Assembly: GCA_964417725.1 (NCBI GenBank) | Contig: CAYQIV010000009.1 | Location: 33,849-97,848, forward strand | DNA length: 64,000 nucleotides | From: an uncultured Chromatiaceae bacterium | Lineage (GTDB): Bacteria > Pseudomonadota > Gammaproteobacteria > Steroidobacterales > GCA-2729495 | Direction of reading: 5' to 3' | Part shown: positions 1-64,000 of the stretch, one piece after another | Layout: each line of letters begins with the position of its first letter | How positions within the stretch are numbered: position 1 is the first letter of the stretch | Position numbers and translations under genes: made by a program | Notes under the pieces: model-generated | The model's database searches: none | Told to the model about the DNA's origin: nothing | What the model saw: only the letters and a program-made list of their open reading frames with translations

Positions 1-904
1 AGACGATGACCCATGCATAGGCCCCATAGAGCGTCAGGGTGGCGAGCAAGGTCAGGGCGAGCCCCCACGACTCGCGTCGCAGCGTCAGCTGGCGGTCTTC
101 CCGGTAGATCTTGCGGAAGATCGCCCGGTAGCGGTCGAGCAGCAGCGGGCCAAGACCGAACAGCTTGACCTCCTTGGCGTGGTCTTCGCGGGCCAGCACG
201 ACCTCAAGATAATTCTGCTGTCGCGATTCCGGGGCACGAAACCGGAACAACCGGAAAGCATCGCCCGAAAAGCGCGTTTCGGCGATGAAGGCCGGCAGCC
301 CGGCCAGCACCAGCAGGAGCATGGCCCAGGGAGAGAACCCGGCGATCAGCACGCCAACGCTGGCCAGTGTGATCGACTGCTGGAACAGGCCGAAGCTGCG
401 CATCACCAGACTCAACGGACGGCTCGACGCCTCCCGGCGGGCCCGTTGCAGCTTGTCGTAGAAATCAGCGTCCTCGAAGCAGGACAGGTCCAGTTCCAGC
501 GCCTTTTCCAGAATCATCTCGTTGACGCGCTGACCCAGTTGCGCGCGCAACAGCGACTGGCAGGCGGCGATGCCGCGCTGGCAGGCCGCCAGCAGCGCCA
601 TGAACAGGCACTCGAGCAGCACATAGCGCAACACCACGGCGTAGTCGGCCACATTGCCGGCAGACACACTTGCAATCTGCTCGACGACCCCGTCGACGAT
701 CAGCTTCCCCGCCCAGGCGATCCCTGCCGGCAACACGCCAGCGAAGGTCGTCAGACCGGCCAGCAGCACGGTCAGCAGGCGGCTCGTGCCCCAAACCAGC
801 TGAAGCGCACGGAGGGTATAGGCATACACCGCCAGATAGCGGGACAGCCCGGATACCGCTGTCGGCAAGGCCGCCGACGGATTGCCCTTCCCGCCCTTCA
901 ACAT
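1..904 (-). CDS. ABC exporter, N-terminal transmembrane domain (3' end outside window)
   Basis: Absent from the ORF track because it runs off the window edge. Manual minus-strand translation from ATG at 904 stays open to base 1: MLKGGKGNPSAALPTAVSGLSRYLAVYAYTLRALQLVWGTSRLL...FEDADFYDKLQRARREASSRPLSLV...ALTLLATLTLYGAYAWVIV. The helix and loop pattern is typical of ABC exporter membrane domains. The + ORF 179..988 is its antisense shadow. Confidence 0.7.
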   Translation of the reverse strand, partial: MLKGGKGNPSAALPTAVSGLSRYLAVYAYTLRALQLVWGTSRLLTVLLAGLTTFAGVLPAGIAWAGKLIVDGVVEQIASVSAGNVADYAVVLRYVLLECLFMALLAACQRGIAACQSLLRAQLGQRVNEMILEKALELDLSCFEDADFYDKLQRARREASSRPLSLVMRSFGLFQQSITLASVGVLIAGFSPWAMLLLVLAGLPAFIAETRFSGDAFRLFRFRAPESRQQNYLEVVLAREDHAKEVKLFGLGPLLLDRYRAIFRKIYREDRQLTLRRESWGLALTLLATLTLYGAYAWVIV

Positions 905-988
905 CACCGCTCCCTTTGCACAGACCACTCGACACCGGTGCCGCCCGCGCCCTCCAGCGCGGACACTCACGGAGCTAGAATAAGCGCG

Positions 989-1861
989 ATGCAGCCCGAC
1001 GTCGTGACACGTTTTGCCCCGAGTCCCACGGGTCCCCTCCACCTGGGCCACGCCTATGCAGCACTGGTCGCCCATGCCCTCGCAGCGCGTGCTGGCGGGC
1101 GCTTTCTCGTGCGCATCGAGGACATCGACACGGGCCGTTGCAGGGCAACGTTCGAGGCCGCGATCCACGATGACCTGCGCTGGCTGGGTTTAGGCTATCC
1201 CCTGGCGGCGTGGCGCCAGTCGACCCGTGTCCCACATTACCAGGCGGTGGTGCAGGACCTGATCCGCCGCGGCCTCGCCTACCCCTGTTTCTGCACGCGG
1301 CGTGGAATCGCCGACGAGGCGTCGCGCATCCAGCGTGCCCCCCATGGCCCTGAAGGCGCACGCTACCCCGGCACCTGCCGACACCTCGAGCCCGCAGTTG
1401 CTGCCCGGCGAATGGCCGAGGGCGAATCCTGCGCCATCCGGCTCGACGTGGCCAGCTGCATGGCCACGATCGGCGGCGAGCCGTTGCACTTCGAGGAAAC
1501 CGGCGCCGGGCCGCACGGCGAGCATGGGCGGATCGTCGTGGAACCGGGATCGATCGACGATATCGTGCTGGCCCGCAAGGATGTCGGCGTCAGTTACCAC
1601 CTTGCCGTCGTCCTCGACGACCATGCGCAGGGCATCACCCTGGTGAGCCGCGGCAACGACTTGTATCACGCCACACCGGCACAGCGCCTGCTGCAAGCCG
1701 TGTGCGGGCTGCACACGCCGCGCTACCACCATCACCCGCTGGTGACCGACTCCGCCGGGCGGCGCCTGGCAAAACGCGACCATGACCACGCCCTGTCGAC
1801 GCTGCGCGAAGCGGGGCTGACGCCGCAGCAGGTCATCGACTGCCTGCCTCCCCTGCCCTGA
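989..1861 (+). CDS. gluQ: glutamyl-Q tRNA(Asp) synthetase
   Basis: In-frame ATG at 989 inside ORF 179..1861. The 290-aa product starts MQPDVVTRFAPSPTGPLHLGHAYAAL (HIGH motif) and is a truncated GluRS-like catalytic domain with CFCTRR...YPGTCRH cysteines. Confidence 0.85.
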   Translation: MQPDVVTRFAPSPTGPLHLGHAYAALVAHALAARAGGRFLVRIEDIDTGRCRATFEAAIHDDLRWLGLGYPLAAWRQSTRVPHYQAVVQDLIRRGLAYPCFCTRRGIADEASRIQRAPHGPEGARYPGTCRHLEPAVAARRMAEGESCAIRLDVASCMATIGGEPLHFEETGAGPHGEHGRIVVEPGSIDDIVLARKDVGVSYHLAVVLDDHAQGITLVSRGNDLYHATPAQRLLQAVCGLHTPRYHHHPLVTDSAGRRLAKRDHDHALSTLREAGLTPQQVIDCLPPLP

Positions 1862-1885
1862 GGGCTGACGCTGCCGGCCAGGGTA

Positions 1886-3724
1886 TCAGTCGGCCTCACG
1901 CAGCGGGTCGCAGCAATGCCGGTCCGGGGGCACGAAGTCATCGCCGGCTTCGAGCACCGCGCCCGTGATGTCGTTGGGGCGAAACACGGTGCACCCTTTC
2001 AATCCCTCACGCCATGCCCGGCGGTACAGATCGGCGAATTCCGCATAGGGGATATCGGCAGCGACGTTGATGGTCTTCGAGATGGCGTTGTCGACGAAAG
2101 GCTGCAGCACGGCCTGCATTTCCAGATGGGCAACCGGGCTGATCGCGCGGGCCTCGACAAAGGCCGCACAGGGTGGCAGGCCGGGATGCAGGCGCTGCCA
2201 GACCTGCCAGGCGTAATCCTCGACATCATGATGGCGCGGTGACCCGTCTGCTTCCAGAACCCTGCGCCGGGCACGCAAGGCGAATATCGGCTCGATCCCG
2301 CCGGAGATATTGTTGGCCAGCAGGCTGATGGTTCCCGCCGGCGCGATGGCAAGCACATGGCTGTTGCGGATCCCGTGGGCGCGGATACCCTCGCGGATAT
2401 CTGCCGGCAATCGCTCGATAAAGCGGCTGCCGGCGTGGTGCTGCGCCTGACAGGCAGGGAACAGGCCCTTCTCCCGGGCCAGCCCGAGAGAGGCGCGATA
2501 GCCTGCCTCACAGACCGTGCGCATGATCAGCGCCGCCAGGGTGCGCCCTCCCGCGCTGTCGTACTCCACCCCGAGCATTGCCAGCGCATCCGCAAGCCCG
2601 CTGATGCCAAGGCCGATGCGGCGAGTGGCCAGCGCCTGTGCGGCCTGTCGGGGAAGTGGGTAGCGTGACAGCGTGACGATGTTGTCGAGAAAACGCACCG
2701 CCAGCGCGGCAGCGCGCTGCAGCCCGTGGAAATCGACGGCGGCCCCGGTGCGGAAGGGTGCATGGATGAACGCCGTGAGGTTGAGCGAGCCCAGGTTGCA
2801 GGCACCGTAAGGTGGCAGCGGGACCTCGCCGCACGGATTGGTGCATGTCAGCCACTCGCTTCCCTGAAGCGTGTTCTCGCGGTTGATCTGGTCGATGAAC
2901 AGCACGCCAGGCTCGGCGCTTTCATATGCGGCGCGAAGCAGTTGCTGCCAGAGGTCGCGGGCCCGTGGTGCCGCGTGGACACGACACGGCACCTCGCTGG
3001 CGCTGCCCGTCCAGCGCCGCAGCACCCGCACCCCCTCGACGGCCGGGTCGGTATCCGGAAACACCAGCGGCCAGGACGCATCCTCCTCCACCGCACGCAT
3101 GAAGGCATCGCTCACCTGCACCGACAGGTTGAAATGCCTCAGCTGCCCCGGGTCGCGCTTGGCATCGATGAATTGCGCGACATCCGGATGGTCGCAGCGC
3201 AAGGTGGCCATCATGGCGCCGCGCCGCGTGCCGGTCGACATGACCGTCGCGCACATCGCGTCCCACACCCGCATGAACGACACCGGACCCGACGCGGTGG
3301 TACCGCAGCCTGCAGCACTCACCCCTGCCGGGCGCAGCGTCGAGAAATCATGGCCGATGCCGCCGCCCTGCTGCAGGGTGATCGCCGCTTCACGCAGATG
3401 GGCAAAGATGCCGGCCATCGAGTCAGGCAGAACGCCCATGACAAAGCAGTTGCTCAGCGTGGTATCGCGAGCCAGCCCGGCTCCGGCCAGGATGCGGCCG
3501 CCAGGCAGAAAGCGGAAATCCTCCAGCAACTGGTAGAAGGCGGTTTCCCAGTAGTCGTGCTGCGCCGTCTCGACCTGTGCCACCGCGTGCGCGACGCGTT
3601 GCCATGTGTGGGTGACGAGGGACTCACCGGGGGCCCGATAGCGCGTGGCCCAGATATGCCGGGACACCGGCGTTCGCAGCGGCGATTGCCCGTCGGGTTG
3701 GCGCGTGTCCGTCGGTCCGACCAC
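1886..3724 (-). CDS. nrdJ: adenosylcobalamin-dependent (class II) ribonucleotide reductase
   Basis: 612 aa. Contains LSNCFVMG, the NPCGEVPLPPYGACNLGSLNL active-site finger loop, and a C-terminal CC pair (RHCCDPL). Confidence 0.8.
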   Translation of the reverse strand: MVGPTDTRQPDGQSPLRTPVSRHIWATRYRAPGESLVTHTWQRVAHAVAQVETAQHDYWETAFYQLLEDFRFLPGGRILAGAGLARDTTLSNCFVMGVLPDSMAGIFAHLREAAITLQQGGGIGHDFSTLRPAGVSAAGCGTTASGPVSFMRVWDAMCATVMSTGTRRGAMMATLRCDHPDVAQFIDAKRDPGQLRHFNLSVQVSDAFMRAVEEDASWPLVFPDTDPAVEGVRVLRRWTGSASEVPCRVHAAPRARDLWQQLLRAAYESAEPGVLFIDQINRENTLQGSEWLTCTNPCGEVPLPPYGACNLGSLNLTAFIHAPFRTGAAVDFHGLQRAAALAVRFLDNIVTLSRYPLPRQAAQALATRRIGLGISGLADALAMLGVEYDSAGGRTLAALIMRTVCEAGYRASLGLAREKGLFPACQAQHHAGSRFIERLPADIREGIRAHGIRNSHVLAIAPAGTISLLANNISGGIEPIFALRARRRVLEADGSPRHHDVEDYAWQVWQRLHPGLPPCAAFVEARAISPVAHLEMQAVLQPFVDNAISKTINVAADIPYAEFADLYRRAWREGLKGCTVFRPNDITGAVLEAGDDFVPPDRHCCDPLREAD

Positions 3725-3785
3725 GGCCCGAGCCTACACCAGCCCGGGCGATGGCGCGATCACCGGCCGGGCGGCGGCGGCCGGA

Positions 3786-4391
3786 TCAGCCCTGGATGCC
3801 CAGCAGCGTCAGCATCGGCCCGGCAAAAAGGCTCCGCTTGCCGACCATGCACCAGATGAGGATGTACAACACAACGACCAGCGCCAGCATGCCGCGGATC
3901 GCACCGCTGCGCATGCCGTGGCCCGGATCGGCGGCGTTGCGGTTGCGGGCATAGCGGATGACATCCGGGATGACGCTGAACCCGGCCATCAGCCAGAAGG
4001 TGAAATAGGCGTCCCAGGCCCACGGTACCGCGACCAGCCCGCCAGCGTCATCGACCAGCATCAGGCCGAACAGTGGCACGATCACCGCAGTGGGCGCAGT
4101 CACGCCGAGGCACAGCTTGCGCAGGAACGCCCGCGCCCAGATACCGGTTTCCCTGGACTGGCCCTGACGCAGGCGCATCGCCCAGATGTTGCTGAAGAAC
4201 GTGTGACCAACGTAGGCAAAGGCAGCGAGTTCGTGGATGGCCAGCGTCGGAAAGTAGCCGAGGACCTGCGGAATGCGGACCACACCCAGCAGCGGCAGGA
4301 AGGTCACCCCCATCAGCGCGCACCAGACGCCATACCAAACGTGGCGCTGCGCATCGACGTCCGGACGACCGGAAAGCACTGACGCGGCCAT
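3786..4391 (-). CDS. integral membrane protein (DUF2269-like)
   Basis: Internal ATG at 4391 (MAASVLSG...). Multiple hydrophobic helices, with LAIHELAAFAYVGHTFFSNIWAMR resembling DUF2269 membrane proteins. Family assignment is tentative. Confidence 0.55.
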   Translation of the reverse strand: MAASVLSGRPDVDAQRHVWYGVWCALMGVTFLPLLGVVRIPQVLGYFPTLAIHELAAFAYVGHTFFSNIWAMRLRQGQSRETGIWARAFLRKLCLGVTAPTAVIVPLFGLMLVDDAGGLVAVPWAWDAYFTFWLMAGFSVIPDVIRYARNRNAADPGHGMRSGAIRGMLALVVVLYILIWCMVGKRSLFAGPMLTLLGIQG

Positions 4392-4533
4392 GTGGACTCC
4401 CTGTTTGCCGGTGAACACCTGACGGTGTCGAATGATGCCCGCACCGCTCGACCGGCTCCAGCCCGGCGCCGTCCCGCGGCCCGGTACGGCCACCTGTCGG
4501 TGACGGCCGCCCGGTCTGACACGCGGTCAGCCT

Positions 4534-4551
4534 GATGCCGGTACCGGCATC
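4534..4551. promoter_or_regulatory. perfect 18-bp palindrome GATGCCGGTACCGGCATC, candidate operator upstream of the UbiD-family gene
   Basis: Read directly from the sequence. It lies about 45 nt upstream of the GTG at 4597, just 5' of a TAGAAT -10-like hexamer (4567..4572) and an AAGGAG RBS (4583..4588). Confidence 0.35.
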
Positions 4552-4596
4552 CTGCCACGGTGCCGCTAGAATGGGCCGCCCCAAGGAGAAAGCGCC

Positions 4597-6030
4597 GTGC
4601 ACGATTTCAGGACCCTGGCCAGGCTCGTCGACGAACAGGGCGAGATGTACCACATCCAGCGCCCGGTCAACCCGCGTTTCGAGATGCCGGCCCTGATGCT
4701 GCAGGCTGAAAAGCAACGCCGTGCCTTCCGCTTCGACCACGTCACCGGCAGCGATTTCCCGGTCATCGGCGGCCTGCTGAACCGCATCGAGCGCTATGGC
4801 TGGGCGCTCGGCACGCGCCCCGGCGAGCCTTTCGACCAGGCGGCGCTGGATGCCCGCATCGAGGCCGGCCGCAATGCGCCACTGCCACCCGAAGTGCATG
4901 ACCAGGGGCCGGTGCAGGACGTCTCCCTGACCGGCGAGGCCATCGACCTGGGGCGCCTGCCCGTGCCGACATTCTTCGCCGAGGACAGCGGTCCGTTCAT
5001 CACCAGCGCGGTGGGCATCTCCCGCAATCCGGAAACCGGCAAGCTCAACGTCGGCATCTACCGCACCCTGGTCATCGACCGTCATACCGTCGTGGTCAAT
5101 GCCAGCTCACTCTCCGACCTGATCCGCTATTACCGCCATGCGCGCGACCGCGGCCAGCCCCTGCAGATCGCCCTGGCCATCGGCGCCGATCCGGCGCTGC
5201 TGATCGCCGCCGCCTGCAAGTTTCCGCCGGACGTTTCCGAGATCGAGGTTGCCGGTGGCCTGGCCGGTGCACCGCTGCCCATGGTCAGGTGTCAGCGCAG
5301 CGACCTGCTGGTGCCGGCGCGTGCCGAGATGGTCCTTGAACTGACCGTCGATTTTTCGCTGGATGTGTGCAATACGCTCGGTGAATTTGCCGGCCAGTAT
5401 GGCACCGAAACGGCGCCGGCCAGTCGCGTGGATGTCATCACCCACCGCCACGACGCGCTTTTCTACAGCATCCTCGCCGGCCGCAATCCGGAACACAACA
5501 CATTGGGCGGCGTGGCCACCTACGGCATCCAGCGCAACCTGTGCAACGCGCTGCGCCGGCAGTTTCCCGTCATCCGCGACATCAACGCCTACATCGATCC
5601 GCAACTTGGTGCGATGGTCCATATCGTCGTCGCAATCGACAAGCAGGATGACGAGGAGCCCCGACAGCTCATCCGCAGGATCTTTTCGGCCGACGGCGGA
5701 TTTTTCCCCGTCAGTCACATCACCAAGCGGGTCATCGTCGTCGACACCGACATCGACGTGCACGATCTGGGCGACGTCGAATGGGCGATCTGGAGCCGGG
5801 TTGCCGATGCAGGGAAGTACGTCATCATTCCCGACCAGCAGAGCTGGGAACTGGAGCGCTGTGCGCGGCCCGGACGGGGCTCGCTGCGCATTGGCATCGA
5901 TGCCACGATGGACGCGGCCGACCGCGAGAAACTCAAGCGGCCGGTCATTCCCGGCAGCGCGGCAATCCTGCTGCCCGACTACGCCGCCAACCCGCCGTCA
6001 CGCCGAGCCGCCCACGGGACACCGCCATGA
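4597..6030 (+). CDS. UbiD-family (prFMN-dependent) decarboxylase
   Basis: 477 aa. N-terminus MHDFRTLARLVDEQGEMYHIQRPVNPRFEMPALM...FDHVTGSDFPVIGGLL and overall length are typical of the UbiD family. AAGGAG RBS upstream. No ubiX in the window. Confidence 0.8.
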   Translation: MHDFRTLARLVDEQGEMYHIQRPVNPRFEMPALMLQAEKQRRAFRFDHVTGSDFPVIGGLLNRIERYGWALGTRPGEPFDQAALDARIEAGRNAPLPPEVHDQGPVQDVSLTGEAIDLGRLPVPTFFAEDSGPFITSAVGISRNPETGKLNVGIYRTLVIDRHTVVVNASSLSDLIRYYRHARDRGQPLQIALAIGADPALLIAAACKFPPDVSEIEVAGGLAGAPLPMVRCQRSDLLVPARAEMVLELTVDFSLDVCNTLGEFAGQYGTETAPASRVDVITHRHDALFYSILAGRNPEHNTLGGVATYGIQRNLCNALRRQFPVIRDINAYIDPQLGAMVHIVVAIDKQDDEEPRQLIRRIFSADGGFFPVSHITKRVIVVDTDIDVHDLGDVEWAIWSRVADAGKYVIIPDQQSWELERCARPGRGSLRIGIDATMDAADREKLKRPVIPGSAAILLPDYAANPPSRRAAHGTPP

Positions 6031-7130
6031 TAGACCCCTACATCGCTGTCGCCCTGCAGACGACTGTCCGCCATGTCACACATCGCAGCGAGGTCGAACG
6101 CAATCTGGTCCACATCGGCAACATGGTCGATCTGGTCTGCCATATCTGCTCACTGGAACTGCCCGTGCGCCTGGTCACGCTCGGCGAAGGCGCGATACAG
6201 GGTTTCGTCGACGAGATCATGCACCTGTCGCCGGCGGAATACGCCGAGCGAATGGCGGCCGAAATCCCCGGCGACGAGACCAATTTCCTCGGTGAACGGG
6301 CCCGCCGGCACGGCATCTGGCTGCTCGGTCAGCTCAAGGAAAAGGTCTCGGGATATCCGGGGCGCTTCTTCAACACCGTGTTCCTCATCGATCCGCAGGG
6401 CAAGGTGGTCTACAAGCATCGCAAGAACGTTGTTTTGTTCGTCGAGCACTCGACCACGCCGCACGATGTCTATGACCGGTGGGTCGAGGAACATGGTGAT
6501 GGCCTGGACGCCTTTTTTCCGGTCGCGAGGACCGAGATCGGCAACATCGGCGGCAGCGTCGGCGTCGAGGGATCGTTCCCGGAAAGTTACCGCGGCTTCG
6601 CCATGAACGGAGCCGAGATTCTTTACCGGGGGTCGTTGCCGGAGCCGTGGGTCTCGAGGGAGATATGGGACGTCCAGAACCGTGCGCGTGCGGTCGACAA
6701 CACGGCATATCTCATGGCACCCAACTGTGGTGCACTCGTCATGCCCGGCAGCCCGCCGGTGACGATCGGTGGCGCACTCGGTGGCAAGTCGATGATCGCT
6801 GGCTACAAAGGCGAGTTGCTGGCGCAAAGCAGTGCAACGGACGATTGCTACGTCAGCGCCGAGATCAACATCGAGGCGCTGCGCTACTACCGCGAGACAG
6901 CCCGTTTCCAGAACTGGCTGCCGTATCTGCGCACCGAAATCTATCGCCAGATCTACGCCAAACCGATCTGGCCGAAGAACCAGACGGCCTCCGACGATGA
7001 GGCAGCAGGCGCACTGTTCAATGCTTCGGTGGCCCGGCTCCAGGCTGATGGCGCCTATACGCCGCGGGATACCTGCTATCCTTCCACGCCGGCTGCCCCA
7101 GGCCGGAACGGGCAAGATGGCAAGGAGTGA
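6027..7130 (+). CDS. carbon-nitrogen hydrolase (nitrilase superfamily) paralogue lacking the catalytic cysteine
   Basis: ATG at 6027 overlaps the UbiD-family gene's stop (ATGA). The 367-aa product is clearly homologous to the product of 7374..8513. The Glu (LVTLGEG) and Lys (YKHRKN) positions are kept, but the nucleophile motif reads GGSVGVEGSFPE where the paralogue has GTLICAEGSYPE. Confidence 0.75.
   Translation: MIDPYIAVALQTTVRHVTHRSEVERNLVHIGNMVDLVCHICSLELPVRLVTLGEGAIQGFVDEIMHLSPAEYAERMAAEIPGDETNFLGERARRHGIWLLGQLKEKVSGYPGRFFNTVFLIDPQGKVVYKHRKNVVLFVEHSTTPHDVYDRWVEEHGDGLDAFFPVARTEIGNIGGSVGVEGSFPESYRGFAMNGAEILYRGSLPEPWVSREIWDVQNRARAVDNTAYLMAPNCGALVMPGSPPVTIGGALGGKSMIAGYKGELLAQSSATDDCYVSAEINIEALRYYRETARFQNWLPYLRTEIYRQIYAKPIWPKNQTASDDEAAGALFNASVARLQADGAYTPRDTCYPSTPAAPGRNGQDGKE
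6530..6551 (+). repeat. 22-bp segment identical (inverted) to 7974..7995
   Basis: GACCGAGATCGGCAACATCGGC, encoding (T)EIGNIG just upstream of the active-site position in the Cys-less paralogue. Confidence 0.8.
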
Positions 7131-7372
7131 TCGTGGCAAAAATACTGCGGCGTTCGCAGGACAGGGTGCTGTTGGGCGTCTGTGGGGGCGTTGCCGAATG
7201 GATGGGGTGGGAAGCGAACTCGGTGCGGCTCGGCTATGCCGTCCTGACGGTGGTCAGTCTTCTGCTACCGGGCATTTTCATCTATACCCTGCTGCTGCTT
7301 TTCATGCGGCCACCCGGATACACGCCCTCACCGCAGAGCCCGCCGCACGACGACGAAGAGCGGGGCCGCTGA
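7127..7372 (+). CDS. PspC-domain membrane protein
   Basis: 81 aa. LLGVCGGVAEWMGWEANSVRLGYAVLTV matches the PspC-domain signature and is followed by a transmembrane helix. The GTG start overlaps the upstream stop (GTGA). Confidence 0.75.
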   Translation: MIVAKILRRSQDRVLLGVCGGVAEWMGWEANSVRLGYAVLTVVSLLLPGIFIYTLLLLFMRPPGYTPSPQSPPHDDEERGR

Positions 7373-7373
7373 C

Positions 7374-8513
7374 TCAACGGTTACCGCTGCGCGCCAGGCG
7401 CTCGAGCACGTCGCCATCCACCGGGAAGGGCTGCCAGTCTCGCGGTGGCGTGTAGACACCCCAGGAAACCATCTTGTTGACTTGATGCTTGACCAGCTCG
7501 AGTTGCTCCGATTCGGTGAACGGCGGGGCATCCATGCACAGGTTCTTCGGGTAGATGCCGCCGCGCGACAGCGCTGCCGCGTAGATGGCATGGTATTCCT
7601 CGACGCGCATGTCCTTGACCAGGTTTTGCCATTGCGCCCTGACGCGAAAATCGCGCAACGCCTCGATGTCGAACAGTCCACTGACCAGCGTCTCGCCACC
7701 GCCCAGATACTCGGAGATGATGCCACCCCGGTAGTCGATGATCTGACTCTTGCCGCAGCTCATCTTGTGACCACCGCCGGGGAACCAGATCCCGCCGATG
7801 TTGGGTGCCATCACGTAGGCCGTGTTGAAGACGGCGTGCGAGCGGTTCTGGATTTCGGCGATCCCGTTGCCCATCCACGGCTCGGGGTACTGGGTGCGCC
7901 AGATGATTTCCGCACCATTCATCGCCAGCCCCCGTGCGGCCTCCGGATAGCTGCCCTCGGCGCAGATCAGCGTGCCGATGTTGCCGATCTCGGTCTTTGC
8001 CACAGGGAAAATGGCCTGGAACAGCTTTACCGGATCGTCACCGTAGCGGCGCAGGTAGAGGTCCCAGATGTCGCTGGGCGCGACGTTCGGTTCCCGCTGG
8101 TAGAACGCCGTCTTGTAGTGTTTGTGGATGACCTCGCCCTGCGGGTCGATGACGAAGGCGATATTGAAGACCCGATCCTCCATGAGCGTCGGGTCCCTGG
8201 CCACCATCTGCGCGATGATGTACACATTGAACTCGCGGGCCAATGCCCCGAGCGCCGCCGTCTCCGGCCCCGGAATCTCCGGCGCAACCTCCCGGCAGAT
8301 GCGCAGATGCTCGTCCCCGCCACCCAGGCACCAGCCACCGATGCCACCTTCAGAAACGGCCACCAGCCTGACCGGCAGGTCGAGGCTGCAGTTCCAGACC
8401 GCATAGCGGATGCTGAGGGCCAGGGCATCGATGTCCTTCATATAGTCATCACGCGTGACCGCCATGCGCGACTCGTTCTGTATGCCAACGGCGGTGTACC
8501 TGAGGGAAGACAT
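7374..8513 (-). CDS. carbon-nitrogen hydrolase (nitrilase superfamily), catalytic triad intact
   Basis: 379 aa. Has Glu (LVAVSEGG), Lys (HKHYKT) and the Cys-x-Glu nucleophile elbow (LICAEGSYPE). Its stop lies 1 nt from the PspC gene stop (convergent). Confidence 0.75.
   Translation of the reverse strand: MSSLRYTAVGIQNESRMAVTRDDYMKDIDALALSIRYAVWNCSLDLPVRLVAVSEGGIGGWCLGGGDEHLRICREVAPEIPGPETAALGALAREFNVYIIAQMVARDPTLMEDRVFNIAFVIDPQGEVIHKHYKTAFYQREPNVAPSDIWDLYLRRYGDDPVKLFQAIFPVAKTEIGNIGTLICAEGSYPEAARGLAMNGAEIIWRTQYPEPWMGNGIAEIQNRSHAVFNTAYVMAPNIGGIWFPGGGHKMSCGKSQIIDYRGGIISEYLGGGETLVSGLFDIEALRDFRVRAQWQNLVKDMRVEEYHAIYAAALSRGGIYPKNLCMDAPPFTESEQLELVKHQVNKMVSWGVYTPPRDWQPFPVDGDVLERLARSGNR
7974..7995 (-). 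repeat. inverted copy of the 22-bp segment at 6530..6551
   Basis: The plus strand reads GCCGATGTTGCCGATCTCGGTC, the exact reverse complement of 6530..6551. Confidence 0.8.
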
Positions 8514-8783
8514 CGGTGGGTTCTCCTGGGCATCGGGCGGCGGACGGTGGGCCTGCCGGCTTACCGCCCTTCACTATAGGAGCGGGCCCGGCGGCCGGCA
8601 AATACAAAAAATGGGCTCCCGATCCGGCCCGCGCCCGGTGAGGGGTGACGCAGGTCACGGTCCGGTGCCGGAACGCTGGCAGCCAGCAGGACCGGCGGCG
8701 CAATATCGACCCGCCATGTTCAAGCAGGATCCGCCAACGGCCGATAAGGTACCGGGACACCCCGGGACAGCGGATCGAGGCCG

Positions 8784-11162
8784 ATGCTGATCAGAACCCT
8801 GGTGAACTCACCGCCCCTCACCGGGGAACTGGTGATCACCTATGCCAACAACATGGGCTGGGGCGCGATGGGCATCGCCTTCATCGGCGCACTGGCCATG
8901 TTCGGCGCCATCGACCGCGTCCGCGACGAGGGCAACGCGCACCGGCGCCTGACCTGGCTGGCAATCGCCGGCGTGGTCATGGGGCTGTGCCTGTGGGCCG
9001 CCGGCACCTTCGCCTTGCTCGGCACCTCGATCCCGGGAATCCTCGACGTCCGGCACGTGGCAAAATGGTACGCCGGCATCATCGCGATCATCGGTTGTAC
9101 CGTCATGGTGATGGTGGTCGTACGAGGAACACACCGGATTGCCACCGCGCTGTCCGGTGCGCTGCTGCTGAGTTTGACGAAGTTTCTCGCCACGTTGGCA
9201 CACCTGGATGGCTACGTGAGCCACACGGTCCTGCACCTCAGCGCCGAGCAACTCCGCGCCTCGCTGCCACTGGTTTTCGGCTTCACCACCATCGCCCTGC
9301 TCCTCACCGCCTCGGCCATCCGTCCCGGTCGGCACCACGTGGCGCGGCAGGCCCTCGCCGCCGGGGTGATCAGCGTCGCCCTGACGGGTGGTCACTTTGC
9401 GCTGATGGCTGCGTTGCACGTCTACCAGCCCGCCGAAACCCTGACCACGATCCACAGCACGGTTGCCCCGGCCAGCGCACTGACCACCGTCTTCGCCGTC
9501 GTCGGCCTGTCGATCATCGCCACCGGAATCGGCATCATCGTCGACAGCCGGATGGGGGACCTGCACCGCGGCATCCGGGAGAAGGAGCAACGTTATCGGG
9601 CCGTCATCGACACGATGCACGATGCCCTGCTGGTGATCGATGCGCAGGGCATGATCATCGACTGCAACCCCGCCGCCGCGCACATGTTTTCCACGGATCA
9701 TGACACCTGCAGCCGCATGCCCTTCGCTCTGCTCATGGGTGCGCCCGACCAGACCCTGAGCTTCGAGCATGTACTCGACGGCATCGGCGTGCGCACAGAT
9801 CGCGTGCCAGTGCGCGGCATGCTGAAACGCATGGATGGCGAGCCATTCACCGCCGAGGTCACCGTGACCCCGCTCGAGGGCGCGGGCCAACGGTTCTTCA
9901 GCATGCTCATCCGCGACCTCAGCGCGGAAGAAGAAGCCGCGGCCGAACTTCATCGCATGGCCAGCGCCCTGCACCAGCTGGATGAGTCGGTGGAACTGCT
10001 CGATGTCCATGGGCGGCTGCGCTATGTCAATCCCGCCTTTGAGCGCGTGGTCGGCCTGACGGCTCGTGAAGTGCTCGGGCGCAGACCCGAGGAGTTCTCG
10101 ATCCATGAGGCGCTGGGCGGCAAATACGATGAGATGGTCGCCGCCATCGCCGGCGGCATCCAGTGGCGTGGCGAACTGAAGGTCAGCTACGCCCACAAGC
10201 CCATGCGGGTCTTCGACCTGCTCGTGTCGCCGATCCGCGACGCCGACGGGGCCCTTGGCGGCTGGGTCGTGGTACGCCACGACAAGACCGAGCAGCTCGC
10301 CATGGAGCAGCAACTGCGCCAGTCACAGAAAATGGAATCCGTTGGCCAGCTGGCCGCCGGCATCGCGCACGAGATCAACACACCGGTGCAGTTCGTCAGC
10401 GACAACCTGCGCTTTCTGCGGGAGTCGTTCTCCGACCTGATGAAACCGCTCGGCGAGATCCGGCGGATCATCCACGACAGGCCTCCGGGAGATGCCCTCG
10501 AACGCATCGCGGCACATGCCGCCGACGCGGACATCGACTATCTGGAGGGCGAGATCCCGCGGGCGCTGGATCAGTCTCTGGAAGGCATGCAGCGGGTTGC
10601 CGACATCGTGCGGGCAATGAAGGAGTTTTCCCACCCTTCGACGGAAAGGACCCCGGCCGACCTCGCCAAGGCCATCGCCAGCACGGCTACAGTGGCACGC
10701 AACGAATGGAAGTACGTCGCCGATATCGTCACGGACTTCGACACCGATCTGCCGCTGGTGCCCTGCGTCCTCAACGAGTTCAATCAGGTGATCCTCAACA
10801 TGATCGTCAATGCGGCACACGCCATTGCCGATGTCGTCGGCGATGACGATGCACGGCGCGGAACGATCACCATCCAGACCCGGCGCGTTGGCGACATGGC
10901 GGAGATTCGCATCAGCGACACCGGTGCCGGCATGCCCGAAGAAGTGCGCGCCAGGGTCTTTGACCCCTTCTTCACCACCAAGCCGGTCGGCAAGGGCACA
11001 GGCCAGGGCCTGTCGCTGGCCTGGGATGTCATTGTCAAACGCCATGGCGGTACCATCGGCGTGCAGAGCACGCCGGGTCACGGTGCGTGCTTCGTGATCC
11101 GCCTGCCGTTGCGCGAAACCACGAGCGAGGCCACTGCCGGACAGGCGGTGGCCGCCGCATGA
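8784..11162 (+). CDS. sensor histidine kinase (multi-TM MHYT-like N-terminus, two PAS, HisKA, HATPase_c)
   Basis: 792 aa. About seven N-terminal helices, two PAS-like segments (VIDTMHDALLVIDAQGMIIDCNPAAAHMF; LLDVHGRLRYVNPAFERVVG), H-box AAGIAHEINTPVQF, and the ATP lid DTGAGMPEE...GKGTGQGLS. Confidence 0.85.
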   Translation: MLIRTLVNSPPLTGELVITYANNMGWGAMGIAFIGALAMFGAIDRVRDEGNAHRRLTWLAIAGVVMGLCLWAAGTFALLGTSIPGILDVRHVAKWYAGIIAIIGCTVMVMVVVRGTHRIATALSGALLLSLTKFLATLAHLDGYVSHTVLHLSAEQLRASLPLVFGFTTIALLLTASAIRPGRHHVARQALAAGVISVALTGGHFALMAALHVYQPAETLTTIHSTVAPASALTTVFAVVGLSIIATGIGIIVDSRMGDLHRGIREKEQRYRAVIDTMHDALLVIDAQGMIIDCNPAAAHMFSTDHDTCSRMPFALLMGAPDQTLSFEHVLDGIGVRTDRVPVRGMLKRMDGEPFTAEVTVTPLEGAGQRFFSMLIRDLSAEEEAAAELHRMASALHQLDESVELLDVHGRLRYVNPAFERVVGLTAREVLGRRPEEFSIHEALGGKYDEMVAAIAGGIQWRGELKVSYAHKPMRVFDLLVSPIRDADGALGGWVVVRHDKTEQLAMEQQLRQSQKMESVGQLAAGIAHEINTPVQFVSDNLRFLRESFSDLMKPLGEIRRIIHDRPPGDALERIAAHAADADIDYLEGEIPRALDQSLEGMQRVADIVRAMKEFSHPSTERTPADLAKAIASTATVARNEWKYVADIVTDFDTDLPLVPCVLNEFNQVILNMIVNAAHAIADVVGDDDARRGTITIQTRRVGDMAEIRISDTGAGMPEEVRARVFDPFFTTKPVGKGTGQGLSLAWDVIVKRHGGTIGVQSTPGHGACFVIRLPLRETTSEATAGQAVAAA

Positions 11163-11172
11163 GGACCGAACC

Positions 11173-12375
11173 ATGCTGAGGATTCTCTTCGTCGACGACG
11201 AGCCGCGGGTCCTGGACGGCCTGCGCCGCATGCTGCGCAGCATGCGCAACGAGTGGGACATGATCTTCGTGACAGGCCCGCAGGAAGCCATGGCGGCAAT
11301 GGAAGAAAAAGCGGCAGATGTCGTGGTCAGTGACATGAAGATGCCTGGCATGAACGGTGCCGCCCTTCTCACCGAGATCAAGCGACTCTATCCGGCCACC
11401 GTGCGTCTGATTCTCTCGGGGCAGTCGGATACCGCCGTCACCATGCAGGCCATCGGCTGCAGCCACCAGTTCCTCATGAAGCCATCGGACCCGGAAGTCC
11501 TCAAGCAGGCCATCGGCCGCGCGCACGCTTTGGTGGCCGTCTTCGGCGATCCGCGGCTCGCGGAGATCCTCAACGGCATCAACACGCTGCCCAGCCCCCC
11601 GATGCTCTACCAGAAAATCGTCGACTGCCTGAAGCGCCCCGATGCCACGCTGGTCGATGTCGGTGCCATCATTGCCCAGGACCCGGCAATGACCAGCGCC
11701 ATCCTCAAGCTGGTCAACTCGGCCTACTTCGGCCTGCCGAGACCCATCACCTCCGTGGAACGGGCAATCCCGATCATCGGCATGGAACCCCTCATCAGCC
11801 TGGTGCTCGGCCACCAGCTGTTCAGCGCCTATGGTGACCTCAGTGTGCCTGGCTTCAGCCCGGAAACCCTGTGGCGCAACAGCATCCAGACCGCGGGCAT
11901 CGCCCGCAAGCTGGCGCTGTCCCGGACCGACACCAAGCCGCTCGCCGACGACGCCTTCCTCTCCGGCCTGCTCCACGATGTGGGCAAGCTGGTGCTTGCC
12001 TCCTACTATCCCGATCGCTATGCCGAGATCCTCGCCCGGGCGGCGGCGATCGGCGAGCCGGCCGCCGAGCAGGAGTATCTCAAGACCGGCCATGGTGAGA
12101 TCGGTGCCTACCTGATCGGCCTGTGGGGCCTGCCTCACAGCGTCGTCGAAGCGCTGGCTTTCCACGAGTACCCGTCCACAGCGCCGACGCGCGGCTTCTC
12201 GCTGCCGGCAATCGTCCACATCGCGGAACTGATCACCCGCCATCCCAATGCCGTCTCGCCGGCACAGCTGGGTGGCCGTGCCGACACGGCATGCCTGGCC
12301 GAGATCAACGCCGAGGCCCACTGGCCGGAATGGCTCACGGCACAGTGCACCGACATCCCCACGGCAGTCGCATGA
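11173..12375 (+). CDS. response regulator, receiver + HDOD domain
   Basis: 400 aa. REC domain (ILFVDDEP...VVVSDMKMPGMNG...FLMKP) followed by HDOD features (LPSPPMLYQKIV...IIAQDPAMTSAILKLVNSAYFGL...LLHDVGKLVLA). Confidence 0.85.
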   Translation: MLRILFVDDEPRVLDGLRRMLRSMRNEWDMIFVTGPQEAMAAMEEKAADVVVSDMKMPGMNGAALLTEIKRLYPATVRLILSGQSDTAVTMQAIGCSHQFLMKPSDPEVLKQAIGRAHALVAVFGDPRLAEILNGINTLPSPPMLYQKIVDCLKRPDATLVDVGAIIAQDPAMTSAILKLVNSAYFGLPRPITSVERAIPIIGMEPLISLVLGHQLFSAYGDLSVPGFSPETLWRNSIQTAGIARKLALSRTDTKPLADDAFLSGLLHDVGKLVLASYYPDRYAEILARAAAIGEPAAEQEYLKTGHGEIGAYLIGLWGLPHSVVEALAFHEYPSTAPTRGFSLPAIVHIAELITRHPNAVSPAQLGGRADTACLAEINAEAHWPEWLTAQCTDIPTAVA

Positions 12376-13514
12376 ACAGGCGCGTGCTGTTCGTCGATGA
12401 CGAGCCCAATGTGCTCGACGGCATCCGGCGCCACCTGCGCAAGGAAGTCGACCTGCATACAGCGGTGGGCGCTGCGGCCGGCCTCGAGTTGATGCGTGAA
12501 ACCGGCGAGTTCGCCGTGGTCGTCTCCGACATGCGCATGCCCGAAATGAACGGCAGCCAGTTCCTGGCCAGGGTTCGCAGCGACTGGCCCGACAGCGTGC
12601 GCATGATCCTGTCCGGTCAGTCCGACATCGAAAGCACCATCGCCGCAGTCAATGACGGACACATCTTTCGTTTCCTGACCAAGCCCTGCGACGGCGCCAC
12701 ACTGCTGGCCACCATCCAGGCGGGGCTGCGTCAGTACGAACTGATCCATGCCGAGCGACAGCTGCTCGAGCAGACACTCAGTGGCGCGGTAAAGCTCCTG
12801 ACGGAGATCCTCGGCTTGACCCACCCGGCAGCCCATCAGCGCACCACCCGTCTGCGCCGCTATGCCGAGGCCATGGCCGACGCCATCAGCCTGCGCAGTG
12901 ACTGGGAGTTCCGCCTGGCACTCGATCTCTCCCAGCTCGGCTGTATCACGCTGCCCACGGACATCCTGCGCAAGGTACTGACGGGCGAGCCCATGTCGGG
13001 GGATGAGCGACAGATGTACGACGCCCACCCCGAGCTCGCGGCACGACTGCTCGGCAGCATTCCCCGCCTCGAGCACGTCGCGGAGATCATCGGCAAGCAA
13101 CATCACGTGCCGGCATCGCGTGACATCCAGTGGCAGCCCGATGGCCCGGACCGCTCCATGGCCACCCCGCTCCTCCTCTATCTGGCATCGGAGTTCGACC
13201 GCCGCGTGATCCGTGGCATGAAACCCTCCGTTGCGGCCGAGGAACTGGGCACCCTGCTGCCTGGGCTGCCCCCGGCGATCCAGCGGACGCTGGTCGACAC
13301 GCATGCCGGCATGGAGCGCCAGTTGGTGCCCCGGTCGGTGGCCTTGAGTGGCCTCTTGCCGGGGATGCTGCTCGAAGACGATGTCTGCAGCGCCAAGGGG
13401 GCGTGCGTCGTACCCAGTGGGCAGGTGGTCAGTACATCGATGATCGTCCGCCTGCGCAGCGTCGCGGAAGGCATCGGCATCCGTGAACCCATCAAGGTCC
13501 TGAGCCCCGCCTGA
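12372..13514 (+). CDS. response regulator, receiver + degenerate HD-GYP-like domain
   Basis: ATG at 12372 overlaps the upstream stop (ATGA). REC domain (VLFVDDEP...VVVSDMRMPEMNG...FLTKP). The following HD-GYP-like region has DLSQLG in place of HDIGK and QHHVPASRD in place of HHERWDGSGYP. Confidence 0.75.
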   Translation: MNRRVLFVDDEPNVLDGIRRHLRKEVDLHTAVGAAAGLELMRETGEFAVVVSDMRMPEMNGSQFLARVRSDWPDSVRMILSGQSDIESTIAAVNDGHIFRFLTKPCDGATLLATIQAGLRQYELIHAERQLLEQTLSGAVKLLTEILGLTHPAAHQRTTRLRRYAEAMADAISLRSDWEFRLALDLSQLGCITLPTDILRKVLTGEPMSGDERQMYDAHPELAARLLGSIPRLEHVAEIIGKQHHVPASRDIQWQPDGPDRSMATPLLLYLASEFDRRVIRGMKPSVAAEELGTLLPGLPPAIQRTLVDTHAGMERQLVPRSVALSGLLPGMLLEDDVCSAKGACVVPSGQVVSTSMIVRLRSVAEGIGIREPIKVLSPA

Positions 13515-13537
13515 AGACCGCTCATCCAGGTGATCGC

Positions 13538-14119
13538 ATGAAACAAAGCACCGTACTGCTCGTCGACGACGAACCCAACCTGACCGCCGCCATGAAACGC
13601 GCATTGCGCGACCAGCCATGGAAAGTGATCTGCGCCGGTGGCGCCAGCGAGGCGCTGGAGATCCTCGATCGCGAACCCGTCGACGTGGTCGTCTCCGACG
13701 AGCGGATGCCCGGCATTTCGGGCTGCGAACTGCTGGCACGCGTCCGCACGAGGCACCCCGACACCATTCGCATGGTCCTGTCGGGCCAGGCCAGCCTCGA
13801 TTCGGCCATCAAGGCCATCAACGAGGGTGAGGTCTACCGCTACTTCCTCAAGCCCTGCAATCCGGCAGAACTGGCCACGACGATTCGCCAGGCACTGGCC
13901 CACAAGCAGCTGCTGGCATTGAGCAAGCAACTGCTGCGCGACTACCAGCGCAAGAACCGTCTGCTCCAGGAACTCGAGGAGGTCAACCCCGGGCTGACGC
14001 AACTGAACCTGGATGACGACGGCGCGATCCTCGTCGAGGAGGACGATGATGGCGATATCAATGACTTCCTGGCCAGCCTTGAGCGCGAGATCGCTGGCGC
14101 ACGGAGCCCGCGTACCTGA
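13538..14119 (+). CDS. response regulator, receiver domain with coiled-coil/acidic C-terminal tail
   Basis: 193 aa. REC domain (VLLVDDEP...VVVSDERMPGISG...FLKPC), then LLALSKQLLRDYQRKNRLLQELEE and an acidic stretch. Confidence 0.85.
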   Translation: MKQSTVLLVDDEPNLTAAMKRALRDQPWKVICAGGASEALEILDREPVDVVVSDERMPGISGCELLARVRTRHPDTIRMVLSGQASLDSAIKAINEGEVYRYFLKPCNPAELATTIRQALAHKQLLALSKQLLRDYQRKNRLLQELEEVNPGLTQLNLDDDGAILVEEDDDGDINDFLASLEREIAGARSPRT

Positions 14120-14129
14120 GCGTGGCCGG

Positions 14130-14768
14130 TCAGTCGTCAGCCGGGTAGTAGTGATCGAGACAGAATGCGCACAGGGTGTGGCTGGTCTCGACGGGTGACT
14201 TTTCCACCCATTCCGGCACCCAGTCCCAACCACCGGCCTCAACCATATTCTCGACCCGCCGGCAGTGCGCGCACTGGTGGATGATGCCATCGGCATCGGC
14301 GTAGCGCGCCTTGTCCGGCCCACAAACGGGGCGCCCCCGTTCGGTCATCGATTGTTCGGCGACCAGCGAGTTGACCACGAGCAGGCCGACTGCACCCGGC
14401 AGGCGGTAAAGGGTCATCAGGAAACGCCGGTATCGCGCCGGGCTGGAGCATTCGTACTCATGCTGGAGCGGGGTTTTCGGGCCTGCGCCCTCGCCGGCGA
14501 CCGCCCGCTGGTAGAGCCCGGTGTAATAGGCCTTCAGCGCCGCCGGAACGGCATCAAGCACGCAGCGTTCGAGTGGCCACTCACGGAGGATCGCAGGTTG
14601 CCCGCCATTATCGGCGGCAAAATGCAGCCAGGCGGGGTTGACGTAGATGAGGTCAAGATCCGGGTCCAGCCCGTAGACCGAATCGCGATGGGCCTCCATC
14701 GCCGCAAGGTCCCAGCGGGCCAGCACCTCGCGGTAGGCCGGACTGCAACGGTGTTCGAAGCTATCCAT
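14130..14768 (-). CDS. PAS-like sensor protein with C-terminal CxxC...HxxCxxC module
   Basis: 212 aa. PAS-like core (DLIYVNPAWLHFAADNGG...EYECSSPARYRRFLMTLYRL...LLVVNSLV) plus C-terminal IHQCAHCRRV...WDWVPEWV...SHTLCAFCLDHYY. Confidence 0.6.
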   Translation of the reverse strand: MDSFEHRCSPAYREVLARWDLAAMEAHRDSVYGLDPDLDLIYVNPAWLHFAADNGGQPAILREWPLERCVLDAVPAALKAYYTGLYQRAVAGEGAGPKTPLQHEYECSSPARYRRFLMTLYRLPGAVGLLVVNSLVAEQSMTERGRPVCGPDKARYADADGIIHQCAHCRRVENMVEAGGWDWVPEWVEKSPVETSHTLCAFCLDHYYPADD

Positions 14769-14872
14769 TCACCCTCCGGCAGGATGACAGCCGGACACGG
14801 CGCAAGGATGAAGGCCACCACCTGCCGGCGTCTGCGACGGCAGTCACACCGGCGATGCAGCGTGAAGCCAGG

Positions 14873-17668
14873 TCAGCCTGGCGCCCTGGCGGAACCTATC
14901 TTCTCGAAGTTGCAGGTGAAATCGGCAAAGGTCTGGTTGGGTTCGAAGGCCAGCGGCCGGTAGGTGATATGCCCATAGCCGCTGACCAGCGAGGTGCGCT
15001 TGATGAGTGCGGCGCTCGAGATGACGGCACCGAAGTTCTGGCGCCGCGGAAACAGCATCGGGTCCCAGCCGTGATACATGAACAGCGTTCCGGGCGGCAT
15101 CATGCTGCTGACGTGCGCCATGGCATCGAATGCGCCGAGCTTGTTGTAGACCCGCAGCATGTCTCCATCGACCACGCCACGTGCCGCGGCATCGACCGGG
15201 CTGACGTAGACATCCGGTTGCCCGCGACGCAGGCTGAGCAGCAGCGCATCGTCGGTCCACATGTTGTGGATGCCATGACGGACGTGCCCCATGATCATCT
15301 GCAAAGGATAGCCGGGCAGGCGCAACGGTTCACGGTATGCCGGCAGTTGCTCGTCCTCGGACAGGAACCAGGGATGGTCCAGGTAGTACTGCTGGCGCCC
15401 CGTCAGCGTCGGATAGGGCTCGTGCTTTTCGACAGCGCGCAACATGACCGAGCCATACGGCGACCCGGGTCCGTACACGACCCGGTCGGTGTCTTCATTG
15501 CGCATCAGTCCGCGACGGGCCATTTCGGCGAACGGCACCTTTGGCACACCTTCGTCCCTGCCGATCAGGTATTCGATGACATCGACCGTATCGGTGATGC
15601 GGCCATCCATCGTGTACTGGGCGTGGTAACGCGTGAAGTCGCGACTGATCGGCATGCCGTGGAATTCATCGGTGATCGGTGCGACATTGCGCTGCCCGGC
15701 CCGCCGACTGATTGCCGCCGCCAGCCGCTCCAGAACCCGCCAGTCATCGACCGCCTCGCCGAGCGGCGGAACCGCGGCATCGAGCACCTGAACATAGGGT
15801 GTGCGCGCCTCGAGCATGTAGTCCTTGCGCTCGTAATGGTGGGCAACCGGCAACACGTAATCAGAGTACATCGCCGTGACACCCATGTCGGGTGCCAGGG
15901 TGACGATGGTCTCGAGTTGGGCGAGCCACTTCTCGCGCCAACGCCCGCCGGCCGAGCGCCAGGCGGCGGCATTGCTCCCGGCATAGATGGCCATCTTCCA
16001 CGGGGTGGCCGCGTAATCGGGCCAACCACCGGTCTCTGTGGCCTCCCTGAACGCGGCATCGACCTCGTCGGCCAGGGCCTTGCCGTAGACCTGCTCGTTG
16101 AGGTCACGGCCCTCCGCGTGGACGTAATCCCAGCGCGCCGCCGTCGCCACGCGGAAGGTCGGTGGATTGCCATTGAACATGAAGTCGATCTGGCTGTCCG
16201 TGCGCCCCAGGTTCTCGAGCTGCAGCCCACCACCCGCCTTGCCGAGGTTTCCCGTCAGTGAAAGCAGCAGCATGAATGCCCGCTGGACCAGGTCGCCATG
16301 CAGCGACTTGCACATTCGGTAACCCGTGAAGATCATCGCCGGCCTGGCAGCAGCGAACGTCCGCGCCAGCCAGCGGATGTTGTCGGCGTGCACGCCACAG
16401 AGCGTCGCCGCCTTCTCCGGCACGTAGGCCGCGGCCCGTTGGCGCAGCAGGGAGTAGACCGGCATCACCCGGATGACGCCTTCGCGTGTCTCGACGTCGA
16501 AGCGGCCTTCCAGCACCGGCCGGATCGCACCAAGCGCCAGCGATCCCCCGGGAATGACCGGTTCCGGTGAACCGGGCGGCGGCGGCGGATTGCCGGTCGC
16601 CGGCGCCTGCACCAGCTTGTCCGTGACCTCGTCCCAGACGTAGAAGACATTGTCCCTGGCATCGGGCGCTGCGCTGAGGTCCGTTTCGCGCAGGTAGCGG
16701 CCGGTGTCCGCCCGAACCAGAAATGGCAGGTCGGTCTGCTCGCGCACGTAATCGCGGTCGACCAGCCGTTCGCTGAGGATGACCTCGATCATGCTCATGG
16801 CGAGTGCGGCATCCGTGCCAGGCCGGGGATTGATCCAGCGGCTGGCATGCATGGCAGTCGGCGTGAACTCGGGCGAGATCGCGATGACCTCCGTGCCGTT
16901 GTAGCGCGCCTCCCAGAAAAAATGCGCATCGGGGATGCGCGTCACCGCCGGGTTGCAGAACCAGACCAGGCAGCACTTCGACTTGAATACGGCCGCCATG
17001 GTATCGCCGAGCAACGCCTCACCGACGGTCATGTAGACACCGGTCGGCAGGTCACCAACGCCGGCGAAGGCCTCGGGAAGCTCGATGCCCGACAACGCGG
17101 CAAAGCGCCCCAGCGCGGCGAAAGATGCCCGCTTGAGGACCATCTGCGTGCCGAGGTCCATGCTGATCGAACGCGGCCCATGCGCCACCGAGTTATCGAT
17201 GAACCGGTCAGCGATCTCGTCCATCGCCTGTTCCCAGCTGATGCGCTCCCATCTGCCTTCGCCGCGCGCACCGAGGCGTTTCATCGGGTACAGGACCCGC
17301 TGTGCGCCATACATGTACTTGGCATGGCGCAGGCCCTTCTGGCAGCCGCGTGGGCCGTAGTCCGGCGCGTCCTCGGAGCGGCCGTATTCGCCCTGTTGCT
17401 CCTCGCGCCAGACGATGTTGTTCTTCACATAGACGTTGAACGCACAGTTGCCCGTGCAATTGGTCCCGTGGGTGCCGCGCACGACGCGATCCCAGGTCCA
17501 CTTGTGGCGCATCAGGTCTTCCCACCCGCGATACGGCTGCGGCTCGCCGCCATCGATGGCGGCCGCCGACACGTACTTGAGCGACAGGGTTGTCGCGAGT
17601 GCGCCGGACCCCGCGAGAAAGTGTCGCCGGTCGAACCGGGTGGATTCCATCGAGGGATTCGTTGCCAT
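14873..17668 (-). CDS. Tat-exported molybdopterin oxidoreductase, type II DMSO-reductase family catalytic subunit (NarG/EbdA/SerA-like)
   Basis: 931 aa. Twin-arginine leader STRFDRRHFLAGSGALA, FS0 motif HGTNCTGNCAF...GPRGCQKG (H-x3-C-x3-C...C), and WDRVVRGTHG...VYVKNNIVWREEQ resembling the NarG N-terminus. Confidence 0.8.
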   Translation of the reverse strand: MATNPSMESTRFDRRHFLAGSGALATTLSLKYVSAAAIDGGEPQPYRGWEDLMRHKWTWDRVVRGTHGTNCTGNCAFNVYVKNNIVWREEQQGEYGRSEDAPDYGPRGCQKGLRHAKYMYGAQRVLYPMKRLGARGEGRWERISWEQAMDEIADRFIDNSVAHGPRSISMDLGTQMVLKRASFAALGRFAALSGIELPEAFAGVGDLPTGVYMTVGEALLGDTMAAVFKSKCCLVWFCNPAVTRIPDAHFFWEARYNGTEVIAISPEFTPTAMHASRWINPRPGTDAALAMSMIEVILSERLVDRDYVREQTDLPFLVRADTGRYLRETDLSAAPDARDNVFYVWDEVTDKLVQAPATGNPPPPPGSPEPVIPGGSLALGAIRPVLEGRFDVETREGVIRVMPVYSLLRQRAAAYVPEKAATLCGVHADNIRWLARTFAAARPAMIFTGYRMCKSLHGDLVQRAFMLLLSLTGNLGKAGGGLQLENLGRTDSQIDFMFNGNPPTFRVATAARWDYVHAEGRDLNEQVYGKALADEVDAAFREATETGGWPDYAATPWKMAIYAGSNAAAWRSAGGRWREKWLAQLETIVTLAPDMGVTAMYSDYVLPVAHHYERKDYMLEARTPYVQVLDAAVPPLGEAVDDWRVLERLAAAISRRAGQRNVAPITDEFHGMPISRDFTRYHAQYTMDGRITDTVDVIEYLIGRDEGVPKVPFAEMARRGLMRNEDTDRVVYGPGSPYGSVMLRAVEKHEPYPTLTGRQQYYLDHPWFLSEDEQLPAYREPLRLPGYPLQMIMGHVRHGIHNMWTDDALLLSLRRGQPDVYVSPVDAAARGVVDGDMLRVYNKLGAFDAMAHVSSMMPPGTLFMYHGWDPMLFPRRQNFGAVISSAALIKRTSLVSGYGHITYRPLAFEPNQTFADFTCNFEKIGSARAPG

Positions 17669-17670
17669 GT

Positions 17671-18375
17671 TCAGGGTCCTGGTCGGGTCATCGTCATTGT
17701 CGGCGCGCCGGCCGCCGGCTCGGCCGGCAAGCGGCCATGGTCGCCCGGCGCAATGAAGGGTTGGTCGCCGCCGATGAGCAGCTGCGCCTCAATCAGCGGC
17801 AAACGGTCATTGCCGAAGTACATGTCGGTACCGAGGAAAAAAGTCGGGGAACCGAAGCCACCGCGGGCCACCAGCGTATCGCAGTTGTCCTGGAGTGCGG
17901 CCGCCGTATCAGCCGCAGCGACGGCACTGCGGAAGCGGGCGCGGTCGAGCCCCACCGCCACGGCAATGTCATCGATGACATCTTCGGCCAGGATGTCCCT
18001 GCCCTCCGTGAAATACGCGCGGAAAACGGCGTGGGCGTAATCCGGCCCCTGACCGGCGGCACTCGCCACGATCGCCCCACGCTGGGCGCGCTCCGGTGTC
18101 ACCGGCCAACGGGGTGGCAAGTGGATGCGCACGCCGCAATACCGCGCCCAATCCTGGAGGTCCTTGGCCGAATATGCTGCCTTGCGCGGGTTCGGGTCGA
18201 GCCGCGTGCCGGGAAAACTGCGGTTGGCCTCGGCGTGGACCCTGTCGACGAGGATCGGCAGGTAGCGCACGGTGGCACCGGTGCGCATCGCCACTTCGCG
18301 GATGCGCACGAATGCCAGATACGTCCATGGGCAGGAGCAGCAGTAGTAGAAATCGATTTCCCTGGCCGTCGTCAT
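17671..18375 (-). CDS. DsbA-like thioredoxin-fold protein (2-hydroxychromene-2-carboxylate isomerase family)
   Basis: ATG at 18375 overlaps the ligase stop (ATGA). 234 aa. MTTAREIDFYYCCSCPWTYLAF...GFGSPTFFLGTDMYFGNDRL is typical of the HCCA-isomerase/DsbA family. No signal peptide. Its stop lies 2 nt before the molybdoenzyme ATG. Confidence 0.7.
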   Translation of the reverse strand: MTTAREIDFYYCCSCPWTYLAFVRIREVAMRTGATVRYLPILVDRVHAEANRSFPGTRLDPNPRKAAYSAKDLQDWARYCGVRIHLPPRWPVTPERAQRGAIVASAAGQGPDYAHAVFRAYFTEGRDILAEDVIDDIAVAVGLDRARFRSAVAAADTAAALQDNCDTLVARGGFGSPTFFLGTDMYFGNDRLPLIEAQLLIGGDQPFIAPGDHGRLPAEPAAGAPTMTMTRPGP

Positions 18376-19910
18376 CGCACGCGGTCGCGCAACGCCGTCT
18401 TCAGCACCTTGCCGTTGGCATTGCGGGGAATTTCCCCAAGGAAATCGAAATGTTTGGGCACCTTCATGCGTGACACCTGCCCACTGCACCAGTCGCTGAT
18501 CGCCGCCGGGTCCAGCGATTGGCCGGGACGACAGACGACAAACGCCTTGAGGACCTCGCCCCACTTGTCGTCGGGCACGCCGATGATGGCCACATCCGCC
18601 ACCGCCGGGTGGCGCAGCAGTACGTCCTCGACCTCACGGGGATAGATGTTGACCCCGCCTGAAATCACCATGTCCTTCTTGCGGTCGACGATGTAGAGGT
18701 AGCCTTCGGCATCCCGCCGGGCCAGGTCACCGACACTCACCCAACCGTCCTGGAAGGCCTCGGCAGTGTCTTCTGGCCTTCCAAAATAACCATTGAAAAG
18801 ATAAGGACTTGAAGAAAATAGCTCGCCCACTTCATCAATATCGCAGATCCGGCCATCCGGGCGGCGAACCTCGACCTGCGTACACGGGAAGGGCTGTCCC
18901 ACGCAGCGTACCTTGCGTATTTGGTCTGGTGGCCGGAGGTTCGAGACGATGCCAGCCTCCGTCGAGCCATAGGTTTCATGAAGGCGTCCGGGGCCGAAGT
19001 AATCGACCAGCACCTCCTTCATGGGCTGGGGCATGGCCGCCGCGTTGGAGATCACCGTGCGCAACGTGTTGTCGCGGGCCGCATCGCGCTGCGCTGCTCC
19101 GAGGGACATCATCGAGTGAAAGTGTGTCGGCACGCCGAAAAACCCCGTGAACGGCGCCTCGCCGAGGCGGCGCATGACGAGTTCCGGCTCGAACCGGTCG
19201 ATGATCTCGGCATGGCCACCGAAAAAGATCGGGGCCAGCGAGAACACCATGCCCGCACCGTGGCACATCGGCGCGATGGCCAGGAAACGATCGTCCGGCC
19301 CGTAGCAGCCATACTCCACCGCCATGCCGAAAAGCGTCAGGATCCGCGAGCGGTGCGAAACCAGCACGCCCTTGGGCTTGCCCGTGGTCCCCGACGTGTA
19401 GGGGATCGTGAACGTGTCCCACTCCGCCACATTCCGGGGAATGGCCGCCGGACGCGCCCGACCGAGCTGTTGCGTCAACTCATCGCCGATGACGATGATG
19501 TGGCGCACGCTCTCGAAGCGACAATCGCGCAGCGCCTCGGCATATTCCGCATCGGCAAACAGGACCAGGGCGCGGGCATCGTTGCAGATGGCGACGATCT
19601 CCGGCACCGCGAGACGCGGGTTGACGGTGGCCAGCGCGATGCCGGCCTGGGATGCACCGATGACGATCTCGAGGTACTCGATCGAGTTCCTGGCGACGAT
19701 GGCGCCATGCTGGCCGGGTGCAAGGCCGATGCCCGTCCCCAGGAATGCGCTGACGCGGTCGATGCGATCGACGAGTTCCGCGTAGGTGCGGGTCTTCGAC
19801 CCGTGCCGGCACGCCACCTTGGCCGGGTCGCGCGTCATCGCGGCACGGACGCCGGCAGCCAGCGAAAGGTGCTGGAACGATGCGGGCAGAACGGCAGGCG
19901 TCGGTGTCAT
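18372..19910 (-). CDS. AMP-dependent synthetase/ligase (acyl- or aryl-CoA ligase)
   Basis: ATG at 19910 is preceded by AGGA. Motifs YTSGTTGKPKGV, GYFGRPEDT and DRKKDMVISGG are present, plus a C-terminal ...PRNANGKVLK. Confidence 0.85.
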   Translation of the reverse strand: MTPTPAVLPASFQHLSLAAGVRAAMTRDPAKVACRHGSKTRTYAELVDRIDRVSAFLGTGIGLAPGQHGAIVARNSIEYLEIVIGASQAGIALATVNPRLAVPEIVAICNDARALVLFADAEYAEALRDCRFESVRHIIVIGDELTQQLGRARPAAIPRNVAEWDTFTIPYTSGTTGKPKGVLVSHRSRILTLFGMAVEYGCYGPDDRFLAIAPMCHGAGMVFSLAPIFFGGHAEIIDRFEPELVMRRLGEAPFTGFFGVPTHFHSMMSLGAAQRDAARDNTLRTVISNAAAMPQPMKEVLVDYFGPGRLHETYGSTEAGIVSNLRPPDQIRKVRCVGQPFPCTQVEVRRPDGRICDIDEVGELFSSSPYLFNGYFGRPEDTAEAFQDGWVSVGDLARRDAEGYLYIVDRKKDMVISGGVNIYPREVEDVLLRHPAVADVAIIGVPDDKWGEVLKAFVVCRPGQSLDPAAISDWCSGQVSRMKVPKHFDFLGEIPRNANGKVLKTALRDRVR

Positions 19911-19914
19911 TCCT

Positions 19915-20808
19915 TCACTCCTGGCCTGGCAGGCGGAACACGCGCAGCGCATTGTCGCGCATCAGCAAGCGGTGCGCCTCCCCGCTCAGCCCCAGCGCAT
20001 CGACTTCTCGGACCGCGCGCTCCGGGTCGATGACCGGCCAGTCGGTGCCAAACATCACCTTGTGGCGCCCGTACGTGCTGGCGTAATGCACGAATGATGG
20101 CGGCCAGTAGCGCGGCGCATAGGCATCACCTGCCGCGTAGACATTCTCGTGCTTCCAGCACATGGAGATCATTTCCTCCGTCCACGGGATGCCGATGTGG
20201 ATGCCGATGAGGCGCAGTTCGGGGAAATCGATGGCCACCTGATCGAGGCAGATCGGGCGGCCAACCGAGGGCAGGCGCCGGTGGCGCGAGTACACCAGGT
20301 TGTGTCCGACCTGCATCATGATCGGGATATCGAGCTCGCAACACTTGGCATAGTAGGGATAGTACTTGGCGTGATCCGGCGCCAGCCCACACCAGTGCGG
20401 GTAGAGGTGGGCGCCGACGAAACCGTACTCGCGCACCGCCTGCTCGAGATCCCGCAGGCCCTGCATGCCGCGGAAGGGGTCGATACCGGCCAGCCCGGAA
20501 AAACGCGCGGGGTGGTTTTGACAAACCTCGTGGACGCGCTGGTAGGGGATCTCGAAGCCCCCCCGCACGTTGATGTCGCCGGCCCGCACGGCGATGAGCA
20601 GCGAGCGCTCGATGCCCGCCCGGTCCATGCGCGCCAGATAATCCTCGACGGACACGCCACCCCGGATATCCTCCGGCATGCGGACCTGGCGTTTGAAGTC
20701 CTCGTCGAGCCCCGTCTGGCCGGCCATGACTTCCTGCGGGGTAAAGAGGTTGCAGACGATGTCGATCGTGCCATCGCGCGATGTCGAAGGATTGCTGCTA
20801 CTGACCAT
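19915..20808 (-). CDS. amidohydrolase-2 family (ACMSD/LigW-like TIM-barrel hydrolase or decarboxylase)
   Basis: 297 aa from ATG 20808. Contains VGAHLYPH, MMQVGH and FGTDWP metal-site-like motifs. The first strand reads IDIVCNL instead of the usual D-x-H-x-H. The start choice overlaps the upstream gene by 11 nt. Confidence 0.65.
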   Translation of the reverse strand: MVSSSNPSTSRDGTIDIVCNLFTPQEVMAGQTGLDEDFKRQVRMPEDIRGGVSVEDYLARMDRAGIERSLLIAVRAGDINVRGGFEIPYQRVHEVCQNHPARFSGLAGIDPFRGMQGLRDLEQAVREYGFVGAHLYPHWCGLAPDHAKYYPYYAKCCELDIPIMMQVGHNLVYSRHRRLPSVGRPICLDQVAIDFPELRLIGIHIGIPWTEEMISMCWKHENVYAAGDAYAPRYWPPSFVHYASTYGRHKVMFGTDWPVIDPERAVREVDALGLSGEAHRLLMRDNALRVFRLPGQE

Positions 20809-21709
20809 CGAGATCCCACTCGCCAGCAGAACGGGAGCGCACGGGCAACCCGGCAATCACCGGGGCCTGATACTTGTCGCGCGGGTCGTAGTTGATTGGT
20901 TTGCCCTCGACGACGATGCGCTCGTTCACCGTGATCCAGTTGATCAGCGAGCCGTCCAGGCGGAAGAAGCCCGTCCAGCCGCGCTCTTCACCCGCCACGA
21001 AATGACCGTGCTTGACGCGCGCCGGCCTGAAAAAATAGGTACCGGCGTCGAGCGTGCCGAAGTTGTAGACCAGATGGCCATCGAGGCTGTAGGCCTCCTC
21101 GAACACCGGGTGGTGCACCATGCGGTTGTCCGACCAGCCCGGCGGTGCCCAGGCCAGCATCGTGACAAACCCCTTGTCGTTGTGCCCCGGCGGCGCCGGG
21201 TCATGATAGAGGAGCTTGAGCTTGAGAAACCGCTGCGTATCGCCCTCATAGGCGTTGGGCATCCACTCCATGCGCGAGGTGTCGACAATCGTCAATTGCC
21301 CTTGCTCGCTCGAAGCCGTGTTGCCACCCCGGGGCACGAAACGGCCGCGGTCCTTCGACGAAAGCGAGAAGCCCCAATCACCAAACTCACGGAAGATCAG
21401 CACATCGGTACCGGCGGCCGCCTCCATCGGGGGGATGCACAGCCCGGCGGGTGCGCGAAAATATCCGCCCTTGCCGAGAAAGCGGTCACCAATCCGGATG
21501 GTTCCGGACATGACGTACCACTCGACGTCCGCATGATGATAGCCGGCCTCCCGACGCCACGCCTTGTCGAACACGACGCGCGTCGACGCGGCACCGTTCT
21601 CCTCGTCGTAGGACAGGTTTCTCTGCCGCACCTTGCCGTCGCTGCGGGCAAGTTCCGCCTCGTGCCAGACGAGGTCCGCTTCCTGGATCAGTTCCACATG
21701 AGGGCGCAC
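20798..21709 (-). CDS. bicupin protein
   Basis: 303 aa with an internal duplication: YHHADVEWYVMSG...GGYFRAPAG and VHHPVFEEAYSLDG...GTYFFRPARV. Both are cupin-like HH-x3-E motifs. Confidence 0.6.
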   Translation of the reverse strand: MRPHVELIQEADLVWHEAELARSDGKVRQRNLSYDEENGAASTRVVFDKAWRREAGYHHADVEWYVMSGTIRIGDRFLGKGGYFRAPAGLCIPPMEAAAGTDVLIFREFGDWGFSLSSKDRGRFVPRGGNTASSEQGQLTIVDTSRMEWMPNAYEGDTQRFLKLKLLYHDPAPPGHNDKGFVTMLAWAPPGWSDNRMVHHPVFEEAYSLDGHLVYNFGTLDAGTYFFRPARVKHGHFVAGEERGWTGFFRLDGSLINWITVNERIVVEGKPINYDPRDKYQAPVIAGLPVRSRSAGEWDLDGQ

Positions 21710-21743
21710 TGCCTTTCTCCCTTGGGTTGGCTGTCGTGGTGGC

Positions 21744-22106
21744 TCAGCGCGAGCCCCGGCGCCGCGTACCGGCCACCTTCCTGCGGGACTGGCTGGCGGT
21801 CTTGCGGGCCTTCTTCTTCACCTTTTTTCCTGGCTGACTGCCCGGCCGGCGCCTGCCGGCGGGACGGGTTTCCTCGAGCAGCAGGAAGTCGTCGCACAGG
21901 GCCCGCGTCTGGCGGCACGCCTCGATGAAGTCCTCCATCACCGGCCCGCTGACCGGCACCTGCCCAGGGGCCGGCGCCGCCCGCTTGAGGGCCCGCCAGT
22001 CCTTGTTCAGCCGCCGCAGGGTCTGCTCCACGGCATTGGCGACGTACCGGGCATGGAAATCCCAGTCACCGCGGATGGCGCCCAGATCCACCGTCTTGTC
22101 GGTCAT
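21744..22106 (-). CDS. hypothetical small protein with Arg/Lys-rich C-terminal tail
   Basis: ATG at 22106 (MTDKTVDLGAIRGDWDFHARY...). 120 aa. Tail RPAGRRRPGSQPGKKVKKKARKTASQSRRKVAGTRRRGSR. No family recognised. Confidence 0.5.
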   Translation of the reverse strand: MTDKTVDLGAIRGDWDFHARYVANAVEQTLRRLNKDWRALKRAAPAPGQVPVSGPVMEDFIEACRQTRALCDDFLLLEETRPAGRRRPGSQPGKKVKKKARKTASQSRRKVAGTRRRGSR

Positions 22107-22131
22107 TTGCCCACTCCCCGAGTGTCCTTGA

Positions 22132-22182
22132 ATATTTGTATTTGATCGGTCATTGATCAAGCTGCATTTGTGAGTCAAATAT
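22132..22182. promoter_or_regulatory. nested inverted repeats in a low-GC divergent promoter region
   Basis: Outer arms ATATTTG (22132..22138) and CAAATAT (22176..22182). Inner TTGATC-N7-GATCAA (22142..22160). Located between the divergent starts at 22106 (-) and 22293 (+), in the most AT-rich stretch of the window. Confidence 0.4.
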
Positions 22183-22292
22183 AGCACCATTCACCCTCGA
22201 TGGAAGCCACCGCCGCCCGGACGCCATTGCCCACGGGGGGTCCGGCAGGCTATGAATGCCGCTGCGCGCCAAGGCGCCCGGGAGAGACCTGC

Positions 22293-22967
22293 ATGTCGTC
22301 GTATCTGCTGTGGAACTACCTGCATATCCTGATGTTCGTTTTCTGGGTCGGCACCGACATGGGGGTCTACCTCGCCGCCCGCAAATCGACCGACTCCCGG
22401 CTCGATTTCATGACGCGCGTGCTGCTGCTGCATCTGGCACTGCGCATCGAGCTGCTGCCACGAACGATGTGGAAGGCGGCCCTGCCCTTTGGCGTCATGC
22501 TGTCGCGCGACCTCGGCCTCATCGCGATCAGCGACACCGGCGTGGTACTGGTATGGCTTTTCAGCCTGGTCTGGTGGGGCATCAGCATGACGGGTGCGTG
22601 GTACTACGACCGGCCGTTCGGGCACCGGTTGGCGCGGATCACCAATTGGCTGACGAGCGCGGTCGGCGTCGCGCTGATCGCGCTGTGCGCGACGTCATGG
22701 GCCGGCCTCGGACCGTTCACGGCGGACGCGACGTGGCTGCAACTCAAGGTTGCGCTGTATGGCGTGATCAACCTGCTGGTGGTCGCCATGATCGTGGTGT
22801 TCGACCCGCTGGGCGCAGCCTTCGGCAGGCTGGCCGTGGAGGGATCGACGGCGGAGATCGAAGCGATCATCCGCAACACCATGGGCCGATCGACGGTCGT
22901 GATCTGGTCGACGTACGCGCTGATCTGCATCGTCGGGTTCATCGGCACGACGCGGATCCTTGGCTGA
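22293..22967 (+). CDS. integral membrane protein, function unknown
   Basis: ATG at 22293 (MSSYLLWNYLHILMFVFWVGTDMGVYL...). 224 aa with about six hydrophobic helices. Confidence 0.6.
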   Translation: MSSYLLWNYLHILMFVFWVGTDMGVYLAARKSTDSRLDFMTRVLLLHLALRIELLPRTMWKAALPFGVMLSRDLGLIAISDTGVVLVWLFSLVWWGISMTGAWYYDRPFGHRLARITNWLTSAVGVALIALCATSWAGLGPFTADATWLQLKVALYGVINLLVVAMIVVFDPLGAAFGRLAVEGSTAEIEAIIRNTMGRSTVVIWSTYALICIVGFIGTTRILG

Positions 22968-23072
22968 GGGTGCTCTCGTGACAGTGGGCAGCGACCGGCG
23001 ATGGGCGGTAGCCAGCCCCGCGGTGATTCGTTATAGTCGCCCGCCTGTATTTTTTTCCCGTGTATCAGGGGG

Positions 23073-23726
23073 ATGCCTCAGATGAATTCCAGGTTCGCGC
23101 GCCTGTCCGGCCTTTGCCTTTGCCCGCTCATCGCCGCCGCACCGCTGTCGACCGCCGTGGCAGCGGAAAGCCCCCGCTACACATGGCTGGGGGCCGGCTA
23201 CCAGTGGACCGACGTCAACTATGCCATCAAGCAGGAAGGTGGCGAGCACGATGGCATCCGTCTCGATGGCTCGCTGGGGCTCATGGAGATCGGACCTTTC
23301 GGTCTTCATCTGGTGGCCGACTACTTCGACGGCGATTTCACCGGCATCGAAGGCCCCGACCAGGACTCAAGCTCATGGTCGCTCGGCCTCGGCGGCAGCT
23401 ATCGGTTGCGTGAGAACATGGATGTCGTGCTGCGCGCGCGCTACGTCGAGACCGAACTCGACAACGTGGACGACGACGGCTACTCGATCGAGGCCTTCGT
23501 GCTGTCACAGATCAGCGACAATCTCGACTTCGAAGCCGGGTTCCGCTACTCCGACCTGGACGATTCCGACATTTCCAACAACGATGTCTTCCTCGGTCTT
23601 GGCTACGCACTCAACGACTGGCTGTCATTCCGCGCCCGCGGCGTCATCTTCGACGACGACACGGGTTTTGAAATCGGCTTCAGGGCCCATTTCGCCGGTT
23701 TCCTCGGCAAGGACCACCTTTTCTGA
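23073..23726 (+). CDS. small outer-membrane beta-barrel protein
   Basis: 217 aa. Signal peptide (LCLCPLIAAAPLSTAVAAE), alternating amphipathic strands, and a C-terminal aromatic residue (...GKDHLF). Confidence 0.65.
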   Translation: MPQMNSRFARLSGLCLCPLIAAAPLSTAVAAESPRYTWLGAGYQWTDVNYAIKQEGGEHDGIRLDGSLGLMEIGPFGLHLVADYFDGDFTGIEGPDQDSSSWSLGLGGSYRLRENMDVVLRARYVETELDNVDDDGYSIEAFVLSQISDNLDFEAGFRYSDLDDSDISNNDVFLGLGYALNDWLSFRARGVIFDDDTGFEIGFRAHFAGFLGKDHLF

Positions 23727-23738
23727 GTCGCCACCCGC

Positions 23739-23768
23739 CCCGCTGGCCGTGCTGTGACGGCCAGCGGG
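23739..23768 (+). terminator. 11-bp GC-rich hairpin after the outer-membrane protein gene (no U-tract)
   Basis: CCCGCTGGCCG-N8-CGGCCAGCGGG, 12 nt after the stop codon. Confidence 0.35.
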
Positions 23769-23790
23769 CCTGATCCGCGGCCACGCCACG

Positions 23791-25242
23791 GTGAACGCGT
23801 TGCGCATCCTGATGGTCAGTGCCGAGTTGGCCCCCATCGCCAAGACGGGCGGGCTGGCCGACATGGTGGCCGGTCTCGCCGGGCAACTGGTGCGCGACGG
23901 CCATGACGTCCGGGTCATCCTGCCGGCCTATGGCGGCGCACCGCCTGCATGGCACGAACTCGCCGCCGGCCATGCCCCGTCCACCGGCGATGCATACCGG
24001 CTGCTCCACCGCCCGGCTGCACCAGGCGCCCCTCCGGTCTACCTCATCGACGCACCGGTGCGCTACGGTGGCAGCAGGGTCTACCGCGGTGACGACGGCG
24101 ATGCCGCGCGTTTCGCCCTGCTTGCCGAGGCTGCGCTCCACCTCTACCAGGCGCTGGCATGGCGGCCCGATGTCATCCACTGCCACGATTGGCACGCCGC
24201 GCTGCTGCCCTACCTGCTGCACATCCGCGAAGCGCACGGCCCGCCCGTTCTGCTGACCATTCACAACATCGGCTATCAAGGGGATTTCCCCGCACACCTG
24301 GCCGGCCGGATAGGCCTGCCCCCGGCCGTCACCGGTGACGCCGCCTCCCCCGCGGACAACCCGCGCCTGAATTTCCTGCGCATCGGCATCACGCACGCCG
24401 ATGCGCTGACGACCGTCAGCCCCACCCATGCGCGCGAAATCCTCACTCCGGCACACGGGCATGGACTGGACGGGCTGCTCAGGCAACGGGCCGACCGGCT
24501 TCGGGGGATCCTCAACGGCGCCGACTACACGCTATGGAATCCCGCCAGGGACCCCTGCATCGCGGCCCGCTACGATGACCGGGACACACGGCCCAAAGCA
24601 CGCTGCAAGGCTGACCTGATAGAGCTCGCCGGGCTGGGGGACAGCGGCGGGAGGCCGCTGCTCGGCATGGTCACGCGACTGGCCTGGCAAAAGGGCATCG
24701 AACTGGTCTGTGCAGCCTTGCCCCCACTGCTTGCGGCCGGCAGGGTCCAGGCCCTCATCCTCGGTGAGGGCGAACCCCGCTACGGCGAGCATCTGGCGGC
24801 GCTGGCGGCAACATTCCCGCGTGACTTTGCCTTCATCGAGGCCCAGGACGAGACCCTCGCACACAAGGTCTATGCCGGTGCCGACGCACTGCTGGTGCCA
24901 TCGATCTACGAACCGTGCGGACTGACCCAGATGTATGCGTTGCGCTATGGGACGGTGCCCATTGTGCGGGCGACGGGTGGGCTGCAGGACACAGTCAGCC
25001 ATTACATGCCGGAACGGGGCGAAGGCACGGGCAGCGTGTTCCGCGACGCCGATGTCAACGGCCTGGCGTGGGCCATCGGCGAGGTACTGGGGTGGTATGA
25101 GACCCCTCCTGCATGGCATCGCCTGGTCGCCAACGGCCTCAGGGCGGATTTCTCCTGGGTCCATCAGGCCCGGGCGTACGAAGCCGTATACCGGGAGCTG
25201 TGCACGGCCGCTGAAAACGGTGGGAGCGGCCTCAGCGCATAA
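23791..25242 (+). CDS. glgA: glycogen synthase
   Basis: 483 aa. ILMVSAELAPIAKTGGLADMV N-terminal motif; GTG start. Confidence 0.9.
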   Translation: MNALRILMVSAELAPIAKTGGLADMVAGLAGQLVRDGHDVRVILPAYGGAPPAWHELAAGHAPSTGDAYRLLHRPAAPGAPPVYLIDAPVRYGGSRVYRGDDGDAARFALLAEAALHLYQALAWRPDVIHCHDWHAALLPYLLHIREAHGPPVLLTIHNIGYQGDFPAHLAGRIGLPPAVTGDAASPADNPRLNFLRIGITHADALTTVSPTHAREILTPAHGHGLDGLLRQRADRLRGILNGADYTLWNPARDPCIAARYDDRDTRPKARCKADLIELAGLGDSGGRPLLGMVTRLAWQKGIELVCAALPPLLAAGRVQALILGEGEPRYGEHLAALAATFPRDFAFIEAQDETLAHKVYAGADALLVPSIYEPCGLTQMYALRYGTVPIVRATGGLQDTVSHYMPERGEGTGSVFRDADVNGLAWAIGEVLGWYETPPAWHRLVANGLRADFSWVHQARAYEAVYRELCTAAENGGSGLSA

Positions 25243-26734
25243 CGGCCGGCGGCACCACCGCATCCGGCCCGGCGGGAATCCGCCCCGCCTGCAGCAGGCT
25301 GTGCCGGCAACGGGAAGCCAGTTCCGCAGGCACCTGCGCCCAGTCGAAGCGCCAGCACCAGTTGCCGTCGGTGGTCCCCGGTCTGTTCATCCGCGCCTCG
25401 CCACCGAGTTCGAGCAGGTCCTGAAACGGGGCGATGGCCAGCCGGGCGGGTGACTGCCAGGCAGCTGTCAGCAGCGCATTCGGCATCTGCTCCGCCGATA
25501 CGCCCATGACCTGCTGGATGTGGGACTGCGTGTCAGGTGGCAATGCCTGCCACCAGCCCCGCAGGGTGTCATTGTCGTGGGTGCCGGTGTAGACAACCGC
25601 CCTTTCACGGTGGTGTGCCGGCAGATAGGGATTGTCGGGCGAACCATCAAAGGCGAACTGCAGGACGAGCATGCCGGGAAGTCCGGCGCGGTCACGCAGT
25701 GCACGGACCTCGTCCGTGATCACGCCGAGGTCCTCGACGATCAGCGGCAGTTCACCAAGGCTGGAACGGAGTGCATCCAGCAGCGCCGCACCGGGGCCGG
25801 GGCACCATCGCCCCCCACGCGCGTCCTGCGCACCCGCAGGCACCTCCCAGTATGCCTCCAGCCCACGAAAGTGATCGAAACGGAGCAGGTCGAAGCGTCG
25901 CAACTCGTTGCCAAAGCGCGCCACCCACCAGGCAAAGCCATCCGCCTGCATGCGCGGCCAGTCGTAGAGGGGATTGCCCCAGACCTGCCCGCCTGCAGTG
26001 AAATAATCGGGTGGCACGCCAGCAACCGCAGCGGGCTGGCCATCGGCATCAACGCGGAACAGGCGGCGATGCCACCACACATCGGCGCTGTTGATATCCA
26101 CGTAGATCGGCACATCACCACACAGCAATATGCCGCGGGCGGCCGCGTGGTGGCGCAGCGCCTGCCACTGCCGGTCGAAGAGAAACTGGCGGAAAGCGTG
26201 CTCGCGCAGGCGGTCGGGATCCGCCGCCATGAGCCGACCCAGCGCCGCTGGCTGCCGGTGACGCAAGCCTTCCGGCCACAACCACCAGCCATCCCCGTGC
26301 AATTCAGACGCCAGGCTGAACAACGTCCAGGGCAACAACCACGCCCGCTGCGCCCGCCAGTAGGCGAGAAAGTCCGTACGCAGCGCACTGTCAGCCGTGG
26401 CCTGAAAGTCGCACCACAGGCGGTGCAACGCCTCCTCGTCGAACCCGCCGGCATCGCCCTCCCTGCCGGGCAGCGCGAAAACCGGCTCCGCCAGCCCCGA
26501 ATCCACCCCGAGCAGGCGGATGTTGCCGGCGAAGGCCGACCGGGTCTGGTACGGCGACAGGGATCCGCTGGTCGGGCTCACCGGCAACATCTGCCAGACA
26601 GTGAAGCCGGCCGCGGCCAGCCAGTCCATGAAGCGGAATGCCTCGCGGCCCAGGGTACCGCACGGCCCCGGGCCAGGCAGGGATGTCGGGTGCAGCACCA
26701 CGCCGGCACGCCGCTGCTGCAGGAATGGCGTCAT
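25232..26734 (-). CDS. malQ: 4-alpha-glucanotransferase (amylomaltase)
   Basis: 500 aa. RRAGVVLHPTSLPG... and typical GH77 length. Its 3' end overlaps glgA by 11 nt (convergent). Confidence 0.85.
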   Translation of the reverse strand: MTPFLQQRRAGVVLHPTSLPGPGPCGTLGREAFRFMDWLAAAGFTVWQMLPVSPTSGSLSPYQTRSAFAGNIRLLGVDSGLAEPVFALPGREGDAGGFDEEALHRLWCDFQATADSALRTDFLAYWRAQRAWLLPWTLFSLASELHGDGWWLWPEGLRHRQPAALGRLMAADPDRLREHAFRQFLFDRQWQALRHHAAARGILLCGDVPIYVDINSADVWWHRRLFRVDADGQPAAVAGVPPDYFTAGGQVWGNPLYDWPRMQADGFAWWVARFGNELRRFDLLRFDHFRGLEAYWEVPAGAQDARGGRWCPGPGAALLDALRSSLGELPLIVEDLGVITDEVRALRDRAGLPGMLVLQFAFDGSPDNPYLPAHHRERAVVYTGTHDNDTLRGWWQALPPDTQSHIQQVMGVSAEQMPNALLTAAWQSPARLAIAPFQDLLELGGEARMNRPGTTDGNWCWRFDWAQVPAELASRCRHSLLQAGRIPAGPDAVVPPAVMR

Positions 26735-26755
26735 GGCCCCGTGGCGTCGGGTCGA

Positions 26756-28060
26756 TCAGCGCGCCGTCTGGGCGGCGGCAGCCCGCGCATCGAGCATGTC
26801 CTGCGTCACCAGCACGACCCCCTGACCGGTGATGTGGAAGAAGCGCCGGTCCTCCGCTTCATCGACCCCGATGCGCATTCCCGGCGGAATGGTGCAGCCC
26901 TCATCGATGATTGCCCTGTTGACCTGTGCGCCCGCTCCGATCTTGACATGCGGCAGGACAACCGAGCGCACGACCTCGCTGCGCTCGCCGACCTGTACGT
27001 TGAAGAACAGCAGCGACTCCCGGACCAGCGCACCGGAAACGATGCAGCCACCGGCGATCATGCTGTTGACGGCCATGCCCCGCCGCCCCTCCTCATCGAG
27101 GACGAACTTGGCGCTCGGCACCTGTTCCTGATAGGTCCAGATCGGCCATGCCGCATCGTAGAGGTTGAGTTCGGGGCTGACGTAGATCAGCTCCATGTTT
27201 GCCTCGTAGAAGGCGTCGACCGTGCCGACATCGCGCCAGTAGGCCTGGGCGCGGGTCTCCACACTCTGGAACGGATAGGCGAAGACCCGGCTGCCATGAA
27301 TGGCTGCCGGGAGGATGTTGCGGCCGAAATCGTGGGCGGAATCCGGGTCCACGGCATCCCGGGCCAGCACATTCTTGAGGTACTCCAGATTGAAGACGTA
27401 GATGCCCATGGACGCCAGCGCGACGTCCGGTCGCCCGGGCATTGGCTCCGGGTGGCTGGGCTTCTCGGCGAAGGCCATGATGCGCTGCTCGTCGTCGACC
27501 GTGGCGATGCCGAACTCGTGCGCACCCGATACGGGCACCAGAACCATACCCACGGTGATGTCAGCAGCACGTTCGACATGTGACGCGATCATCGGGCCGT
27601 AATCCATCTTGTAGACATGGTCGCCGGCGAGCACCAGGACAATTTCCGGATGATGGGCTTCGATGATGTCAAGATTCTGGAACACCGAGTCGGCAGTACC
27701 CCGGTACCAGAGATTGCCCAGCTTCTGCTGGGCCGGGACGAGTTGCACGAACTCGCCCATTTCGCCGCGCAGGAACCCCCACGCGCGGTGGATATGCTGG
27801 ATCAGCGAATGCGCCTTGTACTGAGTGAGGACCAGTATCTGGCGAATGCCCGAGTTGACACAGTTCGACAGCGCGAAGTCGATGATTCGGTACTTGCCGC
27901 CAAAGGGGGTCGCCGGCTTGGCGCGGTGCTCCGTCAGCTGGCACAGGCGTGTCCCCCGTCCGCCGGCCATGACCAGCGCCATGGTGCTTTTGGTCAACTG
28001 GCTGACGAAACGGCCCGACTTGGTCGGTGGAAAGGCACTGCCAGGGTGAAACCTGCTCAC
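26756..28060 (-). CDS. glgC: glucose-1-phosphate adenylyltransferase
   Basis: 434 aa. [45 protein letters not shown] closely parallels E. coli GlgC. Confidence 0.9.
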
Positions 28061-28185
28061 GGGAATGTTGCCGCCCTGTTATCTTGCCGATGGCCAATTT
28101 AACATCACTGCATGGCGAGTTCACGCCCGGCCGGGCGTGCCGCCGGCGCGGAGCGTCCACGACCTTGAATCGCCATTCCCCCGCC

Positions 28186-30357
28186 ATGACGGATATCGAC
28201 GATCCGGCCGTCCGCCGCCTTCTGGAAGGCCGCCTCCACGACCCGCACACCGTCCTCGGTGCCCACCCCTTGTCCGACGGGCGCACCGTGGTGCGGGCCA
28301 TGGCGCCGACAGCGGCAGGCATGGAGATCACCGGTACCGGCGAGATACTGCGCCGCATTGACCCTGGTGGGCTTTTCGAGTGGGTTGGCCCGGCCAGTCA
28401 CCTCCCACCCGCATACCGGCTGCGCACCACGTTCGCCGATGGCTCGGTCGACGAGGGCCATGACCCATACAGTTTCGCCCCGTTGCTCGATAACGGGGTC
28501 CTTGGCCGTCTCGGCACGGGCCATGATGCGACAGCGCACCAGTACATGGGGGCTCACGAGGCCGATGTCGCTGGAATCACGGGCATTCGCTTCACCGTGT
28601 GGGCGCCAAATGCAGAGCGCGTCAGTGTGGTCGGCGATTTCAATGGCTGGGACGGCCGGCGCCATCCGATGCGGGTGCGGGGACACACCGGGATCTGGGA
28701 ACTGTTCATGCCCGGACTGCCCGCGGGGATGCTGTACAAGTACGAAATACGCAACCGGGATACGGGACAGGTGTTCGTCAAAGCTGATCCATATGCCCGC
28801 GCCTTTGAGCGAAGGCCAGCGACGGCGACGGTCGTCGCGCCCCGCTCCCGCCACCAGTGGAACGACCACGCCTGGCTCGGTGCGCGCGGCAACCACGACT
28901 GGCTGCGGGCCCCGATGAGCATCTATGAGGTGCACCTGGGTTCATGGCGGAATGACGGCATGGCGAGCCCCACCACGTACCGGGATATCGCAGCAGCGCT
29001 GGTCGGCTACGTGCACGACATGGGGTTCACCCACATCGAACTGATGCCGCTCACCGAACATCCGCTGGATGAATCCTGGGGCTATCAGCCGACCGGCTAC
29101 TTTGCCCCGACCAGCCGCTACGGTGACGCCGACGGGCTGCGCTATCTCGTCGACCTGTGCCATGCAAGCAACATCGGCGTGATTCTCGACTGGGTCCCGG
29201 GCCACTTTCCGCGCGACAGCCATGCGCTGGCGCGCTTCGATGGCAGCGCGTTATATGAATACGCCGATCCGCAAAAGGGCAGCCATCCTGACTGGGGCAC
29301 GCTGGTATTCAACTATGCACGTAACGAGGTGCGAAGCTTCCTGCTGTCCAGCGCCCGCTACTGGCTGGAGGAGTTCCACGTTGACGGGCTGCGTGTCGAT
29401 GCGGTGGCCTCGATGCTCTACCTCGATTATTCGCGACTGGCGGGTCAATGGGCGCCAAACATCCATGGCGGAAACGAGAACCTCGAGGCGATCGCCTTCC
29501 TGCGCGACCTCAACACCATGACGCACGGCGATTTCCCCGGCACTGTGACGATCGCCGAGGAATCGACCGCATGGCCAGGGGTCAGTCGCCCCGTCGAAGC
29601 CGGCGGCCTCGGCTTCAGCATGAAGTGGAACATGGGCTGGATGCACGACACGCTGTCCTACATGGCGCTCGATCCGATCTACCGCCGCCACCATCACGAC
29701 CGGCTGACCTTCTCGGCCATGTACGCATTCAGCGAGAATTTTGTCCTGCCTTTTTCCCATGACGAAGTCGTGCACCTCAAGTCTTCGATGCTCGGCAAGA
29801 TGCCTGGCGACGAGTGGCAACGTTTTGCCAATCTTCGACTGGCGTATGCGCTGCAGTGGACATGGCCGGGCAAGAAGCTGCTTTTCATGGGTTGCGAACT
29901 GGCCCAGCCATGGGAATGGAATGCACATGAATCCCTGCCGTGGCATTTGTCGAATGATCCCCGGCATGGCGGCATCCAGCGACTGGTACGCGACCTGAAT
30001 CACCTGTACCGCGACACGCCAGCACTTCACGACGGGGATTTTTTCGCCGAGGGATTCGCCTGGCTCGACTGGAGCGACGCACAGCATTCGCTGTTGAGTT
30101 ATGTGCGCCGCTGCGGCGAAGACATCGCCGTGGTGCTGCTCAACTTCACGCCCGTGCCGCGCCACGGGTACCGGCTGGGCGTGCCACGGGCGGGCACCTA
30201 CCGCGAGGTCTTCAACTCGGATTCGCGGTTCTATGGCGGCGGCGACCTCGGCAACCCGCAGCCACTGCACGCCGAAGCGGTACCGTGGATGAACCAGCCA
30301 TGGTCGGTGGTGCTCAGCGCGCCTGCCCTGGGTGGCGTGATCCTGCTCGCCAGCTGA
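28186..30357 (+). CDS. glgB: 1,4-alpha-glucan branching enzyme
   Basis: ATG at 28186 ([28 protein letters not shown]). 723 aa with GH13 motifs ([27 protein letters not shown]). Confidence 0.9.
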
Positions 30358-30361
30358 CCGG

Positions 30362-32983
30362 TCAGAGCCAGCGCATCAGCCCCATTTCGTAGGGGTGCGA
30401 AAGCTGCTCGTGGAAAGGCACGGCACGGATCTGGTAATGAAGGGCACCGCACCAGGGTGGCTGCAGGTCGAGGCGGTAGCGCAACTCGCCCTCCGCGGTC
30501 CTGCCAGCGGGCGTGAAGGCCTGCACGTAGACGTGGACATCGTCATTCGACCTGACGCCATAGGACAGCGCGCCGCGTGCCGCGAAGCGCGGCACGGGAA
30601 CCGTCAGCTCGGAGCAGAGTTCACGGCTGACCACGCACTCGATACGGATATCCTCGGGCTCCAGCCCGTTGGGCTGGACCAGCACCTCGAGCGCGACGCT
30701 GTCGCTGCACTCGAGTGCATCTGGCGGTGGCTGGGCGGTATGCAGCGCCACGCCGGGCCACTGGCTTCTCGCCCGCTGCTTCCAGGCCGCCAGCGCGCGT
30801 GCTCCGGCATGCTGGTCAGCCGCCAGCGCACGCCCATGCCGTGCCGCCGGACCGTAGTAGAGGGCCGCGTAGTCGTGGACCACACGCCCCATGTTGAACC
30901 CGGGCAGCACGGTGGCCATCGACCGCTTGCAGCGTTGCACCCATCCGGGCGAGTAGCCGAGACGTTCGTCCCGGGCGTAGTACAGCGGGATGACTTCGTC
31001 CTGCAGGATTTCGTAGAGCGTGCGGGCATCGTGTCGGTCACGCTCCACGGGATTCTCGCCGTGCGGAGAAGGCGGGATCGCCCAGCCATTGGTGCCGTCA
31101 TAGGCCTCGGCCCACCAGCCATCCATGACGCTCAGATTCACTGTGCCGTTGATCGCCGCTTTCATCCCCGAGGTCCCGCTGGCCTCCAGCGGGTGGATCG
31201 GAGTATTGAGCCAGACGTCCACCCCGGAAGTGAGGAGCCGACCGAGCCCCATGTCATAGCCCTCAACCAGCAACAGCTTGCCGAAGAACTCCGGCTGGTT
31301 TGCCACATGGGACAGCTCGCGCATCAACTGCTGGGCAGGATGGTCGGCCGGGTGCGCCTTGCCCGCGAAGATGAAGATCACCGGCTGTTCCTCGTTACCG
31401 GTGATCTGCCTCAGCCAGCCGAGGTCGTTCAGGAGCAGTGTGGCCCGCTTGTAGGTCGCGAACCGGCGCGCGAAGCCCACCGTGAGCACGTCCGGCCGGT
31501 CCGGATCAACGTGGCGCAACAGACGGTGGATGTGGGCCTCCGACATCCGGTTGCGCGAATGCTGGCGGCGCAATCGCTCGCGCAGCCCCTGCAGCATGGC
31601 CACCTTGACCTGCTGGTTGGTGTACCAGAAACGGCCATCCGGGATCTGCTCGATCTGGCGCAGCAGGTCCTTGTCCATCATCTTGTAGTGCCATGAGGCA
31701 TCAAGCTGCTGCTCAAGGAGATCCGACCACTCGGGCTGCATGAACGTCGGCACGTGGACGCCATTCGTGACATAGCCGACGGGGTTCTCGGCAGCGGGGA
31801 CCTCGGGCCACGCGCTGGCGCAGATTCCCGCAGTAACCCGCCGGTGTATGCGGCTGACGGCATTGACGTGACGGGTGCAGGCCAGTGCCAGCCGTGTCAT
31901 GTTGAACCCCGGGCGATCCGCACCACCGGCCGCAAGGCCATGCAGGGCTTCGACATCGACGCCGAGCCCCTGGGCGAGGATCTCGAGATAGGGTGTGATC
32001 ATCCCGCCATCGAAAACATCATGCCCGGCCGTCACCGGTGTATGGGTCGTGAACACCGTGTTGGCCGCAACCGCCTCCTGCGCCGTGGCAAAGTCCAGCC
32101 CCGATGCGACCAGCTCGCGCATGCGCTCGAGAAGCTGGAAGGCCGCATGCCCTTCGTTGATGTGCCAGACCCGAGGTGACAGACCTGCAGCCCTGAGCGC
32201 CCGCACACCGGCAACGCCCAGCACCAGTTCCTGCTGCAGGCGCATCTGGTTGTCGCCGCCGTAGAGCTGGCGGGTGATGGCGCGGTCCGCCGGTTCATTG
32301 CGTGCCATGTCGGTGTCGAGCAACAGCACCGGCACCCGGCCAACCTCGGCCTGCCAGACCCTGACGAAAATCTCGCGTCCCGGGAATGCGCAGCTGACGA
32401 CCACTTCGGCGCCATCCTCACCACGTGCCGGCGTGACCGGGGCCACGCTGGCATCGATATGCGCGTAATTCGCGACCTGTTGGCCGTGTTCGTCGATATG
32501 CTGGTTGAAATAGCCCTGGCGATAGAGCAGGCCGATGGCGACGAAGGGCAGGCGCAGGTCGCTGGCGGTCTTGCAGTGGTCGCCGGCCAGGATACCAAGG
32601 CCGCCAGAGTAAATCGGGAAACTCTCGTGGTAACCGAACTCGGCACAGAAATAGGCGATCAGGTCATCTTCGGCCAGCGCCGCCGGCCGGTAGCCGGCCG
32701 GCTGCCGCTCCCGGTAACTGTCGAACTCCGCCAGCGCGCGGCGGTAGTTGGCGAGGAAGGTGTCGTTGACGGCTGCAAGCTCCAGCAGCCCCTGGTCGAC
32801 ACAGCGCAGGAACAGTCGCGGGTTCCTGCCCGTCTTCCACCACAGCTCGCGATCGAGCATGGCAAAGAGGTCGCGGGTCGGCCGGTGCCAGCTGAACCAC
32901 AGGTTACCGGCCAGTTCAGCAAGCCGCGAAATGCCGTCTGGAAGCCGGGGGCGGACGTGCAGGGGGAAGGTCTGGCCGGTCAT
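30362..32983 (-). CDS. glgP: alpha-glucan phosphorylase (GT35)
   Basis: ATG at 32983 (MTGQTFPLHVRPRLPDG...NLWFSWH). 873 aa. LEASGTSGMKAAINGT contains the pyridoxal-phosphate lysine motif. Confidence 0.85.
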   Translation of the reverse strand: MTGQTFPLHVRPRLPDGISRLAELAGNLWFSWHRPTRDLFAMLDRELWWKTGRNPRLFLRCVDQGLLELAAVNDTFLANYRRALAEFDSYRERQPAGYRPAALAEDDLIAYFCAEFGYHESFPIYSGGLGILAGDHCKTASDLRLPFVAIGLLYRQGYFNQHIDEHGQQVANYAHIDASVAPVTPARGEDGAEVVVSCAFPGREIFVRVWQAEVGRVPVLLLDTDMARNEPADRAITRQLYGGDNQMRLQQELVLGVAGVRALRAAGLSPRVWHINEGHAAFQLLERMRELVASGLDFATAQEAVAANTVFTTHTPVTAGHDVFDGGMITPYLEILAQGLGVDVEALHGLAAGGADRPGFNMTRLALACTRHVNAVSRIHRRVTAGICASAWPEVPAAENPVGYVTNGVHVPTFMQPEWSDLLEQQLDASWHYKMMDKDLLRQIEQIPDGRFWYTNQQVKVAMLQGLRERLRRQHSRNRMSEAHIHRLLRHVDPDRPDVLTVGFARRFATYKRATLLLNDLGWLRQITGNEEQPVIFIFAGKAHPADHPAQQLMRELSHVANQPEFFGKLLLVEGYDMGLGRLLTSGVDVWLNTPIHPLEASGTSGMKAAINGTVNLSVMDGWWAEAYDGTNGWAIPPSPHGENPVERDRHDARTLYEILQDEVIPLYYARDERLGYSPGWVQRCKRSMATVLPGFNMGRVVHDYAALYYGPAARHGRALAADQHAGARALAAWKQRARSQWPGVALHTAQPPPDALECSDSVALEVLVQPNGLEPEDIRIECVVSRELCSELTVPVPRFAARGALSYGVRSNDDVHVYVQAFTPAGRTAEGELRYRLDLQPPWCGALHYQIRAVPFHEQLSHPYEMGLMRWL

Positions 32984-33044
32984 GAATGCGCACGTCCCGA
33001 AAGCGTGGAAAGGTCTGTCTGGTCGCCGCGCATTATGCGCCCGG

Positions 33045-33079
33045 CGCCAGCCTGGCAGCAATTTGCTGCCCGGCTGGCG
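33045..33079. promoter_or_regulatory. 35-nt near-perfect palindrome in the long glgP leader
   Basis: CGCCAGCCTGGCAGCAA-T-TTGCTGCCCGGCTGGCG: 17 bp per arm with one mismatch. An adjacent 13-nt palindrome GCGCATTATGCGC lies at 33028..33040. Confidence 0.3.
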
Positions 33080-33303
33080 GCATGCAGCGGACGGCGGATC
33101 GCAACCGACGGCACAACGCCACCGGCGGGCCGCCATGTCGCCAACCAGCCCATCCGGTCCGCCATTGCCCGGGGCGGTGAAGCGACCCTCATGCCCCGCA
33201 CGGAAGATCCGCGGTCCCGGGTGCTGGTTCGCATCCGGGTGATCGGGCACCTGGCGGTGAGCGGCACCCCGCGCGGCTCGGGGCCGGCCGCCCCTGCATG
33301 GCA

Positions 33304-35983
<2,680 letters not shown>

Positions 35984-36000
35984 TCCGCTCTCCGCCCCGG

Positions 36001-39000
36001 TCAGCTGGCGGCCAGCTTGATGGCTTCGTCTATGTCGACGGCCACCAGGCGTGATACGCCCGGCTCGTTCATCGTCACACCCATCAACTGGCGGGTCATT
36101 TCCATGGTGGTCTTGTTGTGCGTGATGACGACGAACTGCACCGTCTTGGCCATCTCGCTGACGATCTCGCAGAAACGGCCGACATTTGCCTCATCGAGTG
36201 GCGCATCGACCTCGTCAAGCAGGCAGAACGGCGCCGGATTGAGTTCGAAGATGGAAAATATCAGTGCCACGGCCGTCAACGCCTTCTCGCCACCGGACAA
36301 CAAATGGATATGGCTGTTGCGCTTGCCTGGCGGCCTCGCCATGACGGTCACCCCGGCGGCAAGCAGGTCTTCGCCCTCCATGCCCAGGTAGGCATGACCG
36401 CCACCGAACAAACGTGGGAACAATCGCTTCAACCCCGCGTTGATCTGATCGAATGTTTCCTGGAATCGGGTCCGTGTCTCCCGGTCTATCTTGCGGATGG
36501 CCTGCTCGAGGGTCTCGAGCGCAGCGGTGAGGTCTGCGTGTTGCTGGTCGAGGTATGTCTTGCGCTCCGACTGCTCGGCGAACTCGCCGATGGCCGCCAG
36601 GTTGATGGGACCGAGTCGTTCGATTTTCACGCGCAGCTCACCGAGGCGTTGCTCCCACGCTGCCACATCCGGGGCATCGGCCAGCCCCTCGGTGTGCAAG
36701 CGCCCGATAACCTCTTCGAAGACCATCCCGGTCGCGGCAAACCGCTCGACCAGATTTTCACGGCGCACCTCATGCTCGCGGGCCGTGACCCGCAACCCTT
36801 CAAGCGCATCACGTGCGGCGGCAACCTGGCGGTCCAGTGCATGGCGCCGATGCTCATCAGCCTTGATCGCCGCCTCCACCGCTTCCAGCTCCGTGCGCCG
36901 GGCGGTGAGCTCGCGCTGGACCTCGACCTGGCATGCCAGCTGCAAGTCGAGGGCCTGCTGCAGGCCTGCCAGTGGCTCCGCAGCGCCCGCAATGCGCTCA
37001 TCCAGCGCCTGCTGCTGCTCCAGGAGTCGACGGCGCTGCTGCGCGGTGCGATCCAGCGCCTCACCGGCGGCGCTGCGCTCGGTGCGTCGGCCCTGCTGCT
37101 CGATCATGAGCCGGGCAACGATGCCCCGGTCGTGTTCGGCCCGCTCGCGCCAGATATTGTAGGCACTCAGCCTGGCCTCCTGTTCGGCCTGCAAGCCCGG
37201 CCGGCGCTCGCCCAGGCCCTGCAACGACTGCTCGGCAACCTGCAAGCGCGAGCGCGCATCTTCAATGGTCGACGCCAGCGTGCCGAGCTCGTTCTCGGCC
37301 TGCAACCTGTCGGTACCCAGGGTCGCAAGCCGCTGCTCGGCACGGATTCCATCCCGCTCCAGCGTCTGCATCAGCGCGAGCACTTCATGGCGCTGGCGCT
37401 CTGCCTCGCTCAACTGCTGCAGCGCCTGCGTGCGCTCCTGTTCCAGCGTGGCCAGCAGGCTGCGTGCCGCCTGACGCCGGGCATTCAACGTCGCCACCTC
37501 GCTCTCGCGCCGGGTCATGTCGACCATCAGCGTGCGAATCTCCTGCTCGCGGGCCAGCACACCGGAGTTGGCCATGCCGCGATTGATGCGCAGCCAGTCC
37601 CGGCCCAGCCAGACACCATCCGGTGTGATGACCGATGCACCGGCAGCCAGATCGCGACTGATGCGCAACGCCTCATCGAGGGTGTCTGCACAGTGCACGC
37701 TCGCCAGCATGGCACCCAGCCGGCCGGCATGGCGCACCCGGGAGGCCAGCGTCGCGGCCGGCACTTGCGCCAGCTCCTGACCCTTTTCAAGCAATACCAG
37801 CGTGGCGTCCGGAAAACCTTCCATGTGGTCATCGCGCCTGTCGACGAGTATCGCCTGCAGGAAATCACCGAGCACCGTCTCCACGGCCTTCGTCCAGCCG
37901 GGATCCACGTCAAGCTCGCGCACGAGCCGCGGATGCTGGTCGAGCCCCGTAGTGGCAAGCCACTCCGAGATGACGGCCTGGTCGTCCCCCAGCGCCGTCT
38001 GCTGGATGGCACGCAGTGCCTCGAGGCGACCACGCCGGGATTCGAGTTCCGACAACGTACTTTCGATCTCGCCACCACAGGACTGCTCGACTTCCCTCTC
38101 GCTGCTGATTTGCCCAGCCAGCGATTCCAGTCGCCTGGCCGCCTCATCGACGCCGGCTGATGCCTCGTCATGGATCCGCTGCTGGGCAGCGAGCCGGGCC
38201 CGGATGTCGACCAGCGATATGGTGCTGCGCTCACTGTCGACTTCACCGATGCGCCGGGTCAGACGCTCCTGGTGGGCAATGAGGTGCTCCAGGCGGGTTT
38301 GCTCCACCTGACAGATCTGCTGCTGCTCGCGGATTTCGAGGTTGAACGACTGCCACCCCTCCTGCCATGCATTGAGCGCTCGCTCGGCCTCCACCAGCAT
38401 GCCGGCGGAGTATTCCTGTGCAGACCGCGCCGCATCGAGCTCCGATCCACTGCGCGCGAGCAACGCATCGAGGTCACCCAGGCGCGACTCGTCGCGCGCC
38501 AGTTCGTCGGCAAGCACGGCCAGCTGTTGCTCATTGGCTTGCCGGTCCTGAAGCTGGCGGTCACGCATCTCCCGGGTATGCAGCAACTGCTGCTCGAGCC
38601 GGGAGATCTCGCTCTGCGTGTTGTAGTAAGTGGCCTGCACCCGGGTACAGGCATCGGTGGCCTCGACATGCTGCGCCCGAGCGCGTTCGATCCGCGCTTC
38701 GATCTGGCGCTGGTCGGCCAGCACGGCCTCCATCGCTGTCTGCCGCGTCAGCAACTCGGCACGCGCCGCCTCGACCTGCCGGTCGATGTCTGCCAGCCGC
38801 ATGGCGAGCAACTCGGACTCACACTGGCGCTCGTCCTGCTTCAGCCGCTTGTAGCGCTCCGCCAACTGCGCCTGGCGCTGCAGGTGGCGGATCTGCTTGT
38901 CAATCTCGTCGCGGAGGTCATTGAGGCGGGACAGGTTGTCGCGGGTATGGCTGATGCGCGTCTCAGTCTCACGCCGCCGCTCCTTGTACTTGGATATCCC

Positions 39001-39504
39001 GGCCGCTTCCTCGATGTAGGTCCGCATTTCCTCCGGCCGCGCCTCGACCAGGCGCGAAACCATACCCTGCTCGATGATGGCATAGCTGCGCGGACCCAGG
39101 CCGGTACCGAGGAACATGCCGGTGATGTCCTTGCGCCGGCAACGGGTATTGTTGAGGAAGTACTGCGAGTTGCCGTCGCGCGTGACGATGCGCCGGATGG
39201 ATATTTCCGCATAGCTGGCAAACTGGCCGCCGACGGTACCATCACTGTTGTCGAAGCTGAGTTCTACCGAAGCGCTGCCGACCGGTTTCCTGGCACTGGA
39301 GCCGTTGAATATGACGTCCTCCATCGAATCGCCGCGCAGGTGGCGCGCAGAGGTCTCGCCCATGACCCAGCGGATCGCGTCGATGACATTCGACTTGCCG
39401 CAGCCGTTCGGGCCGATCACTCCGACCAGATTGCTCGGCAGGGTGATCGTCGTGGGGTCCACGAACGACTTGAAACCCGCAAGCTTGATCTTGCTGAGTC
39501 GCAT
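36001..39504 (-). CDS. smc: chromosome segregation protein SMC
   Basis: ATG at 39504 (MRLSKIKLAGFKSFVDPTTITL...GPNGCGKSN Walker A). Long coiled coils and a C-terminal LSGGEKALTAVAL...LDEVDAPLD. Confidence 0.9.
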   Translation of the reverse strand: MRLSKIKLAGFKSFVDPTTITLPSNLVGVIGPNGCGKSNVIDAIRWVMGETSARHLRGDSMEDVIFNGSSARKPVGSASVELSFDNSDGTVGGQFASYAEISIRRIVTRDGNSQYFLNNTRCRRKDITGMFLGTGLGPRSYAIIEQGMVSRLVEARPEEMRTYIEEAAGISKYKERRRETETRISHTRDNLSRLNDLRDEIDKQIRHLQRQAQLAERYKRLKQDERQCESELLAMRLADIDRQVEAARAELLTRQTAMEAVLADQRQIEARIERARAQHVEATDACTRVQATYYNTQSEISRLEQQLLHTREMRDRQLQDRQANEQQLAVLADELARDESRLGDLDALLARSGSELDAARSAQEYSAGMLVEAERALNAWQEGWQSFNLEIREQQQICQVEQTRLEHLIAHQERLTRRIGEVDSERSTISLVDIRARLAAQQRIHDEASAGVDEAARRLESLAGQISSEREVEQSCGGEIESTLSELESRRGRLEALRAIQQTALGDDQAVISEWLATTGLDQHPRLVRELDVDPGWTKAVETVLGDFLQAILVDRRDDHMEGFPDATLVLLEKGQELAQVPAATLASRVRHAGRLGAMLASVHCADTLDEALRISRDLAAGASVITPDGVWLGRDWLRINRGMANSGVLAREQEIRTLMVDMTRRESEVATLNARRQAARSLLATLEQERTQALQQLSEAERQRHEVLALMQTLERDGIRAEQRLATLGTDRLQAENELGTLASTIEDARSRLQVAEQSLQGLGERRPGLQAEQEARLSAYNIWRERAEHDRGIVARLMIEQQGRRTERSAAGEALDRTAQQRRRLLEQQQALDERIAGAAEPLAGLQQALDLQLACQVEVQRELTARRTELEAVEAAIKADEHRRHALDRQVAAARDALEGLRVTAREHEVRRENLVERFAATGMVFEEVIGRLHTEGLADAPDVAAWEQRLGELRVKIERLGPINLAAIGEFAEQSERKTYLDQQHADLTAALETLEQAIRKIDRETRTRFQETFDQINAGLKRLFPRLFGGGHAYLGMEGEDLLAAGVTVMARPPGKRNSHIHLLSGGEKALTAVALIFSIFELNPAPFCLLDEVDAPLDEANVGRFCEIVSEMAKTVQFVVITHNKTTMEMTRQLMGVTMNEPGVSRLVAVDIDEAIKLAAS

Positions 39505-39729
39505 AGGCTCACTTTTCAGTTGGTAACCAGAAGCACAAACGGGCGGCGCACCTCCTGCCGGGAACCGGCAATCACACTGCCCTGCTGCCCCTGGATCCGC
39601 CGACACCCCCGGAATCTGCACACTCCGCATCGTTTGAACGTGGTGCGATTCCGCGGCCTAGTGTAGATTAATTCCGCCATCCAGACACCTCGCCCACACG
39701 GGCGCAGGCCAGCTTTCCGCCGGAGATTC

Positions 39730-40167
39730 ATGCAAGTGACTGACGGGTGCAACGATTTCCCTGAACTGGAGTTATTCGATAACCCCAGTCCGCACACCGA
39801 CCTCACCGTGCGGATCAGGATCCCCGAATTCACCTGTCTCTGCCCCCGGACGGGACAGCCCGATTTCGCCACCCTGTATCTGGAATACGTTCCCGATAAG
39901 CGCTGTATCGAACTGAAGTCACTCAAGAACTACATCTGGTCCTATCGCCAGGTCGGGACCTATCACGAAGCGGTCACCAGCCAGATCCTGCAGCATCTGG
40001 CGGCAGCGACCGCCCCGCGTTTCATGCGCCTGGCAGCCCGTTTCAACGTCAGGGGCGGGATCTACACCCGCGTCGTCTGCGAGCATCGCCAGCCCGGCTG
40101 GAGTCCGGCGGCACCGGTCATCCTGCCCGGGGACGACGGCCCCGGCGGCGACCACGCGGACGCCTGA
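39730..40167 (+). CDS. queF: NADPH-dependent 7-cyano-7-deazaguanine reductase, unimodular type
   Basis: 145 aa. Catalytic [10 protein letters not shown] and the QueF motif [12 protein letters not shown]. Confidence 0.85.
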
Positions 40168-40252
40168 ACCCGATGCCATGGCAGGGCCGCAGCCCTGCGA
40201 CGGAATGCGGGGCTGGCTCGGTCTGCCGGCCTATGTATAATCGCGCGCCTCC

Positions 40253-41200
40253 GTGAATTTCGTCGGGATCAGCGCCATGGCCACAGCCAAACGGAAAGCA
40301 GGCAAAGCCGGCATCAGGAATGTCGCCAGGAAGGCGACACGTAAGGCCCATTCGGGCAAGCCATCCGGCACAGCCAGGAAAAAGCCGACGTCAGCCCGCA
40401 AGGCAGCGGGCAAGGCCACACCGGCGAAGAAGGCCGCACCAAAGAAGTCAATCGTCACGGCGGCCAGAAACACGGTGGCAAAAAAGAAAACCGGTGTGGC
40501 AGGCACGACCAAGGCGACTGGCGGCAGGAAGCAGGCGACCGGCAGCCCACCCACGGCTGCCAGGGCCAGCCAGCCCTCCGGCAGAAGGCCCGCGGCAGCC
40601 GCCGCGGCAACGGCCGGGAAACCGGCCCCCCGCAAACCCTCACCCCAGGCGACCAAGGCAGCCGTGCCGGGGCGCCCGAAGGCCCAGAAAGCATCCGTGA
40701 CCAAGAAAGCACGCCGATCGGTAAAGCCGATCCCTCCACCCAACCCCCTCGAACCGTCGGATTCCGACAACCTCATCCACGGCATTGCACCCTACCGCCC
40801 ACGGCCGGGTGAGCCCTACATGAGCCCCGGCCAGTTGGCGCATTTCCGGGCGATCCTGCTCGCATGGAAACGCGAGCTCATGAACGAAGTCGACCGCACC
40901 GTACACCACATGCAGGATGAGGCCAGCAACTTCCCGGATCCCAACGACCGGGCGACCCAGGAGTCTGAGTTCGGCCTCGAACTGCGCACCCGGGACCGTG
41001 AGCGCAAGCTCCTCAAAAAGATCAATTCGGCCATCGAGCGCATCGATGACGGCAGCTATGGCTACTGCGAGGAAACGGGCGAGGAAATTGGCCTGCGGCG
41101 TCTGGAGGCACGGCCGGTGGCGACCCTGTCGATCGAGGCACAGGAGCGCCGGGAGATGACCGAGCGCCAGTTCGGCGACCGCGACGACCGCTACCGCTAG
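40253..41200 (+). CDS. dksA: RNA polymerase-binding regulator DksA with a Lys/Ala/Pro-rich N-terminal extension
   Basis: The C-terminal 145 aa or so align with E. coli DksA (PGEPYMSPGQLAHFRAILLAWKRELMNEVDRTV..., tip motif DPNDRA, GYCEETGEEIGLRRLEARP). The preceding 170 aa or so are AKKA/KPA/ARKA-type low complexity in the same frame with no stop. Start is either GTG 40253 or ATG 40277. Confidence 0.8.
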   Translation: MNFVGISAMATAKRKAGKAGIRNVARKATRKAHSGKPSGTARKKPTSARKAAGKATPAKKAAPKKSIVTAARNTVAKKKTGVAGTTKATGGRKQATGSPPTAARASQPSGRRPAAAAAATAGKPAPRKPSPQATKAAVPGRPKAQKASVTKKARRSVKPIPPPNPLEPSDSDNLIHGIAPYRPRPGEPYMSPGQLAHFRAILLAWKRELMNEVDRTVHHMQDEASNFPDPNDRATQESEFGLELRTRDRERKLLKKINSAIERIDDGSYGYCEETGEEIGLRRLEARPVATLSIEAQERREMTERQFGDRDDRYR

Positions 41201-41230
41201 GGCGCGCCCCGCCCCGCCACGCCTTGGTCA

Positions 41231-41255
41231 AGGGAGGCGCGTGCACGCCCTCCCT
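41231..41255 (+). terminator. GC-rich hairpin 30 nt after the dksA stop (no clear U-tract)
   Basis: AGGGAGGCGCGTG/CACGCCCTCCCT, a 12-bp stem with one bulged C. Confidence 0.35.
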
Positions 41256-41479
41256 GCGCACGGGCCACGGAAAGCATCGAACAGATGCGGCCAACGGCCT
41301 GTATTGCAAAGAAATCAATCAGCCGCCCGGTCCTCTCCAGGGGCCTGGCCTGTCGCACAATCAGGCTGCACTGCGAACCAACCGCACTCCTCGCGGTCTA
41401 TAGCCCCCGACACCTGGCGCATGCCCCTGCCTCTTCGCGCCAGAGGCACACAACATCCAGACAGGGAGGCCCCGCCGCC

Positions 41480-41872
41480 ATGAGTGATCAACGACTGATC
41501 CGGAAATACGTCAACCGAAGGCTCTACGACACGAGCCAGAGCCGCTACGTCAACCTGGAGGACCTGCGCGAGATGGTTGCCCGCGGGGGCACGTTGCGCG
41601 TCGTCGAGCAAGCCACCGGCGCGGACATCACGACGACCGTCTTGCTGCAGATCATCGCCGAAGGGCAGAAATCCGGCCGGGCCCTGCTGTCGCCGGAATT
41701 TCTTTCAGGTCTGATCCGCTTGGCATCGGCCGAGCACCATGACGACGACCTGCCCGTCCGTCTGGACCGTGCGCTGCGCTCGGTACTGAGCCCGACCCCG
41801 GCGCGCAGCAGCGTTCCTGGCGGCCTGTCGGCGATGCCATTGACGACCGCGGCCGGTAGTACGCTCGGCTGA
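41480..41872 (+). CDS. phaR: PhaR-like polyhydroxyalkanoate synthesis regulator (short form)
   Basis: ATG at 41480 preceded by GGGAGG. LIRKYVNRRLYDTSQSRYVNLEDLREMV...ADITTTVLLQIIAE is the PhaR N-terminal DNA-binding signature. Only 130 aa. Confidence 0.75.
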   Translation: MSDQRLIRKYVNRRLYDTSQSRYVNLEDLREMVARGGTLRVVEQATGADITTTVLLQIIAEGQKSGRALLSPEFLSGLIRLASAEHHDDDLPVRLDRALRSVLSPTPARSSVPGGLSAMPLTTAAGSTLG

Positions 41873-41888
41873 CGACACGACACGGAAC

Positions 41889-41922
41889 GAAAAAACGCGG
41901 CAGGCCCGGCGAGACCTGCCGC
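41889..41922 (-). terminator. rho-independent terminator downstream of pnp
   Basis: The minus strand reads GCGGCAGG-N10-CCTGCCGC followed by GTTTTTTCGTT. Confidence 0.65.
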
Positions 41923-41965
41923 GTCCGATCCCCGGCCACGCCCGGGCTGCTGTTCAGCAGGGGCC

Positions 41966-44050
<2,085 letters not shown>

Positions 44051-44102
44051 GTTGTGTGTCCTTCGTTGTTCTGTGCGATGTTTCGTATCAGGAATAGACG
44101 CA

Positions 44103-44129
44103 GCGGCGGACGGCTCACGCCCCCGCCGC
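44103..44129 (-). promoter_or_regulatory. rpsO-pnp intergenic hairpin (candidate rpsO terminator / pnp leader processing site)
   Basis: A 7-bp GC stem GCGGCGG/CCGCCGC with a 13-nt loop, located between the rpsO stop and the pnp start. Confidence 0.3.
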
Positions 44130-44157
44130 AAGTCCTCCATCCGGAGCAGTCTGTTGC

Positions 44158-44427
44158 CTAGCGACGCAGGCCAAGCCTGGCGATAAGACTCTGGTAACGC
44201 GCGAGATCCTTGCCCCGCAGGTAATCGAGGAGCTTGCGGCGCTGGTTGACCAGCCGCAGCAGCCCCTGCCGGGAGTGATGATCCTTCTTGTGTTGCGCAA
44301 AATGCTCCGTCAACTCGCTGATGCGGGCCGACATGAGGGCAACCTGCACCTCGGGCGAGCCGGTGTCCTTCGGACCCACGCGATACTCACCGACAATCCT
44401 GCTCTTTTCCTCTGCCGTACGCGGCAT
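44158..44427 (-). CDS. rpsO: 30S ribosomal protein S15
   Basis: 89 aa. ...[35 protein letters not shown]... Confidence 0.95.
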
Positions 44428-44500
44428 TCCCTCGCTCTCCTGTAGGACGTTCCGGATTTTGACCCTGAATCAAGCGCGGCATTGTAACCGCCCGAGCCCC

Positions 44501-45463
44501 TCAGCGATAGCCCGCTCCCGGCCGGGCCGTCAGCAGCCGTCTGGGCTGCATCCGGCCATCGTCATCCACCTCGCCCATCCCGATGAACACCGGCCCGGGT
44601 GCGTAGAGTCTGACCAGCCCGGCGGGGGCTGTGGCCACGGCCACGGCCTGGCCCTGTCCGGCGCGAAATGCATCGGCGGCGGAAAGCACCAGGGCCGGCC
44701 ATCCGGCCAGCGCCGCATCGAGCGGGAGGAGCAGGGCATCAAGGCCATGCGGGCCCGCTTCCGCCATCGCCTCGATCTCACCCAGTGTCACCATCGCCTG
44801 ATCGGAAAAGGGCGATACATCGAGCCGCCGCAGGGCCACGACGTGCCCCACGGTGCCAAGTGCCACGCTGAGGTCCTCGACGAGCGTGCGGACATAGGTC
44901 CCTTTGCTGCATGAGACGGTAAAGGTGGCGGACTGCGCATCGTGATGATCGAGGTGGAAGGCGTGGATCCTGACCGGCCTCGGCGGACGCGGAACCTCAC
45001 CCCCCGCCCGGGCGATCTCGTAGAGCCGTCGCCCCCCCTGCTTGAGCGCCGAGTACATCGGGGGAACCTGCTCGATCTCACCGGTCATCTGCAGCAACAC
45101 GGCACGAATCTGCGTCGCATCCATGGCCGGCACGGGTGCCGTCTGCACGACCTTGCCGTCGGCATCACCGGTATCCGTTCCGATGCCGAAAATCACCTCC
45201 ACGCGGTAACGTTTGTCGGCCCCCAGGAGGAATGCGGAAACCTTGGTCGCCTCACCGAAGCAGATCGGCAGCATACCGGTGGCCAGGGGATCCAGGCTGC
45301 CGGTATGGCCAGCCTTGCGGGCACGATAGAGCCACTTAACGCGCTGCAGCGCGGCGTTCGACGTCATGCCGGCGGGTTTGTCGAGCAACAGGATGCCGTG
45401 AAGATCGCGCCGCGCGACGCGGCCCCCCTCACCCGGCCCGGGCGCCACCACAGGCCGCCTCAC
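44501..45463 (-). CDS. truB: tRNA pseudouridine(55) synthase
   Basis: 320 aa. GILLLDKPAGMTSNAALQRVK...AGHTGSLDPLATGMLPICFGEATK. The GTG start overlaps the rbfA stop. Confidence 0.9.
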   Translation of the reverse strand: MRRPVVAPGPGEGGRVARRDLHGILLLDKPAGMTSNAALQRVKWLYRARKAGHTGSLDPLATGMLPICFGEATKVSAFLLGADKRYRVEVIFGIGTDTGDADGKVVQTAPVPAMDATQIRAVLLQMTGEIEQVPPMYSALKQGGRRLYEIARAGGEVPRPPRPVRIHAFHLDHHDAQSATFTVSCSKGTYVRTLVEDLSVALGTVGHVVALRRLDVSPFSDQAMVTLGEIEAMAEAGPHGLDALLLPLDAALAGWPALVLSAADAFRAGQGQAVAVATAPAGLVRLYAPGPVFIGMGEVDDDGRMQPRRLLTARPGAGYR

Positions 45464-45861
45464 CGCGGCTCCGGCACATCATCATCGGCGGAGCCCATGG
45501 GCGCCGCGGACGAGTTCTCCATCGCCTGGTCGATGAGGTCATCCATGTGGCGCCCGTAGGCCACCAGCCCGTCGCGACAGAAGCGCAATGCCGGGACGGT
45601 CCTCGACGACAACCCCTGCGCCAGCACGGTGCGCAGGAAGCCGGCAGCATGTTCGAGCCCGGCCTGGGCATTCGCCACATCCCCGTCGGCAACAAGGCCG
45701 CTGTAGAAGACACTGGCGTTGCTGAGGTCGCGTGCCACGCGCACGTCGGTGATGATCACGCCGTGCACGCGGGGATCACGGACCTGGCGCTGGATGGCAT
45801 CGGTCAACAGGCGCTGGATCTGCTGCTCGATCCGGCGGCTGCGCTGAAAATCGCGCGCCAT
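45460..45861 (-). CDS. rbfA: ribosome-binding factor A
   Basis: ATG at 45861 (MARDFQRSRRIEQQIQRLL...DPRVHGVIITDVRVARDLSNASVFYS). Confidence 0.9.
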   Translation of the reverse strand: MARDFQRSRRIEQQIQRLLTDAIQRQVRDPRVHGVIITDVRVARDLSNASVFYSGLVADGDVANAQAGLEHAAGFLRTVLAQGLSSRTVPALRFCRDGLVAYGRHMDDLIDQAMENSSAAPMGSADDDVPEPR

Positions 45862-45883
45862 CACGCACCAGCCTGCATGGCGG

Positions 45884-48430
45884 TCATCCGCTCGCGCTCC
45901 GCTCCACCGTGATGCGCTCGTAGCACTCGATCTGGTCACCCACCTTCACGTCATCGTAGTTGCGGACCCCGATGCCGCACTCCGTACCTGCGCGAACCTC
46001 GCTCACATCATCCTTGAAGCGCCTCAGTGACTCGAGCTCACCCTCGTAGATCACCACGTTGTCACGCAAGACCCGGATCGGGTTGTTGCGCCGGACCACG
46101 CCCTCGAGCACCAGACAGCCGGCGACATTGCCGAACCTCGGGGAACGAAACACGTCCCGGACCTGTGCAAGGCCGACGATCTGCTCGCGTACTTCCGGCG
46201 ACAGCATGCCGACAACGGCCGCCTTGATGTCGTCGATCGCATGGTAGATGACACTGTAGTAGCGAACATCGACGCCGGACTCCTTGATGGCTGCCCGTGC
46301 GGCACCGTCAGCCCGAACATTGAACGCAATGATGACGGCATCCGATGCTGCAGCGAGTGTGACATCCGATGCGCTGATCGCACCGACCGACGCACCCAGC
46401 ACCTTGACCTCGACTTCGTCATTGGAAAGTTTGGTCAGCGCATCACCAAGGGCCTCGGCTGTGCCCTGGACATCCGTCTTGACCAGCAACTGCAGCGACT
46501 TGGCCTTGGTCGACTGTATCTGGCTGAAGATATCCTCGAGCTTGACGTTCTGCTTCTGCGCCAGCCGCTGGTCCCGCTCCCTGTCCAGACGATGCTGCAC
46601 CAGATCACGCGCCTTGCGTTCGTCATCGAGCGCGGTCGCATCGTCGCCCGCATTGGGCGTGCCGGACAAGCCAAGCACCTGCACCGGCTGCGATGGACCC
46701 GCTTCCCTGACGGGCTGACCGGCTTCGTTCTGCATGGCCCGGATGCGGCCGAACTCGCAGCCTGCCACCAGCATGTCGCCAAGGCGCAGCCGTCCACGTG
46801 TCACCAGAATGGTGGCAACGGCTCCCCGGCCCTTCTCCATGCTCGACTCCAGCACCACACCGGTTGCGCTGCCCTCGGTGACGGCCTTCAACTCGAGCAC
46901 CTCGGCCTGCAGCAGGATGGACTCGAGAAGCTTGTCGATGCCCTCGCCCGTCTTGGCCGACAGGTTGATATACATCGTGTCACCACCCCAGTCCTCGGGG
47001 AGGAGGTCTCTCGCCGCGAGGTCGCTTTTGACGCGATCGGGGTCTGCATCGCCCTTGTCGATCTTGTTCACCGCAACGATGATCGGCACCTTGGCCGCAC
47101 GGGCGTGGGCAATGGCTTCCTCGGTCTGCGGCATGACCCCGTCATCGGCAGCGACAACCAGAATAACGATGTCAGTAACCTGTGCGCCACGGGCGCGCAT
47201 CGCGGTAAACGCCGCGTGGCCTGGTGTATCAAGAAAAGTTATCGCCCCGCCGGGCGTCTCCACGTGGTAGGCGCCGATGTGCTGGGTGATCCCGCCCGCC
47301 TCACCAGCCGCAACCTTGGTCCGCCGGATGTAATCGAGAAGCGATGTCTTGCCATGGTCGACGTGACCCATGATGGTCACGACCGGAGGCCGCGGCACCA
47401 GCTCGCCATCCGCTTCGATACCACCCAGAATCTCTTCCTCGACGCTCACCTCTCTGGCCGGACGCGCGACGTGACCGAGTTCCTCGGCGACAAGGATCGC
47501 CGTGTCCTGGTCGATCATCTGGTTGATGGTCACCATGGTGCCCATTTTCATCAACGTACGCATGACATCGCTGGCCTTGACCGCCATGCGCTGTGCGAGG
47601 TCGCCAACCTTGATGCTCGTCGGCACCTCGATCTCGTGAACCACCGGAGCCGTCGGCTTCTCGAAGCCATGCTGTACATCGACCGACAGCGAACCGGTTC
47701 GCCGGCGCACTTTCTTCTTGCGCCGTCTCGCGCTGGCGTCGGTGGAGACATGCAGTTCCTTGCGGCCATATAGCCCGACTTTCTCCTCGGGCGCCTCCTC
47801 AGGCGCAAGCTCCTGCTCAATCTCTTTCCTGATATCGCGCTTCTTGACCCCATCGCGACGCGCCTTGGCCTCGGCCTCGCGCTTGCGCGTTTCCTCGAGT
47901 TTCGCCGCCTCCGTGACCTTGGCGGCCTCGGCTGCAGCCAGTCGGTCCAGTTCGGCGCGACGCAGCGCCTCGGCCTCTGCCTGCTCACGCTCGCGGCGCT
48001 CCATCTCCTCGCGTTGCCGGCGCTCGACTTCCTCCTGCTCGCGGGCGACACGCGCCTGCTCCTCCTGGCGCTGCCGATCGAGCTCATCCTGCTGGGTCCT
48101 GGCCTCCTGCTCGAGCACGCCCCGGTTGATGTAGGTGCGCTTCTTGCGCACCTCGACGGAGACCGTCTTGGCCCGCCCCTGGGCACTGGCCACCTTGATC
48201 TCAGTCTGCGACCGGCGACTGAGCGTGATCTTCTTGGGCGCAACCGCCAGCGTCGAATCGCCCTGCCCATGCGCGCGTCTGAGGTACGACAACAGCTCCT
48301 TCTTGGCGTCGTCGCTGATGACGTCATCGGCACCGCTGACGGATATACCCGCCTCGTCGAGCTGGCTGATGAGCCGCTCGACGGGTATTTTCAACACATT
48401 GGCGAACTGCGATACCGTAACTTCCGACAT
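45884..48430 (-). CDS. infB: translation initiation factor IF-2
   Basis: ATG at 48430 ([24 protein letters not shown]). Glu/Arg/Ala-rich N-terminal region and G-domain [16 protein letters not shown]. Confidence 0.95.
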
Positions 48431-48465
48431 GCCACTCTCCGCTATTTGACCGACCACCCGCCCAT

Positions 48466-49980
48466 TCAGCCAGCAACCGTATCTTGCTGCTCCTGGTCGA
48501 ACCAGTGGGCACGCGCCGCCATGATCAGCCTGGCGGCACGCTCTTCGTCGAGTCCATCGATGTCCGAAATCTCGTCGACGGCAAGGTCCGCCAGATCATC
48601 CCGCGTACGGATACCACGCCCCGCGAGTTCAAGTGCGAGTTCGGTATCCATGCCCTCGACGGCCAGCAGATCTTCGGCTGGCCCACCGCTCTCCATGGTC
48701 TCCTCGCTGCGTATGGCCAGCGTGATCAGTACATCGCGGGCCCTGTTGCGCAGTTCATCGACGATATCCTGATCGAACTCCTCCACCGCCAGCAGCTCCG
48801 CTGCCGGGACATAAGCCACTTCCTCGATACTGGAAAAGCCTTCCTGGACCAGGATCATCGCGACCGTTTCGTCGACGTCGAGCTTGTCCATGAACATCTG
48901 CACCAGTTCGCGCGATTCGTGCTCGCTCTTCTCCTCCGCAGCAGCCTCCGTCATGACGTTGAGCTCCCAGCCCGTCAGTTCGCTTGCCAGGCGGATGTTC
49001 TGCCCGCCCCGGCCAATGGCCTGGGAAAGCTTGTCCTCCTCGACGGCGATATCCATGCTGTGCCTCTCCTCGTCGACAACGATCGATGAAACCTCCGCAG
49101 GTGACATGGCGTTGATGACAAACTGCGCCGGATTCTCATCCCACAGGATGATGTCGACACGCTCGCCAGCCAACTCATTGGAAACGGCCTGCACACGCGA
49201 CCCGCGCATGCCGACACAGGCACCCACAGGGTCGATGCGCCGATCATTGCTCTTGACGGCGATCTTGGCTCTCAGCCCAGGGTCACGCGCTGCACCCAGG
49301 ATCTCGATCAGGCCCTGACCAACCTCCGGCACTTCGATCTTGAACAGTTCGAGCAGGAACTGCGGCGATGTCCGGGTCAGGAACAGCTGCGGCCCGCGCG
49401 GTTCCGAACGCACCTCCCGGAGTATGGCCTTGATCCGATCCTGCGGGCGGACCGCCTCTCGGGGCATCATGTTCTCGCGTGGGATGAACCCTTCGGCATT
49501 GCCGCCCAGATCGAGGTATACCCCGTTGCGATCGACGCGCTTGACTGCGGCGCCGATGAGCTCGCCGACCCGGTGCTGGTACTCCTCGACGACCTTCTTG
49601 CGTTCGGCTTCACGGACCTTCTGAACGATGACCTGCTTGGCGGTCTGCGCTGCAATCCGGCCGAAGTCGACCGACGGGATGGGCTGCTCGACGTAACCAC
49701 CCGGTTCGGCTGCCGGGTCGACATCGACGGCATCGATCATCCGCAGCTCGCGATCAGGCGTTTCCAGCTCGGTCGAGTCATCGGCAAAGACCTTCCAGCG
49801 GCGGAAGGTCTGATACTCACCGGTATCCCGGTCGATACTGACCCGGACATCGATATCCTCGCCATAGCGTTTGCGCGTTGCCGATGCCAACGCGGATTCA
49901 AGCGCGTCGAAGATGATCTCGGGCTCGACGCCTTTCTCGTTCGAGACCGCCTCGGCAACCATCAATATTTCTTTGTTCAT
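48466..49980 (-). CDS. nusA: transcription termination/antitermination factor NusA
   Basis: 504 aa. [18 protein letters not shown]..., then S1 and KH domains and C-terminal acidic repeats. Confidence 0.95.
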
Positions 49981-50020
49981 CCCTGTTTACCTGCCTGCTC
50001 GGTATCACAAGCTTTCGCAA

Positions 50021-50488
50021 TCAAAGGTCCGGCACCAGCCGCATGGTTTCGATATTGTCGATAGGCGTGCGCAGTTCGCCATCTCCCTGGTCGTCTGGCT
50101 GCACGACAACCTGATCGCCTTCGCGGCGCAGCAGCAGTCCGGTGAAGCGTCGCCTGCCGTCCAACGCCGTCTTCAGCTGCGCGCGAATACGGCTACCGGC
50201 AAAACGGTCGAAGTCTCCAGGCTTGACCAGCTTGCGATCCATGCCCGGTGAGGACACTTCCAGGTTGTACTGCTGGCGGATCACGTCCTCCACATCGAGC
50301 ACGCCACTCACCTGCCGGCTGACGACCTCGCAATCATCCAGCGTGATTCCATCGGCGCTGTCGATGAAAAGTCGCACGACACCGTTACGCCCCCCCAGCC
50401 TCAGCTCTATATCAACGAGCTCATAACCGAGCGATACGATGACCGGCTCGAGCATCCCCATCAACTGCTCACGCGTAATGCCTGCCAC
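50021..50488 (-). CDS. rimP: ribosome maturation factor RimP
   Basis: 155 aa. LEPVIVSLGYELVDIELRLGGRNGVVRLFID. Conserved position upstream of nusA. Confidence 0.9.
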   Translation of the reverse strand: MAGITREQLMGMLEPVIVSLGYELVDIELRLGGRNGVVRLFIDSADGITLDDCEVVSRQVSGVLDVEDVIRQQYNLEVSSPGMDRKLVKPGDFDRFAGSRIRAQLKTALDGRRRFTGLLLRREGDQVVVQPDDQGDGELRTPIDNIETMRLVPDL

Positions 50489-50520
50489 TTTGACCGTCCG
50501 CGCCTGCTCCGTTCATCCGC

Positions 50521-50545
50521 AAACAAAAAATGGGCCATTGGCCCA
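50521..50545 (-). terminator. short hairpin plus U-tract between tRNA-fMet and rimP (attenuator-type terminator)
   Basis: The minus strand reads TGGGCC-AAT-GGCCCA followed by TTTTTTGTTT. Confidence 0.5.
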
Positions 50546-50603
50546 CCCTGCACGCTTGACCCCAAGGCGACGCACCTGAGCCAGACCTGACGCGCCGCCC
50601 CGC

Positions 50604-50634
50604 AAAAAAGAAATAGCCCCATGAGGGGCTATTT
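50604..50634 (-). terminator. rho-independent terminator 12 nt downstream of tRNA-fMet
   Basis: The minus strand reads AAATAGCCCC-TCAT-GGGGCTATTT followed by CTTTTTTG. Confidence 0.7.
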
Positions 50635-50646
50635 TCTACCATCGGT

Positions 50647-50723
50647 TGGTAGCGGGGGCAGGATTTGAACCTGCGACCTTCGGGTTATGAGCCCGACGAG
50701 CTGCCAGACTGCTCCACCCCGCA
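50647..50723 (-). tRNA. metY: initiator tRNA-fMet (anticodon CAT)
   Basis: The 77-nt minus-strand sequence TGCGGGGTGGAGCAGTCTGGCAGCTCGTCGGGCTCATAACCCGAAGGTCGCAGGTTCAAATCCTGCCCCCGCTACCA is nearly identical to E. coli tRNA-fMet. It has three G-C pairs closing the anticodon stem, a mismatched 1:72 pair and an encoded CCA. Confidence 0.95.
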
Positions 50724-50737
50724 CCCGAGGACGGCGA

Positions 50738-50766
50738 ATAGTAGCGGCTTCCATCGACAGAGGCAA
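50738..50766 (-). promoter_or_regulatory. sigma-70-type promoter for metY
   Basis: The minus strand reads TTGCCT-N17-TACTAT, followed by a GC-rich discriminator (TCGCCGTCC). The -10 element ends 14 nt upstream of the tRNA 5' end. Confidence 0.55.
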
Positions 50767-50788
50767 GCCATCAGCGGCAGATCAAGGG

Positions 50789-52228
50789 TCAGCCTGGAAC
50801 AAGGACCCGCGCACAGAGCGCGATCAGCCCATCAGGAAGCAAGCCAATGACCAGCAGCAGCAACGCATTGACGCTGAGCACCAGCCGCTGGTCCAGCGGG
50901 GCGGAGCCCGTTTCGGTCCCGGTGCCGGCATCGAAGAACATCAACCGGATCACCCTCAGGTAGTAGAACGCGCCGATAACGGAAAACAGCACGGCCACGA
51001 GGGCGAGGCCGACGTGGCCGCTCTCCAGCAGCTCGGACAATACCCACCACTTGGCATAGAAACCCGCCAGCGGGGGTACGCCGATCATGCTGACCATGAC
51101 CAGCATCATCATCGTGGCGAACCATGGACTGCGGCGGGCCAGCCCCCGCAACTCGTCGATGTGCCCTGATTCGCCCCCCTGATCGCTGAGCATGACGATG
51201 ATGCCGAAGGCGGCAGCAGCCATCAGCACATAAACGAGGGTATAGAACAGCGCCGCCTGGACACCCGCCTGACCGCCGGCGACGAGGCCGAGGAGAATGA
51301 AGCCGACATGGCCGATCGTCGAGTACGCCAGCATTCGCCTGATGTGGGTCTGCGCGATCGCGACGATATTGCCAAGCGCCAGCGACAGCACCGCAAGAGA
51401 GGCCAGGGCCGGCTGCCAGACCTCACTGAGTGCCGGGAAGCCCTCGAAAAGCAGGCGCACTGCCAGCGCCAGGGCGCCCAGCTTGGGTGCTGTGCCCACG
51501 AAAAGGGTCACCGGGGCGGGCGCGCCCTCATACACATCGGCAACCCACATGTGGAAGGGCACGGCACCGAACTTGAAGGCGATTCCGGCAACGATGAACA
51601 GCACGCCGACCCACAGTGCGATGCTGGAGGACGCTGCAGCCGATGCCGCGCCGATTCCTTCGATCCCCAGCGTCCCCGTCGTGCCGTATACGAGGGACAT
51701 GCCGTACAGCAGGATCCCGGACGCGATGGCGCCCAGCACGAAATACTTCATGGCAGCCTCGGCTGCAACGGGCACGTCCCGGTTGAAAGCGACCATGGCG
51801 ACCAGCGACAAGGACAGCATCTCGAGCCCGATATAGAGAACAAGCAGATCATGGGCCGACGCGAGCACCATGATCCCGAGCAGGGCGAACAGCCCCAGCA
51901 CATAGTATTCGCCGTGGTGAAGCCCTCTCGCGCGCAGGAAGGGCCGCGAGTAGAGGAATACCGTCGCCACGGTGGCCACGGCACAGAGCTTGAGCACACG
52001 CGACAAACCGTCTGCACGATATGCCCCGCCGAAGGCCCGCAACACTTCGCCATCCGGGCTGCGCCACAGCACCCATGCAAGGATGGCGAGGAGGCTTATC
52101 GTGGCAAGGTAGGTCAAATCCCTCATCGCCGGACGCAGGAACAGGTCCAGGACCAGAACGAAGCAGATCCCGGCGGCCAGGACGATTTCTGGCCGGACCA
52201 GCAGGAGGTCAGCGCTCGTCAGGCTCAT
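50789..52228 (-). CDS. nuoN: NADH-quinone oxidoreductase subunit N
   Basis: 479 aa polytopic antiporter-like subunit, last gene of the nuo block. Confidence 0.9.
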   Translation of the reverse strand: MSLTSADLLLVRPEIVLAAGICFVLVLDLFLRPAMRDLTYLATISLLAILAWVLWRSPDGEVLRAFGGAYRADGLSRVLKLCAVATVATVFLYSRPFLRARGLHHGEYYVLGLFALLGIMVLASAHDLLVLYIGLEMLSLSLVAMVAFNRDVPVAAEAAMKYFVLGAIASGILLYGMSLVYGTTGTLGIEGIGAASAAASSSIALWVGVLFIVAGIAFKFGAVPFHMWVADVYEGAPAPVTLFVGTAPKLGALALAVRLLFEGFPALSEVWQPALASLAVLSLALGNIVAIAQTHIRRMLAYSTIGHVGFILLGLVAGGQAGVQAALFYTLVYVLMAAAAFGIIVMLSDQGGESGHIDELRGLARRSPWFATMMMLVMVSMIGVPPLAGFYAKWWVLSELLESGHVGLALVAVLFSVIGAFYYLRVIRLMFFDAGTGTETGSAPLDQRLVLSVNALLLLVIGLLPDGLIALCARVLVPG

Positions 52229-53745
52229 GGGGCCACCTTCGACTGCATGATATGGACCACAAGGTGATCAACCGACGCGGACATGACGTCGACCAGTGGC
52301 GCAGGCCACAGCCCCAGCACGAGGACGCCGGCAGCAACCAGGCCGAGAATGACCAATTCACGCGGGGATATGTCGCTGAGCGCCGCGACACCGGCGTTAG
52401 CGACCGCGCCGAAGATCACCCGCTTGACCATCCACAGGGTATAGGCGGCACCCAATATCAAGGTAAGTGCGGCCAGGAATGCGTACCAGAAGCTGGCCTT
52501 GAGCGCAGCAAGGATGACGAGAAACTCACCGACGAAGCCCGATGTGCCCGGCAAACCGGCGTTGGCCAGGGCGAAAAGCACCATCAGGGCCGCGAACCGG
52601 GGCATGGTATTGACGACACCGCCATAGTCGGCAATCTGCCGGCTGTGCAGCCGGTCATACATCACCCCTACACACAGGAACAAGGCCCCGGAGATGAAAC
52701 CATGCGAGACCATCTGGACCATCGCGCCCGAGATCCCCATGGCCACGCCAGAGGTCGAACCCGTGCTGTCAACAACGTCCCAGGCGATGAACAAGCCGAG
52801 GGTGACAAAACCCATGTGCGCAATCGAGGAATAGGCGATGAGCTTTTTCATGTCCTTCTGCACCAGCGCCACCAGACCGATGTAGACGACGGCGACCAGG
52901 GACAGGGTGATGACCAGACCGGCCAACACCTGGCTGGCATCAGGTGTGATCGGCAGACTGAAACGCACGAAGCCGTAGCCGCCCATCTTGAGGAGCACCG
53001 CGGCCAGGACGACAGAGCCACCGGTAGGTGCCTCGACGTGGGCATCGGGCAACCATGTGTGGACGGGCCACATCGGCACCTTGACGGCGAAGGCGGCGAG
53101 AAATGCCGTAAAGAGCCACAACTGCTCCGTCATGCCGAGGGGCAGCGCATGGAAATCGAGGATGCTGTAGGAGCCGGCCTGCAGGTACAGGTAAACCAGC
53201 GCCACGAGCATGAAAACCGAACCCAGGAAGGTGTAAAGAAAGAACTTGACCGTGGCATACACGCGCCGTTCACCACCCCAGACGCCGATGATGATGAACA
53301 TCGGCACGAGCATCGCCTCCCAGAAGACGTAGAACAGCAAGCCATCGAGCGCAGCAAAAACGCCGATCATCAAACCTTCCAGCATGAGGAAGGCCGCGCA
53401 ATACTGCGCCACCCGGCTGGTGACCGCACTCCAGCCCGCCAGCAGCACCAGCGGCGTCAGGAATGTCGTCAGCATGACCAGCGGCATCGAGAACCCGTCG
53501 ATGCCGAGGAAGTACTCGACGCGGAAACGGCCGATCCACGGCACCCGCTCGACAAACTGCATCTGCGCCGTGGCCGTGTCGAAGGCCGTCCACAACGGCA
53601 GGCTGATGGCGAAGGCGACGACCGAGACGGCGAGCGCGAACATCTTCGCGCCTTGCTGGCCCCCATCCCGCGGCCTGAGGCCGGCCAGCAGAAGCAGCAG
53701 CCCGCCGGCGACCGGCAACCAGATGAGTGTGCTGAGTATTCCCAC
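52225..53745 (-). CDS. nuoM: NADH-quinone oxidoreductase subunit M
   Basis: 506 aa antiporter-like subunit. 4-nt overlap with nuoN. Confidence 0.9.
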   Translation of the reverse strand: MGILSTLIWLPVAGGLLLLLAGLRPRDGGQQGAKMFALAVSVVAFAISLPLWTAFDTATAQMQFVERVPWIGRFRVEYFLGIDGFSMPLVMLTTFLTPLVLLAGWSAVTSRVAQYCAAFLMLEGLMIGVFAALDGLLFYVFWEAMLVPMFIIIGVWGGERRVYATVKFFLYTFLGSVFMLVALVYLYLQAGSYSILDFHALPLGMTEQLWLFTAFLAAFAVKVPMWPVHTWLPDAHVEAPTGGSVVLAAVLLKMGGYGFVRFSLPITPDASQVLAGLVITLSLVAVVYIGLVALVQKDMKKLIAYSSIAHMGFVTLGLFIAWDVVDSTGSTSGVAMGISGAMVQMVSHGFISGALFLCVGVMYDRLHSRQIADYGGVVNTMPRFAALMVLFALANAGLPGTSGFVGEFLVILAALKASFWYAFLAALTLILGAAYTLWMVKRVIFGAVANAGVAALSDISPRELVILGLVAAGVLVLGLWPAPLVDVMSASVDHLVVHIMQSKVAP

Positions 53746-53764
53746 TTCGACCCCTGTTTCGTCG

Positions 53765-55723
53765 TCAGGCGAGCAGCAGCAGCCAGCCCACCAGGACTGC
53801 CAGCCCGAAAATCATCGCAAAGGCATAGTCATACAGGTATCCCGACTGCACCAGGCGCAGGAGTCGTGACAGCCAGCCGACAACCCGCGCGCTGCCATTG
53901 ACGAACAGTCCGTCGATCACACCGGCATCGGCATAACGCCATAACACCTTGCCGAGGCCAACACTGCCGTCGGCCAGCACGCGCTGGTTGAACGCATCAA
54001 GGTAGTACTTGTTGACCAGCAAGGTGTGAATGGGCGCCAAGCGTCCAGCGAGCGCCTCGGCAATCGCCGGGCGCCGCACGCAGGCATACCAGGCCACCAG
54101 CGCACCGGCCAGCGCCAGATATGGCACCGGCGCCGAGAACGCATGCATCACATAGGCCGCGGGCCCGTGGTAACCCGCCGCCATGTGTGCAAGGACCGCG
54201 TTCGCCTCCCGGACCACTATTGCCGTGCCAAAGCCGCTGCCGAAGACCACGTCACTGACCGTAAACCAGCCGATGATCACCGAGGGGATGGCCAACATCA
54301 CCAGCGGGATCGTCACGACCAGCGGCGATTCGTGGAGATGGCTGCGGGTGTGCTCGTCCATGCGTTCACGGCCATGGAAAACCAGGAAGAACATGCGGAA
54401 GGAATAAAGGGCCGTGACGAAAACCCCGATCAGGAGGCACCACCAGGCATAGGTCGCGCCGGTCTGGCTCGAGTGCCCGACGGCTTCGATCAGCGCATCC
54501 TTGGAGAAGAAACCCGAGAAACCCGGAAAGCCGATCAGCGAAAGCGTGCCAATGAGGCTCGTCCAGTAGGTCACTGGCATGTATTTGCGAAGCCCGCCCA
54601 TCTTGCGGATATCCTGCTCGTGATGCATGCCGATGATCACCGAGCCGGCGGCCAGGAACAGCAACGCCTTGAAAAACGCATGCGTCATCAGGTGGAAGAC
54701 GCCTGCGGCATAGGCCGATGCGCCCAGCGCAACGGTCATGTACCCCAACTGGGAAAGGGTCGAGTACGCCACCACCCGCTTGATGTCGTTCTGGACCACG
54801 CCCAAGAACCCGGTAAAAAGCGCCGTCGTCGCCCCGACCACCATGACGACACCGAGCGCCGTGGCAGACCACTCGAACAGCGGTGACATCCGCGCCACCA
54901 TGAACACGCCCGCCGTGACCATCGTGGCCGCGTGGATCAGCGCCGAGATCGGCGTCGGGCCTTCCATCGAGTCCGGCAGCCAGACGTGCAATGGCATCTG
55001 CGCCGACTTGCCCATCGCGCCGATGAACAGCAGGATGCACCCTGCCGTGAGCACGGACCATTCACCGAATCCGGGAACCTTCATCGTGGCGTCGGCCAGC
55101 CCGGGCGCGCTGGCGAAGACGGCAGCGTAGTCGAGGCTCCCGGAATACATCAGGAACACTGCGATACCGAGCAGGAAGCCGAAATCCCCTACCCGATTGA
55201 CGAGAAATGCCTTCATGTTGGCGAAGATCGCCGTGGGCCGGGTGTACCAGAAACCGATCAACAGGTATGAAACGACGCCGACGGCCTCCCAGCCGAAAAA
55301 CAGCTGCAGGAAATTGTTGGCCATCACGAGCGTCAGCATCGCGAAGGTGAACAGCGAGATATAACTGAAAAACCGCTGGTAGCCCGGGTCATCGTGCATG
55401 TAGCCGATGGTATAGATGTGCACCATCAGCGAAACTGACGTGACGACCCCCATCATCAGCGCCGTCAGCCGGTCGACGAGAAAGCCGACCTCCATGGTGA
55501 CCCCGTCGACAACGGCCCATGTGTAGACCGAGCCGTTGAACGCCGGTGCATCATCAAACCACTGAGCCTTGATGACGAGCAGCGACAGCGCGAACGACAA
55601 CGCAACCCCACCGATGGTGACCCAATGGGCACCCGATCGGCCGATCTGACGGCCGAACAGCCCGGCGACGAGGGCGGCGATGAGCGGCGCAAGGACGATT
55701 GCAAGATATATCCGTTCCATCAT
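53765..55723 (-). CDS. nuoL: NADH-quinone oxidoreductase subunit L
   Basis: Start at ATG 55723 or 55720 (MMERIYLAIVLAPLIAALVAGLFG), immediately after the nuoK stop. About 650 aa. Confidence 0.9.
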   Translation of the reverse strand: MMERIYLAIVLAPLIAALVAGLFGRQIGRSGAHWVTIGGVALSFALSLLVIKAQWFDDAPAFNGSVYTWAVVDGVTMEVGFLVDRLTALMMGVVTSVSLMVHIYTIGYMHDDPGYQRFFSYISLFTFAMLTLVMANNFLQLFFGWEAVGVVSYLLIGFWYTRPTAIFANMKAFLVNRVGDFGFLLGIAVFLMYSGSLDYAAVFASAPGLADATMKVPGFGEWSVLTAGCILLFIGAMGKSAQMPLHVWLPDSMEGPTPISALIHAATMVTAGVFMVARMSPLFEWSATALGVVMVVGATTALFTGFLGVVQNDIKRVVAYSTLSQLGYMTVALGASAYAAGVFHLMTHAFFKALLFLAAGSVIIGMHHEQDIRKMGGLRKYMPVTYWTSLIGTLSLIGFPGFSGFFSKDALIEAVGHSSQTGATYAWWCLLIGVFVTALYSFRMFFLVFHGRERMDEHTRSHLHESPLVVTIPLVMLAIPSVIIGWFTVSDVVFGSGFGTAIVVREANAVLAHMAAGYHGPAAYVMHAFSAPVPYLALAGALVAWYACVRRPAIAEALAGRLAPIHTLLVNKYYLDAFNQRVLADGSVGLGKVLWRYADAGVIDGLFVNGSARVVGWLSRLLRLVQSGYLYDYAFAMIFGLAVLVGWLLLLA

Positions 55724-55724
55724 C

Positions 55725-56030
55725 TCAACCCTTGAGGGTGTCCAGTCGTTCGACGTTGATGTCGCGACGGCCACGGAACAGGATCACGAGGATGGCAAGG
55801 CCGATGGCCGCCTCGGCAGCCGCCACCGTAAGAACGAAAAAGACAAAAACCTGTCCCGCCATATCATCGAGATAGCGTGAAAAGGCGATGAAGTTGAAAT
55901 TCACCGCGAGAAGCATGAGCTCGACGCACATGAGCAGCACGATGATGTTCTTCCTGTTGAGGAAAATGCCGGCCGCACCGATGGCAAACAGCAGCGCCGA
56001 CAGCGTCAGGTAATGGGCCAGCGTGATCAT
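55725..56030 (-). CDS. nuoK: NADH-quinone oxidoreductase subunit K
   Basis: 101 aa with three transmembrane helices, in the conserved position. Confidence 0.9.
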
Positions 56031-56629
56031 GACTCCTTCTCCGCCGGCACGCGCACCAGGCGCACGCGGTCGGCGCGCCGGACGGCCACCTGGGCTGAAA
56101 TGTCCTGGACCTTCAAGCCGGGGCGCTTGCGCATGGTCAGAACGATGGCTGCGACGATCGCCAGCAGCAGCAGCATCGCCGCCAGTTCGAAGGGATACAG
56201 GTATTCGGTATAGAGGCTGACGCCCAACGCCGTGGTGTTGCTGTAGTCGGCGGGGCGCGGGGTCAGGATCTCGCTGACCGGCAAGCCACTGTCGCGGAAC
56301 CAGATGACGAAACCGAGTTCCACGACGATGATCCCGGCCACGATCGCGGCAAGCGGGGCATGTCGCACCATGCCCGCACGCAAGGTCGCCGCGTCGATAT
56401 CGAGCATCATGACGACAAAAAGGAACAACACCATCACCGCGCCCACGTAAACCAGCACCAGGGTAATGGCGAGAAACTCCGCTTCAAGCAGCATCCAGAG
56501 AAAGGCACTGCTGACGAAAGCCAGCACCAGCAGCAACACGGCGTGCACGGGATTGCGCACCGTAATGACACCGACGGCCGCGGCAATCAGCACGGCCGCC
56601 GCACCGTAGAAAACGATATTGGCCAACAT
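56027..56629 (-). CDS. nuoJ: NADH-quinone oxidoreductase subunit J
   Basis: 200 aa membrane subunit. 4-nt overlap with nuoK. Confidence 0.9.
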
Positions 56630-56690
56630 GTCTTTCCCCCGGCAGACCCGCGTCAGCGCGGGCCGCCGATCACCTCCCCTCTGGTATGCG

Positions 56691-57179
56691 TCAGCGGTAA
56701 GGCGCGTCCGCCGCCTTATCTGCGGCGATCATCGCCTCGTGCCGGTCACCCACCGCCAACAGCTTGTCCTTGGTCATGATGTTCTCGCCACGGTTCTCCA
56801 TGTGGTACTCGAAGATCCGCGTCTCGACGATCGCATCCACCGGGCAGGCCTCTTCGCAGAACCCGCAGTAGATGCACTTGAAAAGATCGATGTCGTAACG
56901 TGTCGTGCGGCGCGTGCCGTCATCGGCCACCGTCGATTCGATGGTGATTGCAGCAGCCGGACACACCGCCTGGCACAGCTTGCAGGCGATGCAGCGTTCT
57001 TCGCCGTTCGGGTAGCGACGCAAGGCGTGCAGGCCGCGGAAGCGCGGCGACTGCGGCGTCTTCTCCTCCGGGTACCGCACCGTAACCTTGCGCACGAACA
57101 GATTGCGCAGCGTGACGCGCAAGCCCTTCAGGAGCTCCCACAGCAGGAATGTCTTGGCGTTTGCGTTGAAAAAACCCAT
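56691..57179 (-). CDS. nuoI: NADH-quinone oxidoreductase subunit I
   Basis: ATG at 57179. Two 4Fe-4S motifs ([12 protein letters not shown] and [12 protein letters not shown]). Confidence 0.9.
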
Positions 57180-57195
57180 CGGCTCGACCTGCAGG

Positions 57196-58269
57196 TCAGG
57201 TGCTCCACGGGCCGATGCCGGCCAGTGCCATTGCACCTTCGAGGAAAATCCAGACGATCGTCACCGGAATGAACACTTTCCACCCCAGGCGCATGATCTG
57301 GTCATAGCGGTAACGCGGGAACGTCGCCCGGAACCACAGAAAGCAGAACAGGAAGAAACTCACCTTGAATGCGAGCCAGTGAAGCCCGGGCTCGCGCAGG
57401 ATGGCCAGCGGGGTGCCGTCGAGCAGGGCGAAGGCATCCCCCGCGAAAAATGACTGCCATCCCCCGAGGAACATCACCGCGGTCAGTGCCGAGATGAGGA
57501 TCATGTTGGCGTACTCGGCAAGGAAGAACACCGCGAACGCGACACCCGAATACTCGACATGGAAACCGGCGACGATCTCCGACTCACCCTCGGCGACATC
57601 AAACGGCGCACGGTTGGTCTCGGCCAGTCCGGAAATGAAATAAACGATGAAAAGCGGGAACAGCGGCAGCCAGAACCAGTGCATGACCCCGCCGGCCTGG
57701 GCCTCGACGATACGGCCGAGGTTAAGGCTGCCGCCCGCCATCAGAACGCCGACCAGGGCGAAACCCATGGCGATTTCATAGGCCACCATCTGCGCTGCCG
57801 AGCGCATGGCACCGAGCAGTGCGTACTTCGAATTGGATGCCCAACCGGCGATGATCACGCCATAGACGCTGAGCGACGTCAGGGCGAGCACGTAAAGCAG
57901 ACCGGCATCGATCGATGCGATCGAGAACCCCGGAAACAGCGGGATCACGGCCCACGCCGCCAATGCAGGCACGATCGACAGCAGCGGTGCCAGCAGGAAA
58001 AGGTAGCGGTTCGAACGGGCCGGGATGATCACTTCCTTGACGATCAGCTTGATGGTATCGGCAAAGGGCTGCAGCAGACCCCGCGGGCCGACACGGTTGG
58101 GCCCGATGCGGTTCTGCATGAAGCCGATGATCTTGCGCTCGAGCAGCGTCAGGAACGCGACGCAGATGATGAGCACGAAGGTCACCAGGCCGATCTGGAC
58201 CACAGTGACCAGGAGCGCCTGCATCCAGGGCGGCAGGAAGGGCAGGAACTGTTCGATGAATGTGATCAC
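57196..58269 (-). CDS. nuoH: NADH-quinone oxidoreductase subunit H
   Basis: 357 aa. [30 protein letters not shown]. Confidence 0.9.
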
Positions 58270-58280
58270 GGCGATGGCAC

Positions 58281-60368
58281 TCAGGCTGTCCGGCGCAGGA
58301 TGCCGCCGGCAACGGCAGACGCCCGCTGGTGCAACGCCGTGGCACGGCGGACCACGGGGTCGACACCATGCATCGGCACCGCCATACCCATCGCTTCGAG
58401 GTGCCCCGACGCGACCGCCGGCTCACCGACAGGCAGCCATCGGCCGACGGCCACCTCGCCGATGGCCTGGCGCGCCTCATCGAGCACTTGCGCGGCCGAT
58501 TCGTGTCCGAAGCCAGGCTGGTCCAGCAGGTTGCCCAGCACGCGCAGCACCTTCCAGGCTGGCCGACTCTCACCGACCGGCGTCGCGGCGCCCTCGAAGA
58601 CCTGCCAGCGGCCCTCCGCGTTGACATAGGTGCCGGCCGTTTCGGCAAAGGTGCCGATGGGCAGAATGACGTGCGCCTGGGCCCGCAAGGCCAGCGTATC
58701 GTAGGAAGACAGCGACACGACGAACTCGCCAGGCACCTCGGGCGCCCCGGCCACATCGAAGGCCGGCTCGATGTTGAGCATCAGCAGGCCGGCGGGCGGG
58801 CGGGCACGCATGGCCCCGGCATCCATGCCCGGTGCCGGGGCGGGCCGGCCGCCGGCCAGGCGATGGGGCAGCACGCCGGCCAGGGACAGCCCCGCCGAGT
58901 TGGCCCCCTCGGTGATGAGACCGAGCGTGGCACCGGTGTCGGCCGCCAGGCGCGCGGCCAGCTGGCGGATGCCGGCATACTGCGTGTGCCGCAACGCGAT
59001 ATGCCCGAGCAGGATCAGGGCGGCACCGTCGCCCTGCAGGGCTTCGGGCAGCGCCCCGCCAACCGCCTGCCTCAGCCCGGCGAGGAGGTCCGGCCCGGTG
59101 ACATGCTGTGCATGCACCGGGAACAGCATCGGGAACGCGTCCGGATTGATGAAGCAGACCTTCGCCCCGGCCAGCGCCGCCTTGCGCACGCGGTGCGCCA
59201 GCAGGGGCACTTCGTGGCGCAGGTCGGAACCGATGATGACGATTGCGGCCTGCCGCTCGACGGCGGCCAGGGACACGCCGAGCCCGGGGCATGAAGCGTC
59301 CTCGTCCTGGCCGCGGAAATCACGCTGGCGGAGCCGATGATCGATGTGGGCCGAACCGAGCGCGCGCCACAGCTTCTGCAGCAGGTAGCCCTCCTCCAGC
59401 GTCGCCGAAGGCGATACCCATGCACCGAGCCCGGCAGGGCGCCGTGCGGCGTCCTGGAGCCCGCTGGCGGCGGCTGCGAGGGCCTCTTCCCAGCCGGTCT
59501 CGCGCCAGCCACCGGCTTCGCGCAGCAGCGGGCGCTGGAGCCGGTCGGCGGCATAGATGCCTTCGTAACTGAAGCGGTCCCGGTCCGAGAGCCAGGTTTC
59601 ATTGACCGCCTCGTTGACCCGCGGCACGACCCGTTTGACCCGACCGAGCAGCACGTGGGCGGCCATGTTTGAGCCGAGGCAATCGTGCGGACTGATGAGG
59701 GGTCGGGCCTGCATCTCCCAGGCACGCGCACTGAACCGGAACGGCTTGCTGTTCAGCGCGCCGACCGGACACAGGTCGATGATGTTGCCGGACAGTTCAT
59801 GGTCGACCGTCGCCTCGATGAAGGTGCTGATCTGCATGCGGTCGCCACGGCCGATCACGCCGAGTTCCTGGATGCCGGCGATCTCCTGACCGAACCGCAC
59901 GCAGCGCGTGCAATGGATGCAGCGGGTCATGTCGGTCGAGATCAACGGGCCGATATTCTTGTCGGCGACGACACGCTTGCGTTCGCTGAAGCGGGCGATG
60001 TCACGCCCGTAGCCCATGGCGAGGTCCTGCAGCTCGCACTCTCCACCCTGGTCGCAGATCGGGCAATCCAGCGGGTGGTTGATGAGCAGGAACTCCATGG
60101 TGGCACGCTGCGCGGCGATGGCTTTCGGCGAGCGGGTCAGCACCTTCATGCCCGGCGTCACCGGAGTCGCACAGGCCGGCAGGGGCTTGGGCACGTTGGC
60201 CACCTCGACCAGGCACATGCGGCAGTTGGCCGCGATCGAAAGCTTGTCGTGGTAACAGAAGCGCGGCACATAGATGCCGGCGCGGTCGGTCACGGCAATC
60301 AGCATTTCGCCCGGACGGGCATCCAGTGTCTCGCCATTGACCTCGATGTTGATGCTGCCGTCGCTCAT
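58281..60368 (-). CDS. nuoG: NADH-quinone oxidoreductase subunit G
   Basis: 695 aa. N-terminal 2Fe-2S and 4Fe-4S cysteine clusters ([15 protein letters not shown]; [14 protein letters not shown]; [10 protein letters not shown]). Confidence 0.9.
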
Positions 60369-61678
60369 GCGCGCGTTGCCTGCTGCTCACGGTCCCCGAT
60401 GATGGAACGCCCGCCGTTGGCGATCATGTAGGCGAATTCCTCGGCGAAATGCCTGAGGAAACTCTGCACTGGCCACGCGGCGGCATCGCCCAGTGCGCAG
60501 ATCGTGTGGCCTTCGATACGGTTCGCCACCTCGACCAGCAGTTGCTGGTCCTCCGGGCGACCGTGGCCATCGATGATTCGCGTCAGCATGCGATAGAGCC
60601 AGCCGGTGCCTTCGCGGCACGGCGTGCACTGACCACAGGACTCGGCCCAATAGAAACGTGAAATGCGGCGCAACGCCCTGACCATGCAGGTCGTTTCATC
60701 CATGACGATGACCGCGCCCGTGCCGAAGGACGTGCCGATGGCCTTCAGCCCGTTGTAGTCCATCGTCGCATCGAGGATCGCCGCCGCGGGCACGACCGGC
60801 ACCGAGGAACCACCCGGGATCACCGCCTTCAGCGCCCGCCCGCCACGCACACCGCCCGCCAGATCGAGCAGGTCGCGAAAGGGAATGCCCATCGGCAATT
60901 CGAAGTTGCCCGGCCGGTTGACATGGCCGCTGACCGAGAACAGGGCGGTGCCCCCGGAAGCCTCCGGCCCCAGGCCGGCGAACCATGCCGGCCCCTTGCG
61001 CAGGATGGTCGGAACGGAGGCAAAGGATTGCGTGTTGTTGATGGTCGTCGGCCGGCCGTAGAGACCGCAGGCCGCCGGGAATGGCGGCTTGAACCGCGGC
61101 CGGCCCGGCTTGCCCTCGAGGGATTCCAGCAGGCCCGTCTCCTCACCGCAGATATAGGCACCGGCGCCGACGAACGCATGCAGGTCGAAATCGATGCCGG
61201 AACCTTTGAGGTTGCGGCCCAGCAAGCCGGCCGCATAGGCCTCCGACAGGGCTTCCTCGAATCGCGGAACCGGCTCATCCATGAATTCACCGCGGATGTA
61301 GTTGTAGCCGACCGTCGCACCCATCGCATAGCCGCCGATGGCCATGCCCTCGATGACGGCATGCGGGTTGTAGCGCAGAATGTCGCGGTCGTGGCAGGTG
61401 CCGGGCTCGCTTTCATCGGAGTTGCACACCACGTACTTCTGGCCGGGTGCATCCTTGGGCATGAAGCCCCACTTGACGCCGGTCGGAAAGCCAGCCCCAC
61501 CCCGCCCCCGGAGGCCGGCGGCCTTGACGCCTTCGATCACCTGCTCACGGGTCATGGCGCCGGCCAGGATCTTTTCCCAGACATCGTAGCCACCGAGGCG
61601 GCGGTAGGTATCGATGCTGGCCGGGCGTTCATGGCCCAGCGTCTGGAAACACACGAGGTTCTGCGGATATTCCTTCAT
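60365..61678 (-). CDS. nuoF: NADH-quinone oxidoreductase subunit F
   Basis: 437 aa. GLRGRGGAGFPTGVKW (FMN/NADH site) and ESCGQCTPCREG. Confidence 0.9.
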   Translation of the reverse strand: MKEYPQNLVCFQTLGHERPASIDTYRRLGGYDVWEKILAGAMTREQVIEGVKAAGLRGRGGAGFPTGVKWGFMPKDAPGQKYVVCNSDESEPGTCHDRDILRYNPHAVIEGMAIGGYAMGATVGYNYIRGEFMDEPVPRFEEALSEAYAAGLLGRNLKGSGIDFDLHAFVGAGAYICGEETGLLESLEGKPGRPRFKPPFPAACGLYGRPTTINNTQSFASVPTILRKGPAWFAGLGPEASGGTALFSVSGHVNRPGNFELPMGIPFRDLLDLAGGVRGGRALKAVIPGGSSVPVVPAAAILDATMDYNGLKAIGTSFGTGAVIVMDETTCMVRALRRISRFYWAESCGQCTPCREGTGWLYRMLTRIIDGHGRPEDQQLLVEVANRIEGHTICALGDAAAWPVQSFLRHFAEEFAYMIANGGRSIIGDREQQATRA

Positions 61679-61688
61679 GGCCGCACCC

Positions 61689-62189
61689 TCATTCCAGGCC
61701 GTCGAGGATCTCGTCGATCCGCGCCGTCGTCAGGTTTTCATGATAGCGGTGGTCGACCATCATCATCGGCGCACCACAACAGGCGGCGAGGCATTCCTCT
61801 TCCTTCTTGAGGAAGATGCGCCCGTCGGCAGTCGTCTCGCCGACCTTGACGCCGAGCTTCCGCTCGACGTGGGCCAGCATTTCCTCGCCGCCGTTGAGCA
61901 GGCACGAGATGTTGGTGCAGACGGAGACGCTGTGCCGGCCGACCGGCCGTGTCTCGAACATCGAATAGAAGGCAGCCACCTCGAACACCTGGATCGCCGG
62001 GAGGCCAAGGTAGTCGGCAACGGCCTCCATGAGCGGCGCACTGAGGTGGCCGCCGTTTTCGTGCTGGGCTGCGTGCAGCGCACCGATCACGGCAGAACGC
62101 TGGCGTCCCTCCGGAAACTTGACCACCCACGCGTCGATCTCTGCCTTGAGGTGCGCCGAGAGTTGCACTTTCCGATCGTTGCCTTCCAT
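61689..62189 (-). CDS. nuoE: NADH-quinone oxidoreductase subunit E
   Basis: ATG at 62189 (MEGNDRKVQLSAHLKAEID...). 166 aa. 2Fe-2S cysteines in VCTNISC...CLAACCGAP. Confidence 0.9.
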   Translation of the reverse strand: MEGNDRKVQLSAHLKAEIDAWVVKFPEGRQRSAVIGALHAAQHENGGHLSAPLMEAVADYLGLPAIQVFEVAAFYSMFETRPVGRHSVSVCTNISCLLNGGEEMLAHVERKLGVKVGETTADGRIFLKKEEECLAACCGAPMMMVDHRYHENLTTARIDEILDGLE

Positions 62190-62208
62190 GCGTCCCCCTC
62201 CCGTCGGC

Positions 62209-63459
62209 CTAACGGTCGATCTCGCCGAAAACGATGTCCTGCGTGCCGATGACGGCAACGACGTCGGCCAGCATGTGGCCCTCGACCATCTCCGGCAGCG
62301 CGGCGAGGTGTGCAAAACCCGGCGCGCGGATCTTGACGCGATAGGGCTTGTTGGCACCATCCGACACCAGGTAGACCCCGAACTCGCCCTTCGGGTGCTC
62401 GACGGCGGCATAGGCTTCGCCCGCGGGCACGGTGTACCCCTCGGTGAAAAGCTTGAAGTGGTGGATCAGGGACTCCATGTCGCCCTTCATGGCCGCCCGC
62501 GAGGGCGGAACCAGCTTGTGGTCGTCAACCATCACCGGGCCGGGGTTGGCACGCAGCCAATCGACGCACTGGCGAATAATGTGGTTTGACTGCCGGAGTT
62601 CCTCCATGCGCACCAGATAGCGGTCGTAGCAGTCGCCGTTGACGCCCACCGGGATGTCGAAATCGAGGTCGGCGTAGACCTCGTAGGGCTGCTTCTTGCG
62701 CAGGTCCCAGGCGATACCCGAACCGCGCAGCATCGGCCCGGTGAAGCCGAGCTGCATGGCGCGCTCCGGGCTGACGACACCGATGTTGACCGTGCGCTGC
62801 TTCCAGATGCGGTTGTCGGTAAGCAACGTCTCGTATTCGTCGATGCGCTTCGGGAAACCTTCCGTGAAGGCTTCGACGAAATCCAGAAGGCTGCCGCGCA
62901 CGGCATTGAGACGACGGACCTCGGCCTCCGAACGCCACTTCGAGACCTGGTAAGCCGGCATGCTGTCAGGCAGGTCGCGGTAGACGCCGCCGGGCCGGTA
63001 GTAGGTGGCATGCATGCGCGTACCCGATACCGCCTCATAGCAGTCCATGAGGTCTTCGCGCTCGCGGAAACAGTAAAGGAACATCGTCATGGCGCCGATG
63101 TCGAGGCCATGGCAGCCAAGCCACAGGAGGTGGTTCAGGATGCGCGTGATCTCGTCGAACATGACGCGGATGTACTGCGCCCGCGGCGGTGGCGTGACAC
63201 CGAGCAGCTTCTCGATGGCCAGCACATAGCCGTGCTCGTTGCACATCATGGACACATAGTCGAGGCGGTCCATGTAACCGATGCTCTGGTTGTACGGCTT
63301 GCTCTCGGCCAGCTTTTCGGTAGCGCGGTGCAACAGGCCGATGTGCGGGTCCGCCTTCTGGATGACCTCGCCATCCATCTCGAGGACCAGGCGCAGCACC
63401 CCATGTGCGGCAGGGTGCTGGGGGCCGAAATTGAGCGTGAAGTTGCGGAACTCGGCCAT
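62209..63459 (-). CDS. nuoD: NADH-quinone oxidoreductase subunit D
   Basis: ATG at 63459 ([31 protein letters not shown]). 416 aa. The longer track ORF is a frame-open extension across nuoC. Confidence 0.9.
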
Positions 63460-63461
63460 CG

Positions 63462-64000
63462 TCAGCTCCGGTCCCGGAGGTCTGCGTCGTAGCGGTTGTC
63501 GTCGCGGATGACGCGCGGCACCAGGGTGCGTGGCTCGATGCTGACCGGCTGATAGACGACGCGCCCCTGTGCCGGGTCGTACAGCACCTCGAGATTGCCC
63601 GACAGGGGGAAATCCTTGCGGAACGGGTGGCCGATGAAGCCATAGTCGGTCAGCAGGCGACGCAGGTCGGCATGGCCCTCGAAGAGGATGCCGTAAAGAT
63701 CGAACGCCTCGCGCTCGAACCAGTCGGCGCCAGCCCAGATGCCGGTGACCGATGGCACCACCGGCGGATTCGCAGGACCGGTATGGACGGTGACGCGCAG
63801 GCGATGGTTGCAGGCCACCGAGAGCAGGTGGTAGACGACCGCAAAGCGGCGCGGCGGGAACGGCGCGTCGGGATCGGCAAGCACCGCGGACGCGGACTGC
63901 GCACGACTGAAGCCCGTGCCGGTCGATTCCTGCGTCTGCCATTCCCCCTGCCCATAGGTGAGGTAGTCCACGCCGCAGACGTCGATGAGGGTGTCGAAGC
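63462..64000 (-). CDS. nuoC: NADH-quinone oxidoreductase subunit C (5' end outside window)
   Basis: ...[20 protein letters not shown]...[30 protein letters not shown] separate gene, not fused to nuoD. Confidence 0.85.

What the first reader, a model, noticed from the sequence alone, without database searches (positions are those of the whole stretch)
14130..22106. Seven-gene co-directional cluster mixing a periplasmic molybdoenzyme with cytoplasmic aromatic-acid-type enzymes
All seven genes are on the minus strand with short or negative spacers. In transcription order they are:
1. a small basic-tailed protein
2. a bicupin
3. an amidohydrolase-2
4. an AMP-forming ligase
5. a DsbA/HCCA-isomerase-like protein
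6. the Tat molybdoenzyme
7. a PAS-Cys protein (after a 104-nt gap)

The junctions are tight: an 11-nt overlap, a 4-nt spacer carrying AGGA, an ATGA overlap and a 2-nt spacer.

Cupin dioxygenases or isomerases, amidohydrolase-2 decarboxylases or hydrolases, CoA ligases and HCCA-isomerase-like proteins are individually familiar from aromatic acid catabolism. Type II molybdoenzymes include oxygen-independent hydroxylases. I do not recognise this particular combination as a described pathway. It may be an uncharacterised catabolic or detoxification module, but the substrate cannot be inferred from sequence alone.
Basis: inference. Interest (0 to 1): 0.65.

Follow-up and report, generated by a model that had tools for sequence, protein, structure and literature searches.

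The report
Conserved molybdoenzyme operon, function unknown
Six of the seven genes, plus an overlooked membrane-protein gene next door, form a conserved and so far undescribed gene cluster in many uncultured bacteria. It links an exported molybdenum enzyme to cytoplasmic acid-processing enzymes and probably breaks down a still unknown organic compound.

Summary
All seven minus-strand genes, their domains and every stated junction are confirmed.

The conserved unit is not the seven genes:
- Gene 7 (14130-14768) occurs in none of 80 related loci and has no PAS hit.
- The recurrent unit is a divergent 6-helix membrane protein (g0, 22293-22967, +) plus g1-g6.
- 43 of 80 species-level genomes carrying this molybdoenzyme clade have the amidohydrolase and ligase beside it.
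- All 37 loci with g2-g6 keep the same order.

The cluster is a mosaic of three modules that recur independently:
- g1 + DUF4437 bicupin + HCCA-isomerase-like protein.
- Amidohydrolase-2 + adenylate-forming ligase.
- Type II DMSO-reductase alpha + g0.

The alpha keeps its Tat motif, FS0 ligands and Mo-binding Asp. It lacks the signature residues of PcrA and His192 of EbdA. It usually has no FeS beta subunit nearby, although paralogous loci and a few cluster variants do. In variant clusters a VAO/PCMH-type flavoenzyme stands where the alpha would be.

Best reading (inferred): a new catabolic operon with an oxygen-independent periplasmic oxidation followed by cytoplasmic CoA activation and processing. 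The substrate is unknown. No curated family or paper describes it. Co-transcription remains untested.

The parts
22293..22967 (+). g0: divergently transcribed 224-aa membrane protein of six long helices. It belongs to a family with no Pfam model and is a conserved partner of the cluster.
   Evidence: - No Pfam or PDB sequence hit.
- AF2 model has pLDDT 86 and six helices. The best PDB fold match has E = 0.3, so there is no match.
- 362 relatives, all named 'hypothetical'; 515 clusters at 50% identity.
- Distant members give only sub-threshold hits to DUF2269, CopD and HemJ.
- Divergent g0 lies within 1 kb in 25 of 27 A-type loci with enough upstream sequence.
- His11, Trp18, Gly20, Asp22 and Arg42 are invariant.
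22107..22292 (.). Divergent spacer between g0 and g1. It is locally A+T-rich and holds a perfect inverted repeat, TTGATC-N7-GATCAA, at 22142-22160.
   Evidence: - Sequence read.
- No sigma-70-like match on either strand of this spacer.
- The repeat is absent from 28 other loci.
- No Rfam hit.
21744..22106 (-). g1: 120-aa protein with a conserved N-terminal motif (VDLGAIRGDWxFH) and a K/R-rich tail. It travels with the bicupin.
   Evidence: - No Pfam or NCBIfam hit.
- Found in 12 of 43 A-type loci, directly upstream of g2 in 7.
- Also lies beside g2 in variant loci L093, L095 and L097, at 32-66% identity.
20798..21709 (-). g2: DUF4437 / ChrR-type bicupin, 303 aa.
   Evidence: - Pfam PF14499, E = 4.6e-33.
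- 41% of columns are invariant across loci.
- His199, His200, Glu204, Glu205, His234 and His236 are invariant in the C-terminal barrel.
- Nearest folds are an uncharacterised 'putative dioxygenase' (2qdr), acetylacetone and dihydroxyacetophenone dioxygenases, ChrR and ureidoglycine aminohydrolase. The model is poor (pLDDT 51).
19915..20808 (-). g3: amidohydrolase-2 family protein, 297 aa. It is the most conserved protein of the cluster.
   Evidence: - Pfam PF04909, E = 1.4e-40, matched only from residue 88 onwards.
- 73-89% identity across loci, with 54% of columns invariant.
- N-terminal D-I-V-C-N stands where family members carry HxH (the motif position is from my own knowledge of the family).
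- Best PDB hit is 3irs (function unknown), then LigW and LigJ.
18372..19910 (-). g4: AMP-forming (class I adenylate-forming) ligase, 512 aa.
   Evidence: - Pfam PF00501 plus PF13193.
- Below every NCBIfam cut-off.
- Best PDB hit is feruloyl-CoA synthetase 8wev.
- Gene callers start it at 19910.
17671..18375 (-). g5: thioredoxin-fold protein like HCCA isomerase / kappa-GST, 234 aa, with no signal peptide. It has Cys-Pro where the isomerases have Ser-Pro.
   Evidence: - Pfam DSBA, E = 1e-32.
- Best PDB hit is 2-hydroxychromene-2-carboxylate isomerase 2imd, E = 1e-19.
- Least conserved member: 26-58% identity, 6% of columns invariant.
- Follows g2 directly in variant loci that lack the Mo enzyme.
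14873..17668 (-). g6: Tat-signal type II DMSO-reductase-family molybdopterin alpha subunit, 931 aa. It belongs to an uncharacterised clade.
   Evidence: - TIGR03479 scores 817 bits, below its cut-off of 985.
- Best PDB hit is PcrA, 537 bits over residues 43-923.
- The RRxFL motif is conserved in all relatives.
- FS0 ligands His67, Cys71, Cys75 and Cys109, the Mo ligand Asp206 and Lys454 are invariant in 47 alphas.
- No beta or delta subunit gene anywhere in the 64-kb window.
14130..14768 (-). g7: 212-aa protein with a C-terminal CxxC...CxxC motif. It is a neighbour and not part of the conserved cluster.
   Evidence: - No Pfam hit at E <= 10.
- Absent from all 80 related loci.
- Its single relative (40% identity) lies in an unrelated context.
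4597..8513 (.). Loosely linked accessory block. It holds a VdcC-like UbiD-family decarboxylase (4597-6030, +), two divergent CN_hydrolases (6027-7130, + and 7374-8513, -) and a PspC-domain gene between the two hydrolases.
   Evidence: - Domain assignments: Pfam for the 7374-8513 hydrolase; gene-call Pfam entries for UbiD, the second hydrolase and PspC; NCBIfam.
- Not canonical UbiD: 160 bits against a cut-off of 788.
- CN_hydrolases recur near the cluster in 27 of 38 A-type loci, and a 467-aa protein matching the window's UbiD-family gene in 20 of 38.
- The 6027-7130 copy lacks the Cys nucleophile.

Best explanation
**What it is**
Window 14873-22967 holds a conserved, undescribed gene cluster. 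A divergently transcribed membrane protein (g0) faces an operon g1-g6. g7 is an unrelated neighbour.

**Three modules**
The operon combines three modules that also occur separately elsewhere:
1. A small basic protein, the DUF4437 bicupin and the HCCA-isomerase-like protein (g1, g2, g5).
2. An amidohydrolase-2 plus an adenylate-forming ligase (g3, g4), inserted between g2 and g5.
3. A Tat-exported type II DMSO-reductase alpha subunit (g6) together with g0.

**Most likely function (inferred, not shown)**
A catabolic route for an organic, probably phenolic, aromatic-acid-like or heterocyclic compound:
- The Mo enzyme performs an oxygen-independent oxidation (hydroxylation or dehydrogenation) in the periplasm.
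- Its electrons leave through an FeS beta subunit encoded elsewhere in the genome, then cytochrome c. g0 may take part, as membrane redox partner or as importer.
- The acid product is taken up and thioesterified by g4.
- It is then processed by g3 (decarboxylase, hydratase or hydrolase), g2 (metal-dependent C-C-cleaving dioxygenase or hydrolase) and g5 (thiol-dependent isomerase).

**Shown:** gene content, conservation, modularity and intact cofactor ligands.
**Inferred:** direction of the redox reaction, order of steps, substrate class and supply of beta in trans.
For: **Conservation**
- 43 of 80 species-level loci have g3 and g4 beside the alpha. All 37 loci with g2-g6 are colinear. Alpha identity falls to 56%.
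- Tight or overlapping junctions suggest translational coupling.

**Modularity**
- g1-g2-g5 occurs without g3, g4 or alpha in L093, L095 and L097, with g2 still 71-77% identical.
- A g3-like amidohydrolase (50-55% identity) sits next to an adenylate-forming enzyme on megaplasmids of four cultured Proteobacteria.
- Alpha occurs with beta but without g2-g5 in 27 of 33 paralogous loci.

**The alpha looks like a working exported redox enzyme**
- Its RR motif, four FS0 ligands, Mo-binding Asp and Lys454 are invariant.

**Oxidative direction**
- In L093, L095 and L096 a g0-like gene directly precedes a 521-526-aa FAD_binding_4 enzyme in a cluster that has g2 but no alpha.
- That enzyme's solved relatives include glycolate oxidase, p-cresol methylhydroxylase and vanillyl-alcohol/eugenol oxidases.
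- In L040, alpha-beta is followed by two g0 paralogs and a cytochrome c.

**Beta supplied in trans**
- Beta follows alpha in the cluster variants L040, L045, L078 and L026, which nest within or beside the A clade.
- At least 9 genomes hold both a beta-less cluster and a paralogous alpha-beta locus (accessions, read).
- Steroid C25 dehydrogenase alpha2 was produced recombinantly with beta3-gamma3 of another isoenzyme (PMC6016249).

**Catabolic flavour**
- MFS transporters, TonB receptors, IclR regulators, hydrolases and an HpcH/HpaI aldolase recur around the variants.

**Expression**
- Short contigs from genuine metatranscriptomes cover g1, g4, g6 and g7, so the genes are expressed in sludge.
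Against: - No substrate, product or activity is known for any member. Everything mechanistic is inferred from family membership and neighbourhood.
- The alpha lacks the equivalent of EbdA His192 (an invariant Thr174 stands there). It is closer in sequence to perchlorate reductase, a reductase, than to the known hydroxylases.
- No beta, gamma or delta gene lies in the window, and 30 of the 32 clusters with more than 2 kb of downstream sequence also lack beta. Supply in trans is unproven for this organism.
- The flavoenzyme of the variants has no evident signal peptide (my reading of the sequence). Its compartment may therefore differ from that of the alpha.
- Neighbours such as CN_hydrolases, isochorismatase-type hydrolases and polysaccharide deacetylases point to amide or N-heterocycle chemistry rather than phenolics.
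- g3 lacks the usual HxH metal motif.
- g0 has no recognisable cofactor site beyond one invariant His.
- Co-transcription was not demonstrated.
Confidence: 0.45

Rival explanations
1. The operon is the same, but the substrate class differs. It degrades an amide, ureide or N-heterocyclic compound. In this reading the bicupin is a hydrolase like ureidoglycine aminohydrolase. g3 and the nearby CN_hydrolases, isochorismatase-type and deacetylase-type enzymes open rings and remove amide nitrogen. The Mo enzyme hydroxylates the heterocycle with water.
For: - Two CN_hydrolases lie near the cluster in 27 of 38 loci, and one lies directly upstream of the alpha in 23 of 32 paralogous loci.
- Isochorismatase-family hydrolases and polysaccharide deacetylases lie beside the cluster in L007. 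They also lie beside the g3-ligase pair in Rhizobium, Comamonas and Roseomonas plasmids.
- Ureidoglycine aminohydrolase and related bicupins are among the fold matches of g2.
Against: - The window CN_hydrolase at 6027-7130 and the one paralog-locus copy examined (L054) lack the catalytic Cys.
- Known N-heterocycle hydroxylases belong to the xanthine-oxidase family, not the DMSO-reductase family (my own knowledge).
- The g2 model is of low confidence.
- The accessory genes are not inside the operon, and they vary between loci.
Confidence: 0.2
2. The alpha is a respiratory or detoxifying reductase for an inorganic oxyanion or an S-/N-oxide (of the chlorate, perchlorate, selenate, nitrate or DMSO type). 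It shares a promoter with an unrelated cytoplasmic module.
For: - The closest solved structure is perchlorate reductase PcrA, at 537 bits.
- Paralogs have the canonical alpha-(delta)-beta layout with cytochrome c.
- The family's best-known members are oxyanion reductases (my own knowledge).
Against: - The PcrA gate residues Phe164, Tyr165 and Trp461 are not conserved.
- The alpha scores below the TIGR03479 cut-off.
- The g5/g6 junction is 2 nt here, and the gene order holds in all 37 loci down to 56% alpha identity. That is hard to explain without functional coupling.
- A flavin oxidase/dehydrogenase stands in the alpha's place in variant clusters.
Confidence: 0.15
3. The module is biosynthetic. 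The ligase, amidohydrolase, bicupin and isomerase make or tailor a small molecule such as a redox mediator, siderophore-like compound or cofactor. The exported Mo enzyme then oxidises it, or uses it, outside the cytoplasm.
For: - Adenylate-forming enzymes and cupins are common in natural-product pathways (my own knowledge).
- TonB-dependent receptors flank the cluster in 14 of 38 loci.
- An HMG-CoA synthase and a polyprenyl synthase lie near it in L009.
- A ferredoxin-dependent bilin-reductase homolog overlaps the alpha stop codon in the two gene-called loci L008 and L091; the family follows the alpha in 8 loci.
Against: - No carrier protein, condensation, PKS/NRPS or export genes are present.
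- The partners that recur with each module are hydrolases, acyl-CoA dehydrogenase, aldolase and uptake transporters.
- IclR regulators typical of catabolism accompany the variants.
Confidence: 0.1

Closest known systems
Gene clusters of the oxygen-independent type II DMSO-reductase hydroxylases: ethylbenzene dehydrogenase EbdABC(D), p-cymene dehydrogenase CmdABC, steroid C25 dehydrogenase S25DH
   Same: - A Tat-exported type II alpha with an FS0 cluster and an Asp ligand to Mo.
- The equivalent of EbdA Lys450 is conserved.
- A periplasmic oxidation is combined in one pathway with a cytoplasmic CoA ligase (my own knowledge of the ethylbenzene and p-cymene pathways).
- Paralogous alphas can use beta/gamma from another locus (PMC6016249).
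   Different: - Sequence similarity is lower than to PcrA: 387 bits, in two stretches.
- The equivalent of EbdA His192 is an invariant Thr.
- No beta or delta gene lies in the window. No gamma (haem b) or alcohol/aldehyde dehydrogenase gene appears among the called genes of the loci examined.
- The partners (bicupin, amidohydrolase-2, HCCA-isomerase-like protein, g0) are unknown in those clusters.
Perchlorate reductase PcrA (PDB 4ydd, 5e7o)
   Same: - It is the closest solved structure: 537 bits over residues 43-923.
- It has the same FS0 motif and the same Asp ligand.
   Different: - The aromatic gate residues Phe164, Tyr165 and Trp461 are not conserved. The window has Ala200 and Phe201, and an unalignable stretch at the third position.
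- There is no pcrBCD-type neighbourhood in the window.
4-Alkylphenol side-chain pathways: a PCMH/VAO-type hydroxylase followed by the cupin 2,4'-dihydroxyacetophenone dioxygenase
   Same: - Variant clusters pair the same bicupin (71-77% identical) with a FAD_binding_4 enzyme whose solved relatives include p-cresol methylhydroxylase and eugenol/vanillyl-alcohol oxidases.
- The g2 model's fold matches include dihydroxyacetophenone and acetylacetone dioxygenases.
   Different: - The flavoenzyme matches those relatives only over the FAD domain, and glycolate oxidase scores higher.
- g2 is a DUF4437 bicupin, not the single-domain dioxygenase.
- The g2 model is of low confidence.
- The window itself has the Mo enzyme, not the flavoenzyme.
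2-Hydroxychromene-2-carboxylate isomerase NahD / kappa-class GST
   Same: - g5 has the DSBA fold.
- Its best solved match is 2imd, E = 1e-19, over the whole length.
   Different: - The N-terminal motif is Cys-Pro rather than Ser-Pro (the Ser-Pro motif is from my own knowledge).
- g5 is weakly conserved, at 26-58% identity between loci.
- No naphthalene-pathway genes lie nearby.
Amidohydrolase-2 decarboxylases and hydratases (LigW, gamma-resorcylate decarboxylase, LigJ) and the uncharacterised BB4693 (3irs)
   Same: - The Pfam family is the same.
- These are the best solved relatives, with E from 1e-14 to 5e-5.
   Different: - Similarity is low.
- The Pfam match covers only residues 88-293.
- The N-terminal metal-binding HxH is replaced by an invariant D-I-V-C-N.

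Membership tests
Type II DMSO-reductase family, alpha subunit | Twin-arginine signal motif at the N-terminus | tested here: met
   The window has RFDRRHFLAG. The [STDN]RRxFL motif is present in all 82 aligned relatives.
Type II DMSO-reductase family, alpha subunit | FS0 [4Fe-4S] motif HxxxCxxxC...C and an Asp side chain as Mo ligand | tested here: met
   His67, Cys71, Cys75, Cys109 and Asp206 are invariant in 47 cluster alphas. Asp206 aligns with PcrA Asp170 and EbdA Asp223.
Type II DMSO-reductase family, alpha subunit | Score above the curated cut-off of NCBIfam TIGR03479 | tested here: not met
   817.3 bits against a cut-off of 984.75. The protein lies within the superfamily but outside the curated subfamily.
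Type II DMSO-reductase family, holoenzyme | Adjacent genes for the FeS beta subunit, the haem b gamma subunit and the TorD/NarJ-like delta chaperone | tested here: not met
   - tblastn with beta and delta from L084 finds nothing in the 64-kb window.
- Only 2 of the 32 clusters with more than 2 kb of downstream sequence have beta.
- 27 of 33 paralogous loci have beta.
Perchlorate reductase PcrA | Aromatic gate residues Phe164, Tyr165 and Trp461 | tested here: not met
   The window has Ala200 and Phe201, and no aligned Trp.
Ethylbenzene-dehydrogenase-like hydroxylases | Active-site His192 and Lys450 (EbdA numbering; residue roles from my own knowledge) | tested here: inconclusive
   Lys is conserved as Lys454, invariant. 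His is replaced by Thr174, also invariant.
Amidohydrolase-2 (PF04909) metal-dependent decarboxylases/hydratases | Pfam domain plus the N-terminal HxH (or ExH) metal ligands | tested here: inconclusive
   The domain is met at E = 1.4e-40, but only from residue 88. The N-terminal strand reads D-I-V-C-N, invariant in 44 sequences.
HCCA isomerase / kappa-GST (DSBA fold) | DSBA-like fold with an N-terminal Ser-Pro catalytic motif, plus glutathione dependence | tested here: inconclusive
   The fold and the best PDB match are met. The motif is Cys15-Pro16. Glutathione dependence cannot be tested here.
ANL superfamily acyl-CoA ligase | AMP-binding domain plus its C-terminal domain | tested here: met
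   PF00501 at E = 6e-71 and PF13193 at E = 9e-21. It reaches no equivalog cut-off, so specificity is unknown.
   No Pfam family matches at E <= 10.
Described catabolic pathway or curated operon | The same gene set in a curated family library or in the literature | tested here: not met
   - NCBIfam has no specific family for g1, g2, g3, g5 or g7.
- Source names are 'hypothetical' or 'DUF4437 domain-containing'.
- Full-text searches found nothing.
- Subscription journals are not covered, so absence is not proof.

The most novel reading that the evidence does not exclude
The g0 family would be a new kind of membrane redox partner or anchor. It would couple either a type II DMSO-reductase alpha subunit or a VAO/PCMH-type flavoenzyme to the respiratory chain without the canonical beta/gamma subunits. 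The g0/g1-g6 cluster would then encode a previously unknown oxygen-independent oxidation pathway. This pathway would be widespread in uncultured Gammaproteobacteria of sludge, soil, lakes and the sea.
Probability: 0.15. Interest if true: 0.8.

Novelty: new variant of a known kind. Interest (0 to 1): 0.6.

Why it matters
Type II DMSO-reductase enzymes are the only known catalysts that hydroxylate unactivated carbons with water. They also drive several oxyanion respirations. Each new clade so far has brought a new reaction.

- **A new clade.** It gave 299 hits among GTDB species-representative genomes, and the 80 loci examined are almost all uncultured. In at least 43 of those 80 it is welded to a fixed set of cytoplasmic enzymes.
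- **Poorly described parts.** Three members have no described function: the DUF4437 bicupin, g0 and g1. A fourth, the amidohydrolase-2, lacks the usual HxH metal motif.
- **A testable target.** Identifying the substrate would assign a function to several 'hypothetical' families at once. It could also reveal a carbon-turnover route in wastewater, soil and aquatic bacteria.
- **An assembly question.** The beta-less arrangement raises how such alpha subunits are matured, exported and wired to the respiratory chain.

Tried and rejected
1. **Co-transcription from public RNA runs.**
   - Four 'metatranscriptome' runs (X27, X28, X30, X31) gave flat depth of about 5-9 across convergent and divergent genes. 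Their contigs reach up to 218 kb, so they behave like DNA. They are uninformative.
   - Two genuine RNA runs (X36, X37) gave only short, low-depth contigs on g1, g4, g6 and g7. None spans a junction.
2. **g0 identity.**
   - Pfam, the PDB sequence search and Foldseek on a good model (pLDDT 86) found nothing significant.
   - A resemblance to HemJ/CopD that I recalled received only sub-threshold support from distant relatives. I do not file g0 there.
3. **g2 structure.** The AF2 model was poor (pLDDT 51), with only the N-terminal barrel confident. Its fold matches are leads only.
4. **g5 as a dedicated maturation factor for the alpha.** I considered this because g5 is weakly conserved and sits directly before g6. 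I rejected it because g5 follows g2 in clusters that have no alpha.
5. **Operator in the divergent spacer.** The TTGATC-N7-GATCAA repeat is absent from 28 other loci.
6. **RNA elements.** No Moco riboswitch or any other Rfam element was found.
7. **Promoters and terminators.** The simple scans found no more sites than in shuffled sequence.
8. **Literature.** Searches for DUF4437, and for type II DMSO-reductase clusters with these partners, found nothing relevant.
9. **Cluster in cultured organisms.**
   - All of the top 80 genome loci are MAGs or single-cell assemblies.
   - The plasmid collection has only distant g2 relatives, at 28-29% identity.
   - The g3-ligase pair does occur on megaplasmids of cultured bacteria.

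Full report
**1. The observation**

| Gene | Coordinates | Result |
|---|---|---|
| g1 | 21744-22106 | No family; K/R-rich tail |
| g2 | 20798-21709 | DUF4437 / Cupin_7 bicupin |
| g3 | 19915-20808 | Amidohydro_2 |
| g4 | 18372-19910 | AMP-binding plus its C-terminal domain |
| g5 | 17671-18375 | DSBA fold |
| g6 | 14873-17668 | Molybdopterin oxidoreductase; best NCBIfam model is the type II alpha subfamily TIGR03479, 817 bits against a cut-off of 985 |
| g7 | 14130-14768 | No family, even at E <= 10 |

- g2/g3: 11-nt overlap.
- g3/g4: TGA-AGGA-ATG.
- g4/g5: ATGA overlap.
- g5/g6: 2 nt.
- g6/g7: 104 nt.

The block is bounded below by a convergent histidine-kinase operon with three response regulators (8784-14119, +).

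**2. Is it a unit?**

The alpha has thousands of relatives in metagenomes, all unnamed or generically named. A scan of one genome per GTDB species found 299 loci. I examined the best 80, which are nearly all MAGs. They are Gammaproteobacteria, Chromatiales or Woeseia-like, with a few Alphaproteobacteria, Marinimicrobia, Bacteroidota and Polyangiaceae. Mapping the window's proteins onto them gave the following:
- 43 loci have g3 and g4 beside the alpha.
- All 37 loci that contain g2-g6 have them in the same order and on the same strand.
- 25 of the 27 loci with enough upstream sequence have g0 divergently within 1 kb.
- g1 is present in 12 loci.
- g7 is present in none.

Median identities to the window proteins:

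| Protein | Median identity |
|---|---|
| g3 | 81% |
| g2 | 73% |
| g4 | 65% |
| g6 | 63% |
| g0 | 61% |
| g5 | 39% |

The only relative of g7 in JGI metagenomes (40% identity) lies among unrelated genes. The conserved unit is therefore g0 plus g1-g6, and g7 is a neighbour.

**3. The cluster is a mosaic**

Three modules recur independently.

(a) *g1-g2-g5.* In MAGs labelled Steroidobacter sp. or Steroidobacteraceae, and in other MAGs, the bicupin (71-77% identical) sits with g1, and in L093 and L097 also with g5. It lacks g3, g4 and the alpha.
- It sits either next to IclR, a TonB receptor, an aminotransferase and an aldehyde dehydrogenase (L097/L098).
- Or it sits with an MFS transporter, a double alpha/beta hydrolase, a g0-like membrane protein (27-28% identity) and a 521-526-aa FAD_binding_4 enzyme (L093, L095, L096).

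(b) *g3-g4.* A 50-55% identical amidohydrolase lies immediately beside an adenylate-forming enzyme on megaplasmids of four cultured bacteria.
- The bacteria are Rhizobium sp. CC-CFT758, Comamonas endophytica, Variovorax sp. SRS16 and Roseomonas haemaphysalidis.
- In three of the four the ligase follows directly on the same strand. In Roseomonas the pair is divergent.
- The neighbours are isochorismatase-type hydrolases, polysaccharide deacetylases, alpha/beta hydrolases, acyl-CoA dehydrogenase and carboxylate transporters.

(c) *The alpha.* In 33 loci it occurs without g2-g5.
- 27 of these have an FeS beta subunit directly downstream.
- Some also have a TorD-like delta subunit and an MFS-cytochrome c fusion.
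- 23 of 32 have a CN_hydrolase-like gene directly upstream.

**4. The molybdoenzyme**

- The closest solved structure is perchlorate reductase PcrA (537 bits over residues 43-923). Ethylbenzene dehydrogenase and NarG follow.
- The twin-arginine motif is conserved in all relatives.
- The FS0 ligands (His67, Cys71, Cys75, Cys109), the Mo ligand Asp206 and Lys454 (the EbdA Lys450 equivalent) are invariant in 47 cluster alphas.
- The PcrA gate residues are not conserved, and the EbdA His192 equivalent is an invariant Thr174.

It is therefore an intact, exported type II alpha of a separate clade. Its active site matches neither the known reductases nor the known hydroxylases.

No beta or delta gene lies in the 64-kb window. 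Of the 32 clusters with more than 2 kb of downstream sequence, only L040 and L078 have beta. L045 and L026, which have less downstream sequence, have it too. These four nest within or beside the cluster clade in a neighbour-joining tree, so beta has been lost from the locus rather than never having belonged to it.

At least nine genomes carry both a beta-less cluster and a paralogous alpha-beta locus. Examples are CP070671 and OZ244928 (accessions, read). A precedent exists for a type II alpha working with beta/gamma from another locus: recombinant S25DH2 was made as alpha2-beta3-gamma3 (PMC6016249).

L040 shows a fuller layout, with every gene on one strand: g1-g6, beta, a g0 paralog, g0 and cytochrome c.

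**5. The other proteins**

*g0*
- AF2 gives a confident model (pLDDT 86) of six long helices, with no structural match in the PDB.
- The family has no Pfam model and every member is named 'hypothetical'.
- Distant members touch DUF2269, CopD and HemJ only below threshold.
- One His (His11) is invariant, together with Trp18, Gly20, Asp22 and Arg42.
- A 267-282-aa paralog, g0', accompanies g0 in about 22 loci but not in the window.
- g0-type genes sit next to the oxidoreductase, whether that is the Mo alpha or the flavoenzyme. This suggests a role as redox partner, anchor or substrate/product channel. That role is an inference.

*g2*
- It has invariant His/Glu sets in its C-terminal barrel.
- The AF2 model was poor (pLDDT 51).
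- Its fold matches are an uncharacterised 'putative dioxygenase' (2qdr), acetylacetone and 2,4'-dihydroxyacetophenone dioxygenases, ChrR, oxalate decarboxylase and ureidoglycine aminohydrolase. These are leads only.

*g3*
- It is the most constrained protein of the cluster.
- It has D-I-V-C-N where the family usually carries its N-terminal HxH.
- Its solved relatives are 3irs (function unknown), LigW and LigJ.

*g4*
- It is a generic medium-chain or aromatic-type ligase. Its best PDB match is feruloyl-CoA synthetase.

*g5*
- It resembles HCCA isomerase but has Cys-Pro in the catalytic motif and is weakly conserved.

**6. Mechanism**

The data support functional coupling: order is conserved down to 56% alpha identity, and the junctions are overlapping or minimal.

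The best-supported reading is a catabolic operon split across two compartments:
- An oxygen-independent oxidation by the exported Mo enzyme, with electrons passing to beta and cytochrome c and possibly to g0.
- Uptake of the product.
- CoA activation by g4.
- Processing by g3, g2 and g5.

The strongest hint about the direction and type of the redox step comes from the variant clusters. In clusters that share the bicupin and a g0-like gene but lack the alpha, a VAO/PCMH-superfamily flavoenzyme directly follows the g0-like gene. In alkyl-aromatic metabolism, type II Mo hydroxylases and PCMH-type flavoenzymes perform equivalent water-dependent side-chain hydroxylations (my own knowledge).

A rival substrate class is amides, ureides or N-heterocycles. 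It is suggested by the recurrent CN_hydrolases, isochorismatase-type hydrolases and deacetylases. However, two of the three CN_hydrolases examined lack the catalytic Cys.

An oxyanion-reductase reading and a biosynthetic reading are less likely but are not excluded.

The substrate, the order of steps and the supply of beta in trans are all inferred.

**7. Expression**

The organism is common in activated-sludge and bioreactor metagenomes. Several runs labelled as RNA behave like DNA. Genuine metatranscriptomes show low-level transcripts of g1, g4, g6 and g7 but give no junction information. No riboswitch was found, and no convincing promoter or terminator.

**8. Novelty and verdict**

- No curated family or paper describes this combination.
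- The principle of a periplasmic type II Mo oxidation feeding a cytoplasmic CoA-dependent pathway is known. The alpha clade, the partner set, the g0 family and the beta-less layout are new.
- I rate it a new variant of a known kind, with interest 0.6.

Noticed in passing
L054 8823-9926; L084 9929-16434 (paralogous loci): Paralogs of the alpha (55-59% identical) form their own conserved locus. A CN_hydrolase-like gene lies directly upstream; in the copy examined (L054) the catalytic Cys position is Ala/Ser. It is followed by alpha, sometimes delta, and beta. In L084 an MFS transporter fused to a cytochrome c domain comes next. The function is unknown and I know of no description.
   Followed up: partly
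window 4597-8513: A VdcC-like UbiD-family decarboxylase (not the ubiquinone UbiD), two very divergent CN_hydrolases and a PspC-domain gene lie here. The hydrolase at 6027-7130 lacks the Cys nucleophile. CN_hydrolases recur near the cluster in 27 of 38 loci, and a 467-aa protein matching the window's UbiD-family gene in 20 of 38.
   Followed up: partly
window 22142-22160: A perfect inverted repeat, TTGATC-N7-GATCAA, lies in the A+T-rich part of the g0/g1 divergent spacer. It is not found in the equivalent spacer of 28 other loci.
   Followed up: yes
window 14130-14768; L099 5920-6618: g7 belongs to a rare family with a conserved C-terminal motif (IIHQCAHCR ... W..VP.W ... SH.LC..C..YYP). It has no Pfam hit. 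Its one relative lies in an unrelated neighbourhood.
   Followed up: partly
L100-L103 (plasmids NZ_CP104990, NZ_CP106882, NZ_LR594669, NZ_CP061179): A g3-like amidohydrolase (50-55% identical) is always adjacent to an adenylate-forming enzyme in cultured Rhizobium, Comamonas, Variovorax and Roseomonas. These strains are tractable hosts for finding the substrate of that module.
   Followed up: partly
L040 14256-15104; L008 4254-5057; L007 3713-4537: A 267-282-aa paralog of g0 (g0') lies next to g0 in about 22 cluster loci. It is missing from the window and its closest relatives.
   Followed up: partly
L007 14238-16121: A 477-aa Amidohydro_2 protein with a twin-arginine signal (SRRDFLRTSGG) lies next to a small cytochrome c. 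This large amidohydrolase family recurs beside the cluster in 12 loci. A periplasmic amidohydrolase-2 would be unusual.
   Followed up: no
L008 12772-13461; L091 10765-11466; L041 12767-13459: A distant homolog of ferredoxin-dependent bilin reductases follows the alpha in 8 loci and overlaps its stop codon in the two gene-called loci (L008, L091). It is absent from the window.
   Followed up: no
runs X27, X28, X30, X31 laid on window 12500-24500: Runs deposited as metatranscriptomes give flat depth over both strands and over intergenic DNA. Their contigs reach 218 kb. They therefore contain mostly DNA and should not be used as expression evidence.
   Followed up: yes
window 8784-14119 and 23791-28060: The flanking genes are ordinary. 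On one side is a PAS histidine kinase with three response regulators (HDOD, HD_5 and a stand-alone receiver). On the other side are glycogen genes: a starch-synthase-type glycosyltransferase, a 4-alpha-glucanotransferase and a nucleotidyl transferase of the glucose-1-phosphate adenylyltransferase type.
   Followed up: no

Follow-up and report, generated by a model that had tools for sequence, protein, structure and literature searches.

Closest described systems

The closest solved relative of the catalytic (alpha) subunit considered here belongs to the perchlorate reductase PcrAB of Azospira suillum (PDB 4ydd, 5e7o), and it can be aligned over alpha residues 43-923. PcrAB was crystallised as an alpha-beta complex without a haem-b gamma subunit, and PcrA is encoded beside PcrB. 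Ethylbenzene dehydrogenase (EbdABC) and the alkyl-chain hydroxylase subgroup, with steroid C25 dehydrogenase (S25DH) and p-cymene dehydrogenase, are periplasmic type II enzymes that carry out water-derived hydroxylation of organic substrates and feed cytoplasmic pathways starting with a CoA ligase. The monomeric or two-subunit periplasmic nitrate reductase NapA/NapAB is a Tat-exported Mo-bisPGD enzyme in which the FS0 cluster is connected directly to a small cytochrome and no Fe-S beta subunit takes part. The molybdenum ligand of NapA is Cys, not Asp, and its FS0 motif is of the C-x2-C-x3-C type. Acetylene hydratase is a non-redox enzyme that nevertheless retains its Fe-S cluster. To our knowledge, no type II alpha subunit has been shown to work without beta. 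The genome of Sterolibacterium denitrificans contains eight S25DH-like alpha genes but not as many beta/gamma sets, and no more than two genes for the chaperone, and its alpha1, alpha2, and alpha3 were active when produced with beta3 and gamma3 (PMC6016249, PMC6153880).

The alpha subunit gene

The window, i.e., the whole 64-kb stretch of DNA that was analysed, contains an intact alpha open reading frame with an ATG start, the product of which is 100% identical on 18 public contigs. The gene and its functional motifs are located as follows:

14873..17668, minus strand: catalytic alpha subunit, 931 aa, type II DMSO-reductase-family molybdoenzyme (open reading frame, Pfam, TIGR03479, PDB and fold relatives)
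17558..17668, minus strand: Tat signal region, residues ~1-37 (…TRFDRRHFLAGSGALATTLSLKYVSAAA), from the sequence, with a predicted cleavage site
17342..17470, minus strand: FS0 [4Fe-4S] ligand motif H67-x3-C71-x3-C75...C109 (invariance across homologues)
17051..17053, minus strand: Asp206 in GVGDLP, predicted Mo ligand (alignment to PcrA Asp170)

Two Mo-bisPGD-binding domains were recognised by Pfam (Molybdopterin PF00384, E 2.6e-39; Molydop_binding PF01568, E 8.5e-17). The NCBIfam model for type II alpha subunits, TIGR03479, matched over the full length (alpha residues 20-918 on profile positions 7-909) with 817.3 bits and an E-value of 1.6e-245. This score is below the curated cut-off of 984.75 despite the full-length match, which marks the window alpha as a member of a divergent clade of the superfamily. 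The cut-offs of the EbdA equivalog NF042978 (405 bits against 2000) and the NarG equivalog TIGR01580 (297 bits against 1084) were not reached either, and no steroid-type equivalog was matched, which places the window alpha in a clade other than that of S25DH. Among the solved relatives, PcrA ranked first by sequence (E 6e-160) and EbdA second (E 1.9e-114), with NarG and NxrA also at the top. A Foldseek search with the AF2 model of alpha returned the same order (TM 0.70-0.73 for PcrA, 0.65 for EbdA, and 0.65 for NarG), and NapA was distant, with an E-value of about 1e-9 and a TM of about 0.5. The Pfam, TIGR03479, PDB, and Foldseek results are all in agreement with the first-pass annotation, which had assigned the product to the NarG/EbdA/PcrA-type subunits of the type II group.

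The Tat motif of alpha, DRRHFL, is followed by a hydrophobic stretch and then SAAA; residues R14 and R15 did not vary among 26 homologues, and the beta-bearing relatives have the same leader. The FS0 ligands H67, C71, C75, and C109 were likewise invariant in 26 homologues, and the same motif is found in the outgroups, while the B-type paralogues have Arg at position 67 instead of the FS0 His. The invariant D206 of GDLP aligns with D170 in the GDHP segment of PcrA (positions counted in the HMMER alignment). The three motifs pointed out in the first-pass annotation, namely the twin-arginine leader DRRHFL, the H-x3-C-x3-C...C motif of FS0, and GDLP at about the position of the Asp molybdenum ligand, were thus confirmed, with export and coordination of the metal remaining predictions. 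The invariance of the Tat leader, the FS0 ligands, and the Asp ligand indicates that the window alpha is under selection. Judging by its sequence, the window gene encodes a type II DMSO-reductase-family catalytic subunit of a distinct clade, predicted to be exported by the Tat route. PcrA shares with it the Tat leader, the H-x3-C-x3-C…C motif of FS0, and the Asp ligand in GD(H/L)P. However, the two proteins are only 32-33% identical over the Foldseek alignment, and the PcrA gate residues Phe164 and Tyr165 (Phe164 being the gate according to the PDB titles) align with Ala200 and Phe201 of alpha.

The clade is tight and comprises 314 matching stretches in species-representative genomes, all of which are MAGs; the next relatives outside it are at most 45% identical. 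Its hosts are Proteobacteria and Marinimicrobia of sediment, freshwater, and sea, with uncultured Gammaproteobacteria and a few other groups. No description of the clade was found in the literature on DUF4437, on Woeseia with type II DMSO reductase, or on orphan alpha subunits.

Gene context of the alpha subunit

The alpha gene is surrounded in the window by the following genes:

17671..18375, minus strand: DsbA-fold protein, resembling 2-hydroxychromene-2-carboxylate (HCCA) isomerase, 234 aa (Pfam DSBA, 1e-32; PDB 2imd, E 1.2e-19)
18372..19910, minus strand: AMP-forming acyl-CoA ligase, 512 aa
19915..20808, minus strand: Amidohydro_2-family protein, 297 aa (Pfam)
20798..21709, minus strand: DUF4437 / ChrR-type cupin, 303 aa, at the first or second position in the operon (Pfam, synteny)
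21744..22106, minus strand: small ORF of 120 aa whose tail is basic; 12 relatives have it ahead of their cupin gene
22293..22967, plus strand: u224, conserved polytopic membrane protein without a Pfam family, divergently upstream of the alpha operon
14130..14768, minus strand: g13, 212 aa, with a PAS-like N-terminus and a CxxC…CxxC C-terminus, downstream of alpha and co-directional with it
8784..14119, plus strand: PAS histidine kinase and three response regulators
4597..8513, mixed strands: conserved accessory block, syntenic with the alpha operon in relatives
4597-6030, plus strand: UbiD-family decarboxylase of the accessory block
6027-7130, plus strand: CN_hydrolase of the accessory block
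7127-7372, plus strand: PspC-domain protein of the accessory block
7374-8513, minus strand: CN_hydrolase of the accessory block

In the window, 2 nt separate the stop codon of the DsbA-like gene from the alpha ATG, and across the window and its relatives this spacing is 2-6 nt. This gene was present in 42 of the 80 loci listed of the 314 matches, and its product has a conserved monothiol CPW(S/T) motif and no signal peptide. Apparent fusions of DsbA and alpha in three loci (L010, L013, and L017) proved to be artefacts, as a TGA stop lies 1-2 codons ahead of the ATG. The gene for u224 accompanied 29 of the 30 DsbA-type loci with enough upstream sequence among the loci listed, and in locus L040 it lies directly after beta and its own paralogue, u271. 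No consistent Pfam match was obtained in 28 members of u224, and its single-sequence AF2 model had a pLDDT of 49. The length of 224 aa had suggested a NarJ-like chaperone, which was ruled out by the polytopic membrane topology of u224 and its lack of similarity to the chaperone; a CopD/HemJ-like haem anchor was also rejected, the hhalign comparison with a CopD-like protein of locus L082 giving a probability of only 0.2%. Protein g13 had no match in Pfam, NCBIfam, or the PDB, and was in none of the 80 relatives' loci listed of 314. It probably belongs with the adjacent two-component genes, which occupy the site where relatives have cytochrome c and a Tat-type amidohydrolase. The scan for promoters and terminators gave counts no higher than in shuffled sequence.

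It is conceivable that one of these neighbours replaces beta and gamma, namely the DsbA-fold protein (by Tat hitchhiking), u224, or the Cys-rich g13. The translational coupling of the DsbA-like gene to alpha, the near-constant company of u224 together with its position after beta in L040, and the two CxxC pairs of g13 are consistent with such a role. However, the DsbA-like protein aligns with HCCA isomerase over its full length, keeps a single conserved Cys, and lacks a metal-cluster motif, and its gene coexists with beta in L040 and L045. Furthermore, u224 tracks the accessory catabolic genes and not alpha, is missing from the B-type loci, and belongs to no detectable cofactor family, whereas g13, besides its absence from the relatives' loci, has no signal peptide. 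We consider a substitution of this kind to be very improbable.

Partner subunits in the window and in related loci

According to the first-pass annotation, no beta, gamma, or chaperone gene is present in the 64 kb, and our searches by HMM (beta and NarJ-like) and Pfam (gamma) led to the same result. An HMM built from 80 betas of the family found no match in the six-frame translation of the 64-kb window, the best hit being NuoI with an E-value of 0.38, and an HMM from 8 NarJ-like proteins of the family had no match in the window. None of the Pfam families Fer4_11, Nitrate_red_del, EB_dh, and Nitrate_red_gam was recognised among the called genes outside the nuo operon, and the called genes of the window contain no CxxCH haem-c motif. 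A haem-b gamma of the EbdC/NarI type had no Pfam match in the annotated loci of the relatives either, so its absence from the window is uninformative. From these annotated loci, the clade as a whole seems to lack a haem-b gamma, and in this respect it differs from EbdABC with its EbdC-type haem-b gamma and resembles PcrAB in the layout of its beta-bearing members.

The loci were compared for 80 of the 314 matches, most of the genomes being incomplete MAGs. Among the 80 loci listed (of 314 matches), 31 have a TIGR03478-type beta gene directly 3' of alpha, and the beta of L040 scored 502 bits with this model, above the cut-off of 480.7. Loci L040 and L045 have the window-type operon of cupin, amidohydrolase, CoA-ligase, DsbA-like, and alpha genes and have kept beta, which is also kept in L026; an NJ tree lacking bootstrap support places L026 inside the subclade to which the window belongs. 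In 8 of the 80 listed loci, alpha and beta are separated by a NarJ-like gene (PF02613), which was also present in L092 and L095-L098. The first-pass annotation had named partner genes adjacent to alpha in close relatives as evidence of a simple operon split, and such genes are what we found, as exemplified by L040, L045, and L026. Its term "orphan" is therefore appropriate for the window's sub-lineage and not for the family. An earlier reading that none of the 80 loci has beta came from a ferredoxin regular expression, which demanded two C-x2-C-x2-C-x3-C matches or a CP ending; this pattern misses every real beta, and it was discarded in favour of tblastn and HMM, which find 31. The first beta N-terminus was recognised downstream of P0118, and the beta of L080 had a best protein-search match of 91% identity.

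The cupin / amidohydrolase / CoA-ligase / HCCA-isomerase-like / alpha operon without beta was found in 40 loci among the 80 listed, that is, in 40 of the 42 DsbA-type loci. A second locus was found in 10 of about 46 beta-less genomes (within the 80 of 314 matches, mostly incomplete MAGs). Nine of these ten second loci consist of alpha plus beta and the tenth is cut off. The complete chromosomes that yielded two loci were CP070671.1 and OZ244928.1, and on each of them the second locus is of the alpha plus beta type.

Comparison of alpha subunits with and without beta

In an alignment of 46 beta-less and 29 beta-bearing alphas, there were no group-specific indels and no fixed differences between the groups. 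Sites conserved in one group only numbered 2 in the beta-bearing and 8 in the beta-less alphas, the mean column entropy of the groups was 0.905 against 0.944, and 229 alignment columns keep the same residue in both. The beta-less alphas thus show, at the level of aligned residues, no sign of a lost beta interface. The beta subunits are more conserved than the alphas, with a mean identity of 76.6% vs 64.1% over 300 locus pairs, and beta was higher in 98% of the pairs. One other beta shares 87% identity with that of L040, while the two corresponding alphas are only 54% identical. By these identities, beta looks interchangeable between alphas.

An alpha without its usual partner gene could also be a decaying or silent paralogue that remained after the loss of beta. 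The frame is intact and identical on the 18 contigs, all cofactor ligands are invariant, the 229 columns are conserved across both groups, and about 40 species share the gene order of the operon. All of this argues against decay, which we regard as scarcely credible.

The first-pass annotation had further stated that an intact FS0 cluster implies an electron-transfer partner. This is not strictly true, as acetylene hydratase is, from general knowledge, a counterexample. This enzyme (2e7z), a monomer from the wider family, is detectable as a relative of alpha, and the neighbours of alpha encode hydrolases, an isomerase, and a decarboxylase, not respiratory components. Alpha might accordingly catalyse a net non-redox reaction (hydration, transhydroxylation) in which FS0 is structural or tuning and no partner is needed. 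On the other hand, the redox enzymes PcrA, EbdA, and NarG are closer to alpha by both sequence and fold than acetylene hydratase is, the sister subfamilies retain a full four-cluster beta and cytochrome c domains, and the sequence constraint is equal in the beta-less and beta-bearing alphas. A non-redox function is therefore quite improbable in our view.

Proposed assembly with a remote beta subunit

We hypothesize that the operon is split and that the enzyme assembles with a beta whose gene lies at another place in the genome, as a rule next to that of a paralogous alpha, a proposal whose chances we judge to be about even. The first-pass annotation had left three choices, i.e., remote partners, a substitute neighbour, or different wiring. 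This choice was logically sound, and of the three a remote or shared beta is now favoured, with rewiring as a minority reading. A remote or shared beta is the most economical explanation because beta adjoins alpha in many relatives and nine of the ten second loci carry beta. Alpha would be the Tat-exported catalytic subunit, with Mo-bisPGD and FS0, of a periplasmic enzyme. In the clade, alpha is normally followed directly by the gene for a four-cluster Fe-S beta, a NarJ-like chaperone gene sometimes standing between the two, and a haem-b gamma is absent; the onward electron carrier is likely a c-type cytochrome, free or fused to an MFS transporter. The window's sub-lineage would have lost the beta gene from its operon, leaving alpha as the last gene after those for the cupin, amidohydrolase, CoA-ligase, and HCCA-isomerase-like proteins. 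Alpha and the remote beta may then assemble in trans and be exported as an alpha-beta complex, which would oxidise or hydroxylate an imported organic compound without the use of oxygen. The enzymes encoded in the same operon would then act on the product in the cytoplasm. The S25DH paralogues, with more alphas than beta/gamma sets, serve as the model for this proposal, in which beta/gamma is shared and the chaperone is remote (PMC6016249, PMC6153880). The present case differs in that sharing is deduced from the gene content of related genomes and that the beta-less operon spans many species, not one.

Several observations do not fit well with a beta in trans, which needs co-expression of the remote beta gene. 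The beta-less operon is stable over about 40 species, among the loci listed, while its alphas have diverged to about 56% identity, and a beta-independent enzyme would give the same stable pattern. Moreover, the beta-bearing members are scattered within the beta-less clade in the NJ tree without support values, so several losses or regains of beta are needed, and no chaperone gene is known for the window's sub-lineage.

Alternatively, alpha may be truly independent of beta, being exported alone and exchanging electrons between FS0 and a small soluble carrier (monohaem cytochrome c, HiPIP) in a manner like NapA/NapAB. The constancy of the beta-less operon in the DsbA-type loci is compatible with this, as is the absence of beta within 9-10 kb in 29 beta-less loci and in the 64 kb of the window. 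In 9 of 28 beta-less loci, a monohaem cytochrome c is encoded a few kb downstream, and a HiPIP gene is near another family member. However, the window itself is without a cytochrome c gene, and the beta-bearing relatives have a cytochrome too, even fused to an MFS transporter, so the cytochrome appears to act after beta and not in place of it. In addition, the beta-less alphas have no relaxed surface, indel, or fixed substitution. We find a beta-independent alpha rather unlikely. It is unlikely, too, that the sub-lineage of about 40 species uses a beta-free alpha, with a soluble carrier (cytochrome c or HiPIP) or the conserved membrane proteins u224/u271 taking the electrons directly from FS0. 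If this were true, the beta-free alpha would be the first single-subunit type II enzyme.

The split operon remains the likeliest reading; it concerns a known enzyme class, has a precedent, and is in itself of modest interest. The clade, on the other hand, is distinct, widespread, and completely uncharacterised. Its stable beta-less operon represents a natural experiment on whether type II alphas can share beta or dispense with it, which bears on the expression of such enzymes for biocatalysis. The conserved gene company of the clade includes CN-hydrolases, MFS transporters (some of them fused to cytochrome c), TonB-dependent receptors, and aromatic-type catabolic genes, and it points to an oxygen-independent oxidation of some organic compound. 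The MFS partners are DHA2/EmrB-like or aromatic-acid-symporter-like, by which a NarK-type identity, and thus a link to nitrite/nitrate, was ruled out.

Catalytic subunit and operon

The window encodes a type II DMSO-reductase-family catalytic subunit (alpha) without an adjacent gene for the Fe-S partner (beta). Its interest lies in an uncharacterised clade and in the chance that a sub-lineage has dispensed with beta. Genes were called with a codon-usage model (52 genes) and annotated with Pfam and NCBIfam, leaving aside the nuo operon, a block recognised by gene order and sizes. Alpha closes a tight minus-strand operon, with junctions from 4-11 nt overlaps up to a 4-nt gap.

Genes of the alpha operon
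21744-22106, minus, small ORF g19
20798-21709, minus, DUF4437 cupin
19915-20808, minus, Amidohydro_2 protein
18372-19910, minus, acyl-CoA ligase
17671-18375, minus, DsbA-fold protein
14873-17668, minus, alpha (ORF reading, ATG start, 931 aa), last operon gene

Alpha carries both the Molybdopterin and Molydop_binding Pfam domains. The NCBIfam type II alpha model TIGR03479 matches it over its full length with 817 bits, under the curated cut-off of 984.75, so that alpha is a divergent member. The nearest solved structures are perchlorate reductase PcrA (E 6e-160), ethylbenzene dehydrogenase EbdA (E 2e-114) and NarG, and the fold of a moderate-quality AF2 model (mean pLDDT 66) ranks them in the same way (TM 0.70-0.73 for PcrA, 0.65 for EbdA and 0.65 for NarG). 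Among 26 homologues (55-81% identity), the Tat-motif residues R14/R15, the N-terminal FS0 cluster residues H67/C71/C75/C109 and D206 do not vary; D206 lies opposite Asp170 of PcrA, with positions counted in the HMMER alignment. The first-pass annotation had named a Tat leader, an FS0 motif and a GDLP aspartate, and all three were found and are constrained. The alignment thereby shows a predicted Tat-type, FS0-containing, Asp-ligated type II subunit under strong purifying selection, and decay of the alpha gene is highly improbable beside this pattern. In the same HMMER alignment, the gate residues Phe164 and Tyr165 of PcrA are replaced by Ala200 and Phe201, which rules out a perchlorate reductase.

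The DsbA-fold protein matches 2-hydroxychromene-2-carboxylate isomerase (PDB 2imd) over its full length (E 1e-19), lacks a signal peptide, and its only conserved Cys belongs to a CPW(S/T) motif. These features suggest a catabolic isomerase rather than a redox partner, and substitution of beta by an unrelated neighbour is hardly to be expected. Upstream of the cupin gene, g19 has a very basic C-terminal tail (KKVKKKARK…RRKVAGTRRRGSR) and is conserved in 12 relatives.

Downstream of alpha, positions 8784-14768 hold the unique Cys-rich ORF g13 (212 aa), then a PAS histidine kinase and three response regulators. The searches made found no counterpart of g13 outside the window, and relatives have at this position a monohaem cytochrome c and a 474-aa Amidohydro_2 protein with an internal SRRAFL Tat-like motif. 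Housekeeping genes make up what remains of the window: the nuo block, ligA, smc, pnp, infB, nusA and glycogen genes.

Relatives and layouts of the loci

With each GTDB species represented by one genome, a scan gave 314 stretches encoding relatives, from which the best 80 loci were kept. Every one of these 80 belongs to a MAG; most are assigned to Gammaproteobacteria, Chromatiales and Woeseia, and some to Alphaproteobacteria and Marinimicrobia. When cluster representatives at 50% identity were searched exhaustively, one full-length close match appeared (57% identity, 1216 bits); the hits after it show 38-45% identity and no more than 652 bits. Judged by these similarities, the clade is tight and distinct inside the TIGR03479 superfamily, and literature searches found no published description of it.

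By tblastn and HMM searches, beta lies directly 3' of alpha in 31 of these best 80 loci, which fall into three layouts. A motif screen that read beta in none of the 80 was wrong.

Layouts of the alpha loci
Window type (42 loci, 40 without beta): cupin, amidohydrolase, CoA ligase, DsbA-like, alpha
B-type: CN_hydrolase, alpha, beta, then often an MFS transporter
Other: MarR, alpha, NarJ-like, beta, MFS transporter with C-terminal cytochrome c, TonB-dependent receptor

Among all loci lacking beta, at least 1.5 kb of downstream sequence is available in 35 and at least 9 kb in 29. The two window-type loci that retain beta are L040, with the order DsbA-like, alpha, beta, u271, u224, and L045. The alpha homologue P0118 is followed by a gene for a NarJ-like maturation chaperone and the start of a beta gene. 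No EbdC- or NarI-type haem-b subunit (gamma) was found in the annotated loci of relatives, so its absence is a family trait. The 1237-aa gene call P0105, with AMP-binding and molybdopterin domains, is probably a merged call over CoA-ligase, DsbA-like and alpha genes and not a true fusion.

In a variant of the third layout, HiPIP and MoeA are close by; in the closed genome at L097 (CP129466.1:2504976-2525965) the order is HiPIP, MoeA (opposite strand), alpha, NarJ-like and beta, then an MFS transporter, a TonB-dependent receptor and a CN-hydrolase inside 10 kb. The third subfamily has an MFS-cytochrome c gene after alpha, NarJ-like and beta and before the receptor. Its product is a DHA2/EmrB-type transporter of about 650 aa with a C-terminal cytochrome c domain (L061:8432-10405, L083:14358-16289 and L072:6231-8204), and it is unusual to find, beside a molybdoenzyme, a transporter that carries a periplasmic haem domain. 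In B-type paralogues (e.g. L080:10004-12790), Arg replaces the FS0 His (window residue 67) and a His stands one residue ahead of the second Cys (column of window residue 74), giving GSRG[IL]NCTGHC in contrast to GTHGTNCTGNC; FS0 coordination in these paralogues may be shifted or altered.

Origin of the beta subunit

As the first-pass annotation stated, the 64 kb contain no partner genes. No match to an HMM of 80 family beta subunits was obtained in the six-frame window (best NuoI, E 0.38), the HMM of the family's NarJ-like proteins gave none in the window, and no called window gene contains a CxxCH motif. The interpretation in that annotation, which left three options, is partly borne out, the least exotic of them, remote partners, being the best supported. 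We give about half of our confidence to an alpha that shares, in trans, a beta encoded elsewhere, and five lines of evidence speak for this reading.

An NJ tree (no bootstrap support) recovers the family as monophyletic and places the beta-bearing L040 and L026 within the window-type clade, which indicates that beta adjacency is ancestral and was later lost. Within the best 80 of 314 loci, 11 genomes have two loci, and in 10 of them one of these is beta-less. The other locus bears beta in nine cases, including the closed chromosomes CP070671.1 and OZ244928.1 with the loci about 1 Mb apart, and the tenth ends 5 nt past alpha. Comparison of 46 beta-less with 29 beta-bearing alphas gave no group-specific indels and no fixed differences; two sites are conserved only in beta-bearing and eight only in beta-less alphas, with similar mean entropies. 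The beta interface thus appears not to have decayed, which favours a beta from elsewhere, and a non-redox role of alpha seems very remote. Beta is by sequence the slower-evolving subunit: its mean identity is 76.6%, that of alpha 64.1%, and out of 300 pairs 98% show the higher value for beta. The L040 beta shares 87% identity with a beta whose partner alpha, which is B-like, has only 54% identity with the L040 alpha; this suggests that betas pass from one alpha subfamily to another and do not serve just one.

A precedent for such sharing is Sterolibacterium denitrificans, whose eight alpha paralogues outnumber the beta/gamma sets, with two chaperones, and in which alpha1, alpha2 and alpha3 each form an active enzyme with beta3 and gamma3 (PMC6016249, PMC6153880). 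However, most beta-less genomes have no second locus among the best 80 of 314, and the beta-less operon is stable over about 40 species, both of which count against sharing in trans. This stability is also the pattern expected of an enzyme truly independent of beta, a reading we regard as unlikely.

Proposed function

Alpha shares its operon with cytoplasmic catabolic enzymes. We hypothesize that alpha joins a beta made elsewhere and that the complex is exported folded. It would then oxidise or hydroxylate an organic substrate in the periplasm independently of O2, by analogy with EbdA-like relatives, with a c-type cytochrome or HiPIP receiving the electrons from beta. The product may then be imported and processed by the operon's cupin, amidohydrolase, CoA ligase and HCCA-isomerase-like protein, and the CN-hydrolases and UbiD decarboxylase that travel with the operon may catalyse later steps. 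The gene company, including aromatic-acid-symporter-like MFS transporters and TonB-dependent receptors in family loci, points to an acid as the substrate, aromatic or heterocyclic and possibly containing nitrogen.

Around window-type loci, the conserved block is made up of two CN-hydrolases, a UbiD-family decarboxylase and the paralogous membrane proteins u271 and u224; many loci add an MFS transporter, a monohaem cytochrome c and an amidohydrolase of Tat type. Of these, the CN-hydrolases, UbiD and u224 (22293-22967) occur in the window, and the cytochrome, MFS transporter and second amidohydrolase are missing from it. Window positions 4597-8513 encode the UbiD-family decarboxylase, a PspC-domain protein and two CN-hydrolases of unusual length, and this stretch keeps its synteny with the alpha operon in distant relatives; in B-type loci a CN-hydrolase lies directly 5' of alpha. 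A ferredoxin-dependent bilin reductase-like gene (PF05996) is not present in the window and overlaps the alpha stop codon in L009 (12772-13461) and seven other window-type loci. The polytopic u224 (plus strand) and u271 (L007:4141-4956), to which no Pfam family was assigned, share the motif LH[IV]xxFVxWxGxDxGV; in 29 of 30 operons they are found together with the accessory catabolic genes, and in L040 they come after beta.
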